The position numbers and the translations under genes are program-made. The notes below the pieces were generated by a model, which worked only from the letters and a program-made list of their open reading frames with translations, did no database searches and was not told where the DNA came from. This document shows, piece after piece, positions 1 to 48,562 of a stretch of DNA of 48,562 bases (position 1 is the first letter of the stretch; each line of letters opens with the position of its first letter). The stretch covers positions 1-48,562 of the IMG/VR virus record IMGVR_UViG_3300033518_000147. The stretch is one strand, 5' to 3'. This DNA is from a virus (lineage: Duplodnaviria; Caudoviricetes).

Positions 1-945
1 AAATCTCACAACATAAGTAAAGCGATTGATAAGTTAGAAGGAGGAGTGCGTGAGGTAGTTGGAATTTCTAATAACGATAGAAAAAACTCACAAGTTAAAG
101 GATGTATGTCATTTGATAAAACGTTAAAAGAAAATGATGTTCACGAGACTATTAACATCACAGCTCCAGCAACTGAAAACGCTAAAAAATGGAATGGCTT
201 TGGTACAGCTTTAAAGCCAGCACATGAAGATATCTGTCTAGCTCGTAAGCCAATTCAGGCTAATACGATTGCAGAGAATGTTTTAACGTTCGGTACAGGT
301 TCGTTGAACATTGACGGCTGTAGGGTTGGTGGTGCAAGTTTTAAAGAGCTTGCTAGAGAAAACAAGTCTGATAAAGGGATGTTTGGAGTAGGTAATAATA
401 ATAATAAAGCACAAATTGATCTTGAAAACGGAAATGAATGTGCTGGACGCTTTCCTGCTAATTTGATACACGATGGCTCTCCAGAGGTTTTAAGCGTGTT
501 TCCGAATACTTCTGGATCATCAGCAAGCCGTTATTTCTATTCAGCGAAGTGCAATAACCGTGATCGCAACGAGGGATTGGAAGAGTTTGAAAGTAAGAAG
601 ACTGGATGTCTTACTGGAAATCTTATTGAAGGAGCAAGATTAGGAGGAGACGGAAGTCCTATTAAAACTCCTGTAAGAGAGAACGTACATCCGACGGTGA
701 AACCTACAGATTTGATGGCGTATTTATGCCGTTTGATCACTCCAGTGGGTGGTACGGTGCTTGATATGTTTAACGGGTCAGGAAGCACTGGAAAAGCGGC
801 TATCCGTGAGGGGTTTAAGTATATCGGCTGTGAGTTGGATGTAAATTACGTCAATATATCGAAAGCACGTATAGATTTCGAGCAAAAACGTGTTGATGAT
901 AATAATGCAAAAAAGTTAGAAAAAGAATTGAAAAAAGCAGCGTGA
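1..945 (+). CDS. Phage DNA methyltransferase (N4-C/N6-A family), 5' end outside the window
   Basis: Frame is open from base 1 (KSHNISKAIDK); motifs GTALKPAHEDI, GRFPANL, HPTVKP and SAM-binding VLDMFNGSGSTG. Confidence 0.9.
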   Translation, partial: KSHNISKAIDKLEGGVREVVGISNNDRKNSQVKGCMSFDKTLKENDVHETINITAPATENAKKWNGFGTALKPAHEDICLARKPIQANTIAENVLTFGTGSLNIDGCRVGGASFKELARENKSDKGMFGVGNNNNKAQIDLENGNECAGRFPANLIHDGSPEVLSVFPNTSGSSASRYFYSAKCNNRDRNEGLEEFESKKTGCLTGNLIEGARLGGDGSPIKTPVRENVHPTVKPTDLMAYLCRLITPVGGTVLDMFNGSGSTGKAAIREGFKYIGCELDVNYVNISKARIDFEQKRVDDNNAKKLEKELKKAA

Positions 946-1395
946 TTACAAGCGTTTAACTGATTTAACGGATGTATTTATGGAGGAACCAGTCTTATCA
1001 ACTGGTTTTTCTACTTTATCTTGCTCTTCTAATACATCTATTAATGTATGTTTTTCTTCATCAGCACTTTGCATTGCTATGTAATCATCATAACCAAAAG
1101 GTATATAAAACATACCTATTACGAAGCGGTTAAATTTTAATGATTCTGTAAATATTACGAACTGTAGAAAATGAGATTTATTTTCATCATTCCAGTTCAT
1201 TGAAATCTTTGCAGGCTTATCTTTAACGTACTGATTAATAAATTGCTTTTTTGTTAGATTTGCAAATTGTTTGATATTGACGTCTTTTACTAGCTGGTTC
1301 ATTGTATTTCTAAATTCTATTTCAGTTATAGAATCGAATACGTAATCTAAAATGTCGTCTTTTACTGAAATATCAACGCTTCTACGCATGTGCAT
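946..1395 (-). CDS. Hypothetical protein with shared C-terminal tag (EKHTL...VKRL)
   Basis: 149-aa ORF, GGAG upstream; resembles the neighbouring 1408-1854 protein. Confidence 0.8.
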   Translation of the reverse strand: MHMRRSVDISVKDDILDYVFDSITEIEFRNTMNQLVKDVNIKQFANLTKKQFINQYVKDKPAKISMNWNDENKSHFLQFVIFTESLKFNRFVIGMFYIPFGYDDYIAMQSADEEKHTLIDVLEEQDKVEKPVDKTGSSINTSVKSVKRL

Positions 1396-1407
1396 GGAAC
1401 TACTCCA

Positions 1408-1854
1408 TTAAAGACGTTTTGGATCGTATTTTTCATTGATCGCTTTCATTTCTTTTCTGACACGTCTTCTATTTGCATTAGTTATAGGACGCCATTTTAT
1501 GTCAGATAAGATTTTCTGTTCTTTTAGCGAAACCGACAGTGCAACAAAATGTTCATAATCACCAGATATCTTAAACATAACGCTAGCAATATTTGGACTT
1601 CCATCTTCATTCTTACCGTTATTTAAAGTTAACAATAATAAATTGTCTCCATTTATGTCTTGAGTAAACCTTATTCTATAATTCTTATTCTCCATGCTTT
1701 GTTTCACGAAAGACCATCTATTTATCTTCTTTGAATACAGTCCATCTATATTGTAGAACATACGCATTGTTGTAATCCCACGTTGATAGTCTTCTTTTTT
1801 AATTGATTTGATAGCCAGTTTAAATGCTGGATCTGTGTGTAGTATTTCTTGCAT
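1408..1854 (-). CDS. Hypothetical protein with shared C-terminal tag (EQKIL...PKRL)
   Basis: 148-aa ORF starting 1 nt after the upstream stop, GAGG SD inside the upstream KRL codons. Confidence 0.8.
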   Translation of the reverse strand: MQEILHTDPAFKLAIKSIKKEDYQRGITTMRMFYNIDGLYSKKINRWSFVKQSMENKNYRIRFTQDINGDNLLLLTLNNGKNEDGSPNIASVMFKISGDYEHFVALSVSLKEQKILSDIKWRPITNANRRRVRKEMKAINEKYDPKRL

Positions 1855-1855
1855 T

Positions 1856-2581
1856 TTAGAGCCTCTTAGTGATGGAAGTAGCTGGAGCTGGTGTCTTGGT
1901 GCATTTTAGTAGTGCAGTGCGTTCTTTCTTCGATGTCTTCTCATCAATGATGTGCTGGAACGCTTCTTTGTTGGTCAGATGGTACTGAGCGCTTACACGC
2001 TTGATCTGAGACTGTCTATTGCTTGAAAGATGATAGAGGAATGATGCATTGTTCAGAGACGCTTTAATGATATCAACGTCCATCTTGAGGCTTAGGTTGC
2101 ATTGATGGTAGTAGTTAAGACAGTTAGAGCACAGAACGAGCATGTACTCTTTACGCTTAGCAAAGACCTTGGGTAGGTGTACACAGTAGAACACATCTTG
2201 CTTTGTTTTAATGCACTCAAAGAACGCAAAGAACGCCTCGTTAATCCGTTGAATGGAGTACGGTGCAAAGATATACATACGGGGATAGTTTTTAATCGCA
2301 ATTAGAGCTATCTCTCTGTCTGATGCGTAGAGAGAATTAAAAGAATCTATCATGTAGATATAAGCACAATCCTCTTGTTTAATACATGCTAGAGCTATAT
2401 CCCTATCTTGTTGAAATTCTCTTTCTAAACATAAGAAAACTCCACCCTCCTGGCTATCATTGATTATTGTAATTAATTCGTGCTTAGTTCTAACAGTGGG
2501 AAGAGAAGTAAATATTCCTTCTTGTACTTCCATTATTATGTTTTGCAAGTCTTGACTTTGTAATAATTGATCGTTGTTCAT
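1856..2581 (-). CDS. DUF4116-like helical repeat protein with C-terminal tag (ERTAL...TKRL)
   Basis: Repeats FQQDRDIALACI, YASDREIALIAI, LKMDVDIIKASL; SD TAAGGAG. Confidence 0.8.
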   Translation of the reverse strand: MNNDQLLQSQDLQNIIMEVQEGIFTSLPTVRTKHELITIINDSQEGGVFLCLEREFQQDRDIALACIKQEDCAYIYMIDSFNSLYASDREIALIAIKNYPRMYIFAPYSIQRINEAFFAFFECIKTKQDVFYCVHLPKVFAKRKEYMLVLCSNCLNYYHQCNLSLKMDVDIIKASLNNASFLYHLSSNRQSQIKRVSAQYHLTNKEAFQHIIDEKTSKKERTALLKCTKTPAPATSITKRL

Positions 2582-2604
2582 TTATTCTCCTTATTTGTTA
2601 TAAA

Positions 2605-2613
2605 TTATCCACA
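2605..2613 (+). promoter_or_regulatory. Consensus DnaA box TTATCCACA
   Basis: Exact 9/9 match, overlapping the start of the first 20-bp repeat. Confidence 0.65.
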
Positions 2614-2683
2614 GCGCCAAACCCCCGTATTCAGCGCCAAACCCCCGTATTCAGCGCCAAACCCCCGTATTCAGCGCCAAACC
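2612..2683. repeat. Tandem 20-bp direct repeat CAGCGCCAAACCCCCGTATT x3 plus a 12-bp partial copy (iteron-like)
   Basis: Identical units at 2612, 2632, 2652; partial at 2672. Confidence 0.95.
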
Positions 2684-2699
2684 TTAGTTCTAAGTAAGT

Positions 2700-2823
2700 A
2701 AAACCGATGAAAGGTAAAAAACCGATGAAAGGTCAAAAACCGATGAAAGGTCAAAAACCGATGAAAGGTCAAAAACCGATGAAAGGTCAAAAACCGATGA
2801 AAGGTCAAAAACCGATGAAAGGT
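2700..2823. repeat. Tandem 18-bp direct repeat AAAAACCGATGAAAGGTC x7 (iteron- or centromere-like)
   Basis: Core CCGATGAAAGGT at 2704, 2722, 2740, 2758, 2776, 2794, 2812. Confidence 0.95.
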
Positions 2824-2842
2824 ATTTTTTAAATAATTGCAC

Positions 2843-2873
2843 AAAAATGGACTACCTAACGGCAATCCATTTT
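2843..2873 (-). terminator. Probable intrinsic terminator after the 2891-3331 gene, just upstream of the repeat cluster
   Basis: Minus strand reads GGATTGCC-GTTA-GGTAGTCC-ATTTTT; G-U pairs work only on this strand. Confidence 0.65.
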
Positions 2874-2890
2874 AATTCACTCATTCAGTT

Positions 2891-3331
2891 TTACAGGCGT
2901 TTGGTCGGTGCTTTTTTTGTACTTGTTGCCTTTGTAACATTCTCAAGCATTTCTATTTCTTCGTAATATTCTTTAGAGTCTTCCAGTTGCTGTAAAATTA
3001 TTTTAACTGTAGAAAAGTTGTGAGTTGTTATGTAACAGTCTTCTTCTTCGTAAAATTCATAATATAAATCAAATACTGCTTTCTCTTCATCGCTAAGATT
3101 ATTTTCCCTTTTATCTTCTATATTTAATCTGTTGAACTTTATCAGCTCGTTATTTAAATAATCTTTTAATAATTTATAAGATTGCAAGTCAATTTCTTTA
3201 TTTTTTATCATGCTAAGTATAAATCTTTTGTTTACATAATCCTCTTCAAAGTATTCACTAAAAATATCAAGATAGTCTCCCGTTTTTGTATCAAAAATAA
3301 ACTCTTTTAAATCAATATTAAGTAAATCCAT
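2891..3331 (-). CDS. Acidic hypothetical protein with C-terminal tag (EIEML...TKRL)
   Basis: 146-aa ORF, SD TAAGGGG. Confidence 0.8.
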   Translation of the reverse strand: MDLLNIDLKEFIFDTKTGDYLDIFSEYFEEDYVNKRFILSMIKNKEIDLQSYKLLKDYLNNELIKFNRLNIEDKRENNLSDEEKAVFDLYYEFYEEEDCYITTHNFSTVKIILQQLEDSKEYYEEIEMLENVTKATSTKKAPTKRL

Positions 3332-3507
3332 TTTATTTCCCCTTATTTTTCTTATTTCCTACTATTAGTATAACTCTTTTTTATAATTTATCAACTATTT
3401 TTTATAACATTTCATAAAAATTTTATAACGTATGACAGACGGCAAAGCTTTTTATTATTAATAGATTATAATGTTAATTGAAAATTATAAAATAAGGGAG
3501 AAGTAAA
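3332..3507. promoter_or_regulatory. Very AT-rich divergent promoter region between the two accessory arrays
   Basis: Genes diverge from here; TATAAT at about 3467; SD sequences at both ends. Confidence 0.55.
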
Positions 3508-3828
3508 ATGATTTATAGCAAAAATGACAATTTGGTTTTAAATGCGATTGAAATATTAAAGAAAGATCAATTTACGTTTACTGATGGCAAAAACATGTAC
3601 ATACATGACGAGACATCTAATCCAATAATAAAATTCTTGTGCTATTTCTTTATTAAAAAGGTAGATATATTAGATTATTTACAATTGAGCGAAGTTATAG
3701 ATGTGGAATATAACCCTCCAAACCTAACAATTGAACAGGTACTAGATTATCGCGGAAAGATATGCCGATTTCACAATGAGTTGAAGAGGATTAGAGAGTG
3801 TAATGGATTGATAAAGTATTCAGAATAA
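3508..3828 (+). CDS. Hypothetical protein, probable paralog of 5366-5812, lacks the C-terminal tag
   Basis: MIYSKNDNLVLNAIEILKK vs MIYKKGDPILLMAIKILNK; LDYLQLSE vs LEYIELSE. Confidence 0.75.
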   Translation: MIYSKNDNLVLNAIEILKKDQFTFTDGKNMYIHDETSNPIIKFLCYFFIKKVDILDYLQLSEVIDVEYNPPNLTIEQVLDYRGKICRFHNELKRIRECNGLIKYSE

Positions 3829-3848
3829 AAACAATAAGGAGAACGACA

Positions 3849-4232
3849 ATGAAATTAAAGTATGTCAATTTAATACATCAAGAATTGCTTGAACACTTGG
3901 ATGAAGACTCTTTTGAGGTTTGGAATTGCAGCGATAAACCATTTGGTATGCATAAATACGACGAATTACACCCTTTAATTAATCCTAAGCACACTTATAC
4001 AACGTTTATGAAAGAGCTAGAGCATGAACAGTACGACGTATTCGTTGATAAGTTTTTCAACATACCAGGATCAATGTTAACTTATTACTTGGAAGACACA
4101 AGAATTTACATCAATTCTGATCTGACGTATGAAGAGGCTGCTGCGATTGTGTTGTCTCGCAAAGAGGCTGAGCTATTAGAAGGGATCGTAAAGCAGTGCT
4201 TGAATACATCGTCTAAACGGGGAACATTATGA
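3849..4232 (+). CDS. Hypothetical protein with C-terminal tag (EAELL...KRGTL)
   Basis: 127-aa ORF, SD TAAGGAG, ATGA overlap with next gene. Confidence 0.8.
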   Translation: MKLKYVNLIHQELLEHLDEDSFEVWNCSDKPFGMHKYDELHPLINPKHTYTTFMKELEHEQYDVFVDKFFNIPGSMLTYYLEDTRIYINSDLTYEEAAAIVLSRKEAELLEGIVKQCLNTSSKRGTL

Positions 4233-4465
4233 TGATAGTTAAAAAAATATTTTATAAGGAGTTGCTTGATGAGGCTATGAAAACTTCTGTTCAACCGCTC
4301 GAATGTGAAGGAATAAAGTATTACACAATTGAATTGCTTGAGCTGGCATTTAAAGAAATAGAACTTCACAAAAAATCTGAAGAGGAAAAAGCGTTATTAG
4401 AACAAGAGCTTGGCGTTAAAGAAGAGAAAAAGAATGACAATAAGGTAATAGGAGGCAGGCTATGA
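4229..4465 (+). CDS. Small hypothetical protein with C-terminal tag (EKALL...GGRL)
   Basis: 78-aa ORF with ATGA overlaps at both ends. Confidence 0.75.
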   Translation: MMIVKKIFYKELLDEAMKTSVQPLECEGIKYYTIELLELAFKEIELHKKSEEEKALLEQELGVKEEKKNDNKVIGGRL

Positions 4466-5025
4466 ATCAAAATATCAATTTGGGTGGGGTATGTGGAGAT
4501 CCTGGTCTTTCAGGAATTAAGGGACAAATAGGAATGTATAGTAAAAGTGAGTTCAGTAGAAGGAGATCTCTGAATAGAAATGAAGTATTAAAAGAAGTTA
4601 AAGAAAACGCATATTTACTAGCTTATGTACGTGCTGAATTTCAATCAGATAAGGAAGTAGTACTTGCAGCAATTAATAATAACACTTTTGCTCTGGAATA
4701 TGCAAGCAAGACTATTAGAAACGATAGGGAATTTATTTTAGAAGTAGTAAAGAAAAACGGATTTGCTCTAAAGTTTGCTAAAAATAGACTTAAAAAAGAT
4801 AAAGAAATAGTGCTTAATGCGTTGCAAGATTATGAATATAATTTAGATTATATAGATGTCGTATTAAAAAAGAAGATTAAACAACTCGTATCAGATAATA
4901 TTTGTGCAAATTGTGTTGATGCAGTAAAGCATTTAATAGCAAAAGAAGAGAGAAAATTGTTGAAGAAAGCAATTGGTTCAAAAGGAAAAGAGAAGAGCGT
5001 TAATACTATTGGAGGACGATTATGA
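4462..5025 (+). CDS. DUF4116 repeat protein with C-terminal tag (ERKLL...GGRL)
   Basis: Repeats DKEVVLAAINNNTFALEYAS, DREFILEVVKKNGFALKFA, DKEIVLNAL. Confidence 0.85.
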   Translation: MNQNINLGGVCGDPGLSGIKGQIGMYSKSEFSRRRSLNRNEVLKEVKENAYLLAYVRAEFQSDKEVVLAAINNNTFALEYASKTIRNDREFILEVVKKNGFALKFAKNRLKKDKEIVLNALQDYEYNLDYIDVVLKKKIKQLVSDNICANCVDAVKHLIAKEERKLLKKAIGSKGKEKSVNTIGGRL

Positions 5026-5369
5026 AGCTTAAATACAAGGGAAAGCGTAGAACGGATGGGAAGATAAAATTATTCAAAGTAAATAGAAGTAGTGCAAGTG
5101 GAGACGGTAGGACTGTTAGGGTGGTAATAAGTCTACCATTGCCAAGCAATTTAAATTATCATACATATATTTGGATTGCGTTTTTATCTTTTAAAAGATC
5201 ACAATATGATAAAGCTATAAAGAAACGCATTATGATACAAGCTCATAATATAAGTTTTGAAGATTTACGTGATCTTGAAGGTAGAGCTGAAGTCTGGTAC
5301 GTGCGTATGAAATTAAAACAAGCAATACCAGTAGATAATATAAAAACAACAAAGAAGGAGTGGTTATGA
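5022..5369 (+). CDS. Basic hypothetical protein with variant C-terminal tag (VRMKL...KKEWL)
   Basis: 115-aa ORF, GGAGG SD, ATGA overlaps. Confidence 0.75.
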   Translation: MKLKYKGKRRTDGKIKLFKVNRSSASGDGRTVRVVISLPLPSNLNYHTYIWIAFLSFKRSQYDKAIKKRIMIQAHNISFEDLRDLEGRAEVWYVRMKLKQAIPVDNIKTTKKEWL

Positions 5370-5812
5370 TATACAAGAAAGGAGATCCAATATTATTAAT
5401 GGCAATTAAGATATTAAATAAAGCTAGAGATGATGCAAATGGAATAAACAATCCATTTTATCTAGAAGTGAAAACAGATGATATTCCTAAAGAGTGCTTT
5501 CGATTTGTTAATGATATGACCATAGCATTTGATGCATTTGATTATGGAGAAACATTTGATTTTAGTGGAAACAAAATTAAAACTTTGAATGACTGTTTAG
5601 AATATATAGAACTAAGTGAAGATAATGTAAATGTTTTAGATTATCACAATTCTAAAGGTGATATTGATTACCAAAAATGGTATCAATCAGTGCATAAAAA
5701 CGGATTGTGTATCATGAGAGAGCGTAAAGCACTAGAAGACTCTATAAAGATGGATTGTGATAAAGCGTTAGAAAAGGCGTTGGCAATAAAGAGAACAGGA
5801 GGACGACTATGA
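5366..5812 (+). CDS. Hypothetical protein with C-terminal tag (ERKAL...GGRL)
   Basis: Start moved to ATG 5366 (AAGGAG SD, ATGA overlap, aligns with the 3508 paralog). Confidence 0.8.
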   Translation: MIYKKGDPILLMAIKILNKARDDANGINNPFYLEVKTDDIPKECFRFVNDMTIAFDAFDYGETFDFSGNKIKTLNDCLEYIELSEDNVNVLDYHNSKGDIDYQKWYQSVHKNGLCIMRERKALEDSIKMDCDKALEKALAIKRTGGRL

Positions 5813-6132
5813 AACTGATTAAATTGTTTGACGTTAAAAGAGAACCAATAGGCAAGCACAAGGATTCGTATTGCATTGTGTTTTATAAAAACAAAGCCAG
5901 TCGTTATACCTGTATGAACGAACAGCTCTTTGATAAGGGAACGCACCACGTCTTTGTCGGAAACATCCCGAACGATGACAAGCTCCATATGTTTAGTAGC
6001 TTTCCAGTCAATAAGCTGGACTGTTTAAAGATACACGCAGCAGAGCAATGGTATGAAGCAATAAAGGAAAGAGCCTTATTAGAAAAAGAATTAGAAATAA
6101 ATTACAAACCGATAAAAATTAAGTCATTATAG
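5809..6132 (+). CDS. Hypothetical protein with C-terminal tag (ERALL...IKSL)
   Basis: 107-aa ORF, GGAGG SD, ATGA overlap. Confidence 0.78.
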   Translation: MKLIKLFDVKREPIGKHKDSYCIVFYKNKASRYTCMNEQLFDKGTHHVFVGNIPNDDKLHMFSSFPVNKLDCLKIHAAEQWYEAIKERALLEKELEINYKPIKIKSL

Positions 6133-6143
6133 GAGTATAATTT

Positions 6144-6173
6144 AACCTTTCCATAACAAGAAAGGTTTTTTTT
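6144..6173 (+). terminator. Intrinsic terminator
   Basis: AACCTTTC...GAAAGGTT followed by a T run. Confidence 0.65.
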
Positions 6174-6176
6174 ATT

Positions 6177-6623
6177 ATGTTTAAAGAACGATTTGATCCT
6201 CAATTAATAGCACTAAGACAAGAGTTTAAAAGGCAAATGGTCTTTTTAACTGCTGAAGAGTTAGTCCATCATTGCATCTATAACACACGTGGAAAGAGAA
6301 TTTGTGAGCGGATGATGAAGAGTCATGCTTACACCATGAAATACAATGATTTTCTAGAAGATATGGATTTGTTGGAAATTTACAACTATATCTCAACATG
6401 TATCACAATGAAACGACAAGGTGATGAAGTCTATTTATCTAATAGTGATACCAAAGACACAGCAGCAGTAAGCGGAAGACTTGCTATCATGATTGGATTG
6501 ACGTTAGAGAAGATCTTATTGTTTCTCAACTCACAAGAATACAGGAGTCATCTTGAGCGTATCAAGTTGAATGAATCTGTTCCCGTGCCGTACAAAGCAA
6601 AGCAACGAGCCATTGCACTATAA
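6177..6623 (+). CDS. Hypothetical protein with C-terminal tag (ERIKL...RAIAL)
   Basis: 148-aa ORF. Confidence 0.75.
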   Translation: MFKERFDPQLIALRQEFKRQMVFLTAEELVHHCIYNTRGKRICERMMKSHAYTMKYNDFLEDMDLLEIYNYISTCITMKRQGDEVYLSNSDTKDTAAVSGRLAIMIGLTLEKILLFLNSQEYRSHLERIKLNESVPVPYKAKQRAIAL

Positions 6624-6633
6624 GGAGCAACGC

Positions 6634-6957
6634 ATGACTATTGATGATAAAGACGAATTGCTTATAGCAGTAAAGAAAGACGGGCTAGCACTCAAACATG
6701 CAAGCGATGCACTGAAGAATGATAAGGAAGTAGTTCTAGCAGCAGTCAAGCAAGAGGGATGTGCCTTACAGTATGCAAGCCAAGAGCTTAAAGCAGATAA
6801 GGAAGTCGTGTTAAAAGCAGTAAGACAGACATCATGGACAATACAGTATGCTAGTCCAGGTTTATATTATGACGTTTGTCGAATAGGAACCAATTACGTT
6901 AAAGCACTAAAGCAACTCATTGCAGAAGACATAGGAAGTTTAGCCAAACCTCTTTAA
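6634..6957 (+). CDS. DUF4116 repeat protein
   Basis: Start at ATG 6634 after TAAGGAG; repeats LKNDKEVVLAAVKQEGCALQYAS, LKADKEVVLKAV. Confidence 0.85.
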   Translation: MTIDDKDELLIAVKKDGLALKHASDALKNDKEVVLAAVKQEGCALQYASQELKADKEVVLKAVRQTSWTIQYASPGLYYDVCRIGTNYVKALKQLIAEDIGSLAKPL

Positions 6958-7050
6958 TTGTCTTTATGAACGAGCGGAGCGTAGTGTAATACATAACCAA
7001 ATCCGAAGGATGTTTTGTTATTTAATATTCTATAAAAGGATGTTAAATGA

Positions 7051-7225
7051 ATTGTGCCTTATGCATCCTGTCTTATTGTATCTTATGCATTAGGTATTGT
7101 GTCTTATGTATTACTATGCCTTATGTGTTATGAATCCCGTATTGTGTCTTATGTCTTATAGGATGTTATAAGGTATTCATGTATGTGTATTGTATTCATT
7201 GTATTGGATCCATGCATGCCTTATA
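7051..7225. repeat. Cluster of short (ATTGTG)YCTTAT(G) repeats
   Basis: About 8 copies of YCTTAT, several as ATTGTGYCTTATG (7051, 7096, 7141). Confidence 0.7.
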
Positions 7226-7560
7226 CATCATAGATAGCACGTCAATCCTATCATTAATTGCACGTCTTTAGAGAGATCAGGTGTATTGCTATTAAACCAT
7301 TAACAGAACGCCTATTACACTCATAAAACGCAGTACTTACACTCATAGTAGGATGTTTAACTCATTCACCGCACCGCACTATCATTCACAGCAGGACGTT
7401 TAACCATTAAAAGCCGATCTATTTACTCATTCACCGCACAGCATACACTCAAAGCAAGGCTATTTAACTCATTAATAGACATTCATTTTATTAATAGCAG
7501 GACGTTTAACTCATTGAGAGGAGAGCTTACTATCATTAGAAGCAATGCTTACTACCAAGG
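7225..7560. repeat. Degenerate tandem array with about 21-23-bp period (ACTCATT / TATCATT core)
   Basis: Core CAT/CAA at 7298, 7322, 7344, 7363, 7383, 7405, 7428, 7450, 7470, 7512, 7534, 7556. Confidence 0.7.
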
Positions 7561-7815
7561 ATAGGAGAGAGTATTATTAAAATTGTGGGAAAGCGGGAAG
7601 AAATAGAGAGGAAAGCGTAATAAAAACCAAGTCTGTTTAGATCCCGTCTTTCTTATTCTCACCATTTCCACAATTTATTAGCAAAAATAATAATTTTGGT
7701 TAAATTTACGCCTATTTTATGTCAACGTCCACACTATTTACCTAAAGCTAAAACTACTAATACTAATAAAAAGTAAAATATTCGTGAATCATAGTCATTC
7801 CACTAATAATCTAAC

Positions 7816-8715
7816 GCACGCCTATTATAAAAAACAATTGATTTACGGGGTATTTTTGGGTGTTTTCGAGGAGAAAAAGAGAAAAGAAAAAAAGAGGCAC
7901 GAAAAAACACGGGCTGAGACAAAAATTATTTTTAAATCTCTTCGCAATTAAATAGAAAATTGCAAGTAGTAAACTATCATAATAATAGCACGCCTTTGAT
8001 AACATTAATCGCACGCCATTAGTATCATTCATAGCACGCTATCATTGAAATGAAAGCACGCCCTCTCTACGCCATAACGCATTGCTCCTTAGTGCCTTAT
8101 CGCAGTGCCATAACGCAACGATAGACGGACGATCTGCCGGGTTTACTCGGCTTTATTGGTGTGCTGGGGTTGGGAAGACATTAGAAGCCTGACGCTTGGA
8201 TGAAAAACAGCAAGGGGTACTCCCGGGGGTAGGCTTTTCTTTTGGGGGTGCGGGATTTGGGAAGGCGTAGATATATACACATTTCTGGGTACAAGCCTTT
8301 CCACTGATCGCACCTCTGTTAATGGTTTTAAACACGCACGCCTAGTGTGTGGGCATTAAACGCTTGATAAAGCAATGGTCTTAATCGCTTGATAAAGCCG
8401 TGTCTATTAACGTCTGCCTTAGTGTGGTTAATCTCCTTTCAATTAATGGTGTTAAATGGTCTGCTTGTGTTAGTTGCATAAAACAACAATATAGCAAGAC
8501 AATGAGTGATCTTATCGCACGCCTATTAATGAGGGGTGGGGTAGTACGGGGTAGTCCTTTATAGTGCTAAAACAAGCAATAAAGCGGGTCTTTTCATTTA
8601 AAAAATGCACGGTTATACTATTCTTATGTTGGTAAACGTATTTAATAAAAAAAGATTAACAAAGAGGTACTTTTATGAGTAATAGCACTGCAAATAATGA
8701 GATGGATGGCACGCC
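7816..8715. repeat. Repeated GCACGCC motif upstream of and into terS
   Basis: Copies at 7816, 7988, 8011, 8034 (GCACGCT), 8056, 8336, 8517, 8709; four are spaced 22-23 bp apart. Confidence 0.75.
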
Positions 8716-9313
8716 TATAGAAGAAGAAGACGATAAGCCTGTTTCGGGTAAAACGCAATGGGTGTCTCCTTATATTCAGTCCTTGGATCTAGAAGCAGCA
8801 ATCGGAAAAAAGATAACCAAGAAACAAGAGCACTTCGCAATGTTATTGTCTCGTGCGGGGATTGATAACATGACCGATTACATGTGTTATAAAATAGCCT
8901 ATGGTAGAGATAACGATACCATGGAAACCCTACGTGTTAATGCATCTAAAACTAAAGCTATTCCTGCTGTAACAGAAGCGGTTAAATACTTTAAAGACTT
9001 CTTCTCAAAGAAAGCGGTAAAGTCGTTTGAGTATGGTGTGGAAGAAGCCTTTCGTGATTATGAAGAGGCTCATGCTATTGCTAGGGAAAAGAGAGACGCT
9101 AAAACAATGGTGTTGTGCACTTCTAAGAAAGCAGAATTGAACGGCTTAATTATCAAGAGAACGGAAAATATTACTCCGGAAAGATCTATTGACGCATTGG
9201 ATCAAGAGATACTGCAATTCTTAAAGAGCCTACCTAAGGATATAGTAAAGAGAGTAGCGGAAGATGTAACGGATATAGAAGTGATAGAGGCTAAGAAAAT
9301 AGGTAATAAGTAA
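8675..9313 (+). CDS. terS: Terminase small subunit
   Basis: ITKKQEHFA...YKIAY N-terminal HTH pattern, helical oligomerisation region (KAELNGL); first gene of the packaging module. Confidence 0.8.
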   Translation: MSNSTANNEMDGTPIEEEDDKPVSGKTQWVSPYIQSLDLEAAIGKKITKKQEHFAMLLSRAGIDNMTDYMCYKIAYGRDNDTMETLRVNASKTKAIPAVTEAVKYFKDFFSKKAVKSFEYGVEEAFRDYEEAHAIAREKRDAKTMVLCTSKKAELNGLIIKRTENITPERSIDALDQEILQFLKSLPKDIVKRVAEDVTDIEVIEAKKIGNK

Positions 9314-9379
9314 TTTGACATTGTATTTTATTGTGTCAAGATAATAAGTGGTTTCAATATATATACAAGGAGAACCACT

Positions 9380-10282
9380 ATGAACCCGTCTTATACCAAT
9401 GAGTATTCTAATTTTAAAGAGCAATTAAAACTACTCAATCCGTCAATGCAAATCACGTTTACTTTAAATGACAGTAAACAAATCGTCTGCAATTATTCCG
9501 ACATTGAAGCAAAGAACGACTTGCTCATTATTAAAAGCAATTCGGATGCTTCAATAAATATCATACCTTTATCTAGCGTTGCATACATTACTGGTAAAAG
9601 TAATGATCATGTATTAAAGGTCGATCATATTGCTAAATATAGTCCCGTAAAATCGGAGATCCATTCTGATAAAAAAAGAAGACTGGTGTTAGCTGGAAAT
9701 CAGACAGGTAAAACGACCATCATTCTTTCAGAAATAGTGAATCTGCTTAGAAACAAGAATAAGAAAATTTTTGATCAAGCATTTCCTCCTTATCGCTATG
9801 TTCAGATAGACCATGCTTTTTGCGATATTGTTTATGCAACCTATAATTCATTTGGTTTAAAAGTTTTTGCTGATAAACTAAAATGCCTTATGGGAAATAA
9901 TATTAACATCACGTATGAAGGAGGAATTCCGAAATATGCATCATCAGATTTTATAAAAGGCAAGATCATATTTATATCATATGAAAGCTATTTGGGAGAT
10001 TTAAAGCAATATGATAACGTACACTCGTTTTATTTTGATGAAGAGCCTCCACTTTCTTTTGTACAGTGTTTAAGTCTCCTTAATCAAAACGTTAATGTGC
10101 TGTGCTGTATGACTCCATTAAACGGGTTATCTGAATCAGTCAAGTTTATGAAAAGAAACGATTATCAAGAATATAATTTATCAGTCGATGAATGTAATTT
10201 TCATTCAAAAGAGAGAAAAGAATTTATTCAAGATAGTTATACAAGAGCCAATTGTATTAGCAGATATCACGGCATGTATTGA
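9380..10282 (+). CDS. Truncated terminase-large-subunit ATPase paralog with an unrelated (Sm/Hfq-like?) N-terminal domain
   Basis: Walker A AGNQTGKT, Walker B FYFDEEPP, coupling motif MTP; ends before the nuclease domain. Confidence 0.8.
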   Translation: MNPSYTNEYSNFKEQLKLLNPSMQITFTLNDSKQIVCNYSDIEAKNDLLIIKSNSDASINIIPLSSVAYITGKSNDHVLKVDHIAKYSPVKSEIHSDKKRRLVLAGNQTGKTTIILSEIVNLLRNKNKKIFDQAFPPYRYVQIDHAFCDIVYATYNSFGLKVFADKLKCLMGNNINITYEGGIPKYASSDFIKGKIIFISYESYLGDLKQYDNVHSFYFDEEPPLSFVQCLSLLNQNVNVLCCMTPLNGLSESVKFMKRNDYQEYNLSVDECNFHSKERKEFIQDSYTRANCISRYHGMY

Positions 10283-10303
10283 TTAAATTTATTCTTATCT
10301 ACT

Positions 10304-10329
10304 AAAAGGGGCTTTATAGTCCCTTTTTT
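10304..10329 (+). terminator. Intrinsic terminator
   Basis: AAAAGGGGCT-TTAT-AGTCCCTTTTTT. Confidence 0.75.
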
Positions 10330-10368
10330 ATTTGGTATTCTGTTATTGTATTAAAGGAGTATCTAATA

Positions 10369-11136
10369 ATGACTGAACGTGTTTATGGTTGGGTTCCTGA
10401 TGTGTCGGATCATCGGGATTTATATTTCTCTGCTACTTCTTCCTTTGGAGTTCGTCTTCCTGATCATGTAGAAATAATGGGAAGAGATAATCCGATAGAA
10501 AATCAGGGCTCACTTGGTTCATGCACAGGAAACGCTGTTACTTCTGCTTTTGAAATAGTATTAGATGTCAATCCAAAGTCTCGGTTATTTGTTTATTACA
10601 ACGCACGCCTAATTGAAAATTCTGTTGATATTGACGCTGGTGCAATGTTACGTGATTGCATAAAAGGCTTAATCAAGTATGGTGTATGCAACGAGTATAC
10701 GTGGGAATATGATATCTCCAAATTTGCTGTAAAGCCTTCTGATTCTTGCTACGAGGAAGCATTAGATATGACTACGATCATAGAGAGATATGAAAGAGTT
10801 ACAACATTAAAAGATATTAAGATTGCTTTGTCTAATGGCTTGCCTGTAATATTTGGATTTGCAGTTCCAGATTATTTCGATTCAGAAGATTATTCAAATG
10901 GGCATGTATTACGTTTACCTACCGATAGAGACGCTATTGTTGGTGGGCATGCTGTTGTAGCAGTTGGGTATGACGATAGAGAATCTGTGCCAATAATTCA
11001 TGTAAGAAATTCTTGGGGAACCAGATGGGGAGATGACGGTTATTTCAAAATGGATCAAAAGTGGTTTACAGATAAGCGTAGGCTTTGTGATGATATGTGG
11101 GTCATTCATCCAATTACTAAAACGGATGGTGTTTAA
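10369..11136 (+). CDS. Papain-family (C1A, xylellain-like) cysteine protease
   Basis: QGSLGSCTGNA (catalytic Cys), GGHAV (His), RNSWG (Asn); N-terminal YGWVPDxxDHRD. Confidence 0.93.
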   Translation: MTERVYGWVPDVSDHRDLYFSATSSFGVRLPDHVEIMGRDNPIENQGSLGSCTGNAVTSAFEIVLDVNPKSRLFVYYNARLIENSVDIDAGAMLRDCIKGLIKYGVCNEYTWEYDISKFAVKPSDSCYEEALDMTTIIERYERVTTLKDIKIALSNGLPVIFGFAVPDYFDSEDYSNGHVLRLPTDRDAIVGGHAVVAVGYDDRESVPIIHVRNSWGTRWGDDGYFKMDQKWFTDKRRLCDDMWVIHPITKTDGV

Positions 11137-11264
11137 TGGGAATGGAGAATTACATTAACGCAATCATAGTCTTATATTGCCTTATGGTAGTCGTTCCATG
11201 TGCTATAAGAATGTCTTTGGTTGCTTATGGATTGTATAAAGTATTTAATAGAGATAAAAAGTAA
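11136..11264 (+). CDS. Small 42-aa hydrophobic, probably membrane, protein (not in the ORF track)
   Basis: TAATG overlap with the protease stop; MGMENYINAIIVLYCLMVVVPCAIRMSLVAYGLYKVFNRDKK. Confidence 0.5.
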   Translation: MGMENYINAIIVLYCLMVVVPCAIRMSLVAYGLYKVFNRDKK

Positions 11265-11402
11265 GCAATATATTATGCTTATTTGATTGGAGTGTTTTTG
11301 TCTTATAGTATGTGCTTGCGTATTCATTATAAACTGATCTATACATTAGACAATACTTTTGATAAAGTTTAGTTATTCAATCGAACGGCTATTGATTAAT
11401 TT

Positions 11403-12920
11403 ATGAATAAAGAACAAGAAGAAGAATTACTATCCTATCAAGATTTAATAGATCACCTCGATCCGTCAAGAAAACGCATTCTATTAAAGTTATTAGATGA
11501 AAGAAAAGCTGCTAAAGAAAAAGAAGAATTAGAGTATAGACGTAATGCTCTATCTCGTTACGACCCCGTTCCTAAGCAGCGTGAATTCCATAATGCTGGA
11601 CTTACTTTTAGAGAGCGTCTATTCATGGCAGCAAATCAAGTAGGTAAAACATTGGCGGGAGCAAATGAACTTGCTATTCATGCAACGGGAAAATATCCTG
11701 CTGATTGGCAAGGTTATGTATTTGATGGTCCTGGTCCTTTTATAGCTATCTGTGGATCTCCTACATATGAGACTAATACGAAAGGAATTCAAAAAGAATT
11801 AATCGGTTCTTCCATTGATAAAACCACAATGGGAACAAAAGCCATTCCATTTGATTGCATTGTTGATTACAACTTTAATCCTGGATGTGAAGGTGCTCTT
11901 TCTTCTATCGTGGTTAAACACGTATCAGGACAAAACTCAATAATAAAGTTTGCTGCTTATGCTCAGGGTTGTGAAAAATGGGCATCAGACACCGTTAACT
12001 ATGTATGGTTTGATGAAGAGCCTCCTGAAGATATTTTCTTTGAAGGACTTACTAGAACTAATAAATTAGACGGATTAATTGTAGTTACTGCAACTCCTTT
12101 ATTTGGTATGTCTTCGGTGATTAAACGCTTCTATAAAGAACCAAAACCGGAATTAAAGAATAGATGCAAGTACGTGCAAATGGGGATTATGGACGCACTG
12201 CACTATCCTGAGCATAGAAGAAAAGAGATTGTAAATAATTATCCTCCACACGAACGAGACGCTAGAGCTTATGGTATTCCAATCTTTGGATCTGGCTTAG
12301 TCTTTCCTATAAATATAGACAATGTAATTATGACTCCTATTGAGATCCCTAAACATTGGGCTGTATTAGGTGGTATTGACTTTGGATGGGCTCACTTTAC
12401 TGGTGTTATTAAAATGGTTTGGGATCGTGATCACGATGTAATCTATGTCGTTTGTTGTTATCGGGTAAAAGAAACTCCTGCTGACTTAATCTATTCTGCT
12501 GTGAAGTCGTGGGGAAATATTGAGTACGCATGGCCACATGACGGACTGCAACATGAAAAAGGTGGTGGAGAACAATTGGCTGTGCAATATAAAGAAGCAG
12601 GTTTCAAGATGCTCGATCAAAGAGCAACCTTTGAAGAAGGGGGTAATAGTGTTGAGGCTGGTATTCTTGAAATGATGTCACGATTTGAAAAGGGTAAGTT
12701 AAAGATCTTTTCTAACTGTGTTGAATTAATAGACGAATTAAGGCAATATCATAGAAAGAACGGCGTAATAGTAAAAGAAGGTGATGACACTATTTGTGCT
12801 CTACGTTACGCAATAATGATGAAACGATTTGCAACAGTGGAAAAACCGCTTATCCCTAAATGGATGCAAAGTTTGCGGTATAGCTCTAATAGCTCTGGAT
12901 TGAATAGACAGACAGCATAA
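11403..12920 (+). CDS. terL: Terminase large subunit (P22-like)
   Basis: PKQREFH, AANQVGKT, VWFDEEPP, TATP; nuclease motifs GIDFG, WPHDG, DDTICALRYA. Confidence 0.96.
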   Translation: MNKEQEEELLSYQDLIDHLDPSRKRILLKLLDERKAAKEKEELEYRRNALSRYDPVPKQREFHNAGLTFRERLFMAANQVGKTLAGANELAIHATGKYPADWQGYVFDGPGPFIAICGSPTYETNTKGIQKELIGSSIDKTTMGTKAIPFDCIVDYNFNPGCEGALSSIVVKHVSGQNSIIKFAAYAQGCEKWASDTVNYVWFDEEPPEDIFFEGLTRTNKLDGLIVVTATPLFGMSSVIKRFYKEPKPELKNRCKYVQMGIMDALHYPEHRRKEIVNNYPPHERDARAYGIPIFGSGLVFPINIDNVIMTPIEIPKHWAVLGGIDFGWAHFTGVIKMVWDRDHDVIYVVCCYRVKETPADLIYSAVKSWGNIEYAWPHDGLQHEKGGGEQLAVQYKEAGFKMLDQRATFEEGGNSVEAGILEMMSRFEKGKLKIFSNCVELIDELRQYHRKNGVIVKEGDDTICALRYAIMMKRFATVEKPLIPKWMQSLRYSSNSSGLNRQTA

Positions 12921-12937
12921 TAATTATAGGATGTACT

Positions 12938-15061
12938 ATGAATGATTTAATGAAAGCAAGCGAATTATGGGAATTGTACCAATACGCTAAAGATAAGGGG
13001 CATGATGATTATTGCAAGAAAGCTAAGCGATTGGAGCAATTCTATCTCGGAGCTGGCGAACAGTACACACCGGAAGATGCTGCTTATTTGGATAAGTCTG
13101 GTCGTCCTACTTATGAATTAAACGACATTCAACCTGGCGTAAACAAGGCTATCTCTTATCAATTAAATAATCGTTCTGATATTGCTTATCGTCCTGCTGG
13201 TGGAAGATCGGATAATGCACTTGCAACCGTTCATACCAAAGTCGTTAAAAACGTCTTATCGAATAACAATTATGAGTTCCTAGAAAATCTGATGTTTCAA
13301 GACGGTGTAATTCAACAACGTGGTTACTTAAACGTCACAATGGATTTTGACGAAAATCCAGAACAAGGAGATATCAAGATAGAAGTGCCTGATCCTTATG
13401 ACGTTATACCTGATCCTGACGCTAAATCTTATGATCCTAAAGATTGGTCTTTCTGTATTAATACAAAATGGCTAACCAAATATGAGATTATGGCAAATTA
13501 TGGTGAGGCAAAGTGGAGGGAAGTAGAGAAAAACGACGATCCATCTCCCGATTTTGGAACAGACGATAACGAAACACAAAGAAATACCTTTTCAACCTCT
13601 GCTAAACGTAATACCTATTTTGGAGACTATCTCTGCAAGGACCATATCGGTACTAAGCGTTATAGAATTATCGACGTTCAAAGAAATGTGAGAGAACGCA
13701 CAGATGTATTGGTGTTTAGCGGTGGAGAAGTGAGAAAATCGAAAGGTTTATCTCCTAATGCTATTCAAGAATACATTAATCAAGGTGCTATTCCTGCAAA
13801 AATTATGATGAATAAGGTTTTATGGACGGTTTCCACTAAAAACGTGGTGCTTTTTGATGAAGAAAGCCCGTTTGATACCTTTACTACCATTCTTTATTCT
13901 CCTATTTTTCGTAGAGGTAAGACTCAAGGCTTAGTAGATAACGCTATTGACCCTCAAGAAATGAGAAATAAAGCGATTTCCTCGTTTATGCATGTACTTA
14001 ATTCTTCTGCTAATGGTGGTTGGATCACAGAAGAGGGAAGTATTGTTAACATGGATGAAGAAAGCTTTAAAGAAAATGGATCTAAAACGGGTCTGCATGT
14101 AGTTATCAAAAAAGGAGCTACTGCACCTCAAAAAATTACACCTAATCAAATTCCGCAAGGATTTGAGACGGCTTTTCAGATTGCTTCTACTGCTTTAAAA
14201 GACTCTATTCTGCAAGATGTCTCTATGGGTATTAACTCTGATGAAGTATCTTCTCTTGCTATTAAGGCAAAGAACCGCATTGCTAAACAACAATTAGATA
14301 TGGCACTCTTTAATCTGAAATATACGAGACGCATATTAGGTAGAAAGTTATTAGAACTCATTCAAAAGTTTTATGACGGTGAAAGAGTGATCCGTATTAC
14401 TGAATTAGACAGATTAGGTAAACCAGTGGAAAGTACGCTTGTTGTTAACAAAGAACGTCCTGATGGATCCATTGAAAACGATTTAACCATTGGTAAATTC
14501 GATGTCGTTACTTCTGAGACGCAAAACCGTGATGTTACGGACGATACTGAATTCAATAAGATCATGGAAATGAAACAGTACGGCATTAACTTCCCTGATA
14601 AGCACGCTATCCTTGCTTCTAACATTGAATCGAAATATGAAATTGTGGAAGAAATGGAAGCTGCTTCTGCTAATGCTCAACCTGATCCAATGCAAGAGAC
14701 ACAAATCGAAGTAATGAAATCGGGAATAGAAAAGGTTAAAGCCGAAATTGAGGGGATCCGTGCTAAAACGTTTGACACGAATGCTACTGGATTGTTTAAA
14801 TCCATTCAAACAGGATTAGGAATATTGCAAGACGCAACAGTATCAAAGATTGCCGATGAAGTGGCTAAATCGTCTGGCTTTGTGGATTTAAATGGATCTC
14901 CTACCTTTATGACTGCTCCTGGTGCTGCGATCCTATCCAATGGTCCTACTGCTCCAGTGGTGCAAACGGGTCCTATTAATAACCCTATGAGTCCTCCTCC
15001 TCCTTTAAATCCTGGTCCTCCTAGTACTGGAATGAATGGGATTGAAACTTTACAAAAATAG
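12938..15061 (+). CDS. Portal protein (P22-like)
   Basis: 707 aa directly after terL; FYLGAGEQY...GRP, GLVDNAIDPQEMRNK, ERVIRI, NDLTIGKFDV. Confidence 0.92.
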   Translation: MNDLMKASELWELYQYAKDKGHDDYCKKAKRLEQFYLGAGEQYTPEDAAYLDKSGRPTYELNDIQPGVNKAISYQLNNRSDIAYRPAGGRSDNALATVHTKVVKNVLSNNNYEFLENLMFQDGVIQQRGYLNVTMDFDENPEQGDIKIEVPDPYDVIPDPDAKSYDPKDWSFCINTKWLTKYEIMANYGEAKWREVEKNDDPSPDFGTDDNETQRNTFSTSAKRNTYFGDYLCKDHIGTKRYRIIDVQRNVRERTDVLVFSGGEVRKSKGLSPNAIQEYINQGAIPAKIMMNKVLWTVSTKNVVLFDEESPFDTFTTILYSPIFRRGKTQGLVDNAIDPQEMRNKAISSFMHVLNSSANGGWITEEGSIVNMDEESFKENGSKTGLHVVIKKGATAPQKITPNQIPQGFETAFQIASTALKDSILQDVSMGINSDEVSSLAIKAKNRIAKQQLDMALFNLKYTRRILGRKLLELIQKFYDGERVIRITELDRLGKPVESTLVVNKERPDGSIENDLTIGKFDVVTSETQNRDVTDDTEFNKIMEMKQYGINFPDKHAILASNIESKYEIVEEMEAASANAQPDPMQETQIEVMKSGIEKVKAEIEGIRAKTFDTNATGLFKSIQTGLGILQDATVSKIADEVAKSSGFVDLNGSPTFMTAPGAAILSNGPTAPVVQTGPINNPMSPPPPLNPGPPSTGMNGIETLQK

Positions 15062-15127
15062 TGCTATTCTGTTAGGTAGGGTGTAATAGCCCTACTATTC
15101 TAAAATAATAATAACGGAGATAACACT

Positions 15128-16156
15128 ATGGCTGATACTAGTTCATTTGACTTTAACTACGAGGATCTAAATGCTCCCAGAGATTTAAGTCTGTTAGGTG
15201 GAACAGATTTTGACGCTACATCGGATACATCCTCTTCTAGCGAAGACGACACAACGCAAACAGATCCAGCAACGGTAGAGGTGCAAGATGATAAAGACAC
15301 AAAGAGCACAACAGATACAACTGCACAAGATCCAGCTGGAACAAGTAGCCAAGATGATTCAAAAGATAAAGAAGTCGATACTGCAACAACAGAAGATAAA
15401 ACAGAAAAGTCTGAGAAGAAAAACACTGATCTTATCCCTGCTGCTCGATTATCAAAGGTCACTCATGAACGCAATGAGTTGAAAGCTCAATTAGCTGCAC
15501 TGCAAGCTCAAGTAGATGCACAAAAACCCGTAGTCATTCCTGAGGTTACTCAACTATCCGAAAACTCTTCTAAATTTGATTTAAAAGCAAAACAAAAGGC
15601 TTTTATAGATGCTGTACAAGAGGGTAATGGTGAGGCAGCTTTACAAATTCAAGAAGAAATAAACGACTATAAAGACGAAGTACAAAACAAGAAATTGGAA
15701 GAGCGTGCACGTGCATTAGAGATCAAGCGTTTAAATGAACAACAAGAATTATTAGCAAACAATACTGCTTTCGTTGTATTGCAACAATATAAATTCTTAG
15801 ATGAAAATCATCCTACTAAAAATCAAGAGGCTATTGATGAAGTAAGAGACTTTCGTATTATGTATGAAAGCAAGGGATTTACTACTGCTCAAGCATTGCT
15901 TAAAGCGGTAGAACGGGTGGTCCCTTTATACAATGAAAGCACTTCTGACGCTCCATCCACTACTGCAACATCAGGAAAGAGACAACAAGAGAGTGTTTCT
16001 AAGGCTTTAGAGACTTCTTCAAGAATTCCTCCTAAAACTAATAGTATTGGAATAGGTAATAAACCAGATATCGGACGTATTAATGTTGAAAAAATGTCGC
16101 AAAATGATTATGAAAAACTTTCAATGACAGAAAGACGTAAGTTATTAGGTGGTTAA
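15128..16156 (+). CDS. Capsid scaffolding protein
   Basis: Acidic disordered N-terminus, IPAARL then coiled coil, C-terminal MSQNDYEKLS; between portal and capsid. Confidence 0.8.
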   Translation: MADTSSFDFNYEDLNAPRDLSLLGGTDFDATSDTSSSSEDDTTQTDPATVEVQDDKDTKSTTDTTAQDPAGTSSQDDSKDKEVDTATTEDKTEKSEKKNTDLIPAARLSKVTHERNELKAQLAALQAQVDAQKPVVIPEVTQLSENSSKFDLKAKQKAFIDAVQEGNGEAALQIQEEINDYKDEVQNKKLEERARALEIKRLNEQQELLANNTAFVVLQQYKFLDENHPTKNQEAIDEVRDFRIMYESKGFTTAQALLKAVERVVPLYNESTSDAPSTTATSGKRQQESVSKALETSSRIPPKTNSIGIGNKPDIGRINVEKMSQNDYEKLSMTERRKLLGG

Positions 16157-16174
16157 ATACCACTAAATCAATAT

Positions 16175-16197
16175 AAACCCGCACTAAGCGGGTTTTT
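16175..16197 (+). terminator. Intrinsic terminator
   Basis: AAACCCGC-ACTAA-GCGGGTTTTT. Confidence 0.8.
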
Positions 16198-16427
16198 CTA
16201 TGTTTATTTGCAAATTATTTTATGTAATCTATTGATTTTCATTAATTAGGTATGGTAAATATATATTTAAGTGTCTAGATCACTCAAAATCTTGTTTCGC
16301 TATGGTGTAGCGTTGTAATGCCAAAAGGGTCACTCCTTAAATAAGTGTTTTACCGAGATACACGGGTCAATTGTATTAAGTGTTAAGAGCACAAATAAAA
16401 ATCAAATCATTAATTAGGAGTTTAATC

Positions 16428-17546
16428 ATGCCGGATACACAATTCACGCTGACTCAATCTGAAAAGGTTGCTTGGTCAAAAGAAGCTATTAAAGCTTATA
16501 GAGAAAAATTATTTTTCAAACCATTTATCGGAAATAGTACAGAATCAATAATTCAGCAATTCACTGAATTAGATAGCAATTCGGTTACTGGTGGAACAAT
16601 AAGAATGGGTTTAGTTGATGACTTAGGTGGGACTGGTAAGGGTGGAGATTCTGATATTGAAGATGCTTCTGAAGCAATGACTTCCAGCGAACTCGATATC
16701 CTTATCGACACATTATCTCACTCTACTATGTCTCATGGACGTTTAGAAGACAAACGTGCTCACTTCAATTTTAGAGAGCAAGCTAAAGACAAGTTAGGTC
16801 GTTGGATGGCTAAGGCTATTGACGAGTTAATGTTCAATACATTGTATGGAACATCTTACGCTTTAAAATTAGATGGTTCAGCTCGTGTTGTTCCTGCTAA
16901 TCAAGACGCTTGGACTACTCAACGTTATGCTGCTGATGTTTCTGCTGCTACTGCTGGACGTCATTTTAACTGGACTGGAACTGCTTTAGTTGCCGGTGAT
17001 ACTACGACTGTCACTACTGCTTATACCGCTTCCTATAAAATGTTGTTAAAGGTTAAAGCAAAAGCTCATTTATCTGGTATCAAGCCTTTGATTATAGGTG
17101 GAAAAGAGTTCTACGCTATCATAATGCATCCTGATGCATTCACAGCATTGAAATTGGATGCTGATTTCAGAGCCAACTTGATCAATGGATTACCAAGAAG
17201 CGGTGAGAATCCAATATTCACGGGTGCTGATGAAGTTACTATGGACGGATTAATAATCTATACACATAGAAACGCTTTGAACACTACGGGTGTTGCTTCT
17301 GGATCCAAGTGGGGTGTTGGTGGTTTAGTTGAAGGTTCTTCTTGCTTGGTGTTAGGTGTGCAAGCTCTTGGATATGCAAATATCTACGGAAAAATGAAGT
17401 GGGACGAAAAACTCTTTAACTTTGATCGTAAAACGGGTATTGCTGTATCCATGATGTTTGGTATGAGAAAAACAAAATTCAAATCTGAATACAATGGAAA
17501 TGCTGTTGAAGACTTCGGCGCATTACGTGTAAACATTGCTATCTGA
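16428..17546 (+). CDS. Major capsid protein (N4-gp56/DUF4043-like)
   Basis: Start at ATG 16428 after AGGAG; NFREQAKDKLGRW, IMHPD, NPIFTG, EDFG; followed by a strong terminator. Confidence 0.92.
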   Translation: MPDTQFTLTQSEKVAWSKEAIKAYREKLFFKPFIGNSTESIIQQFTELDSNSVTGGTIRMGLVDDLGGTGKGGDSDIEDASEAMTSSELDILIDTLSHSTMSHGRLEDKRAHFNFREQAKDKLGRWMAKAIDELMFNTLYGTSYALKLDGSARVVPANQDAWTTQRYAADVSAATAGRHFNWTGTALVAGDTTTVTTAYTASYKMLLKVKAKAHLSGIKPLIIGGKEFYAIIMHPDAFTALKLDADFRANLINGLPRSGENPIFTGADEVTMDGLIIYTHRNALNTTGVASGSKWGVGGLVEGSSCLVLGVQALGYANIYGKMKWDEKLFNFDRKTGIAVSMMFGMRKTKFKSEYNGNAVEDFGALRVNIAI

Positions 17547-17564
17547 TCGTAGCATAATATAAAG

Positions 17565-17592
17565 AAAGCCCGTTAATAGCCGGGCTTTTTTT
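17565..17592 (+). terminator. Intrinsic terminator after the capsid gene
   Basis: AAAGCCCG...CGGGCTTTTTTT. Confidence 0.85.
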
Positions 17593-17667
17593 CATTCTTG
17601 CATTAATAATCTTATTTTGATATATTGTAATAGTGATTAATCACATACATAATAAAGGAGAATAACA

Positions 17668-18054
17668 ATGAGAATGCGTGCAATCAATAAAGACGTTTAT
17701 ATTGCTACTGATAGAGGTACTGCAATAATAATTGGAACAGAATTTAGAGACATTCCAATAGAGTTTCGTAGAGAGGCTTTAATGCGTTCTGAAGAGATCG
17801 AAATAGAAGGTATCAAATCGTCTGATCTTAATCCTGTAGTGCAAACTCCTTATAGCAAGGAAGCTAGATTAAAAGATATTGTAAAAGCAATGATTGTAAA
17901 CATTGGATTAGAAGAAGGTTTAATGACTGGTTCTGGATTGCCTAACATGAATAAATTAAAAGAGCGTGCTGGTTATAACGTTTCTAGAGAAGAAATGATT
18001 ATGGCTCTTGAAGATGCTAAGTCAGAAATTGAAAAAGAAGATACAGAAGAATAA
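17668..18054 (+). CDS. Hypothetical phage protein in the virion module
   Basis: 128 aa, AAGGAG SD, C-terminal TGSGLPNMNKL...G motif. Confidence 0.75.
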   Translation: MRMRAINKDVYIATDRGTAIIIGTEFRDIPIEFRREALMRSEEIEIEGIKSSDLNPVVQTPYSKEARLKDIVKAMIVNIGLEEGLMTGSGLPNMNKLKERAGYNVSREEMIMALEDAKSEIEKEDTEE

Positions 18055-18065
18055 TAGGATTGATT

Positions 18066-18695
18066 ATGATTGCTCAGGATATTATTGCAAAGATACGTTT
18101 AAAAACTCAAGATAATGGTATTACTCAGTTATGGAGTGATGAAGAAATTATTAACAATATTAACGAGGCTTTAAAAGAAGCATGTCTGCGCAAAAATATC
18201 CTCTATAAAAAGCTCTCCTTACTCTCTGTTAATGGCACGGCTTCTTATTCAATAGGAACCATCTTTCGTGTTATGAAAGTACGTTATGACAATGCTCTAT
18301 TAAAAGAGACCACTGTTGATGATGTAGATGAAAGCGGATCTTATGGAAAGAGTGGAACGGTTAGAAACTGGTACATAGATGAAGACGATTTGTTATATCT
18401 TAGCTTAGTACCATTAGAAGACGACAAATCCATTCTAGTAGAGGGTTATGCAGTACCAGACAAGATCGTTGCATTAGAAGACGTTATTGTCTTTCCTGAT
18501 AATTATTTAGAGCCTGCTTTGAATTGGGCTTATAAATTATGTTATGAAAAGTTAGATGCTGAAGTGTCAAGACCAGATTTATCCTCATTCTTTGAAAATG
18601 AATTTGTAAAAGTGTTTGATACTCATAAGACTGCCTCTCAATGGAAACAACACAAACGCTCTTTTAAAGAGCAAATTAAAACGAATTACTTTTAA
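18066..18695 (+). CDS. Head-tail adaptor protein
   Basis: LWSDEEIINNINEALKEACLR N-terminal pattern; position after capsid; ATG 18066 preferred over TTG 18060. Confidence 0.75.
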   Translation: MIAQDIIAKIRLKTQDNGITQLWSDEEIINNINEALKEACLRKNILYKKLSLLSVNGTASYSIGTIFRVMKVRYDNALLKETTVDDVDESGSYGKSGTVRNWYIDEDDLLYLSLVPLEDDKSILVEGYAVPDKIVALEDVIVFPDNYLEPALNWAYKLCYEKLDAEVSRPDLSSFFENEFVKVFDTHKTASQWKQHKRSFKEQIKTNYF

Positions 18696-18697
18696 TA

Positions 18698-19894
18698 ATG
18701 AAACAAAAAGCGACTGTCATAAAATTTAATTATGGTCTTAATAATAAGACGGATACGATGTCTCTTGATGAAAAGTTTCTCTATGAGGCTAAAAACGTAT
18801 TGATATCGGATTCAGGTCGCATTACTAATTGTCTTGGCACTAGTCTTGTAAAGACGGGTGCGTATCATGGTGCCTTTGTTAATAAAATTTCTAAAAGAAT
18901 GTATTTGGCTGATAATGGTATTTTAAAAGAAGTTCTTGAACCAAGTAATGATACTACTTATACGAACATAAAAACACTTTCAAATAAAGATACAGTTCAC
19001 TTTTGCGAAATAAACGATTGGACGGTTTATTCCAATGGAACGGACTACGGTTTAATCAATAAACAGTACATAGATCCTTTGCAATGGGACATGCCTGGTC
19101 AAGCAACATTAAGCGGTTTAAAAGGATCCTTTCCAGTAGGATTATTTCAAGTTCTTTATACAACCAATCTACCAAATGGAATGGAAACAGGATGTCAAAA
19201 CATTGCTGAAATAGAGCTTACAAATCCAGACGGAAACAGTATCTCTATAAATGATCTACCTGACAATGCAAACGTGTATGTATGTTATCCAAACAGCACG
19301 GTATTTGGCTATGCTGGGACTTATAGCGGTAGTGTAACGTTACAAGGTAATTATGACTCGTTAGGCGTTGAATTAAGCACGTTTAACAAGTCTCCAATTC
19401 CTATGGGGACAACTGCTATGGAATACTGGAAAGGATCTTTATACTGCTACTTATATGATGAAGCAGAAGACAAGACTGCAATCTTTTGGTCGGATCCATT
19501 ACAAATACATCTATTTGATTTATCAAAGAATTTCATTGTTGTAAATTCAAAAGTCGTTCAATTAACTTCTGTTAGCACGGCTTTAATAATCGGAACCTAT
19601 AAAGCTATTTATTCCTTTGATGGAGTTGCTTTAATGGAAATAGCAAATTTCGGTGCAATAAAAGGAAGAAATGCTATTAAAGATACTATTGCAAACGGGT
19701 CTGATAACGTGTTAATATGGACTGAGTTAGGGTTATGCTCTGCACTTCCATTTAGGCTATTAACAGATAATCAATTAAGCGTTGATTCTGGTATTAATGC
19801 AAGTGGTGCAATCATAGAAAAGAACGGTTTAAAACATTATATAGTATCAATTAAAAACGGGGCAAAACCCTATAATCAAAGGACAGGAGAATAA
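18698..19894 (+). CDS. Probable tail nozzle / stabilisation protein
   Basis: Beta-rich 398 aa; GLNN...EAKNV.I...G N-terminus, IFWSDP; follows the adaptor. Confidence 0.6.
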   Translation: MKQKATVIKFNYGLNNKTDTMSLDEKFLYEAKNVLISDSGRITNCLGTSLVKTGAYHGAFVNKISKRMYLADNGILKEVLEPSNDTTYTNIKTLSNKDTVHFCEINDWTVYSNGTDYGLINKQYIDPLQWDMPGQATLSGLKGSFPVGLFQVLYTTNLPNGMETGCQNIAEIELTNPDGNSISINDLPDNANVYVCYPNSTVFGYAGTYSGSVTLQGNYDSLGVELSTFNKSPIPMGTTAMEYWKGSLYCYLYDEAEDKTAIFWSDPLQIHLFDLSKNFIVVNSKVVQLTSVSTALIIGTYKAIYSFDGVALMEIANFGAIKGRNAIKDTIANGSDNVLIWTELGLCSALPFRLLTDNQLSVDSGINASGAIIEKNGLKHYIVSIKNGAKPYNQRTGE

Positions 19895-19896
19895 AA

Positions 19897-20355
19897 ATGA
19901 GTGTTAATTTATCAAAAGAATTAAGAGATCAAGTTTTGATGGTTGGATTTAAAACAGCATTAGCAAATTGTGTAGGTGAAGTTCGCACTGGAACTCAACC
20001 TGTTGACGCAAACGCTGCTGCTACTGGTGTTGTGCTTGGATATATAACAGTGGATGGTGGAACGTTTACTCCTGGTTCTCCTACGAACGGATTGAACTTT
20101 GGAACGGCTGTTGATGGAGTTATTGGAAAAGATCCTGCTGAAGTATGGAAAGTAACGGTTTCTACTGCTGGAACTGCTGGACATATCCGATTTAAAGGAA
20201 ATGCTGTTGATACTGGACTGTTATCTACAACGGATGTGCGTATGGATTTAAGTGTCGGATCAATTGGTGCAGATTTCGATTTTGGAAATGTAAATTTAAA
20301 AGTGGGTCAACCTATCACGATTGATACACTAGACGTAACATTACTTCCTGAATAA
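19897..20355 (+). CDS. Virion structural protein, paralog 1 of 3 (152 aa)
   Basis: GTQPVDANAA.TG.VLG, GTAGHIRF, RMDLSVG. Confidence 0.75.
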   Translation: MSVNLSKELRDQVLMVGFKTALANCVGEVRTGTQPVDANAAATGVVLGYITVDGGTFTPGSPTNGLNFGTAVDGVIGKDPAEVWKVTVSTAGTAGHIRFKGNAVDTGLLSTTDVRMDLSVGSIGADFDFGNVNLKVGQPITIDTLDVTLLPE

Positions 20356-20369
20356 TTTGGAGTATATAG

Positions 20370-20828
20370 ATGGCTATAAGATTATCAACTGGCTTGGTAA
20401 ACGCAATGCTCGGTGAGATTGGTTTTCAAAAAGCATTAAAAAATGGTCGTATTGAGTTGAGAAATGGTACTCAACCCTCTGAAGCTGACGCTCAACCTTA
20501 TGGTGCTTTACTAGGCGTTGTGTCGCTTGATGGAGGTTTATTTGTTGCAGGATTGCCAGACAATGGGCTTAACTTTCAATCACCATTAAATATATACATC
20601 GAAAAACCATTATTTGATAAATGGAAATTTACAGCATTAGCAACTGGAACTGCTACGTGGTTTCGTTTCAAAGGAAATGCTGAAGATCTGGATACTGAAT
20701 CAGAAACAGCAATACGATTGGATGGCACTGTAGGATCTATAGCTGCTGATTTAATAATGAATCCAAGTGTAATCATTAACAACGTTTACAGTATTGATGA
20801 ATTTATCTTTGGATTACAAAAACAATAA
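20370..20828 (+). CDS. Virion structural protein, paralog 2 of 3 (152 aa)
   Basis: LSTGLVNAML, GTQPSEADA, GTATWFRF, RLDGTVG. Confidence 0.75.
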   Translation: MAIRLSTGLVNAMLGEIGFQKALKNGRIELRNGTQPSEADAQPYGALLGVVSLDGGLFVAGLPDNGLNFQSPLNIYIEKPLFDKWKFTALATGTATWFRFKGNAEDLDTESETAIRLDGTVGSIAADLIMNPSVIINNVYSIDEFIFGLQKQ

Positions 20829-20842
20829 TATAGGATTGTAAA

Positions 20843-21433
20843 ATGGCACGTTTTTGGAGTCTTAATGATATATTTCCTTGGGGTTCTGTAAATACGGATA
20901 TCTCAGCAGTAGACTTTGATCAAAATTTAGTTTTCAAAATAACCATATATTTAAGTTCATTTACAGATTGGGGTAATGTAGGATATGAGTTTAAAGATGG
21001 ATCTAACACGACTATCTTTACAATTCAAAGCGACTATCAAGGATTGGGATTAACAGTAACCACTTTAGATGGTTTACTAGTTGGAGTTCCTACTGGAAAA
21101 TTTAATATAGACGCTTATTGGGTTGGGTTAGATCATTATAACCCTGTATTTGATCCTAACGATCCAGTTGTATATGCGTCTTACGATCCATTCGATACTG
21201 TTGAATATACATTAATTTATAACAAAACAACTAAGGTTCTTGTCTTATCAGGTGCACTTCCGGAGTATGGAGTAACGTCTGACAGTTTAACGTTAACCAC
21301 TGCACTTCCATCAATAACTTCTACTAATCTTATTGGAAATGGTGGGTCTCAAATGAAAGATATATTTATTGATGATAGTATTGATAAAGTAGCATTTTGG
21401 AAAGATTTTGTTAAAACCTACGAGATACTATGA
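20843..21433 (+). CDS. Hypothetical beta-rich virion protein
   Basis: 196-aa ORF in the tail operon. Confidence 0.65.
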   Translation: MARFWSLNDIFPWGSVNTDISAVDFDQNLVFKITIYLSSFTDWGNVGYEFKDGSNTTIFTIQSDYQGLGLTVTTLDGLLVGVPTGKFNIDAYWVGLDHYNPVFDPNDPVVYASYDPFDTVEYTLIYNKTTKVLVLSGALPEYGVTSDSLTLTTALPSITSTNLIGNGGSQMKDIFIDDSIDKVAFWKDFVKTYEIL

Positions 21434-21927
21434 TTGATGTACATGTACTTACTCATTCTGGAACAAAACAAGAATGGTTAATTGAATGTTTAGAGTCTTT
21501 GAAAGATGAAGAATGTACCGTTCATGTCATAAAAGCAATGGAAGGTAATATTATTGGATCTAGAGCAAACGCCTTTCTATTAGGTAATCATAAATTTTGT
21601 ACGTTTGTTGATTCAGACGATTACGTCTTAAAAGGATCAATGAAAGCAATCGTACAGCAATTTGAAGAAAAGGATGACGCAGTAGTAGCTGGAGAGTTGA
21701 TATTAACAAACGGTAAGCTAATTGGACCCTCTTACGGGCATCACTTATTTGCGGTAAGAAGAAGTGCTTTATTAGATAAAATAGACGAACTTAAATCAAA
21801 ACAACGGTACGAGCATTGCACAATAACATTAACAAAAATGTTTAATCCAAAAGTAGCAAGAATTATTACTTATGTTTGGAGAAGACACGTTGATCAAACA
21901 AGTTTAAAAATGCACACATGGAAATAA
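21430..21927 (+). CDS. Glycosyltransferase family 2 (GT-A)-like protein
   Basis: WLIECLESL, SRANAF, FCTFVDSDDYV (DxD), YVWRRH. Confidence 0.75.
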   Translation: MIDVHVLTHSGTKQEWLIECLESLKDEECTVHVIKAMEGNIIGSRANAFLLGNHKFCTFVDSDDYVLKGSMKAIVQQFEEKDDAVVAGELILTNGKLIGPSYGHHLFAVRRSALLDKIDELKSKQRYEHCTITLTKMFNPKVARIITYVWRRHVDQTSLKMHTWK

Positions 21928-21986
21928 TAGTATTGCGTTATATATGAATAGCGTGCTAATATACCTAATAATAACTGGAGATTACA

Positions 21987-22445
21987 ATGGCTTTAAAATT
22001 AACACGTTTTTTAAGAAAGCAAATATGCGTTACAAGTTCTGCTGCTGATGCTGTTGGAAATCTTGTTTTAAATGTTTATGGCGGAACAGTACCAACGAAT
22101 GCGGAATCTCCTTTATCTGGAAATACTTTATTAGTGTCTTATAGAAATGGAGCGGTTTATCCAGCGTTTAATTTAGTTCTAGAATATGATGACGTTGCTG
22201 AGGCAATGGTTCCAGTAGCAGGACAAGTATTAACTGGAACTGCTGTTGCAACTGGTACTGCTACACATTTCAGATTAGAGCTTGCAACGGATGACGGTTT
22301 AAGCGATGCTGTAGACCAAACAAGACCACGTATCCAAGGAACAGTTGGAAGTACCAATCAAGATATGTTCATGGGAAATACTGCAATAACTTCTGGTGAT
22401 GTTAAGACGCTTGGTGGTTTTGCTTTGCAATTACTTTCTTTATAA
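21987..22445 (+). CDS. Virion structural protein, paralog 3 of 3 (152 aa)
   Basis: VYGGTVPTNAES, GTATHFRL, RIQGTVG. Confidence 0.75.
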   Translation: MALKLTRFLRKQICVTSSAADAVGNLVLNVYGGTVPTNAESPLSGNTLLVSYRNGAVYPAFNLVLEYDDVAEAMVPVAGQVLTGTAVATGTATHFRLELATDDGLSDAVDQTRPRIQGTVGSTNQDMFMGNTAITSGDVKTLGGFALQLLSL

Positions 22446-22455
22446 AATATGAAGC

Positions 22456-24444
22456 ATGCCACTCAAACAATATATAGAAGAGGGACTTGAACATCACTTA
22501 AAATTTGCACGTTTAAAATTAAATCAGATCCTGGATTTTCGTAAGAAAACAGGGTCTTTTTTTATGCAAAAAATGTATACGATGGCGGATGGAGCTATTG
22601 TTCATATAAGATCAAACGGAGATCCATTTAAAGTTTATTCTAATATAGATCAAATTTTTATAACTGGAATCTCTTATAACATTCACATAGACTCATTGGA
22701 TGTTGCTGGATATTTTTATACTTACGATTTGAATTTAAATAAAAGATTTAGATACAGCAAAAATAAGAGTTATGCAGATCCCTCTTGGACAGACGGTTTT
22801 AATTGGCTTACCAATATAACACGATTTGAAGAAGGAAAAAGAATAGGTTATACATCAAGATCGGATTTATCAAACATTGGTGGAACTGTAATAGGATCAT
22901 TTCAAGATACTACGGAAACGTCTTTTTTTAAACTACAAATTTTTAATGAAGTAAAACCTCAATTATCAACTAATGTTGCTGTTCTAGAAAAATTACCAAT
23001 AGAAAACTACAGCGCTAACATTCCATCCGCAATACCTGGTAAAGATCTTATTTACAGATATACCGACATAACAAGAGCGGGATTCGTTGGTTTTAATAGT
23101 GTGAATTCTTACACTTATGGAGATCTCTTTATTTTTAGAGAGCAAATAGAGTTTACATCTTTTAGAATTGACTCAACAACAAACACAAATTACTTTACTA
23201 TTTTTTCTAATTGCATTGATAGTGATGTTAAAAATTTATATGGAATAAATGCTTATAACTATAAGATTGGCTTAAACGGATTAGAGTTAATCAGCACACA
23301 ATCAATGCCAGTTACTTTTGGTGGAGTTTACGTTAACAAATCAATTACAAGACTTGATGGCGATGTTACACAGCTGATCGTATATCCAAAAAGAGATACT
23401 GTATTTTTTGATAGAGCATTTGATCAAACGGGAAGATGTCATTGTATAAAACGTATAGGCGGAAATTACGAATATATACCAGCAAAAGATCTTTGGGACA
23501 CAAAACCATATGCAACAGCAAATAATATAAACAATGAATGGAACATTTTTATTAATGCTGAGGCATTAGCACAAGAATATCCTGAACCTCCTTGCCTGAT
23601 TAGAAAAGAGTCGCTAGATGGATCTTTTGCAAAAATAGAAGCACCATTTTTAGAATTTAATAAGACTATCTATTATCAAGAAGAAGAAGATGTATCAAAT
23701 CCTATAACGTATTCAACAAAAAAGATAGCACGCTTTACCACGTTCCCTACTCAAACACATCTAGGAAATGGAGTAGTCCTTGTTAGTTTTATGGGTAGAA
23801 ACATAGCACCTAATCCAATAAATCTTCCTGTAGTTCGATTTGAAATATGGAAGAGTGTAGATAACGGATTAACGTTTGAAAAATTAGAGACGGAACCAGT
23901 ATCTAATCATAATAATGATCTGGCAGATTACGCTTCCAGTTTTATAACAATTCATAAAAAGAACATGTCTAATTTAGGTGGTGACAATTCTGGATTTAAT
24001 ATAAACACAGAATCTAACATCTATTTTGGTGAGGGATGTGCTGTATTTCTATTAACTCCAACGGTTGCTTATGATTCAAATTTATTGAGATACACTCCTA
24101 CACTCTATCTAAATCCTGATAAATTTTATAAAGTATATTATACAAAGGATTATGGCGTAACGTTCCAGTTGATCGACGTAAGCTATCAGTATATACTATT
24201 AGGAATGACTTGCATTAAACATCGAAAACTAAAAGAAAATGGTGATGTAGAAACAGAAGCAGAATTTTTAGCAATAAAGATGATAAGTTTAACGCAATAT
24301 CAAGTATGTATAACGAAAGATTATTTCACTACTTTTACTCCTATTAGTGATAAAGTCTTTAATAATTTGCAAACAAGATACAACACTAGTCAGATTGAAT
24401 ACTTTTTTACTGATACGGCTATAACCTACACTGGAAAATATTAA
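22456..24444 (+). CDS. Probable tail protein with Asp-box (BNR) motifs, beta-propeller-like
   Basis: WKSVDNGLTF, YYTKDYGVTF, ITKDYFTTF. Confidence 0.65.
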   Translation: MPLKQYIEEGLEHHLKFARLKLNQILDFRKKTGSFFMQKMYTMADGAIVHIRSNGDPFKVYSNIDQIFITGISYNIHIDSLDVAGYFYTYDLNLNKRFRYSKNKSYADPSWTDGFNWLTNITRFEEGKRIGYTSRSDLSNIGGTVIGSFQDTTETSFFKLQIFNEVKPQLSTNVAVLEKLPIENYSANIPSAIPGKDLIYRYTDITRAGFVGFNSVNSYTYGDLFIFREQIEFTSFRIDSTTNTNYFTIFSNCIDSDVKNLYGINAYNYKIGLNGLELISTQSMPVTFGGVYVNKSITRLDGDVTQLIVYPKRDTVFFDRAFDQTGRCHCIKRIGGNYEYIPAKDLWDTKPYATANNINNEWNIFINAEALAQEYPEPPCLIRKESLDGSFAKIEAPFLEFNKTIYYQEEEDVSNPITYSTKKIARFTTFPTQTHLGNGVVLVSFMGRNIAPNPINLPVVRFEIWKSVDNGLTFEKLETEPVSNHNNDLADYASSFITIHKKNMSNLGGDNSGFNINTESNIYFGEGCAVFLLTPTVAYDSNLLRYTPTLYLNPDKFYKVYYTKDYGVTFQLIDVSYQYILLGMTCIKHRKLKENGDVETEAEFLAIKMISLTQYQVCITKDYFTTFTPISDKVFNNLQTRYNTSQIEYFFTDTAITYTGKY

Positions 24445-24452
24445 GGGATGAT

Positions 24453-26906
24453 ATGGATAACTTTCAAGAAAACAGTTTAAAAAAGAATAAGATTTTTGAT
24501 ATTACTGCTGGAACTCCTGCTATTCCTGGTACTCCTGCTCAACCTGCTATTCCTGGATATTCCACAACGTATATTGCATCTGATGGAAACGACTATACTT
24601 ATAGATGTGATAGATCCGTAGATCCATCGTTTGGAGAAAGATCTTATACCTCTGATATGTTACTTAAAACAGTAATAATGAGAGAAACTCAAATTCGTGC
24701 TGAATCGAAAATATGGCAATTAAAACACGTATTTGATCCAAGTAAGATTGTCTATGGATATTTTTCATCTCCGGGGGTTGCTGCTGTTGCTGCTGTACCT
24801 ACTATTCCAGCAATACTTCCTACCATTACTGAAAGAGTTGGAATGGAGTGGGATGGCTCTGCTAATTCTATAAACACTATTCTCGCTGATGAATATGGAA
24901 GTTTTGCCTTTAATGTAGATAGCAAATCTATTGGTGTAAGTGCAGGTCTATCTATAATTGACAACTCTTCTGGCTTATCTGATATCAAGTATGGTTTTAA
25001 GATCACTGGCATTTACGGGGTAATACTTGTAGATGGTGTTTCTATTTCAAAACAATTTCTATTTGATGCTTTAACAGACAGACTAACAGTTCAAAGATCG
25101 CCTAGCGGTATTGAGTATTTTAAGAATGCTGAACTATTACATAGCGTTTCTATCTCTGATTATACAGACGTTTTATTTGCGAGTGCTTCTTTATTTTCTA
25201 CAGTAGACACAATAACTAACGCAAATGTAAGCTCGTTTTATTATGGAAGATATTTAAATTTAGACACTAACGAAATCGTATTTGGATCAAACGACAAGGT
25301 TACTCCAGCAGATCCGTCTGTAACACGTTTCATCTATAAAGAAGAGGGTAGCGTATTAAGCTCTATTGGATTTATAGGTGGTGCAATAATTGATGGCTCT
25401 GCCGACAGTTTAAGCGTTCTACGTGGGTCTATTGGTCGCATATCGTCAACCTTGTCAGACACAACAACAAAAGCGGATCCTGAACCTGATCTATCTAACT
25501 TATCCATGCTGGTAGGTTATTTATCGTTAAACGGATTGATAAGATCACAAGACCTTTTATATGAAAAACTACAACAGCCTATTGGTTATATAGACGGTAG
25601 GATTGCTGGTGACACTAACGCCTATTTGCATGGTTCTATTGGGTCATTTGGCGGGTATATCAACGATATGTATATTATATATATCAACAGTTATTTGATT
25701 GCGGATTTACCTCACGCTTATTCGGTTAAAGCGTCAGCTTCAAAAGCGGTAACAGTAGGTGGATTTGTAAACCTTCCAAAAATAACTGCTAATGGATATA
25801 CTGGCTTAGTCGCTAAACCTTCTATATCTATTAGTGCAAAAGGAACAGCGACAGTTCCATTTATAGCAAGCGGATCTGTTACATTAAAACTTTCAGTATC
25901 TACAAGCGTTACTGTATACGATGTTTTAAACGGTTCTATTAAATTACCACGTATTACAGCTAAAGGAACTGCAAGCGTTACAAGTCTAGTTAAGTCCTCT
26001 GTTAATTTGCCACGTATCACAGCTAAAGGAACTGCAAGCATTACAAGTCTAGTCAAAACAAGTATTAACCTTCCACGTATTAAAGCTGTTGGAACCGCAA
26101 GCGTAACAACTGTTTTAAATGGATCAATAAAACTACCAAGATTGACAATAAGTACCTCTGTTGGAAAATCAAATAAAGTAGTGCTATTCAAAAAAGCATC
26201 TGTTAATACAGTAGTTAATTTAGGACAAATCGTTTCTACTAAAATAAAATTACCAAGAATCACTGCAAGTGGTTCCGTTAAAAAAGAAACGATATTAAAA
26301 GCGTATATCAATCTTCCGAAAATTGCTGTTATTAGATCTATAAGAGCAAGTATCGTTTTGCCGAAAATTAAAATACTTAATAGATCAGTAAACGGAAACG
26401 TCACTCAATCTGTTAACAATAATTATTCTGGATATGCTATTAATCTAAAGAATTCTGTTAAACATGAAAGCATGCCTACCTTCCAAGTAACGCAATTGAT
26501 GAATTATCCCTTTGACGATATTGTTAAGTTGGATGGTGAGTATTATGGTATCAATAGCACTGGGATATATTTAATAAGTGGAGATACGATTAATGGTTCA
26601 AATATTGATTGGTCGTTTAAGACGCATTTAACAGATTTCGGTGTACGTCAATTAAAGACAATTCGTTATGCATATTTAAGAGGTAGATTATCAAACGATT
26701 ATGAGTTTAACGTATTTGCAGGAGAAGAAGATACAAACTCGTTTACAAAAGTTTACGGAAAGAATTACGTATCAACTAATACTAGAGTTACTTTAGGAAA
26801 AGGATTAAGAGAGACGTACTATTCATTAAACGTTATAGGGACTGGAAAAGTAGAGCTGGATGCGTTAGAGTTAGATGTAGATACATTAAGCAGAGGAGTT
26901 AAATAA
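24453..26906 (+). CDS. Probable tail protein with 21-aa LPRITAKGTAS repeats
   Basis: 817 aa; repeats at about 25944-26390; C-terminal TDFG...K...YAY and LGKGL motifs. Confidence 0.65.
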   Translation: MDNFQENSLKKNKIFDITAGTPAIPGTPAQPAIPGYSTTYIASDGNDYTYRCDRSVDPSFGERSYTSDMLLKTVIMRETQIRAESKIWQLKHVFDPSKIVYGYFSSPGVAAVAAVPTIPAILPTITERVGMEWDGSANSINTILADEYGSFAFNVDSKSIGVSAGLSIIDNSSGLSDIKYGFKITGIYGVILVDGVSISKQFLFDALTDRLTVQRSPSGIEYFKNAELLHSVSISDYTDVLFASASLFSTVDTITNANVSSFYYGRYLNLDTNEIVFGSNDKVTPADPSVTRFIYKEEGSVLSSIGFIGGAIIDGSADSLSVLRGSIGRISSTLSDTTTKADPEPDLSNLSMLVGYLSLNGLIRSQDLLYEKLQQPIGYIDGRIAGDTNAYLHGSIGSFGGYINDMYIIYINSYLIADLPHAYSVKASASKAVTVGGFVNLPKITANGYTGLVAKPSISISAKGTATVPFIASGSVTLKLSVSTSVTVYDVLNGSIKLPRITAKGTASVTSLVKSSVNLPRITAKGTASITSLVKTSINLPRIKAVGTASVTTVLNGSIKLPRLTISTSVGKSNKVVLFKKASVNTVVNLGQIVSTKIKLPRITASGSVKKETILKAYINLPKIAVIRSIRASIVLPKIKILNRSVNGNVTQSVNNNYSGYAINLKNSVKHESMPTFQVTQLMNYPFDDIVKLDGEYYGINSTGIYLISGDTINGSNIDWSFKTHLTDFGVRQLKTIRYAYLRGRLSNDYEFNVFAGEEDTNSFTKVYGKNYVSTNTRVTLGKGLRETYYSLNVIGTGKVELDALELDVDTLSRGVK

Positions 26907-29497
26907 TGAGCATGCAAGAAATACAGCAAATAGTAGATGATGCACAAGCTAGAGCTGATTATTATGTTGAAGAAAGTAAGTTAATGCTTGAAGATGCAAA
27001 GGACGCAGTATCTCCATCTAGAACATTCGGTTCAATAAGTCCTGCATTGACCACTCCTCCTAATTGGAACACTACTGGTCTAGAAGAAAATCCTGACACT
27101 CCAACGTTTAATGAAGTTGATTTTACACCTGATGCAATAACAGAAGAACGTCCTCACTTAAAGGACGTTCCAGATCCATTCCAATTTTTTTTAGACAATC
27201 CATTACCAGAACTTGACCTGACAGAACAAGTGTTTAATGCACCACAAATTCCAACTTCATTAAATAGTTTTGATAATGAAATTGACAGGCTTGGATTTGA
27301 TGTTGACATTCCATCATTTGTGCAACCACAAAAACCAAATGAATTAGAAGATTTTTCAAATGCATTTGATGGAATTGACACAAGTATTGATATTCCAAAG
27401 TTTGTTATACCTAAAAAACCTAATGCTATAGAGGATTTTTCTAATGAGTTGGATGGTATTGACACAAACATAGAAATTCCAGCATTTGTTGATCCTCAAA
27501 AACCAACAGGATTAAGTTCTTTTGATGAACCATTGCCAGTAATAAACACGGATTTCACATTTCCAGAATTAGAAGATATTTTAAATAAAATAAATACAGG
27601 TGCTCCAACGTTTCCAACATACGCACAACCTATAAAGCCTGAATTGATACAACCAGAGTTTGTAGAAGGTGAACTTGTTGATAACTTAACAAGACCAGAA
27701 GACGGCGAATCTATTATTAGAAGAACGTATGACAATTATTTCATTAAGATTAAGAATTCTATTGAAACGGATATCGTTAATTATCTTGAATCGTACAACC
27801 CTCAATATAAAGCTCAAATGGCTTTGCTGGAGCAAAAGATAGCTGACTATGCAAAAGGTGGAACAGCATTGCCAGTGAATGTAGAAAACGCCATATACGA
27901 GAGAGCACGTGATAAAAATAATGCTGAATTTAAACGTGTTCGTGATACAGCTTATAAAGAGGGTGCAAAGAACGGATTTACTATTCCTAATGGTGCTATA
28001 TTGTCAACTATTATTGGAGCAAGACAAGCATTTGCTGATAACAATAATAGAACTGCTAATGATATTGCTACTAAGCAAGCAGAATTAGAACAAGCAAATA
28101 TGCAGTTTGCTTTGAAATTGTCTGCTGATATAAGATCGCAGATGATGACTGCTGCATTGAACTTTATTGGCAATACTATTCAAGCTAGTGCGCAGGCATT
28201 AGACGTTGCAAAATCGGTATTAAGCTCTGTCATAGAAATATTTAATGCTGAAACAAGATTATTTAATACAAAACTTGATGCCTATAAAGCACGTGCAAGT
28301 ATTTATGAAACAAAATTAAAAGCAGCAATGTTTGTCGTAGATATTTATAAGGCTGAAATTGAGGCTTATACGGCAAATATCAATTCTAATAAATTAGAAT
28401 TAGAGGTTTATAAATCAAGAGTTGATATTCTTATAGCTGCATCCGACTTATATAAAAGCCAGATTCAAACTATTATTGAAAAAGCAAATATAGAAAAGAA
28501 TAAAATTCAATTATTTGAATCCAAAGTAAAGATTAAATCCCTTGAATTAGATGCAAAACGTCTTGAGTGGGATGGTTATAAAGCAAACATTTCTGGTCAA
28601 GAAGTTGCTATTAGTGCAAGTAGCGCAAAGATTAATGCAAAACGCTCTGAATTAGATATTAAGAAAGCCATTATTGACGCTAAAACCGATTCAAAACGCC
28701 TTGAATGGGAAGGATATAAAGCGGATATCTCTGGTCAAGAAGCTTCTATCAATGCAAGCACTGCTGAAATAAGTGCAATACGTGCTGAAATAGATATTAA
28801 AAAAGCAATGATTGATGCCAAGACAGAATCTAAACGCTTTGAGTGGGAAGGTTATAAAGCTGATGTATCGGGTCAAGAGTCGGTGTTAAGTGCAAAAGTA
28901 GCTGAGATTAACGCAAAACGTGCTGAAATAGAAATAAAGAAAACAGTTATAGATGCTAAATTAGATTCTAAACGCTTTGAATGGGATGGTTATAAAGCTA
29001 ATATTTCAGGACAAGAAGCACTTATAAATGCCAGATCCTCATTGCTTAATGCTAAACGTACAGAAATGGAATTACACAAATTGAAAGTAGAAGCAAGCGT
29101 TGATGCAATAAAAGCAATTCAAACAAAGAATTCTTACGAAGTAGATCTTTATAAGTCTTATTTACAGACATACTCTTTCAAGGTTAATACACAGGGAGAA
29201 GTAGCCAAGATTAAGTTAGATAACGAAAGACTTAAGTTATCGTCATTCCAAGCACAAGTGAGTGCTATTGCCTCAAAGAACGACAGAATACTTAAAGAGA
29301 ACGAAATAACAGCAGGTATTACTTCCAAGAATAATGAATTGAGCGCTAACACTGCAATAAAGAGTGCCGAATTAATGATAAGCCAGAATGACGCAATAAC
29401 CAAAAATTCGATAGGTCTTGCACAAGTTTATTCTAATACAGCGTCTTCTATGGCTGGTAATGTTTTGGGTATGGTATCGGCAAGCAGTAATGGTTAA
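26906..29497 (+). CDS. Long coiled-coil virion protein (internal or ejection candidate) with 28-aa and 46-aa repeats
   Basis: 863 aa; ENAIYERARD...GFTIPNG; KR[L/F]EW[D/E]GYKA.ISGQE x4. Confidence 0.7.
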   Translation: MSMQEIQQIVDDAQARADYYVEESKLMLEDAKDAVSPSRTFGSISPALTTPPNWNTTGLEENPDTPTFNEVDFTPDAITEERPHLKDVPDPFQFFLDNPLPELDLTEQVFNAPQIPTSLNSFDNEIDRLGFDVDIPSFVQPQKPNELEDFSNAFDGIDTSIDIPKFVIPKKPNAIEDFSNELDGIDTNIEIPAFVDPQKPTGLSSFDEPLPVINTDFTFPELEDILNKINTGAPTFPTYAQPIKPELIQPEFVEGELVDNLTRPEDGESIIRRTYDNYFIKIKNSIETDIVNYLESYNPQYKAQMALLEQKIADYAKGGTALPVNVENAIYERARDKNNAEFKRVRDTAYKEGAKNGFTIPNGAILSTIIGARQAFADNNNRTANDIATKQAELEQANMQFALKLSADIRSQMMTAALNFIGNTIQASAQALDVAKSVLSSVIEIFNAETRLFNTKLDAYKARASIYETKLKAAMFVVDIYKAEIEAYTANINSNKLELEVYKSRVDILIAASDLYKSQIQTIIEKANIEKNKIQLFESKVKIKSLELDAKRLEWDGYKANISGQEVAISASSAKINAKRSELDIKKAIIDAKTDSKRLEWEGYKADISGQEASINASTAEISAIRAEIDIKKAMIDAKTESKRFEWEGYKADVSGQESVLSAKVAEINAKRAEIEIKKTVIDAKLDSKRFEWDGYKANISGQEALINARSSLLNAKRTEMELHKLKVEASVDAIKAIQTKNSYEVDLYKSYLQTYSFKVNTQGEVAKIKLDNERLKLSSFQAQVSAIASKNDRILKENEITAGITSKNNELSANTAIKSAELMISQNDAITKNSIGLAQVYSNTASSMAGNVLGMVSASSNG

Positions 29498-29553
29498 TCA
29501 ATTGATATTTACTCATTATTAGAGTAATATAAAAAACAAAGGGAGATAACACT

Positions 29554-30837
29554 ATGGCAACAATGAATGATGGAGCATTGCAAAAAGCAAAATTAAAAGC
29601 TCAGGGAATATTAGCTCCCGCTCCAGTTCCTACTACTGCTTTTGAGTCAATGGTAGACAAGACGGTGAATAGCGATTTAAACAAGAGTGCCTTACAAGAC
29701 TCTGCTCAAGGAGACGCTGCATGGAATGCACAAAGCAAGAACGTTCTTGGATCGGTTCTTTCTACTGCACGAGCTGGTACAGAGAAAGCTTCTGCTGCTC
29801 TTAAAGCAACGGGTGCTGCTATCGGATCTGTTGGTGATGTTACTGGTGAGCGTATTTCTAATGCGGTGTCTAACGCAGGAAATTATTTAAAGGATGCTAC
29901 AGAAGGATGGAATGCAGGTCAACCTGCTGTAGTTCCAGTTAAAGCACCTACGCAAGGAGTTCTTTCAAGTGCTCCAGTCGTTCAACCTGAACAACTTCCT
30001 ACTGTTGACGCATCGACTAACAATCAACCTTTAAACATCAAATCGGATTATTTGAGAAATAACGCTGCTGTTCTTGCTTCTGAAAAAAGAGCTGCCATAT
30101 TAGCTAACATGCCTGATCCTAATGTCAAGCAAACCGATTTCAATACAACCAATACAAGAACGGCTCCAATTGCTGGAACAAACCTTCCTGCAACCATGAA
30201 AGCACCTGCTGCAAATTTTAGTTCTAACGTTCCTAATGGTAATGTATATGCTCAAGATCCTAATGCGGATTTAAATAGACAAAAGAGCGAGCTTATAGAT
30301 CAAATGTCTAGAAACCAAGGATCTATAGCAGGTCAGTTTGCTAATAAGCAAATAGCACGTCAATTAGGGGCATTAGATGGAATGTCCAATTTGAATATAA
30401 ATCAACAAAACGCCAATACCAATAAGTTTAATGCGGATACGTCTAGACAAAACTCAGATACACAATCTATAACAGGATTAGGAAATTTAGAAGTTGCACA
30501 AAACCGATTTGGATTAGATCAAACGATTTTCAATGATGGAGCACCACAAAAAGCCGCAGTATTGCAAGGATCTATTCTAGATAATAAACAAAAGCAATAC
30601 ACGCTAGATAATCCTGCAAATAATAAAGACAAAGTTGGTGCAGTTCATTTTGTAGAAGAAGTTAATCCAACGACTGGAATGAAGACTGGTGTTATTAAGG
30701 GTTATAGCACGATTAATGGTCAACCTATAGCTCAAGGTGCACAAACTCAAGCACAGCCTAGAAAAGATGGTTCTATAGTATGGAAAGACGGAATTAAACA
30801 CGTAGTAAAGAATGGAGTTCCGGTACCAGAAAAATAA
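29554..30837 (+). CDS. Probable internal virion (DNA ejection) protein
   Basis: A/N/Q-rich low-complexity 427 aa directly before the giant ejection-like gene. Confidence 0.6.
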   Translation: MATMNDGALQKAKLKAQGILAPAPVPTTAFESMVDKTVNSDLNKSALQDSAQGDAAWNAQSKNVLGSVLSTARAGTEKASAALKATGAAIGSVGDVTGERISNAVSNAGNYLKDATEGWNAGQPAVVPVKAPTQGVLSSAPVVQPEQLPTVDASTNNQPLNIKSDYLRNNAAVLASEKRAAILANMPDPNVKQTDFNTTNTRTAPIAGTNLPATMKAPAANFSSNVPNGNVYAQDPNADLNRQKSELIDQMSRNQGSIAGQFANKQIARQLGALDGMSNLNINQQNANTNKFNADTSRQNSDTQSITGLGNLEVAQNRFGLDQTIFNDGAPQKAAVLQGSILDNKQKQYTLDNPANNKDKVGAVHFVEEVNPTTGMKTGVIKGYSTINGQPIAQGAQTQAQPRKDGSIVWKDGIKHVVKNGVPVPEK

Positions 30838-30851
30838 TAATTAGGAATAAT

Positions 30852-33800
30852 ATGGCAGATAAGCAAGTTGATTGGAGTCAGTATACCGATACGCCTACAT
30901 CTAATAACGTTGATTGGAGTCAATATTCAGATACTCCTCCTCCAGCAAAAAAGCCCGGCATCTTAGGTGGTATTGTTGATACCGCTAGGGTTCTATCAAG
31001 AGATACTGTAAACGTTGCAGGTAATGTATTAGATTCAAGCGGATTTGATAACGCAGCGAAGACGTTATACAGTGCATCCGATAGTATTAATAACATACGT
31101 GATCAAGCGTTTTTGCAAGAGGATCAGGCTAACGCACAAGCTAATGCTGAGGCTAGAAAGCAAGGAATACTTGCTGGCATTAAGCAAGGTGCTGAAACAG
31201 CTCTTACTAATCCTGTTGATACTGCTTCTGGACTTGCTGCAAGTACGATTCCATCTGTAATTGGTAAAGTAATTGGTGGAGGTATTGGATCGTTTGTTGC
31301 TCCTGGTCTTGGTACTGTTGCAGGTGCAAGTCTTGGCTCTGCTGCTGGTTTATTCTTGTCTGGTATGGGTCGTCAACAACAAAATACCCGTGATGCAGTA
31401 CAACAAGCCGCATTAGATAAAGGAATGAGTGATCAACAAGCACAAGCACTTGCAGAGAAACAATCCTCTCTACTTACAGGTAACACATTACAACAGTTAG
31501 GAGGTGGAGCATTAGAAGTGGTTGCTGTTCGTCTAGGTGCTGAAAAGGCTATCACTCCATTAAATAGAGCAATGGGAGGTACTGCTGAAAATATCACTGG
31601 AAAGACCGCACTTCAAGTTATAGGAAAGCCTGCTGGAATTGAAGCAGGTACAGAAACGATACAAGGAGCTCAAGAGAATATCGGGACTAACGTTGCATTA
31701 AAAGACGCTGGCTTTAGAAATGATATTGCCGATAGCAATACTGTTGTAGATTCAGTGGTTGGAGGTATTGTTGGTGGTGTATTTGGTGGTGCTGCTGGTA
31801 GCGCTCGTTATGCTGGAAATAGATTTAACACTCAAACGAATGTTGATCCAAATAATCCTAATCCAGTCGATCAAAACAACCCTAATCCAATTGATCCAAC
31901 GGTAAATAATGATTCAAATAATCCTAGTCCAGTTGATCCAGCGACAAATACAGATCCAACGGTAGATAACAATCCTATTATTCAAAATAATAGTGATCAA
32001 AATATCAATCCAATTACTCCTGTAGCGGATCTAGTTAACAACAATGATCAAAATGTTAACCCTGTAACAGATACAAGCACGACTCCTATTACTCAAACAA
32101 TTGGACCTACTACTCAAGAGATAAATGGTGAGACGGTTAATATTCCAGTAGAGCAACAACAAAAGGTAACAAAGGTTGATGATAATACATTGATTGTTAA
32201 CAATCCTACAGTAGGAAGAACAGAGACTATTACTAAGGATGGTGGAGCATTACAAAACGCTTTAATTACCACTAATAACAGCAATATTGAAACGTCTAGA
32301 AATGACGTTAATACAAATACGTCAATCAATAGTAATACTGAAACACCTGTAAATAACGTTAATACGTCTACTTCTATCAGTGGCAATACAAACACACAGC
32401 CTATTACTGAAACGCCTAAAACAACGCAACAAATAGGTGTAAATGATACATCTACTAAGTTCACGGTAAAGTATGGAAGAGATACTTTTAATGTTGATGA
32501 AAAAACATCTTTGGCAGGTCAAGAAATTGATTTAAACGCACAGAAAGAAATTCAAATAATAGAGAATAATAACAATCTCGGTTTTGAACAAAAGAAAGCT
32601 GAAACAAGAAAAGTGCAACAAAAATCTGCTGCATTAAGAAGAGACATCATTGCAGAATTTGCAACGCTCACGAATGACAATGCAATATTAAATAAAGTTA
32701 AACCTAATAGAGCTGGAGCGACTACAGTACAAAAGATTACCGATAATCAATCGGTATGGGTTAGAGATTATGCTGGAAATATCTATCAGACCGTTACGAA
32801 TAGCAACGGTGGAAGTCTTCGTCCTCATGGATCTGTAAAGGTTAATAATCCTAATGGAAACGCTATAACCGTCAATAGAGCTAACGTATTCACAGAAGCG
32901 GAATATAAAGTATATCAATCAGGTTTAAAATCTTTCAGTTCACCTAAAGATAACGCTAATTTAACCACTTCTAATAGTGTCAATACGAATGCACCAGCAC
33001 TACAAGAAACGGCTAAAACAACGCAAGATATGGCTATAAATACGCCCTCTATTAACAATGTAGATGAAAATCCTACTGTTGTAAATCAATATGAAACAGA
33101 TCCTACTTTTGATAGTTTTGCTAATCCTTTATTAAATCCGATTGTTGAATCTAAGCCAATTCAAGATTTAGCAGAAAAACAAGCATTAGTAGATGCTAAG
33201 TTAAGGGAACGTGCTCAAAACGTTCCACCTTTAACTCGTGATAGTGTATCTCTTATATCTCCTACTACTACTCAAAATGTTTCTAACAATAATAATTCTG
33301 TAAAAACACGTATTGCTAATGCAGTAGATAAGGTAAAGAGTGGATTAGGTAAGGATTTGTTAAATAATCCTAATTTTCAAGTAATGACTCATTCAGAGTT
33401 AGAGCAAACTCATGGAGTTAAAAGAAACAGCAATAGATTAGGTGCTGTAATCGGTGAGGGTGCCAATTCAAAAATCGTTATCGTATCTGATAATATTAAC
33501 GAAAATACTACTGATGAAGAGTTAGTTGGTCTTGTTCACCATGAAGTAGCCGTTCATGCTAATGAATTGGGAAAATCTAGACCCGAATTTGACGCTATTT
33601 TAAAGACAGTAGAACGTCTATCTAAGGTAGAAGGTTCTAATATGAAAAAGGCTAGTGAAAAAGTGCCTAAAAACACCAATCCTAAATTTATATTAGAAGA
33701 AATACTTGCTTATTTTATTGAGAATAATCCTAAATCTTTATTAGCGAAGAACTATTTAACGCAATTTAAGATGTTCGTTAAAGATTCATTTAAAAAACTA

Positions 33801-36710
33801 GGTTTTACTGACGGTTATATCGGTAAATGGGCTAACTCTATAACAGAGAAAGAGCTTATTGTCATGGCTCAAAGATCGTTAAAAGATTATGTTAAAAGAA
33901 ATAATACTTCTAATAATGATGGCAAGTCTGTTAGAGACAGTATTTTAACACCAACACAAAAGCAAACAGAATTAGAAGGTAAAGCTAAGTTTGGTGATGG
34001 AGCTTTTACAGACGCAAAATTAACTACCACATTAACTGAAAAACAATTAAACACAAGATGGAATGCATTTAATACGGTTATCAATGCGATAAACAAAAAC
34101 AATACCTTATTCTCAGAAGAATTTGTAAGAAAAACCTCAGATCGTTATTTGCCTTATGAAGTATTGGTAAAAATGACAGAGAAGTTTTTAGGTAAAAAAG
34201 TAGATGACTCGTTACGTGTTGATCAATTGCAAAACCTTTCAGAGCGTAAAGGATTGGACGCTACAACAAAGGTAGAAGAAAAATGGAATGCACCTTTAAT
34301 TGAGATGTTAAAGAAAGCAAATATTGACTTAAAAACCGCTGAGCGGATTGTTACAGCATTTCAAGCACCTACCGTTAATGAGGCACTAAAAAAAGCAAAT
34401 CCAAACATGCAAGATAACGTTGCCTTATCGGGAATGACTACGCTAAATGCTTTACAAATACAAAATCAATATAAAAACAACGCTGATGTGATGAAAATTG
34501 TCGATCACGTTAAGGCTATGGCGTTAGAAATCCATACTGCTCGATTAGAAGCAGGATTAGATACAAAAGAAGTATTCGATAAAAGAGTAAAAGACATAGG
34601 CTCTATTGCTCCAATGACGCAAGAGGGAAATAAGATTATTGATGGTGTTCCTGGTGGAACAAAAGGAAACAAGTTAGGATCTGTTGATATTATTTCTACT
34701 ACGGTTGGAGAATTAAAACGCATTGCTGGCACAAAAGAAACCAACGTGGTTGGCGAAGCTATGAACAAGTTAATTCAAGCGATTAATGATAAAGGGGATA
34801 CAAGTATTGGATATGTGATAAGCATGGATCCAACTCATAACATTGACTCTAATGGTGATAAGACAAACAAGTTCATATCTAAACGTTTTAATAAAGATGC
34901 AAAGCAATTTGAATATAAACCGATGTTTAACCCTGGTAGCAATCAAAATGTTTATGAATATAAACAAAATGGTTTCTCTACCTTTATAGTAATGAATCCT
35001 GAATCAGAATTGGCTATGAAAGTAGCTCGTTGTCTGAAATCTACGGACGTTGTAGAGGGTAAAGGAGTAGTAAATCAACTTGCTAATGCAATGGCTCCTA
35101 CTACTAGGGTATTGTCTCAATTACAGACTCAATTTAATCCTGCTTTTGGTCCTTGGAATGGTCTTATCGACGTTATGACGGTAGGCTTAACCGTTCAAAA
35201 CACTCCTATGAAAGGAATGGGTACGGAAATAATGCTCAATGCTCTTAAAAGCCTTCCTTCTTTATGGAAAGCATTACGCAACGAGCAAAAGGGCATTGCT
35301 GATAATTCTCCTATAGCATTGAAGTTAAAAGCCTATAGAGAGTCTGGTGCTCCTACTGGCTTTAATGATCAATTTACTACTGCTGCAACGTTTGCAAAAC
35401 AAATATCAAAAGCTTTATCTAATAAGAAGTCGGATCAGTTAATAGAGCCGATTAAGAATCTGGTTGAAGCATGGAATAATATGTTTGAGTTTGCTACTCG
35501 TATTTCTGTTTTTAATGCATCTCTGTCTACCGGATCAACGGTACAACAAGCAGCAATGCACTCAAAAGATATGTCTGCTAACTTCTCTAGAAGAGGTGCG
35601 GATATTGGAGTAATGGCTAAGCTTTATTCCTTCTTTAATGCTGCTATTGCTGGTATCTCCACGTTTGCTAAAACCATGTTTGTAAGAGATCCACAATCAA
35701 TAAGCGGTGTGCGTTTAACCAATGCTGGAAAGTCGATTATCGGTGGAGGAGTAGTGCTTGGAATGATGCAACCACTCATGCTAATGGCTGCTGGATATGA
35801 TGAAGAAGATTTAAAACAGTTTGAAAAAGATAGCTCATGGATCATACCTGTAGGGGATACTCCTATCAAGGTTCCAATGCCTAGAATATTTAACATATTC
35901 CCTGCTTTTGGCAGAGCAATATCAGAGTCCATTATTTATGGTAAACCTTTGCAACGTGCTGAGAATTTTATATCTATTGTAATAGGGTCGTTAAATCCTT
36001 TAGGAAATACATCAGGTTTACAAATGATGGCTCCAACGTTCTTAGACTATCCTGTATCTATTATGGAAAATAAAGATATGAGTGGGAATGCGATTGCTAA
36101 TTTAGATCGCAACCCTAATCAACCAACGGCAGGCTATTTAAGATCAAAAGACGGTGCTAGTGCTGTATCTAAATCTATGGCTGAAATAGTGGACTATATG
36201 ACTGGTGGATTAGGCACGGGAGTACCTGGTTTGATTAGTCCTACAGGGGATCAAATAGACGCTGGATTTGCGTTCTTATTTGGTGGACCTGGTAGAGAGA
36301 TATCAAAAATTAGTCAGTTTGCTAAATCGGTAAATGATGGTGAGACTAACGTTCAAAAAATACCTTTAGTTGGAAAGATCATAGGAAGCACTTCAAGTAA
36401 GCCTGCTCAAAAGTCTCAATATCAAGAGAATGTAAGACGTGTATCAGAGTTTGAAACACGCATTAACGTATTGAAAGATAAGAACGACTCTGCTGGAATA
36501 GAGAAATTATATAAAGATGAAAAATTAGCTCGTCTTGTTCCTGTTATGGGAACGATAGAAAAGAGAGTTGCTTCTTTGAATAAAAATAAACGTCTATTGG
36601 AGAAAAATGGAGGTTCTGACTCGGATATTAAACAGATAGACGACGGAATATTTACATTACAACAAAATTTCAATAAACTGGTTAAGAAAGTAAACAATGA
36701 TGGCAATTGA
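30852..36710 (+). CDS. Large internal virion / DNA-ejection polyvalent protein (zincin-like HExxxH; LPD38-like C-terminus)
   Basis: 1952 aa; Gly/Ala-rich hydrophobic N-region, N/D/P linker, HHEVAVH...EEILAY, NFSRRG...LYSFFNAAI.G, ENKDMSGNAI. Confidence 0.75.
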   Translation: MADKQVDWSQYTDTPTSNNVDWSQYSDTPPPAKKPGILGGIVDTARVLSRDTVNVAGNVLDSSGFDNAAKTLYSASDSINNIRDQAFLQEDQANAQANAEARKQGILAGIKQGAETALTNPVDTASGLAASTIPSVIGKVIGGGIGSFVAPGLGTVAGASLGSAAGLFLSGMGRQQQNTRDAVQQAALDKGMSDQQAQALAEKQSSLLTGNTLQQLGGGALEVVAVRLGAEKAITPLNRAMGGTAENITGKTALQVIGKPAGIEAGTETIQGAQENIGTNVALKDAGFRNDIADSNTVVDSVVGGIVGGVFGGAAGSARYAGNRFNTQTNVDPNNPNPVDQNNPNPIDPTVNNDSNNPSPVDPATNTDPTVDNNPIIQNNSDQNINPITPVADLVNNNDQNVNPVTDTSTTPITQTIGPTTQEINGETVNIPVEQQQKVTKVDDNTLIVNNPTVGRTETITKDGGALQNALITTNNSNIETSRNDVNTNTSINSNTETPVNNVNTSTSISGNTNTQPITETPKTTQQIGVNDTSTKFTVKYGRDTFNVDEKTSLAGQEIDLNAQKEIQIIENNNNLGFEQKKAETRKVQQKSAALRRDIIAEFATLTNDNAILNKVKPNRAGATTVQKITDNQSVWVRDYAGNIYQTVTNSNGGSLRPHGSVKVNNPNGNAITVNRANVFTEAEYKVYQSGLKSFSSPKDNANLTTSNSVNTNAPALQETAKTTQDMAINTPSINNVDENPTVVNQYETDPTFDSFANPLLNPIVESKPIQDLAEKQALVDAKLRERAQNVPPLTRDSVSLISPTTTQNVSNNNNSVKTRIANAVDKVKSGLGKDLLNNPNFQVMTHSELEQTHGVKRNSNRLGAVIGEGANSKIVIVSDNINENTTDEELVGLVHHEVAVHANELGKSRPEFDAILKTVERLSKVEGSNMKKASEKVPKNTNPKFILEEILAYFIENNPKSLLAKNYLTQFKMFVKDSFKKLGFTDGYIGKWANSITEKELIVMAQRSLKDYVKRNNTSNNDGKSVRDSILTPTQKQTELEGKAKFGDGAFTDAKLTTTLTEKQLNTRWNAFNTVINAINKNNTLFSEEFVRKTSDRYLPYEVLVKMTEKFLGKKVDDSLRVDQLQNLSERKGLDATTKVEEKWNAPLIEMLKKANIDLKTAERIVTAFQAPTVNEALKKANPNMQDNVALSGMTTLNALQIQNQYKNNADVMKIVDHVKAMALEIHTARLEAGLDTKEVFDKRVKDIGSIAPMTQEGNKIIDGVPGGTKGNKLGSVDIISTTVGELKRIAGTKETNVVGEAMNKLIQAINDKGDTSIGYVISMDPTHNIDSNGDKTNKFISKRFNKDAKQFEYKPMFNPGSNQNVYEYKQNGFSTFIVMNPESELAMKVARCLKSTDVVEGKGVVNQLANAMAPTTRVLSQLQTQFNPAFGPWNGLIDVMTVGLTVQNTPMKGMGTEIMLNALKSLPSLWKALRNEQKGIADNSPIALKLKAYRESGAPTGFNDQFTTAATFAKQISKALSNKKSDQLIEPIKNLVEAWNNMFEFATRISVFNASLSTGSTVQQAAMHSKDMSANFSRRGADIGVMAKLYSFFNAAIAGISTFAKTMFVRDPQSISGVRLTNAGKSIIGGGVVLGMMQPLMLMAAGYDEEDLKQFEKDSSWIIPVGDTPIKVPMPRIFNIFPAFGRAISESIIYGKPLQRAENFISIVIGSLNPLGNTSGLQMMAPTFLDYPVSIMENKDMSGNAIANLDRNPNQPTAGYLRSKDGASAVSKSMAEIVDYMTGGLGTGVPGLISPTGDQIDAGFAFLFGGPGREISKISQFAKSVNDGETNVQKIPLVGKIIGSTSSKPAQKSQYQENVRRVSEFETRINVLKDKNDSAGIEKLYKDEKLARLVPVMGTIEKRVASLNKNKRLLEKNGGSDSDIKQIDDGIFTLQQNFNKLVKKVNNDGN

Positions 36711-36756
36711 TTAAATAGAGCATTGCTTATATACTAAAAAATACGGGAGAAGAATA

Positions 36757-37137
36757 ATGGCTATAAAGATTGGTTACATTGGAGAAGAATTAAACATTAC
36801 ATTGCGTCAAGGTGCTGATTATGAGGCTCAATTTACGCTTACAGATAGCACTGGTGCACCTATTGATTTAACTGGTAGGGTATATACCGCTATTATGCGT
36901 AAAACCCCTAAAAGCAGTGCTATTACTGCTAGTTTTGTTTGTGCGTTAACCAATCCTACTGGTGGCGTGTTTACCATGTCAATGAGCAATGCTGTTACTG
37001 CTACGATACCAGCAGGAGACACGTTAGACGCACCAGAAAGCCAATATTTATGGGAAATGGAAATGCTTGGTGCAGATAATAAAATATATCCAGTATATTA
37101 CGGAAAAGTGTCAGTATTTAGACAGCTAACACGTTAA
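36757..37137 (+). CDS. Tail fibre attachment / adaptor protein (BppU-N-like)
   Basis: NITLRQGADY, PIDLTG, YLWEMEM...GKV; precedes the collagen fibre. Confidence 0.65.
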   Translation: MAIKIGYIGEELNITLRQGADYEAQFTLTDSTGAPIDLTGRVYTAIMRKTPKSSAITASFVCALTNPTGGVFTMSMSNAVTATIPAGDTLDAPESQYLWEMEMLGADNKIYPVYYGKVSVFRQLTR

Positions 37138-37147
37138 TGGAGTTATT

Positions 37148-38182
37148 ATGAACGAAATAACTAAAACGACTGTTATAACAAATAAATCAGAAATAACAGA
37201 AACAGAAAAATTTAGAGTAATAGTACAACAAGAGACTCCTAATATAACAAAGATTATAACAGCAACGCAGGGTGCTATTGGTCCAGTTGGTCCACAAGGA
37301 ATACAAGGTATCCAAGGAGCTACTGGTGCTAATGGAATTGACGGAACCGATGGTGCTAACGGAGCTGATGGATTGAATGGAGCTGATGGTGCACAGGGCA
37401 TACAAGGTGAACAAGGTTTGCAAGGCTTAAAAGGTGATAATGGAGATACAGGTTTAACTGGTCCTACTGGTGCGGATGGTTTGAACGGTGCTGACGGTTT
37501 AAATGGAGCTGATGGATCTAATGGTTTAAATGGTTCCGCCGGATTATCAGCCTATGAGATTGCTGTTGCAAACGGATTTGTAGGTATTGAATCAGCATGG
37601 CTTACATCACTTATTGGAGCTGATGGTGCCCAAGGAATACAAGGATTAAAAGGCGATACAGGAGCTACTGGTCCACAAGGTATACAAGGAATACAAGGTT
37701 TAACAGGAGCTGATGGTGCACTCGGTCCTCAAGGTATTCAAGGTATTCAAGGTGCTACCGGACCAACAGGAGCTACTGGTCCTGCTGGTGCTGATGGCTT
37801 GAATGGATCTGACGGTGCTGATGGTGCAACTGGTCCTACTATAAGAACTGCTATGTTTACACTGGACGGAGACATCTCTATTAACACTGGATCTAGTAGA
37901 TTCTATCCTCCTATTAACGGATTTATATCAAAAATAGAGGCTTGGATAGACGTTGCACCAACTGGAGCTGGATTAACGTTTGTAATATTAAAAAATGGTT
38001 CGTTAGTGGGTGCACTTACTAATACTATTAATAATTCTTTAAACATAATGAGTCCTGTAACGTTAATATCAACAGACTTTCAAGTATTAACAAGTGACTA
38101 TTTAACTGTTAATATAACTGATATTGGCAGTGTAATCGCTGGAAATGGTTTAAAAATTAGAATAACAATGGAAGAATTATAA
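37148..38182 (+). CDS. Collagen-like tail fibre protein
   Basis: Long Gly-X-Y runs interrupted by GLSAYEIAVANGFVG.ESAWL.SL. Confidence 0.88.
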   Translation: MNEITKTTVITNKSEITETEKFRVIVQQETPNITKIITATQGAIGPVGPQGIQGIQGATGANGIDGTDGANGADGLNGADGAQGIQGEQGLQGLKGDNGDTGLTGPTGADGLNGADGLNGADGSNGLNGSAGLSAYEIAVANGFVGIESAWLTSLIGADGAQGIQGLKGDTGATGPQGIQGIQGLTGADGALGPQGIQGIQGATGPTGATGPAGADGLNGSDGADGATGPTIRTAMFTLDGDISINTGSSRFYPPINGFISKIEAWIDVAPTGAGLTFVILKNGSLVGALTNTINNSLNIMSPVTLISTDFQVLTSDYLTVNITDIGSVIAGNGLKIRITMEEL

Positions 38183-38196
38183 AATAAGGAGAATTT

Positions 38197-39255
38197 ATGT
38201 ACGCAAAATATGTATATCAGGCTGGTGCAACTGTAGCAAACATACTAAATGATGTAGTTTTAATATTAACGGGAACGACTGATAAGACGTTGTTATCTAC
38301 TGGTCCTGGAATGGCAGCACCAAATACAGTAGCACAAATAGATACATACATTAACGTATCTTCTAAAACTTCTGGATGGATAAAACATAGCACAACTTTT
38401 TCTGGCACTAACGCAATTGTATTACGTGCTCCATTAGACGTATCAAACGTTACCTCTGTTGACCTTGGAACAATTAACCAAACTCAATATAAGTTCTGTG
38501 AAGTGCTATGTTATGACAATTACAAAATAGGATTACGTTTGTGCGAATATGCAACAACAGCTAATCCAGCGGTATTTACTAATAAAATTGCACTTGCAAA
38601 CATGCATTATGCAGATCAGCAACTTAATACAACAACAGGAGGATATGTTTTAATTTCTGCGTCTGAAAGACATATCGCGTTGTATGGTTATAACAATTCT
38701 TCGCCTGTTCCATACGGAGCACAATCCTCCGGACATAGCGCATCTTATGTATTTGAAAGAACAAGAATATCGCCTTATGACACAAATACAGCTGGATATC
38801 CTCCGGTAGTACAGTATGGAGTTTTTCATGCTGGATATGGATATACTTTAATTGGAGGATTTTATAAATCATGGTTTCCGCGAATAAAAGGAGCAGCAGC
38901 AGACTCGTTAAATGTTGGTCCAACATCAATTCAATTTCCTATATGCTCCACGTTTAATACATCTCATAGAACATTAAACTCAACTACATGTTCGTATCCA
39001 GAAAATACAACAAAAACAATGGATTCAAGCGGAAATCTTGTACACGTATTACATCCAATGTATGCAAGAAAAGATAATCACGAAGTCGCATTTCTTGGTG
39101 GTGAGTTGTCAACGTTTTCAGATATATGGCTTACAACATTTGGATTTGGAAACAATGAGGATGAAATAGTGGTTAATGGCAACACTTACGTGATTTGGAA
39201 AGAATATATCCAAACATCTCCAATGGGATTAAGCATTGCTATTAGAAAAGGATAA
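38197..39255 (+). CDS. Hypothetical virion / receptor-binding protein
   Basis: 352 aa beta-rich, downstream of the fibre gene, TAAGGAG SD. Confidence 0.65.
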   Translation: MYAKYVYQAGATVANILNDVVLILTGTTDKTLLSTGPGMAAPNTVAQIDTYINVSSKTSGWIKHSTTFSGTNAIVLRAPLDVSNVTSVDLGTINQTQYKFCEVLCYDNYKIGLRLCEYATTANPAVFTNKIALANMHYADQQLNTTTGGYVLISASERHIALYGYNNSSPVPYGAQSSGHSASYVFERTRISPYDTNTAGYPPVVQYGVFHAGYGYTLIGGFYKSWFPRIKGAAADSLNVGPTSIQFPICSTFNTSHRTLNSTTCSYPENTTKTMDSSGNLVHVLHPMYARKDNHEVAFLGGELSTFSDIWLTTFGFGNNEDEIVVNGNTYVIWKEYIQTSPMGLSIAIRKG

Positions 39256-39266
39256 GGAGAATAAGT

Positions 39267-39509
39267 ATGACTACTTGGGCAAATAACGGAGTAATATTAA
39301 TAGATAACGTTTTTCCATTAACAGAAAAAATATCTGCAGGTGATTATATTAAAAACACAAGCATTGGAATATTGTCGTATAACGTTATTCCATCTATAAA
39401 TGATGTTAAAGCTGGTACTGCTTATGGATTGAATTTAAAACTAATTGGAACACTTATTTCTGGCGGTGGTTCTTTTCCATCTGTAAACGCTGGAAGATGG
39501 AGTTGTTAA
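39267..39509 (+). CDS. Small hypothetical virion-associated protein
   Basis: 80 aa, TAAGGAG SD, DVKAGTAYG...GTL motif. Confidence 0.65.
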   Translation: MTTWANNGVILIDNVFPLTEKISAGDYIKNTSIGILSYNVIPSINDVKAGTAYGLNLKLIGTLISGGGSFPSVNAGRWSC

Positions 39510-39556
39510 TATTCTTATTAAAATTCAAGTCTTGTTTACAAGTCTTGATAATTTGG

Positions 39557-39581
39557 AAAGCACGCTTTAGGCGTGTTTTTT
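39557..39581 (+). terminator. Intrinsic terminator ending the tail operon
   Basis: AAAGCACGC-TTTAG-GCGTGTTTTTT. Confidence 0.8.
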
Positions 39582-39826
39582 ATCTTTTATAGTCTTGCTA
39601 ATCAGCAAGCAACAAGATGGTATTTCACATATCAAATAGCATTGCTAATAAGCAATGAATAGGATGGTATTATTTTATAAGAATAGTTGTGATTTATCAC
39701 TCAAATAATGCTGTTTTTTGACTAATATTTGTATCTCAACACCATAAGTGTTGATTATTATACATAAAAATATTATTCTGTATTTATACTCTTGCGTGGT
39801 ATTTATTATAAAAAGACTATTGAAAC

Positions 39827-39978
39827 GGATTGCTTTTTGTAATTTCTTTAGCGTGTACATAAAGTTTATCGTCTCTATTGCGGTTTTTGAAGGGTGCCCT
39901 TTTAAGGGGAGTGTCGAAAAATCGAGGAGATTAGCAATAAAGACGATGGAACATTATGTAAAGTTACAAAAAGCAACC
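39827..39978 (+). ncRNA. Candidate ~150-nt rod-like structured RNA or ssDNA hairpin
   Basis: Nested inverted repeats TTGCTTTTTGTAA/TTACAAAAAGCAA, TACATAA/TTATGTA, ATCGTCTCTATTGC/GCAATAAAGACGAT, GGTTTTT/AAAAATC, CCCTT/AAGGG. Confidence 0.55.
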
Positions 39979-40003
39979 TACAGGTAATTAAAAGGGAATT
40001 AAA

Positions 40004-40441
40004 ATGTCTGATGAAAACACAAACACAAGATTAGTAAAATTGGAAGTAAAGCAAGAGATATTAGATTCCAATTACCGAGATTTAAGAATTTATATTGACT
40101 TTGCGATGAAAGATTTGAAAGCAGATTTTGAAAGAACTACTAAAACATTAAAGTCTGATTTTGATACAAAATTTCATGAAAACAAAGTTGATGTTGATAA
40201 AAAATTAGACGATTTAAAAAATGATATGAAATCTGGTTTTGTTGAGCAAAACGCAAAACTGGATAATATAATTAAAACCCTTTCTGTTGTTGATTTAGTA
40301 AAAATGAATGACTCTGTTAACGAAATGGAGCATAAAAAAATCGAATTTACTAGCAGCTATAAAATGATCATTATTTTAATAACGTGTGCTGGATCTGTAG
40401 CGCTAGCACTAGATTGGATATTTGCTCACTTAGTTAAATAA
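40004..40441 (+). CDS. Coiled-coil protein with a C-terminal transmembrane helix
   Basis: TRLVKLE, heptad-like repeats, IIILITCAGSVALALDWIF. Confidence 0.7.
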   Translation: MSDENTNTRLVKLEVKQEILDSNYRDLRIYIDFAMKDLKADFERTTKTLKSDFDTKFHENKVDVDKKLDDLKNDMKSGFVEQNAKLDNIIKTLSVVDLVKMNDSVNEMEHKKIEFTSSYKMIIILITCAGSVALALDWIFAHLVK

Positions 40442-40500
40442 TTGACTTTAAAACTCCTTTTAGTATCATATTTACATACTAAATCAAATAAGGAGTTTGC

Positions 40501-40935
40501 ATGACAACCATTATCGCTAGCGTTTCTCAACAATCAATGGCATCGGATAGTTGGGGCACAATAGAACCTCTTCCCTTTGCTCTCATTAAAAAGATTTACC
40601 GACTAAAGAACGGGGAATTGCTTGGATTCGCTGGAGACGTTGATAATGCGTATTGTTTTATAGATTGGTGTAATAAAGGCTTTGATTTAAAGAATAAACC
40701 TACTTTTAATGAAGATAGGATGATTGCTCTAATATTAAAGAAGACGCATATCACTCTATACACAAAATCATTCATCCCTTTAAGATTACATAATGACTTT
40801 TACGCTATTGGAACTGGAGCTGACGCTGCTACTGCTGCAATGATTTGTGGAAAATCATTAAAAGATTCCATTGAAGTAGCTTGTAAAGTAGATTATGCAT
40901 ATTCTGGATTGCCTGCTGTCGTAAAGAAATTATAA
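40501..40935 (+). CDS. Ntn-hydrolase (HslV / proteasome beta-like) phage peptidase
   Basis: N-terminal MTTII, ASDS, KI, GFAGD, AIGTGADAA, ACKVD. Confidence 0.82.
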   Translation: MTTIIASVSQQSMASDSWGTIEPLPFALIKKIYRLKNGELLGFAGDVDNAYCFIDWCNKGFDLKNKPTFNEDRMIALILKKTHITLYTKSFIPLRLHNDFYAIGTGADAATAAMICGKSLKDSIEVACKVDYAYSGLPAVVKKL

Positions 40936-41025
40936 AATACTTGTAAAATTTGACTATTCTCATAATTTTGTTATAACTATTAGTGTTAGCAATAACATTG
41001 ATAAGAATAATAAGGAGATTATAAA

Positions 41026-42678
41026 ATGTCAAAGAACTATAAAAATAAGGACAATTACGACAGATGGTTAAAAGAATGGAACTCTAACGGTAGATTAGCA
41101 ACAAAAGCAGCTCATACAGTAGGAGTTAGACCTAGAACAGCACGAGATTGGGCTTTTGAAATTAAAGAAACAGAGAAAAAATCTAATGTATGTATTACTA
41201 TTAATGCTGAAACAAAAGAAGAAATAGATCCATTCAATAAACACATAGAAGATACTTTAAAATCTAACACTACTAAAACAGCAAAACGCTTTCACGAAGA
41301 AGAAGTAGAGACTTTTAAGAACTATAAGACGTTCGTAATAACCAGTGTTCAAAACGATACTCCTATCAATGAGGATGCACTTTTAGCACTAGAAAATTAT
41401 TGCTTTATTCATAATGCTAAACTGATTATTGTTCCTAGTCTTTATAAATTTAGCCTTACTCATTCTAAATTTAATGTCGATAAAAAGTATCTGATGTTTA
41501 AAAACGTTCAGATAAACAATAAATTAAAGCTTTTATCAACTTTAAACATATCACCCTCTATCACTGCACCATTAGCTGGTATTGATAACCTATCAATGGG
41601 TTTAAGCGTTATTGTTCCTCATCCTCAAGTTGAACGCAAACCTCTTCCTTCTTTAACGGGATCTCCTGCTCTCATGCAAACGACAGGATCTATCAGTTTA
41701 AGAGATACATGCTACTCCAACACAAAGACAGGCTATAAAGCCGAATTCCATCACTCTTACAGTGCATTAGTCGTTGAATTAGGAGAAGGTAATGAGTTCT
41801 TTATGCGTTGCCTTAATTTCGATGACGATAATGGATTTTTTGACATCAAAGGCTATTACACAAAAGATACGTTTACAAAATTGAATGGAGTTGAAGGGAT
41901 TGCGTGCGGTGATATACATGTAGACGTTTTAGATGAAGAATTAAAGCAAATGTTCTTTATAAAACCTGATTGCGTTTTAAACGTATTAAAGCCATCAAAG
42001 TTGATATTGCACGATCTGATTGACTTTGGATCTGGAAGTCATCACGATAATTCTAATTATCTTTTAAAAGCAGCTAAACATTTGACTGGAGTAAATGATG
42101 TTGCAAAAGAATTGTGTAGATCGGCACAATTTTTAGAAGAGATTAAAAGAGATGATATGGAAGTAATTTTAATTCCATCGAACCATAACGATCATGTCTA
42201 TAAATGGTTAACTACTTCTAATCCGCATTACGACTTGCAAAATAGCGTGATTTATCACTTCCTTTGTTATCACATGTTAATCAACATAGAAGAGACTAAG
42301 ACGGGTCCTAAATTCCCTAATTTAATTAAATTATTTTATGAAAATTGGAAGCATGGCTATTCTCTTCCAAATATTAACTACTTGAATAGATCACAAAGCT
42401 ACAAGATACATGACGTTGAACTCTCTCAACATGGTGATGTTGCTGTTAATGGATCCAAAGGTTCTCCTGCTGGATTTGCACGCATTCCATCTAAAACAAT
42501 AATTGGTCACTCTCACTCTGCTCAAATAAAGTACGGCTGTTATCAATTAGGAACATTTTCTTATCTGAATTTACCTTATGCAAATGGTGCTAGTACCTGG
42601 ACTCAAACGTTTGTTGTTATCTATCCAAACGGAAAAAGACAAATGATAGATATCATTAATGGTAAATGGCACGGTTAA
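41026..42678 (+). CDS. Metallophosphoesterase / nuclease resembling phage T5 A1, with N-terminal HTH-like segment
   Basis: ITSVQNDTP, KAEFHH, GDIH, HDLID, SNHND, HGD..NG, GHSH, YPNGKR; 550 aa. Confidence 0.75.
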   Translation: MSKNYKNKDNYDRWLKEWNSNGRLATKAAHTVGVRPRTARDWAFEIKETEKKSNVCITINAETKEEIDPFNKHIEDTLKSNTTKTAKRFHEEEVETFKNYKTFVITSVQNDTPINEDALLALENYCFIHNAKLIIVPSLYKFSLTHSKFNVDKKYLMFKNVQINNKLKLLSTLNISPSITAPLAGIDNLSMGLSVIVPHPQVERKPLPSLTGSPALMQTTGSISLRDTCYSNTKTGYKAEFHHSYSALVVELGEGNEFFMRCLNFDDDNGFFDIKGYYTKDTFTKLNGVEGIACGDIHVDVLDEELKQMFFIKPDCVLNVLKPSKLILHDLIDFGSGSHHDNSNYLLKAAKHLTGVNDVAKELCRSAQFLEEIKRDDMEVILIPSNHNDHVYKWLTTSNPHYDLQNSVIYHFLCYHMLINIEETKTGPKFPNLIKLFYENWKHGYSLPNINYLNRSQSYKIHDVELSQHGDVAVNGSKGSPAGFARIPSKTIIGHSHSAQIKYGCYQLGTFSYLNLPYANGASTWTQTFVVIYPNGKRQMIDIINGKWHG

Positions 42679-42696
42679 TAATTTAAATTTAATAGC

Positions 42697-42721
42697 AAGC
42701 CTCCTAAAAGGGGGCTTTTTT
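42697..42721 (+). terminator. Intrinsic terminator
   Basis: AAGCCTCC-TAAAA-GGGGGCTTTTTT. Confidence 0.8.
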
Positions 42722-42771
42722 ATTTCTATTTTATGATATAAGATAATGTTATATTAGCAGGAATATCAATA

Positions 42772-43017
42772 ATGGATAAAGTAAACAGACGATATAAAGC
42801 TATTCTTGCTTTGCTTATATTTACAGCAATATTCTTATCTACTTTATCTGTACAAGCAAAAGAACAGATAACAGAAAATCAAGATGGATCAATAACAGTA
42901 TCAAAAGAGGCTCTGGCTGAATGGTTGCAACTGCGAGCATTGCAAGACATTAAACAAAGAGAATTAGATAGACAGATTAAAGAGATTGAAAAGAAGTTAA
43001 CCTATAAGTGCTCGTAA
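42772..43017 (+). CDS. Small exported protein with signal peptide at the head of the lysis cassette
   Basis: Basic N-region, hydrophobic core, VQA cleavage site. Confidence 0.65.
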   Translation: MDKVNRRYKAILALLIFTAIFLSTLSVQAKEQITENQDGSITVSKEALAEWLQLRALQDIKQRELDRQIKEIEKKLTYKCS

Positions 43018-43656
43018 ATGGAGAATAAAATGGATGAAGTTGAATTAGATTTAAGAGAGCAAATATTGAGAAAATACGGCATTCGCTTCCGTGATATGTT
43101 AAAGCATTTCATTAGATTTGAGGCTGGAAAAGATTTAGATGTTGTAATGCGTAATGATTTGTTCTGGTATGGCGACCTATCAACAAAAGATGGAAGATGG
43201 TTATGCGGTTATACAGACGGAAAGACTGGAGCATCTAAAAAAGATAAAGGCGGAGAAACGAAATACGGATTTGCTCAAAATTCACACAAGAATTTAGTAG
43301 TGCGTGATCTTATATTTCCAGATGTAGTAGATCTTTATTATGAGTTATATGCTACTCCAATGCGATACGAAGAATTAAAAGCAAAAACAGCTGATGTGGT
43401 ATTAGATATTGCTGTTGGATCTGGACCTGGAAAAGCAATAAGAATGTTACAAAAGGTTTTAAAAATAACTCAAGATGGAATATTTGGACCAAGAACGTTA
43501 GAAATAGCAAATGAGTATGACGATCATATATTATTTGAATTGCTATCAAATGAACGTGCTGCTTTTTATCACAGGATCGTATTTAATGATCCTACTCAAG
43601 AAATATTTATTGATGGATGGATTAATAGGGTTAATGGATTAAAGGAGATCGTATGA
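43018..43656 (+). CDS. Endolysin, glycoside hydrolase family 108 with peptidoglycan-binding C-terminus
   Basis: DKGGETKYG, DIAVGSGP, LQK.L....DGIFGPRT, FIDGWINRV; ATG 43030 (after GGAG) may be the true start. Confidence 0.9.
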   Translation: MENKMDEVELDLREQILRKYGIRFRDMLKHFIRFEAGKDLDVVMRNDLFWYGDLSTKDGRWLCGYTDGKTGASKKDKGGETKYGFAQNSHKNLVVRDLIFPDVVDLYYELYATPMRYEELKAKTADVVLDIAVGSGPGKAIRMLQKVLKITQDGIFGPRTLEIANEYDDHILFELLSNERAAFYHRIVFNDPTQEIFIDGWINRVNGLKEIV

Positions 43657-43952
43657 AAAGATTTGTAAAAGATTTGGTAACTGAATCTGATAATGAAACG
43701 TATGACTATAACAGAGTATTGATTATATTATTTGCGTTTTTAATCATATTTCTAACACTGTGGGTATTGTTTCATGATGGAAAAGTAGTAACGCAATTAA
43801 CGGAATGGATAGTAGCAATACTTGGTGGTGGTGGAGTAGGAAATGCTTTGAAGGGAAGATTTGAACCTCCTAGCCAAAGGGTTGTAATACCTCCTCCTAG
43901 ATCTGTTATTCCAGCGGGTAAGCCTATTGATCCAGAAGACGAAGTAAAGTAG
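43653..43952 (+). CDS. Holin
   Basis: Two hydrophobic segments, ATGA overlap with the endolysin. Confidence 0.7.
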   Translation: MKRFVKDLVTESDNETYDYNRVLIILFAFLIIFLTLWVLFHDGKVVTQLTEWIVAILGGGGVGNALKGRFEPPSQRVVIPPPRSVIPAGKPIDPEDEVK

Positions 43953-43970
43953 CATATAAACGGATTTATT

Positions 43971-44339
43971 ATGTCATTTCTAAATTTTCTAATACCTACC
44001 TGGTTTAAGTACTTGAGTCTTGTTCTAACAATCCTCGGCTTGTTTTTTTCGGGATGGTACAAAGGAGCTGAATACGAGCGAACACAAACGCTTGCAAAAG
44101 AAGCTCAACAAATTAACATCAAAATTATTGAGTTAAATGAGCGTATCAATTATCAAAACTTTTTAATAGCACAAGAGAATGCTATAAAAGTTGAAAAAGA
44201 AAAGGAGCGTGCATTAATTACAAAAGAACTTGATCAACAAAGAAAACACATCGCAGAACTCATTAAAAAGATTCCAGCTAACAAGGACTGCGATGTGCCA
44301 TCTGAAATTGTCGATAACATCAATGAGTTGTTAAAATGA
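43971..44339 (+). CDS. Rz-like inner-membrane spanin
   Basis: N-terminal TM (GLFFSGWYKG), coiled coil, C-terminal Cys. Confidence 0.78.
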   Translation: MSFLNFLIPTWFKYLSLVLTILGLFFSGWYKGAEYERTQTLAKEAQQINIKIIELNERINYQNFLIAQENAIKVEKEKERALITKELDQQRKHIAELIKKIPANKDCDVPSEIVDNINELLK

Positions 44340-44656
44340 AATACGTAATTATATTATTTGCATTGTTATTATCGGGCTGTGCAACAGATAAGCCTTTGAT
44401 TATTGATAACAAGCCAATTATTAGACCTCTTCCGTCGATGTTAGAGTGTGAGCAGCTTACTAAACTTGATAATGGTACAAGAGAAGCATTAGTAAACAAG
44501 ATAGCCGAATTAGCGTCAATATACAAAGAATGTGCATTACTAAATAAAGAAAAGAAAGAATGGATAGAAAGAGGGGTTGTTGTTGATATAAAAGCCCACG
44601 GCAAAAAGCCAACGGCAAATGATTTACCAGTGCTGAAAGCACGTAGATATAAATAA
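44336..44656 (+). CDS. Rz1-like outer-membrane lipoprotein spanin
   Basis: Lipobox LLSGC, Pro-rich segment, two further Cys; implies a Gram-negative host. Confidence 0.8.
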   Translation: MKYVIILFALLLSGCATDKPLIIDNKPIIRPLPSMLECEQLTKLDNGTREALVNKIAELASIYKECALLNKEKKEWIERGVVVDIKAHGKKPTANDLPVLKARRYK

Positions 44657-44657
44657 T

Positions 44658-44685
44658 TTGACAATATCTATTATTTAGATATAAT
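44658..44685 (+). promoter_or_regulatory. Consensus sigma70 promoter for the tRNA cluster
   Basis: TTGACA-16 nt-TATAAT. Confidence 0.8.
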
Positions 44686-44815
44686 TTAATTGTTGCTTAG
44701 GTAGCTCCTAAGATAATCTAGCAAGCTGTAACAGCATCTGGTTAAGCTAGTGAAAGAAGACCTAATGACTCATTGTTAAGTCAATAGAATACTTAGGTAG
44801 TTCCAGAACAAATTT

Positions 44816-44890
44816 GGTGTCATCGTATAGTGGTTAATACTACGGGCTGTCTACTCGTTAACAAGAGTTCGATTCTCTTTGACACCGCCA
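44816..44890 (+). tRNA. tRNA-Asp(GTC)
   Basis: Acceptor GGTGTCA/TGACACC, anticodon arm ACGGG-CTGTCTA-CTCGT, TTCGATT T-loop, encoded CCA. Confidence 0.9.
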
Positions 44891-44895
44891 ATTAT

Positions 44896-44970
44896 GCTGC
44901 TGTCGTCTACTGGCTAGGACATATGACTTTCATTCATATAAAGACGGATCGAAACCGTTCAGCAGTACCA
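44896..44970 (+). tRNA. tRNA-Glu(TTC)
   Basis: Acceptor GCTGCTG/CAGCAGT, anticodon arm TATGA-CTTTCAT-TCATA, atypical T-loop ATCGAAA, CCA. Confidence 0.85.
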
Positions 44971-44976
44971 AATATA

Positions 44977-45049
44977 GGGGTTTTAGTTAAATTGGTAAAA
45001 TACAGGCTTTACGTCTGAGTAAGTGGTTCGATTCCACTAAACTCCACCA
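44977..45049 (+). tRNA. tRNA with aberrant anticodon loop (Val(TAC)-like, or TTA in an alternative fold)
   Basis: Acceptor GGGGTTT/AAACTCC, T-arm AGTGG-TTCGATT-CCACT, CCA; CAGGC-TTTAC-GTCTG leaves a 5-nt loop. Confidence 0.75.
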
Positions 45050-45053
45050 ACAT

Positions 45054-46115
45054 TTATCCCATTTTATCAGCTAAATGCGTACTGCGTTGCTTGAAATAAC
45101 GGCTTAACGTATTAAAGTTTGTATGCCCGACTATTTTCATTATCTCAATGTCTGATAATGTTCCCTTTTCAAATAGCCTTGATACTGCTTCATGTCTTAA
45201 ATCGTGGATCGTAAAATCTTTTAAACCAGCACGTTTTACAGCTCGTCCGAAAGATTTAGCAAGCGTATCACTGTCTTTCCATTCTCCAAATAATAAATCA
45301 TCGCTTTTATGTGGTTTTAAGGCACTTAACTCTTCTAGTAGTGTGATAGTACGCTTACTCATCGGAACCGCTCTAAAACGCTTTGTTTTAACGTGTTCTT
45401 CCAGTATTTGCAAGTCTCTATTCTTATAATCGACATACTTCCATTGAAGTGTTAATAACTCCTGTGAACGTAATGCTGTTTCTAGAAATAGTTCAATAAA
45501 TATGGGATATATTTTATTGTGTTTTAATCCCGTTCTCAAACCTAGAAGCATTTTTTCCCATTCTCCGTCTTCTAGTCGTCTTTCTCTTGGTTTACTCCAT
45601 GCTCCTGGTACGTCAATATCAAAAAATAGGTTTCCTGATAATTCGTAATTCTCTTTGCTTGCATGCCATTTGATAATCGTTCTTAACTGAATGAAATATT
45701 TTCTAATAGTGCTTGGAGCGTAATGCTTGATGACTTCTGTTTGCACTTTCTTATTGGATGGTGCTGGTATAGGTATCGTGTGCATTGCGTCTACAAACTT
45801 GCGTAAACGTTCATTGTTTAGCTCACGTATCGCAAACCCTGCAAGCATTCCTGCCAGTGCGTTAGACATCTGCAACTCGTTTCCAGTTGGAGACTTGGCA
45901 CGCTTGTATTGCTCTACCACTTCCTCAAAAAGCTCTTTACCGTACTCTTTATGTTGCTTTCCCTCGTCTATCTTTGTCTCGATAGACCTTGCCCATTTCT
46001 CGGCTTCTTTGCGTGTTTTAAACGATTTGCTAGTGAACGGTAAACCAGCACGTACAACACGTGCCTCGTATGACAAACGCCCACTCTTTAGCGTCTTCTC
46101 TGCAATGTGTGCCAT
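45054..46115 (-). CDS. int: Tyrosine integrase
   Basis: Start MAHIAEK at 46115 (AGAAAGG upstream); arm-binding-like N-terminus SKSFKTRKEAEKWA; catalytic TALR, KTK, HDLRH, GH, RY. Confidence 0.93.
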   Translation of the reverse strand: MAHIAEKTLKSGRLSYEARVVRAGLPFTSKSFKTRKEAEKWARSIETKIDEGKQHKEYGKELFEEVVEQYKRAKSPTGNELQMSNALAGMLAGFAIRELNNERLRKFVDAMHTIPIPAPSNKKVQTEVIKHYAPSTIRKYFIQLRTIIKWHASKENYELSGNLFFDIDVPGAWSKPRERRLEDGEWEKMLLGLRTGLKHNKIYPIFIELFLETALRSQELLTLQWKYVDYKNRDLQILEEHVKTKRFRAVPMSKRTITLLEELSALKPHKSDDLLFGEWKDSDTLAKSFGRAVKRAGLKDFTIHDLRHEAVSRLFEKGTLSDIEIMKIVGHTNFNTLSRYFKQRSTHLADKMG

Positions 46116-46127
46116 TTGTAGCCTTTC

Positions 46128-46144
46128 TGTAGATTTCGTGTAGA
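46128..46144. repeat. Probable integrase arm-type site (left), TGTAGATTTCGTGTAGA
   Basis: 16/17 identical direct repeat at 46335-46351, on the other side of the att core. Confidence 0.65.
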
Positions 46145-46209
46145 ATTTATAACACACGCTGACAGAAAAGCGTTGTTTTAATTGAGAAAAACGTTTGTTG
46201 TGAAACCAC

Positions 46210-46254
46210 CTTGTAAGCGGTAGGTCGCGGGTTCGACTCCTGCAATCGGCACCA
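46210..46254 (+). other. attP core: 3' half of tRNA-Thr(TGT)
   Basis: CTTGTAA anticodon loop, GCGGG-TTCGACT-CCTGC T-arm, AATCGGC-A-CCA; 5' half absent; next to int. Confidence 0.88.
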
Positions 46255-46334
46255 TAAATCCTTGATTTCATTGGCTTTTTCACTACAACCACTGGACTGC
46301 AACGGTCCAAAATGGCCAATAGAATACAAAATAG

Positions 46335-46351
46335 TGTAGATTTCATGTAGA
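46335..46351. repeat. Probable integrase arm-type site (right), TGTAGATTTCATGTAGA
   Basis: Direct repeat of 46128-46144. Confidence 0.65.
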
Positions 46352-46356
46352 TCAAG

Positions 46357-46767
46357 ATGACACCACAAGACGTTGTAAAAGACATACGTTCCATCTACGG
46401 GCAAATCGGCTATCTGAACATGGAACAGCTGGCAAGCTATCTTGGTAAAAGCACTGACGCTTTACGCAAGATGAAAGAACGTGGAACGCTACCAATCCCT
46501 ATCAAGCTCCTAGGAGGTCGTCACTGCGTCTCCGTCATTGAGGTAGGGCATTGGCTAGGAGAACAGCCAAAAACGCAACCAGCGTCGATTAAAGCAGTTT
46601 CATCGGAAAAACAACAACGTCCAGCTCGTTCAGTTCAATCTTTAAAGTCAATGTTGATGTTGATCCAACGCAACAAAAACGCATTACAAGAGCTGGAATG
46701 TCATATAGAAAAGCAAATATTTGAAAATTTATTTGAAATAAAGAATAAAGACGTGATTAAAGACTGA
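46357..46767 (+). CDS. Excisionase-like helix-turn-helix DNA-binding protein
   Basis: YLNMEQLASYLGKSTDALRKMKERGTLPIP...V..WL; divergent from int across attP. Confidence 0.75.
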   Translation: MTPQDVVKDIRSIYGQIGYLNMEQLASYLGKSTDALRKMKERGTLPIPIKLLGGRHCVSVIEVGHWLGEQPKTQPASIKAVSSEKQQRPARSVQSLKSMLMLIQRNKNALQELECHIEKQIFENLFEIKNKDVIKD

Positions 46768-46814
46768 CTTTGTGCGCTACTATTCGTCCATCATCAACCA
46801 CCAAGGAGCCTTTA

Positions 46815-47309
46815 ATGGATGAACTAAACGAAGTAAGTATTGAGCAATTGCTGGAGCAACAAGCACTTCTCGCTAGCAAAATAGAAGCAATTCGTACTGC
46901 CAAAAAAACGGAAATTCTTGATCTGGTTAAGAAATACGTGTCTCAATACAATCTGGAAATCAAAGACGTTTATCCACATTGGAAACCAGAGATTGTTTAT
47001 CGAGATTCTGAACCAGACGGAGAACCACACTCAACAAATTCTCTAAAAGGGATAAAGATTGCTGCTAAGTACAGAGACACGGAAAGTAGTAGCGAATGGA
47101 CAGGCAAGGGTCTTACACCGAATTGGATGAAAAAGCATTTGGCAAATGGAAAAACAAAAGAAGACTTTTTGATTGATAAGCCTGTTGAAGTTGAAGTTAC
47201 TGGAGAGGTAAAAGAACAAGTAGCGCAATTTATTGAGTCTGTAGTTGTTCCAATCGAGGAAGAAGTTATTACTGTAGAAGAAGAAGTAATGTTTGATAAG
47301 ACCGAGTAA
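46815..47309 (+). CDS. H-NS family nucleoid-associated protein (betaproteobacterial type) with acidic tail
   Basis: ATG 46815 after AAGGAG; N-terminal coiled coil; AAKYRD...EWTGKGLTPNW...KEDFLI. Confidence 0.88.
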   Translation: MDELNEVSIEQLLEQQALLASKIEAIRTAKKTEILDLVKKYVSQYNLEIKDVYPHWKPEIVYRDSEPDGEPHSTNSLKGIKIAAKYRDTESSSEWTGKGLTPNWMKKHLANGKTKEDFLIDKPVEVEVTGEVKEQVAQFIESVVVPIEEEVITVEEEVMFDKTE

Positions 47310-47328
47310 TATACTCCACAAAAAGAAG

Positions 47329-47354
47329 AAGCCTCAATTAAGAGGCTTTTTTTT
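47329..47354. terminator. Terminator between convergent genes
   Basis: AAGCCTC-AATTAA-GAGGCTTTTTTTT, A-rich upstream. Confidence 0.8.
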
Positions 47355-47365
47355 CGTCTGTCGTT

Positions 47366-47788
47366 TTATTCTTTAACAAGTAGTTCTGTATTGATAGCAA
47401 TTCCCGTGATCTTTGAAAACAGTGTCTCGCTAGGATTGATTAAGTAATATAAAGCCGATGTATCAAAAGAACGTAAAAAGAGTTCTTTGTATAGCGTGTA
47501 ATCAATACTGGTTAAACGATCTTTGATTTCCTCAGGTATATCTTTTACTAGAGTTAAACCGATAGATTCTGCAAACTCTCTTAAATCGTCTAGATCTGAT
47601 GTAAAAGAAACTTCTGCAAGCAACTCCTTGTATTTCACTTTTTCAACGTCTGTTAACTCTGCAATGTTAGACTTAATAACCATTCTGTTGAATTTAAAGA
47701 ATGCTTGCTCTAGAAAATGGACGGTTGGCTCTTTTATCCCTTGATCTTTGCGTATTTGTATTAATACGTCTCGTTCTTTTTTATTCAT
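47366..47788 (-). CDS. Hypothetical protein
   Basis: 140-aa ORF with GAGG SD. Confidence 0.7.
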   Translation of the reverse strand: MNKKERDVLIQIRKDQGIKEPTVHFLEQAFFKFNRMVIKSNIAELTDVEKVKYKELLAEVSFTSDLDDLREFAESIGLTLVKDIPEEIKDRLTSIDYTLYKELFLRSFDTSALYYLINPSETLFSKITGIAINTELLVKE

Positions 47789-47797
47789 AATAAACCT

Positions 47798-48259
47798 CTA
47801 TTTTGTTGTTTTTATTTTCATCTTTGTTGGTGCATCTTCTACCATGCTAGCCCAATCTTTATATCCAAGTGCTTGAGCTTCCTCATCTCTAACTACAGCG
47901 TTTTGCTTTTCTTCTTTCTCTAACGCTTTGTTTACTGCTTTTTGTGCTCGGAATGCTTTTAAATCCACAATAGATTTTAATGCAATTGGTTTTAATTTAG
48001 GCTTTCCTAACGAACCTTTCCCCTCCTCTCCCTCTTCTTCCTCGTTAATATCTAACTTAATATTATCGCTTAAATAATCTTTCTTGATTAACTTGTAATA
48101 AGTAGATTCACCCATTACAACAGGAGCAACGATATCATGTGCCCACAAATCCATTAGAACATCATAAACAGCATTCTTTTGAGTAACCATCAAATCAGCC
48201 AATTCAAATACCATCATTGGTCTAATTGCAAGTGCTTTTACAACAAAATCTTTTAACAT
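47798..48259 (-). CDS. Hypothetical protein, winged-helix-like N-terminus
   Basis: PMMVFELADLM...KNAVYDVL.DL...IV.......YYKL; TAAGGAG SD. Confidence 0.65.
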   Translation of the reverse strand: MLKDFVVKALAIRPMMVFELADLMVTQKNAVYDVLMDLWAHDIVAPVVMGESTYYKLIKKDYLSDNIKLDINEEEEGEEGKGSLGKPKLKPIALKSIVDLKAFRAQKAVNKALEKEEKQNAVVRDEEAQALGYKDWASMVEDAPTKMKIKTTK

Positions 48260-48289
48260 AACAACTCCTTATTTTTTTATTATTTACTC

Positions 48290-48562
48290 TTATTTTAATG
48301 TCAACGTCTTTCTCTTTGGTTTCGGTGCAAGAGGCTTAGGAACGTCTTTTAATATCCTTATAGGTTGTCTCTCGTCTTGAAACTCTAATTGATATTTAGC
48401 GAAGTAATCAACAATAACATGTGCGTCTTTTATTGCTTTAAATAATACGTCTTTGTCGTCTTTCAATACTTTGATCCACGATTTAACATAAGCAGCATGA
48501 TTTTCAATGTGCTTTTCAGATTGACTAATACCTAGTACCGAACAGAGCATAGCACTAGCAAT
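48290..48562 (-). CDS. C-terminal end of an ArdC-like antirestriction / zincin-like protein, 5' end outside the window
   Basis: SAMLC..LGI...ENHAAYVKSWIKVLKDDK..LFKA..DA...VDY. Confidence 0.8.
   Translation of the reverse strand: MASAMLCSVLGISQSEKHIENHAAYVKSWIKVLKDDKDVLFKAIKDAHVIVDYFAKYQLEFQDERQPIRILKDVPKPLAPKPKRKTLTLK

Follow-up and report, generated by a model that had tools for sequence, protein, structure and literature searches.

A shared two-part C-terminal tail on mostly unrelated proteins of a temperate podovirus, a candidate protein-export tag

Type IV secretion systems (T4SS) recognize their protein substrates through signals of several kinds, VirF-type VirB/D4 signals being marked by an Arg-rich pattern. 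VirB/D4 (type IVA) substrates carry C-terminal transport signals, and the Bartonella signal is described as bipartite (PMC3912908). In Dot/Icm systems, an acidic E-block is read by DotM, which is reported to bind only acidic peptides (PMC5802825), and the RalF-type signal features a hydrophobic residue or Pro at position -3 or -4 (PMC2701608). Conjugation systems of the F, IncN, and IncP types have also been reported to translocate proteins encoded off the plasmid, prophage-encoded ones included (PMC11288057). C-terminal signals are likewise known from phages; the C-motif-2 degron of MuA, CILEQNRRKKAI, places basic residues before a hydrophobic one (PMC12723719), and cargo fused to the C-terminal part of the P22 scaffold is encapsulated (PMC9962691).

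The window analyzed here, a stretch of 48,562 nucleotides, is an incomplete contig of an uncultured temperate podovirus with a P22-type portal, about 66% complete and thus lacking some one-third of its genome. Two divergent gene arrays adjoin the packaging genes, just upstream of them (Table 1). The preliminary description correctly gave the array ORFs and their ends: 12 of the 13 end in Leu, whereas just 4 of the remaining 40 on the contig do so (Fisher P=8e-8; binomial 1e-11 at 10% Leu), and the four KRL ends are written with different codon sets. Nine of the proteins share a two-part tail in which a basic linker joins an E-[R/K]-x-x-L motif to a final Leu. E-x-x-x-L lies 14 to 28 residues before the C-terminus, a range picked after the data were seen, in 8 of the 13 array ORFs, and VRMKL of ORF 5022 stands in register as the ninth. 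Exactly 17 residues follow the motif Leu in five ORFs (1856, 2891, 3849, 5022, and 6177), as had been noted, and 16, 20, 21, and 25 residues in four further ORFs. The earlier figure of 11 tagged proteins comes down to nine with the full tail; EKHTL (ORF 946) and EQKIL (ORF 1408) sit 31 to 32 residues from the end, outside the register, and could be chance matches.

As anticipated for a genuine signal, the motif is commoner than in shuffled C-termini and the tail is rarer in other phage loci. When the last 45 residues were shuffled, only 2 of 20,000 trials yielded as many as eight motif ORFs (P~1e-4), and the motif occurs at 6.4% of internal cut points. An external null of 140 IMG/VR loci with 1124 ORFs, 136 of the loci fetched by tail-like DNA patterns, contained 104 Leu-ended ORFs, 81 ORFs with the motif, and 16 with both (Leu or Ile end). 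Per null locus, at most two ORFs combined both features, versus 8 of 16 ORFs within positions 1 to 10000 of the window. The last 25 residues carry a net charge of +1 to +6 in all 11 proteins examined, with only 1 to 5 acidic residues, and the last six residues include 1 to 3 Lys/Arg in all 12 Leu-ended proteins. In a single-sequence model of ORF 4462 the motif lies within a terminal helix that gives way to coil, at low confidence (mean pLDDT 43.7).

Table 1. Features of the two arrays and other genes discussed (+n, residues following the motif Leu)
Feature	Positions	Strand	Description	Motif and end	Tail
ORF 946	946..1395	-	149-aa ORFan, singleton cluster	E-x-x-x-L out of register (31 residues from end); VKRL	
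ORF 1408	1408..1854	-	148-aa ORFan	motif out of register (32); PKRL	
ORF 1856	1856..2581	-	241-aa degenerate DUF4116	ERTAL+17; TKRL	1856-1924
Two tandem arrays, iteron-like	2612..2825	.	20-nt unit, ~3.6 copies; 18-nt unit, 7 copies; inside left array		
ORF 2891	2891..3331	-	146-aa acidic ORFan	EIEML+17; TKRL	2891-2959
Divergent intergenic region	3332..3507	.	AT-rich, separates the two arrays; one leftward sigma-70-like match		
ORF 3508	3508..3828	+	106 aa; probable paralog of ORF 5366	without tail	
ORF 3849	3849..4232	+	127-aa ORFan; ATGA overlap	EAELL+17; RGTL	4164-4232
ORF 4277	4277..4465	+	62 aa (78 aa from 4229); ATGA overlap	EKALL+21; GGRL	4385-4465
ORF 4462	4462..5025	+	187-aa DUF4116	ERKLL+20; GGRL	4948-5025
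ORF 5022	5022..5369	+	115-aa ORFan; ATGA overlap	VRMKL+17; KEWL	5301-5369
ORF 5366	5366..5812	+	148 aa	ERKAL+25; GGRL	5720-5812
ORF 5809	5809..6132	+	107-aa ORFan	ERALL+16; IKSL	6067-6132
Terminator-like hairpin	6144-6167		follows ORF 5809		
ORF 6177	6177..6623	+	148-aa ORFan	ERIKL+17; AIAL	6555-6623
ORF 6634	6634..6957	+	107-aa DUF4116	without E-x-x-x-L part; AKPL	
Putative scaffold	15128..16156	+	lies between the portal gene and the capsid gene (16428-17546); matches no family	E[RK]xxL; ERRKLLGG	
HslV-family peptidase	40501-40935				

The bodies in front of the tails are for the most part unrelated, as first proposed; the exceptions are ORFs 1856, 4462, and 6634, which belong to DUF4116 (PF13475; 45.6, 91.3, and 112.1 bits, respectively, over a cut-off of 24.9), and the paralog-like pair ORF 3508/ORF 5366 (30% across an 82-aa stretch; E=0.002 with 13 sequences searched). 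Judged by its sequence, ORF 6634 looks shortened relative to ORFs 4462 and 1856. None of the 13 array proteins has a membrane-spanning segment, the highest 19-residue hydropathy being 1.53. Starts at 5366 and 6634 are likely, as ribosome sites and the lengths of database proteins (148 and 107 aa) indicate, and the start at 4277 is probable. Promoter-like sites in the divergent region are overall not above chance, and the iteron-like repeats might function as an origin. NCBIfam and PADLOC returned no match above cut-off, PDB sequences no significant match, and two ESM Atlas queries no usable match.

Like VirB/D4 and Bartonella signals, the tails are short, C-terminal, net positive, and two-part, and they follow soluble, unrelated bodies; the positive charge expected of VirB/D4-type substrates is found in all 11 proteins examined. 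They differ in lacking the VirF-type Arg-rich pattern and a BID domain, in their fixed terminal Leu, and in being carried by a phage devoid of T4SS genes. Dot/Icm signals resemble them in their C-terminal location, polar/charged linker, upstream Glu, and hydrophobic residue near the end. However, the tails are not of the acidic E-block type because they are net basic, and their constant hydrophobic residue is at -1 rather than -3/-4; the RalF-type residue at -3/-4 is present in only 5 of 12 ends (VKRL, PKRL, IKSL, AIAL, and AKPL, with Ala counted). We read the tail as a probable address label that a single reader recognizes, with a bacterial protein-export machine as the foremost candidate for that reader. 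Tentatively, and as a possibility somewhat short of even, we propose a type IV secretion/conjugation signal through which a machine belonging to the host or to a co-resident element would export the tagged proteins. On this view one receptor would recognize the tail on all nine proteins, it would be the machine's coupling protein, the tagged genes would have come from a conjugative element, and the exported cargo would act in a recipient cell.

The tail is not present on the structural genes of the contig, and no tagged gene was found in the nearest capsid relatives, AP1 (0/50) and MW202615 (0/35 nonstructural ORFs examined), a distribution that fits imported cargo. Among viral loci, a GGRL-form DNA pattern retrieved 15, in none of which a continuous ORF carried GGRL as an in-frame tail, and a KRL-form pattern run over half of the collection retrieved 121, none enriched. 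The terminase search yielded four related loci (~50%), and the integrase, capsid, and HslV-like gene searches yielded no related phage locus. Nine plasmid stretches of 40 to 50 kb were scanned, of which seven derive from six plasmids of the Dot/Icm type; with crude ORF calling on GC-rich DNA, both features co-occurred in 1 of 416 ORFs. The tail profile, run without a positive control, had no match in three whole plasmids and two proviruses, and phage Slicky01, inspected by eye, shows no such tail around its DUF4116 gene. As for the host, integrase and H-NS matches (~30% identity) point weakly to Burkholderiales, and two scans of GTDB found nothing matching an attP-like tRNA half. Reads of run X1, which may be the source sample, cover the region in pieces; run X2 holds a relative with ~86 to 92% similarity across its integrase and lysis region, its reads covering the array so little that they are uninformative on the relative's array content. 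Among the titles and opening lines of abstracts retrieved from the literature, none describes this tail. The window had been said to be free of secretion genes, and none, T4SS or other, occurs among 53 ORFs scanned on the ~66% complete contig; together with the lack of a host match and of a donor element, this stands against the export reading, as do the departures from the E-block and RalF rules and the recovery of a single independent homolog (below).

The shared ends could in principle arise as a by-product where ribosome sites overlap and terminal helices are charged, the peptide itself having no role. The Shine-Dalgarno sequence of the next gene indeed falls inside 6 of the 12 Leu ends (ORF 1856 among the ORFs whose end overlaps a ribosome site), five of these being ATGA stop/start overlaps, and E-x-x-x-L is a common helix pattern, as its frequency at random cut points indicates. 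Yet Leu also ends 6 of the 7 nonoverlapping array ORFs (P=6e-6), and ATGA-overlap genes end in Leu in 5/5 cases in the array versus 3/28 in the null loci (P=2e-4), where none of the 28 ends in RL. Ribosome-site overlap thus shapes the "GG", not the Leu. Among 252 identical-residue pairs, 82 use the same codon versus 89.1 expected, which gives no sign that a DNA cassette was copied. A three-sequence tail profile searched against 1.84 billion representatives found one true homolog, P0016, along with four multi-repeat DUF4116 proteins. P0016, a homolog of ORF 1856, keeps the tail (QRSALLKC...RRL), with identity at 13 of the 24 final aligned columns compared with 38 of 106 over the body, in this one pair only; homologs had been expected to keep rather than lose the tail, and this independent one does. 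Extending the profile with P0016 recovered no further homolog, no locus of P0016 or its family turned up in the metagenome or viral contigs searched, a search with ORF 5366 returned only itself, and ORF 4462 retrieved 11 other DUF4116 proteins, none bearing the tail by eye. The by-product account, largely refuted by the external null, the nonoverlapping ORFs, and the ATGA-overlap comparison, is very improbable. Enrichment, chance-level codon identity, and retention in P0016 support the original proposal of selection on the peptide, and with it a shared peptide-level tag, in one genome and one homolog. Alternatively, the tail may have worked on a donor element and persist as a relic in a captured block of tagged genes, which would suit the absence of all or part of it from ORFs 3508 and 6634, the iteron-like repeats inside the array, and an array G+C of 33.2% versus 35.9% in the structural region. 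All 13 frames, however, are open and translationally coupled, the tail is unchanged in three near-identical database variants (too close for measuring selection), and no donor was found among the plasmid stretches, whole plasmids, and proviruses searched; we regard a relic as improbable.

Basic, hydrophobic-ended tails fit protease degrons too, an observation that also counts against export. A two-part degron, whose basic Leu end would be read by a host protease (e.g., ClpXP) and whose E-[R/K]-x-x-L helix would be read by an adaptor, would make the proteins short-lived and require no special host machine. HslV is switched on by the Leu-ended tail of HslU, and the phage encodes an HslV-family peptidase of its own, for which no close relative was found for co-occurrence analysis. 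The Lys/Arg near every Leu end recall MuA C-motif-2, basic then hydrophobic at the last residue, but the tails have fewer basic residues (1 to 3 in the last six versus a run of four), mostly finish in R-L, which puts the basic residue at -2, and add an upstream motif. None ends in Ala-Ala, and the preferred 17-residue spacing is not needed by a degron alone; we consider this account unlikely. Mimicry of the coat-binding C-terminal helix of the scaffold, by which the proteins would be loaded into the procapsid and delivered at infection, draws on the putative scaffold of this phage family, which ends in E[RK]xxL in 3/3 cases (AP1 and MW202615 same-position genes end EKRRLRGDIN and EKRILRGD) versus 15 occurrences in 12,784 non-array protein residues, on the place of the arrays just upstream of the packaging genes, and on cargo encapsulation by P22 scaffold C-terminal fusions (PMC9962691). 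This resemblance was nevertheless spotted after the fact. A matrix built from the nine tail cores, which themselves score 13.8 to 19.5 bits, ranks the phage's own scaffold end 8th of 12,550 windows at 8.2 bits; for the scaffold ends of the two relatives it gives -0.2 and 2.0. Unlike the helix-turn-helix cargo tag of P22, the tails lack the preceding first helix (by eye) and extend 16 to 25 residues past the Leu, versus 3 to 5 in the scaffolds, and the relatives with the same scaffold end are untagged; we regard a capsid tag as improbable.

A broader proposition, that a library of unrelated cargo with one hitherto undescribed two-part tag is either exported from the lysogen via a non-phage type IV machine or packed into the head by scaffold mimicry, seems to us somewhat doubtful. 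Should the tail prove a capsid tag or a degron, it would be a new and compact means of loading or timing proteins. Were it the export signal that we favor, its 25-residue two-part peptide would be an easy probe of substrate choice by coupling proteins, which is still poorly defined, and the phage would be acting on neighboring cells through a secretion machine that belongs to another element.

Twelve of the 13 ORFs in the two divergent arrays, which are flanked by DNA methylase and packaging genes, end in Leu versus 4/40 of the remaining contig ORFs (P = 8e-8), in agreement with the preliminary description. E-x-x-x-L occurs 14 to 28 residues from the end in eight of the 13, a count reached by 2/20,000 shuffles with a distance window set post hoc on data already in view. 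Among 1124 ORFs of 140 other viral loci, 104 had the Leu end, 81 the motif and 16 both, with no more than two doubly positive ORFs per locus versus 8/16 ORFs in the first 10 kb of the window.

The full tail, i.e., E-[R/K]-x-x-L with its anchor Leu, a basic linker and a final Leu, defines a core set of nine proteins, with 16 to 25 residues after the anchor Leu and, as originally noted, exactly 17 in five. The motif had been assigned to eleven proteins; nine are in register, whereas the EKHTL and EQKIL carriers are not and, like ORF 6634, have the basic Leu-ended part only. The bodies had been called mostly unrelated, which needs qualification: three are DUF4116, and ORF 3508, the sole array ORF lacking the tail, resembles the tagged ORF 5366. 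A strongly hydrophobic segment is absent from all 13 proteins. In a low-confidence model of ORF 4462, the motif lies in a terminal helix (residues 149-175) followed by 12 coil residues.

The database protein P0016, the only independent homolog found, is identical to ORF 1856 at 63/165 aligned residues and keeps the tail (QRSALLKC, linker and RRL); in this single pair, identities are 13/24 at the end versus 38/106 in the body. Of 252 identical-residue pairs in the tails, 82 share their codon, with 89.1 expected. There is thus no trace of a recently copied cassette, and the earlier reading of codon differences as the sign of a peptide-level tag is supported. Six array ORF ends contain the Shine-Dalgarno site of the next gene, which probably accounts for GG in the GGRL ends and KE in KEWL. 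This overlap is insufficient for Leu because 6/7 non-overlapping array ORFs also end in it, as do 5/5 ATGA-overlap genes in the arrays versus 3/28 in the other viral loci; we regard a pure overlap artefact as highly improbable.

The scan of relatives and plasmids envisaged earlier did not extend the distribution of the tail. In phages AP1 and MW202615, 2/50 and 1/35 non-structural ORFs, respectively, are Leu-ended and none has both features. Both occur in 1/416 ORFs of nine plasmid stretches (40-50 kb), a limited sample given that the plasmids measure 0.19-1.26 Mb; seven stretches derive from six plasmids in which IcmB was either detected or already known. On the Dot/Icm plasmid pBVIE03, four adjacent hypothetical proteins (41152-46187) share Met-terminated tails (SPEM, SLGM, SFEM, DLSM) of another sequence than the phage's. 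Tail DNA patterns yielded chance matches only in IMG/VR, the second scan covering half of the collection, and the nine array proteins checked are singletons or pairs in a 15-billion collection. Titles and abstract openings in the literature searched held no account of this tail.

The entire record, linear and about 66% complete, is a temperate podovirus encoding a terminase, a P22-type portal, a major capsid protein, an LPD38 large polyvalent protein, endolysin, spanins, integrase, excisionase and an H-NS-like protein; where the contig is cut, it carries the end portion of an ArdC-like gene. The capsid proteins of Acidovorax phage AP1, the KPP25 group and MW202615 share 35-41% identity with that of this phage. 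The sequence is listed from microbial mat metagenomes, and integrase and H-NS matches point weakly to Burkholderiales. The host may be unsampled, since the attP-like tRNA half had zero GTDB matches with an exact or relaxed pattern. The tRNA-Stop gene, with an unusual loop and poor folding, could represent either an ochre suppressor or a tRNA in decay; TAA ends 35 of 52 genes counted, and a contig from sequencing run X2, which includes a relative about 86-92% alike in the integrase and lysis region, omits 44657-45056.

Features of the window outside the tails
Feature	Coordinates	Remarks
Iteron-like tandem arrays, two, perfect	2612-2825	Units of 20 nt and 18 nt; within left array; may serve as origin or for protein binding
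Gene-free stretch	7051-7544	Precedes small terminase-position gene; short repeats of several families, among them TTGTGTCTTATG-like and AGGACGTTTAACTCATT-like; possibly packaging or regulatory region
Papain-like C1 peptidase and terminase-ATPase-like or helicase-like ORF	10369-11136 and 9380-10282	Inserted upstream of large terminase gene
Putative scaffold gene	15128-16156 (+)	Between portal and capsid genes
HslV-family peptidase	40501-40935	N-terminal MTT; own C terminus KKL; no HslU partner seen in window
tRNA-Asp, tRNA-Glu, tRNA-Stop	44816-45049	ARAGORN; tRNA-Stop anticodon TTA
tRNA-Thr-like gene, 3' half	about 46214-46258	Flanked by integrase and excisionase; probable attP
ArdC-like fragment and neighbour	47798-48550	Basic tails KPKRKTLTLK, KMKIKTTK, without terminal Leu

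A degron, which we rank second and consider doubtful, is suggested by the MuA tag (C-motif 2), which is basic and then hydrophobic (PMC12723719, excerpt) but has four basic residues, against one to three in the last six residues of the Leu-ended array proteins; the upstream motif would require an adaptor. Capsid loading comes third and seems unlikely. The putative scaffolds of this phage, AP1 and MW202615 all have E[RK]xxL at their C termini, and P22 scaffold ends can load cargo (PMC9962691, excerpt); however, the likeness was spotted post hoc with a weak matrix score, and relatives with that scaffold lack the tagged genes. Equally unlikely, in our estimate, is a relic of a captured gene block.

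Recognition by a type IV coupling protein is, tentatively, the first-placed reading. Type IV signals are described as short, C-terminal, basic or hydrophobic and at times two-part (PMC3912908, excerpt), and conjugation machines accept substrates encoded elsewhere in the cell, including prophage proteins (PMC11288057, excerpt). The phage tail shares the charge feature of VirB/D4 signals but differs from Dot/Icm signals twice, departing from the acidic E-block rule (PMC5802825, excerpt) and placing its hydrophobic residue at -1 rather than -3/-4 (PMC2701608, excerpt). Against export also stand the lack of type IV machine genes on the incomplete contig and GTDB and plasmid searches that found neither host nor donor. 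The tail would act in the manner of C-terminal sorting signals, without a clear place among the described families; the tag itself is real and apparently undescribed. Borne on unrelated soluble bodies, the spaced motif and free basic Leu-ended terminus would serve as an address tag for a single receptor.

Follow-up and report, generated by a model that had tools for sequence, protein, structure and literature searches.

We describe an intact open reading frame (ORF; positions 9380-10282, plus strand) in the genome of an uncultured phage, encoding a 300 aa protein which joins a predicted Hfq/Sm-like domain to a diverged ATPase domain of the P22-type large terminase (TerL). The product could be an oligomeric look-alike of the terminase that binds host terminase-sensing defence proteins, a candidate decoy rather than a motor; we put this forward tentatively, on the strength of sequence and of analogy with known terminase sensors.

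The stretch of DNA analysed (the window) is a linear virus record of 48,562 bp with an estimated completeness of 66%, and the one sequencing run listed for it is a microbial mat metagenome. The window encodes a P22-like portal, a major capsid protein, an endolysin and spanins, and the major capsid proteins of Acidovorax phage AP1 and Pseudomonas phages phiR18 and KPP25 share 35-39% identity with that of the window. The phage is thus probably of the podovirus type, with a Gram-negative host. Upstream of the ORF lies a gene of 212 aa (8675..9313, +), a putative small terminase gene (terS) by its position, which is 36-40% identical to the syntenic gene in the relatives L006, L088/L089 and L167, and has no family match at E <0.01 in Pfam, PHROG or NCBIfam. 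Downstream lie a papain-family (C1) peptidase gene (10369..11136, +; Pfam PF00112, E 1.7e-17), the complete TerL gene (505 aa; 11403..12920, +; Terminase_6N E 1e-23, Terminase_6C E 6e-16) and then the portal gene.

Other features of the window were recorded along the way. The putative terS is preceded by 1.7 kb free of long ORFs (6958-8674), which holds several short spaced repeat families (periods of 21-24 and 43-45 nt) and a G-rich tract and is possibly an origin or packaging start. Three paralogues of 152 aa (19897-20355, 20370-20828 and 21987-22445) belong to one virion protein family (phrog_3758). Among the proteins encoded at 4462-5025, 6571-6957 and 46770-47309, two match phrog_31839 and one phrog_10171, families which we take to resemble DUF4116-repeat and H-NS-like proteins.

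The ORF is absent from the nearest relatives. The four nearest TerLs are 52-65% identical to that of the window, and the loci compared were L006, L088 with L089 (one phage) and L167, the P0004 locus being left out. All three relatives show the order putative terS, short intergenic region, C1 peptidase gene (70-75% identity), ORF of about 40 aa and terL, and the gap between terS and the peptidase gene measures 101-119 bp in them versus 1055 bp in the window. Since the same gene order occurs without the ORF in three relatives, the ORF is an insertion of about 950 bp that carries a ribosome site and a terminator of its own. The 25-kb record of L006, itself a fragment, contains no match to the ORF besides its TerL. 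Downstream of the ORF, the window (10334..10365, +) aligns with the intergenic DNA of the relatives with a score reached by 0-2 of 1000 shuffles, and is ancestral; upstream, the likeness is not significant (51-484 of 1000 shuffles). The insert therefore begins directly after the terS stop codon, and the survival of a 5' half of the ancestral intergenic DNA upstream, which we had considered, failed the shuffle test. A single gain would explain this with fewer events than losses in nearer as well as more distant relatives.

The same comparison yielded several observations on the region as such. The C1 peptidase gene and a hydrophobic ORF of about 40 aa (10369-11264) sit between the putative terS and terL, an arrangement kept in the three relatives, and the peptidase (70-75%) is better conserved across them than TerL (52-65%). 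A hairpin shared by the four phages lies over the ribosome site of the peptidase gene (window 10334-10365; L006 1240-1283; L089 4863-4898; L167 2039-2072), with folding z of -2.8 to -4.4 (-3.6 in the window, the strongest of the 26 window starts tested); one of its 11 pairs shows a compensatory change. It resembles the late-control hairpins of T4. Behind the putative terS, L006 (1179-1192), L089 (4800-4813) and L167 (1986-1999) have a perfect palindrome of 12 bp, TGTAACGTTACA, which is absent at the corresponding place in the window.

The ORF has neither an internal stop nor a frameshift. An identical contig of 2066 bp (L005) was found in another assembly, though it may derive from the window's own sample, and Logan contigs of run X1, which may likewise be that sample, cover the ORF with zero differing letters. 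As these contigs agree, the ORF is, as far as can be told, not an assembly error. A Shine-Dalgarno sequence, AAGGAGA (9366..9372, +), of the type that the structural genes of this phage use, lies 7 nt before the ATG, and a hairpin over this ribosome site was not significant (z -1.5). The codon adaptation of the ORF (0.66) falls within the range seen for genes of this phage. The linker between the two domains contains no in-frame ATG, and therefore the ATPase domain would be made only as a fusion.

The original prediction had compared the gene to a moron, placed between a TTGACA-N13-TGTCAA palindrome and its own terminator. Both elements are present, as an inverted repeat at 9315..9339 and as a terminator-like hairpin (10304-10327) with a U-tract (feature 10304..10333, +), and no such hairpin was seen at the corresponding position of L089 and L167. 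The palindrome, a possible promoter or operator, is the sole exact match to TTGACA-N13-TGTCAA in the window. Perfect inverted repeats with 6-bp arms and spacers of 3-20 nt are however common in this AT-rich genome (8.4 per kb, 410 in the window), so that the palindrome alone is no more than expected by chance. A sigma-70 scan did not place the site in its plus strand list, the spacing from TTGACA to GATAAT being 19 nt; it is not a consensus promoter. The comparison with morons thus holds for the terminator and for the empty site in 3/3 of the nearest relatives that could be retrieved, and the promoter is a possible one without a consensus match. Expression would be driven by the ORF's own signals.

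Residues ~84-300 (9629..10282, +) form the diverged P22-type TerL ATPase domain, as judged by BLASTP, a TerL HMM and fold matches; the best matches of the ORF in both sequence and fold are P22-type TerLs. The collinear motif matches between the ORF and the phage's own TerL that had been read from the sequence were all found as claimed, and BLASTP aligns the two proteins at 23% identity over residues 84-255 (E 1e-8). An HMM built from 73 related TerLs matches with E 3e-14 and aligns residues 81-113 and 196-298. The Pfam model PF03237 (Terminase_6N) does not match the ORF. Its ATPase part is 18-27% identical to those of 72 TerLs, which are at least 31% identical among themselves. Atlas features give 0.95 for TerL ATPase homology, and the Atlas's own model agrees. 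Walker A occupies residues 105-112, Walker B with the catalytic Glu 218-224 and the coupling motif 243-249, the last reading C-M-T-P in place of T-x-T-P. In the near-invariant column of the adenine-binding Gln the ORF has Lys91, beside a two-residue gap, which bears out the earlier remark that this Gln is missing. A stop just before the nuclease domain had also been proposed, and indeed the HMM alignment ends at the conserved R-x-x-G (R295-x-x-G298), two residues before the stop codon.

In P22 gp2 the ATPase domain spans residues 38-284, the nuclease 313-482 and a basic tail 483-499 (PMC11728703). Given this layout and the end at R-x-x-G, the ORF stops at the boundary of the ATPase domain. It has no match to Terminase_6C, and the next ORF encodes the peptidase. 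The nuclease, the C-terminal portal-binding tail and the N-terminal helices of P22-type TerLs are all missing. With neither nuclease nor adenine-binding Gln, the ORF protein is not a TerL.

Structure prediction, which the original prediction had suggested as a check, points to a TerL fold for this domain. A model made from a 61-row alignment (pLDDT 75) matches the TerLs of D6E, Sf6 and P74-26 at Z 15.5-16.3, the highest being 16.3, with rmsd 2.8-2.9 Å over 189-195 residues, and the alignment, being one of TerLs, biases the model toward that fold. Residues ~114-195 are unaligned by the HMM and 129-155 are poorly modelled, while the single-sequence model is unusable past residue 75.

The N-terminal part of the protein, residues ~7-76 (9398..9607, +), is predicted to be an Hfq/Sm-like domain of a helix and five strands, with pLDDT of about 66-82 by blocks. 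AlphaFold2 run without an alignment gave a helix-plus-five-strand barrel for residues 21-70 (pLDDT 66-79). When this was searched against 48,161 chains the top five rows were all Hfq (Z 6.6-6.8), in keeping with the Sm/Hfq-like pattern noticed earlier in the sequence; YaeO, SspB and LSm proteins came after Hfq in the ranking, and RimP and YaeO/Rof were among the matches. Four Hfq chains superpose with rmsd 2.1-2.5 Å over 61-63 residues, and identity to the Hfq/Sm-like proteins is 5-22%. Foldseek agrees on an Hfq/Sm-like fold with E of 0.04-0.4 only, and a Z below 8 may reflect a common small barrel. Pfam, PHROG, NCBIfam and PDB sequences gave no match to the domain. It has no net positive charge (6 K+R, 7 D+E), and the RNA-binding motif of Hfq is absent. 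The domain is predicted to be Sm-like, and not an Hfq.

Sm rings pair strand 5 of one subunit with strand 4 of the next. When four copies of residues 7-76 were modelled together, the predicted contact ran from strand 5 of one copy to strand 4 of the next, head-to-tail, with contact agreement of at least 88% and pLDDT of at least 73. The self-association score was 0.34 against a mark of 0.32, which in calibration was reached by 21/30 solved pairs and 0/23 single chains, and the best of three controls scored 0.00. This is a marginal pass, from a four-copy job unlike the calibration, and it may stem from the likeness to Hfq. The domain is thus predicted to self-associate weakly, head-to-tail, and the earlier suggestion of a ring gains some support from the model.

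The fusion was found nowhere else in the searches made, and the ORF is a singleton. Among 5.8 billion proteins, a word-indexed search covering lengths near that of the ORF and above returned only the ORF itself or ordinary TerLs; phmmer against 1.84 billion representatives returned the ORF itself, one TerL (E 9e-4) and one low-complexity match of 2163 aa. Viral contigs, annotated phages, plasmids and PADLOC contained no homologue beyond the ORF itself or ordinary TerLs, and metagenome contigs only the one identical copy. Atlas rows align residues 26-300 of the ORF to TerLs of 519-813 aa. The idea that the Sm-like part is common to some full-length TerLs was unsupported, as T4 gp17 too aligns from residue 1 and most BFVD matches span the ATPase length only. 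The open-access literature searched, which includes general background on terminases (PMC7824862, PMC3012670), yielded no terminase decoy, inhibitor paralogue or Sm-fused terminase.

A gene found once, with its Gln motif lost together with a small deletion and a middle part that the HMM does not align and that is in part poorly modelled, might be a non-functional remnant of a duplicated or replaced terL that by chance became joined to a small gene, or else a gene of former use that is now in decay. We regard this as quite improbable. Neutral decay, which the original prediction had named as the outcome that would speak against it, was not borne out: in 300 neutral simulations that started from the ATPase part of the phage's terL, every run had acquired stops by 26% identity (0/300 stop-free; mean 12.8 stops), and the first stop appeared at a median of 95% identity, whereas the ORF keeps 300 open codons at less than 30% identity to any TerL. 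These simulations comprise substitutions only, and a scenario in which a very divergent TerL, so far unsampled, was truncated recently, or in which function was lost recently, fits them too. Among columns at least 90% invariant in TerLs, 14/16 are kept in the three nucleotide motifs versus 7/33 elsewhere (P 2e-5, for a split made post hoc, after inspection of the alignment). In total 21/49 such columns are kept, against a minimum of 80% among 72 TerLs. Retention by conservation class is 21/49, 22/78 and 13/109, or 0.44, 0.37 and 0.31 of the TerL means; being nearly flat, as a relic would have it, it leaves the signal of selection resting on the motifs and the open frame. Against a relic also speak the stop codon right after the domain end, the strong ribosome site, the terminator absent in relatives and a codon adaptation within the phage's range. 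To judge from the sequence, long selection for an open frame and a nucleotide pocket is the better reading, with a recent loss of function possible. The tree branch of the ORF is 6.08 long versus a median of 0.48, which fits the expectation for a conflict gene.

The ORF would have originated by duplication of the lineage's terL or by capture from an unsampled lineage. In the maximum likelihood tree it joins the clade of the phage's own TerL (99/99), and with 8 rare states shared with that clade it ties for first of 59 trios (mean 2.8). AU tests fail to reject two other placements (p 0.10 and 0.25), and by identity at variable columns the three clade members rank 20, 30 and 54 of 73, so that the tree favours the own terL clade and the other tests do not confirm it.

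An origin from a split terL was rejected, as split genes break at about residue 250 and the ORF runs to the R-x-x-G end. Six-frame searches of 326 loci with the TerL-ATPase HMM showed no second paralogue; the 9 loci with two matches carry a split terL. These nine (L276, L282, L292, L299, L308, L319, L322, L323 and L275), mostly alphaproteobacterial prophages, have terL divided between two ORFs near 8550-8800 of each locus, with the break at about residue 250, and are a natural split terminase family. In eight the frame changes, and the second ORF has an ATG start of its own, which lies in a motif common to them; in L319 a short ORF separates the two parts, and in L275 both parts are in one frame.

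The placement of the ORF inside the terS-terL region, and its grouping with the own TerL clade in the tree, raise the question of packaging. The protein could modulate or poison packaging by entering TerL rings or by occupying the small terminase or the portal, in its own phage or in co-infecting relatives. Two relatives without the ORF are in the same run (three loose ends in run X1 match L006 and L089 by eye). Host Hfq is described to act as a ring at the T4 neck (PMC12929587). The ORF, however, is without the N-terminal helical hairpin of TerL (PMC11728703) and without the C-terminal tail that P22 TerL needs for portal binding (PMC5290284). It has lost 26/33 of the invariant residues outside the motifs and is only 23-29% identical to any TerL, and any effect would fall on the TerL of this phage as much as on that of a rival. 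In TerL the helical hairpin has a role in TerS binding. On these grounds, of which the missing parts and lost residues also count against the dominant-negative inhibitor of the original prediction, we consider interference with packaging unlikely.

The protein retains the catalytic Asp-Glu and the coupling motif, as one would sooner expect for hydrolysis than for passive binding, and Sm-like folds also serve as protein adaptors (SspB, YaeO/Rof and RimP are among the matches). The ORF could accordingly encode a repurposed ring NTPase with a role outside packaging and Avs, for example on RNA or on a host protein recruited through the Sm-like domain. The lack of net positive charge and of the Hfq motif in the Sm-like domain speaks against it, and no family or neighbour indicates a substrate; we would rate such a role as rather unlikely.

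We return to the terminase look-alike. SeAvs3 reads active-site residues of the terminase together with its bound ATP and makes extensive contact with the nuclease, and EcAvs2 forms a bridge to the ATP of the terminase (PMC13601566). The reading as a mimic is suggested since the ORF keeps the ATP pocket, the surface that Avs sensors read, while the motor parts are gone. The kept pocket, the fast divergence and the recent insertion would together fit a conflict gene acting by mimicry, although ATP binding, which the sensors read, may be weaker without the Gln. The phage would express this accessory gene from its own unit of ribosome site and terminator, and the Sm-like domains would assemble head-to-tail into a ring displaying nuclease-less ATPase domains. 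This ring would tie up sensors, for example Avs3, whose grip extends to the nuclease; alternatively, it would hold sensors in a geometry unable to form the active tetramer. A decoy would need either a sensor that requires the nuclease or an Sm-like ring that imposes a non-activating geometry. It is conceivable, if somewhat doubtful, that the ring-borne domains are an anti-immunity sponge which binds Avs or Upx in an activation-blocking geometry.

The same published work complicates a decoy. The ATPase domains of 5/5 terminases activated EcAvs2, Upx is activated by the terminase ATPase domain alone, and toxicity with EcAvs2 was seen for T4 vs.8, a paralogue that naturally has no nuclease (PMC13601566); a preprint reports the like for Avs2-trypsin (10.64898/2026.08.25.746987). 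The decoy idea is possible but weakened, since by analogy free ATPase domains and vs.8 activate Avs2 and do not block it. Because ATPase-only proteins activate EcAvs2 and Upx, a protein such as this would be a liability against them unless the fusion alters the outcome. One could turn this around and suppose that conditional expression, for which the independent expression signals might serve, deliberately sets off host Avs2 or Upx and so aborts the infection of a competing phage, as isolated ATPase domains and vs.8 do trigger these sensors (PMC13601566). This is highly improbable: it would be self-destructive in a lytic cycle, a temperate lifestyle is hinted at only by a weak excisionase-like match, and the ORF has no sensor-type domain.

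The candidate decoy resembles several known systems in part. With P22-type TerLs (Terminase_6N plus Terminase_6C, as in the phage's own TerL and that of Xylella phage Xfas53) it shares the collinear ATPase domain, Walker A and B, the coupling motif and R-x-x-G, but has an Sm-like domain in place of the N-terminal helices and is without nuclease, tail and Gln. With Hfq and Sm-like proteins (Hfq, YaeO/Rof, SspB, LSm) it shares the predicted helix plus five-strand barrel and the contact of strand 4 with strand 5, but it matches no family HMM, is neutral in charge and is fused to an ATPase. T4 vs.8 is, like the ORF, a stand-alone homologue of the terminase ATPase; it has Walker A and B, and its genome also encodes a full terminase (PMC13601566). 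Unlike the ORF, it belongs to a T4-type lineage, has 219 aa, lies among early genes and activates EcAvs2; no Sm-like domain is reported for it in the available part of that paper, and outside the P-loop the ORF shows no significant similarity to it (E 0.04). Rak2-like phages (CBB_274) and the Sinorhizobium phages phiM12 and phiN3 have truncated terminases which, as here, are a second, incomplete copy near the real terL (PMC5259590). They differ in belonging to T4-superfamily jumbo phages and in being conserved across relatives, whereas the ORF is a lineage-specific insertion with an added domain in a P22-type podovirus; the likeness is one of description.

Being intact, ATPase-only and accompanied by a complete terL in its genome, the ORF is of the kind of vs.8 and CBB_274. 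ATPase-only terminase paralogues are thus already known, and what is new is the Sm-like fusion and a documented empty site. Why phages keep ATPase-only, immunity-triggering copies of the terminase is stated to be open for vs.8 (PMC13601566). The ORF offers a before-and-after comparison, with three empty-site relatives, and an extra domain that can be removed, with which the roles of decoy, trigger and packaging could be separated. If its product is inert, it would be an oddity of one uncultured phage; if the reading as a sponge is true, it would stand as the first decoy of the terminase-mimic type, and the recurrent class of truncated terminases would have a function.
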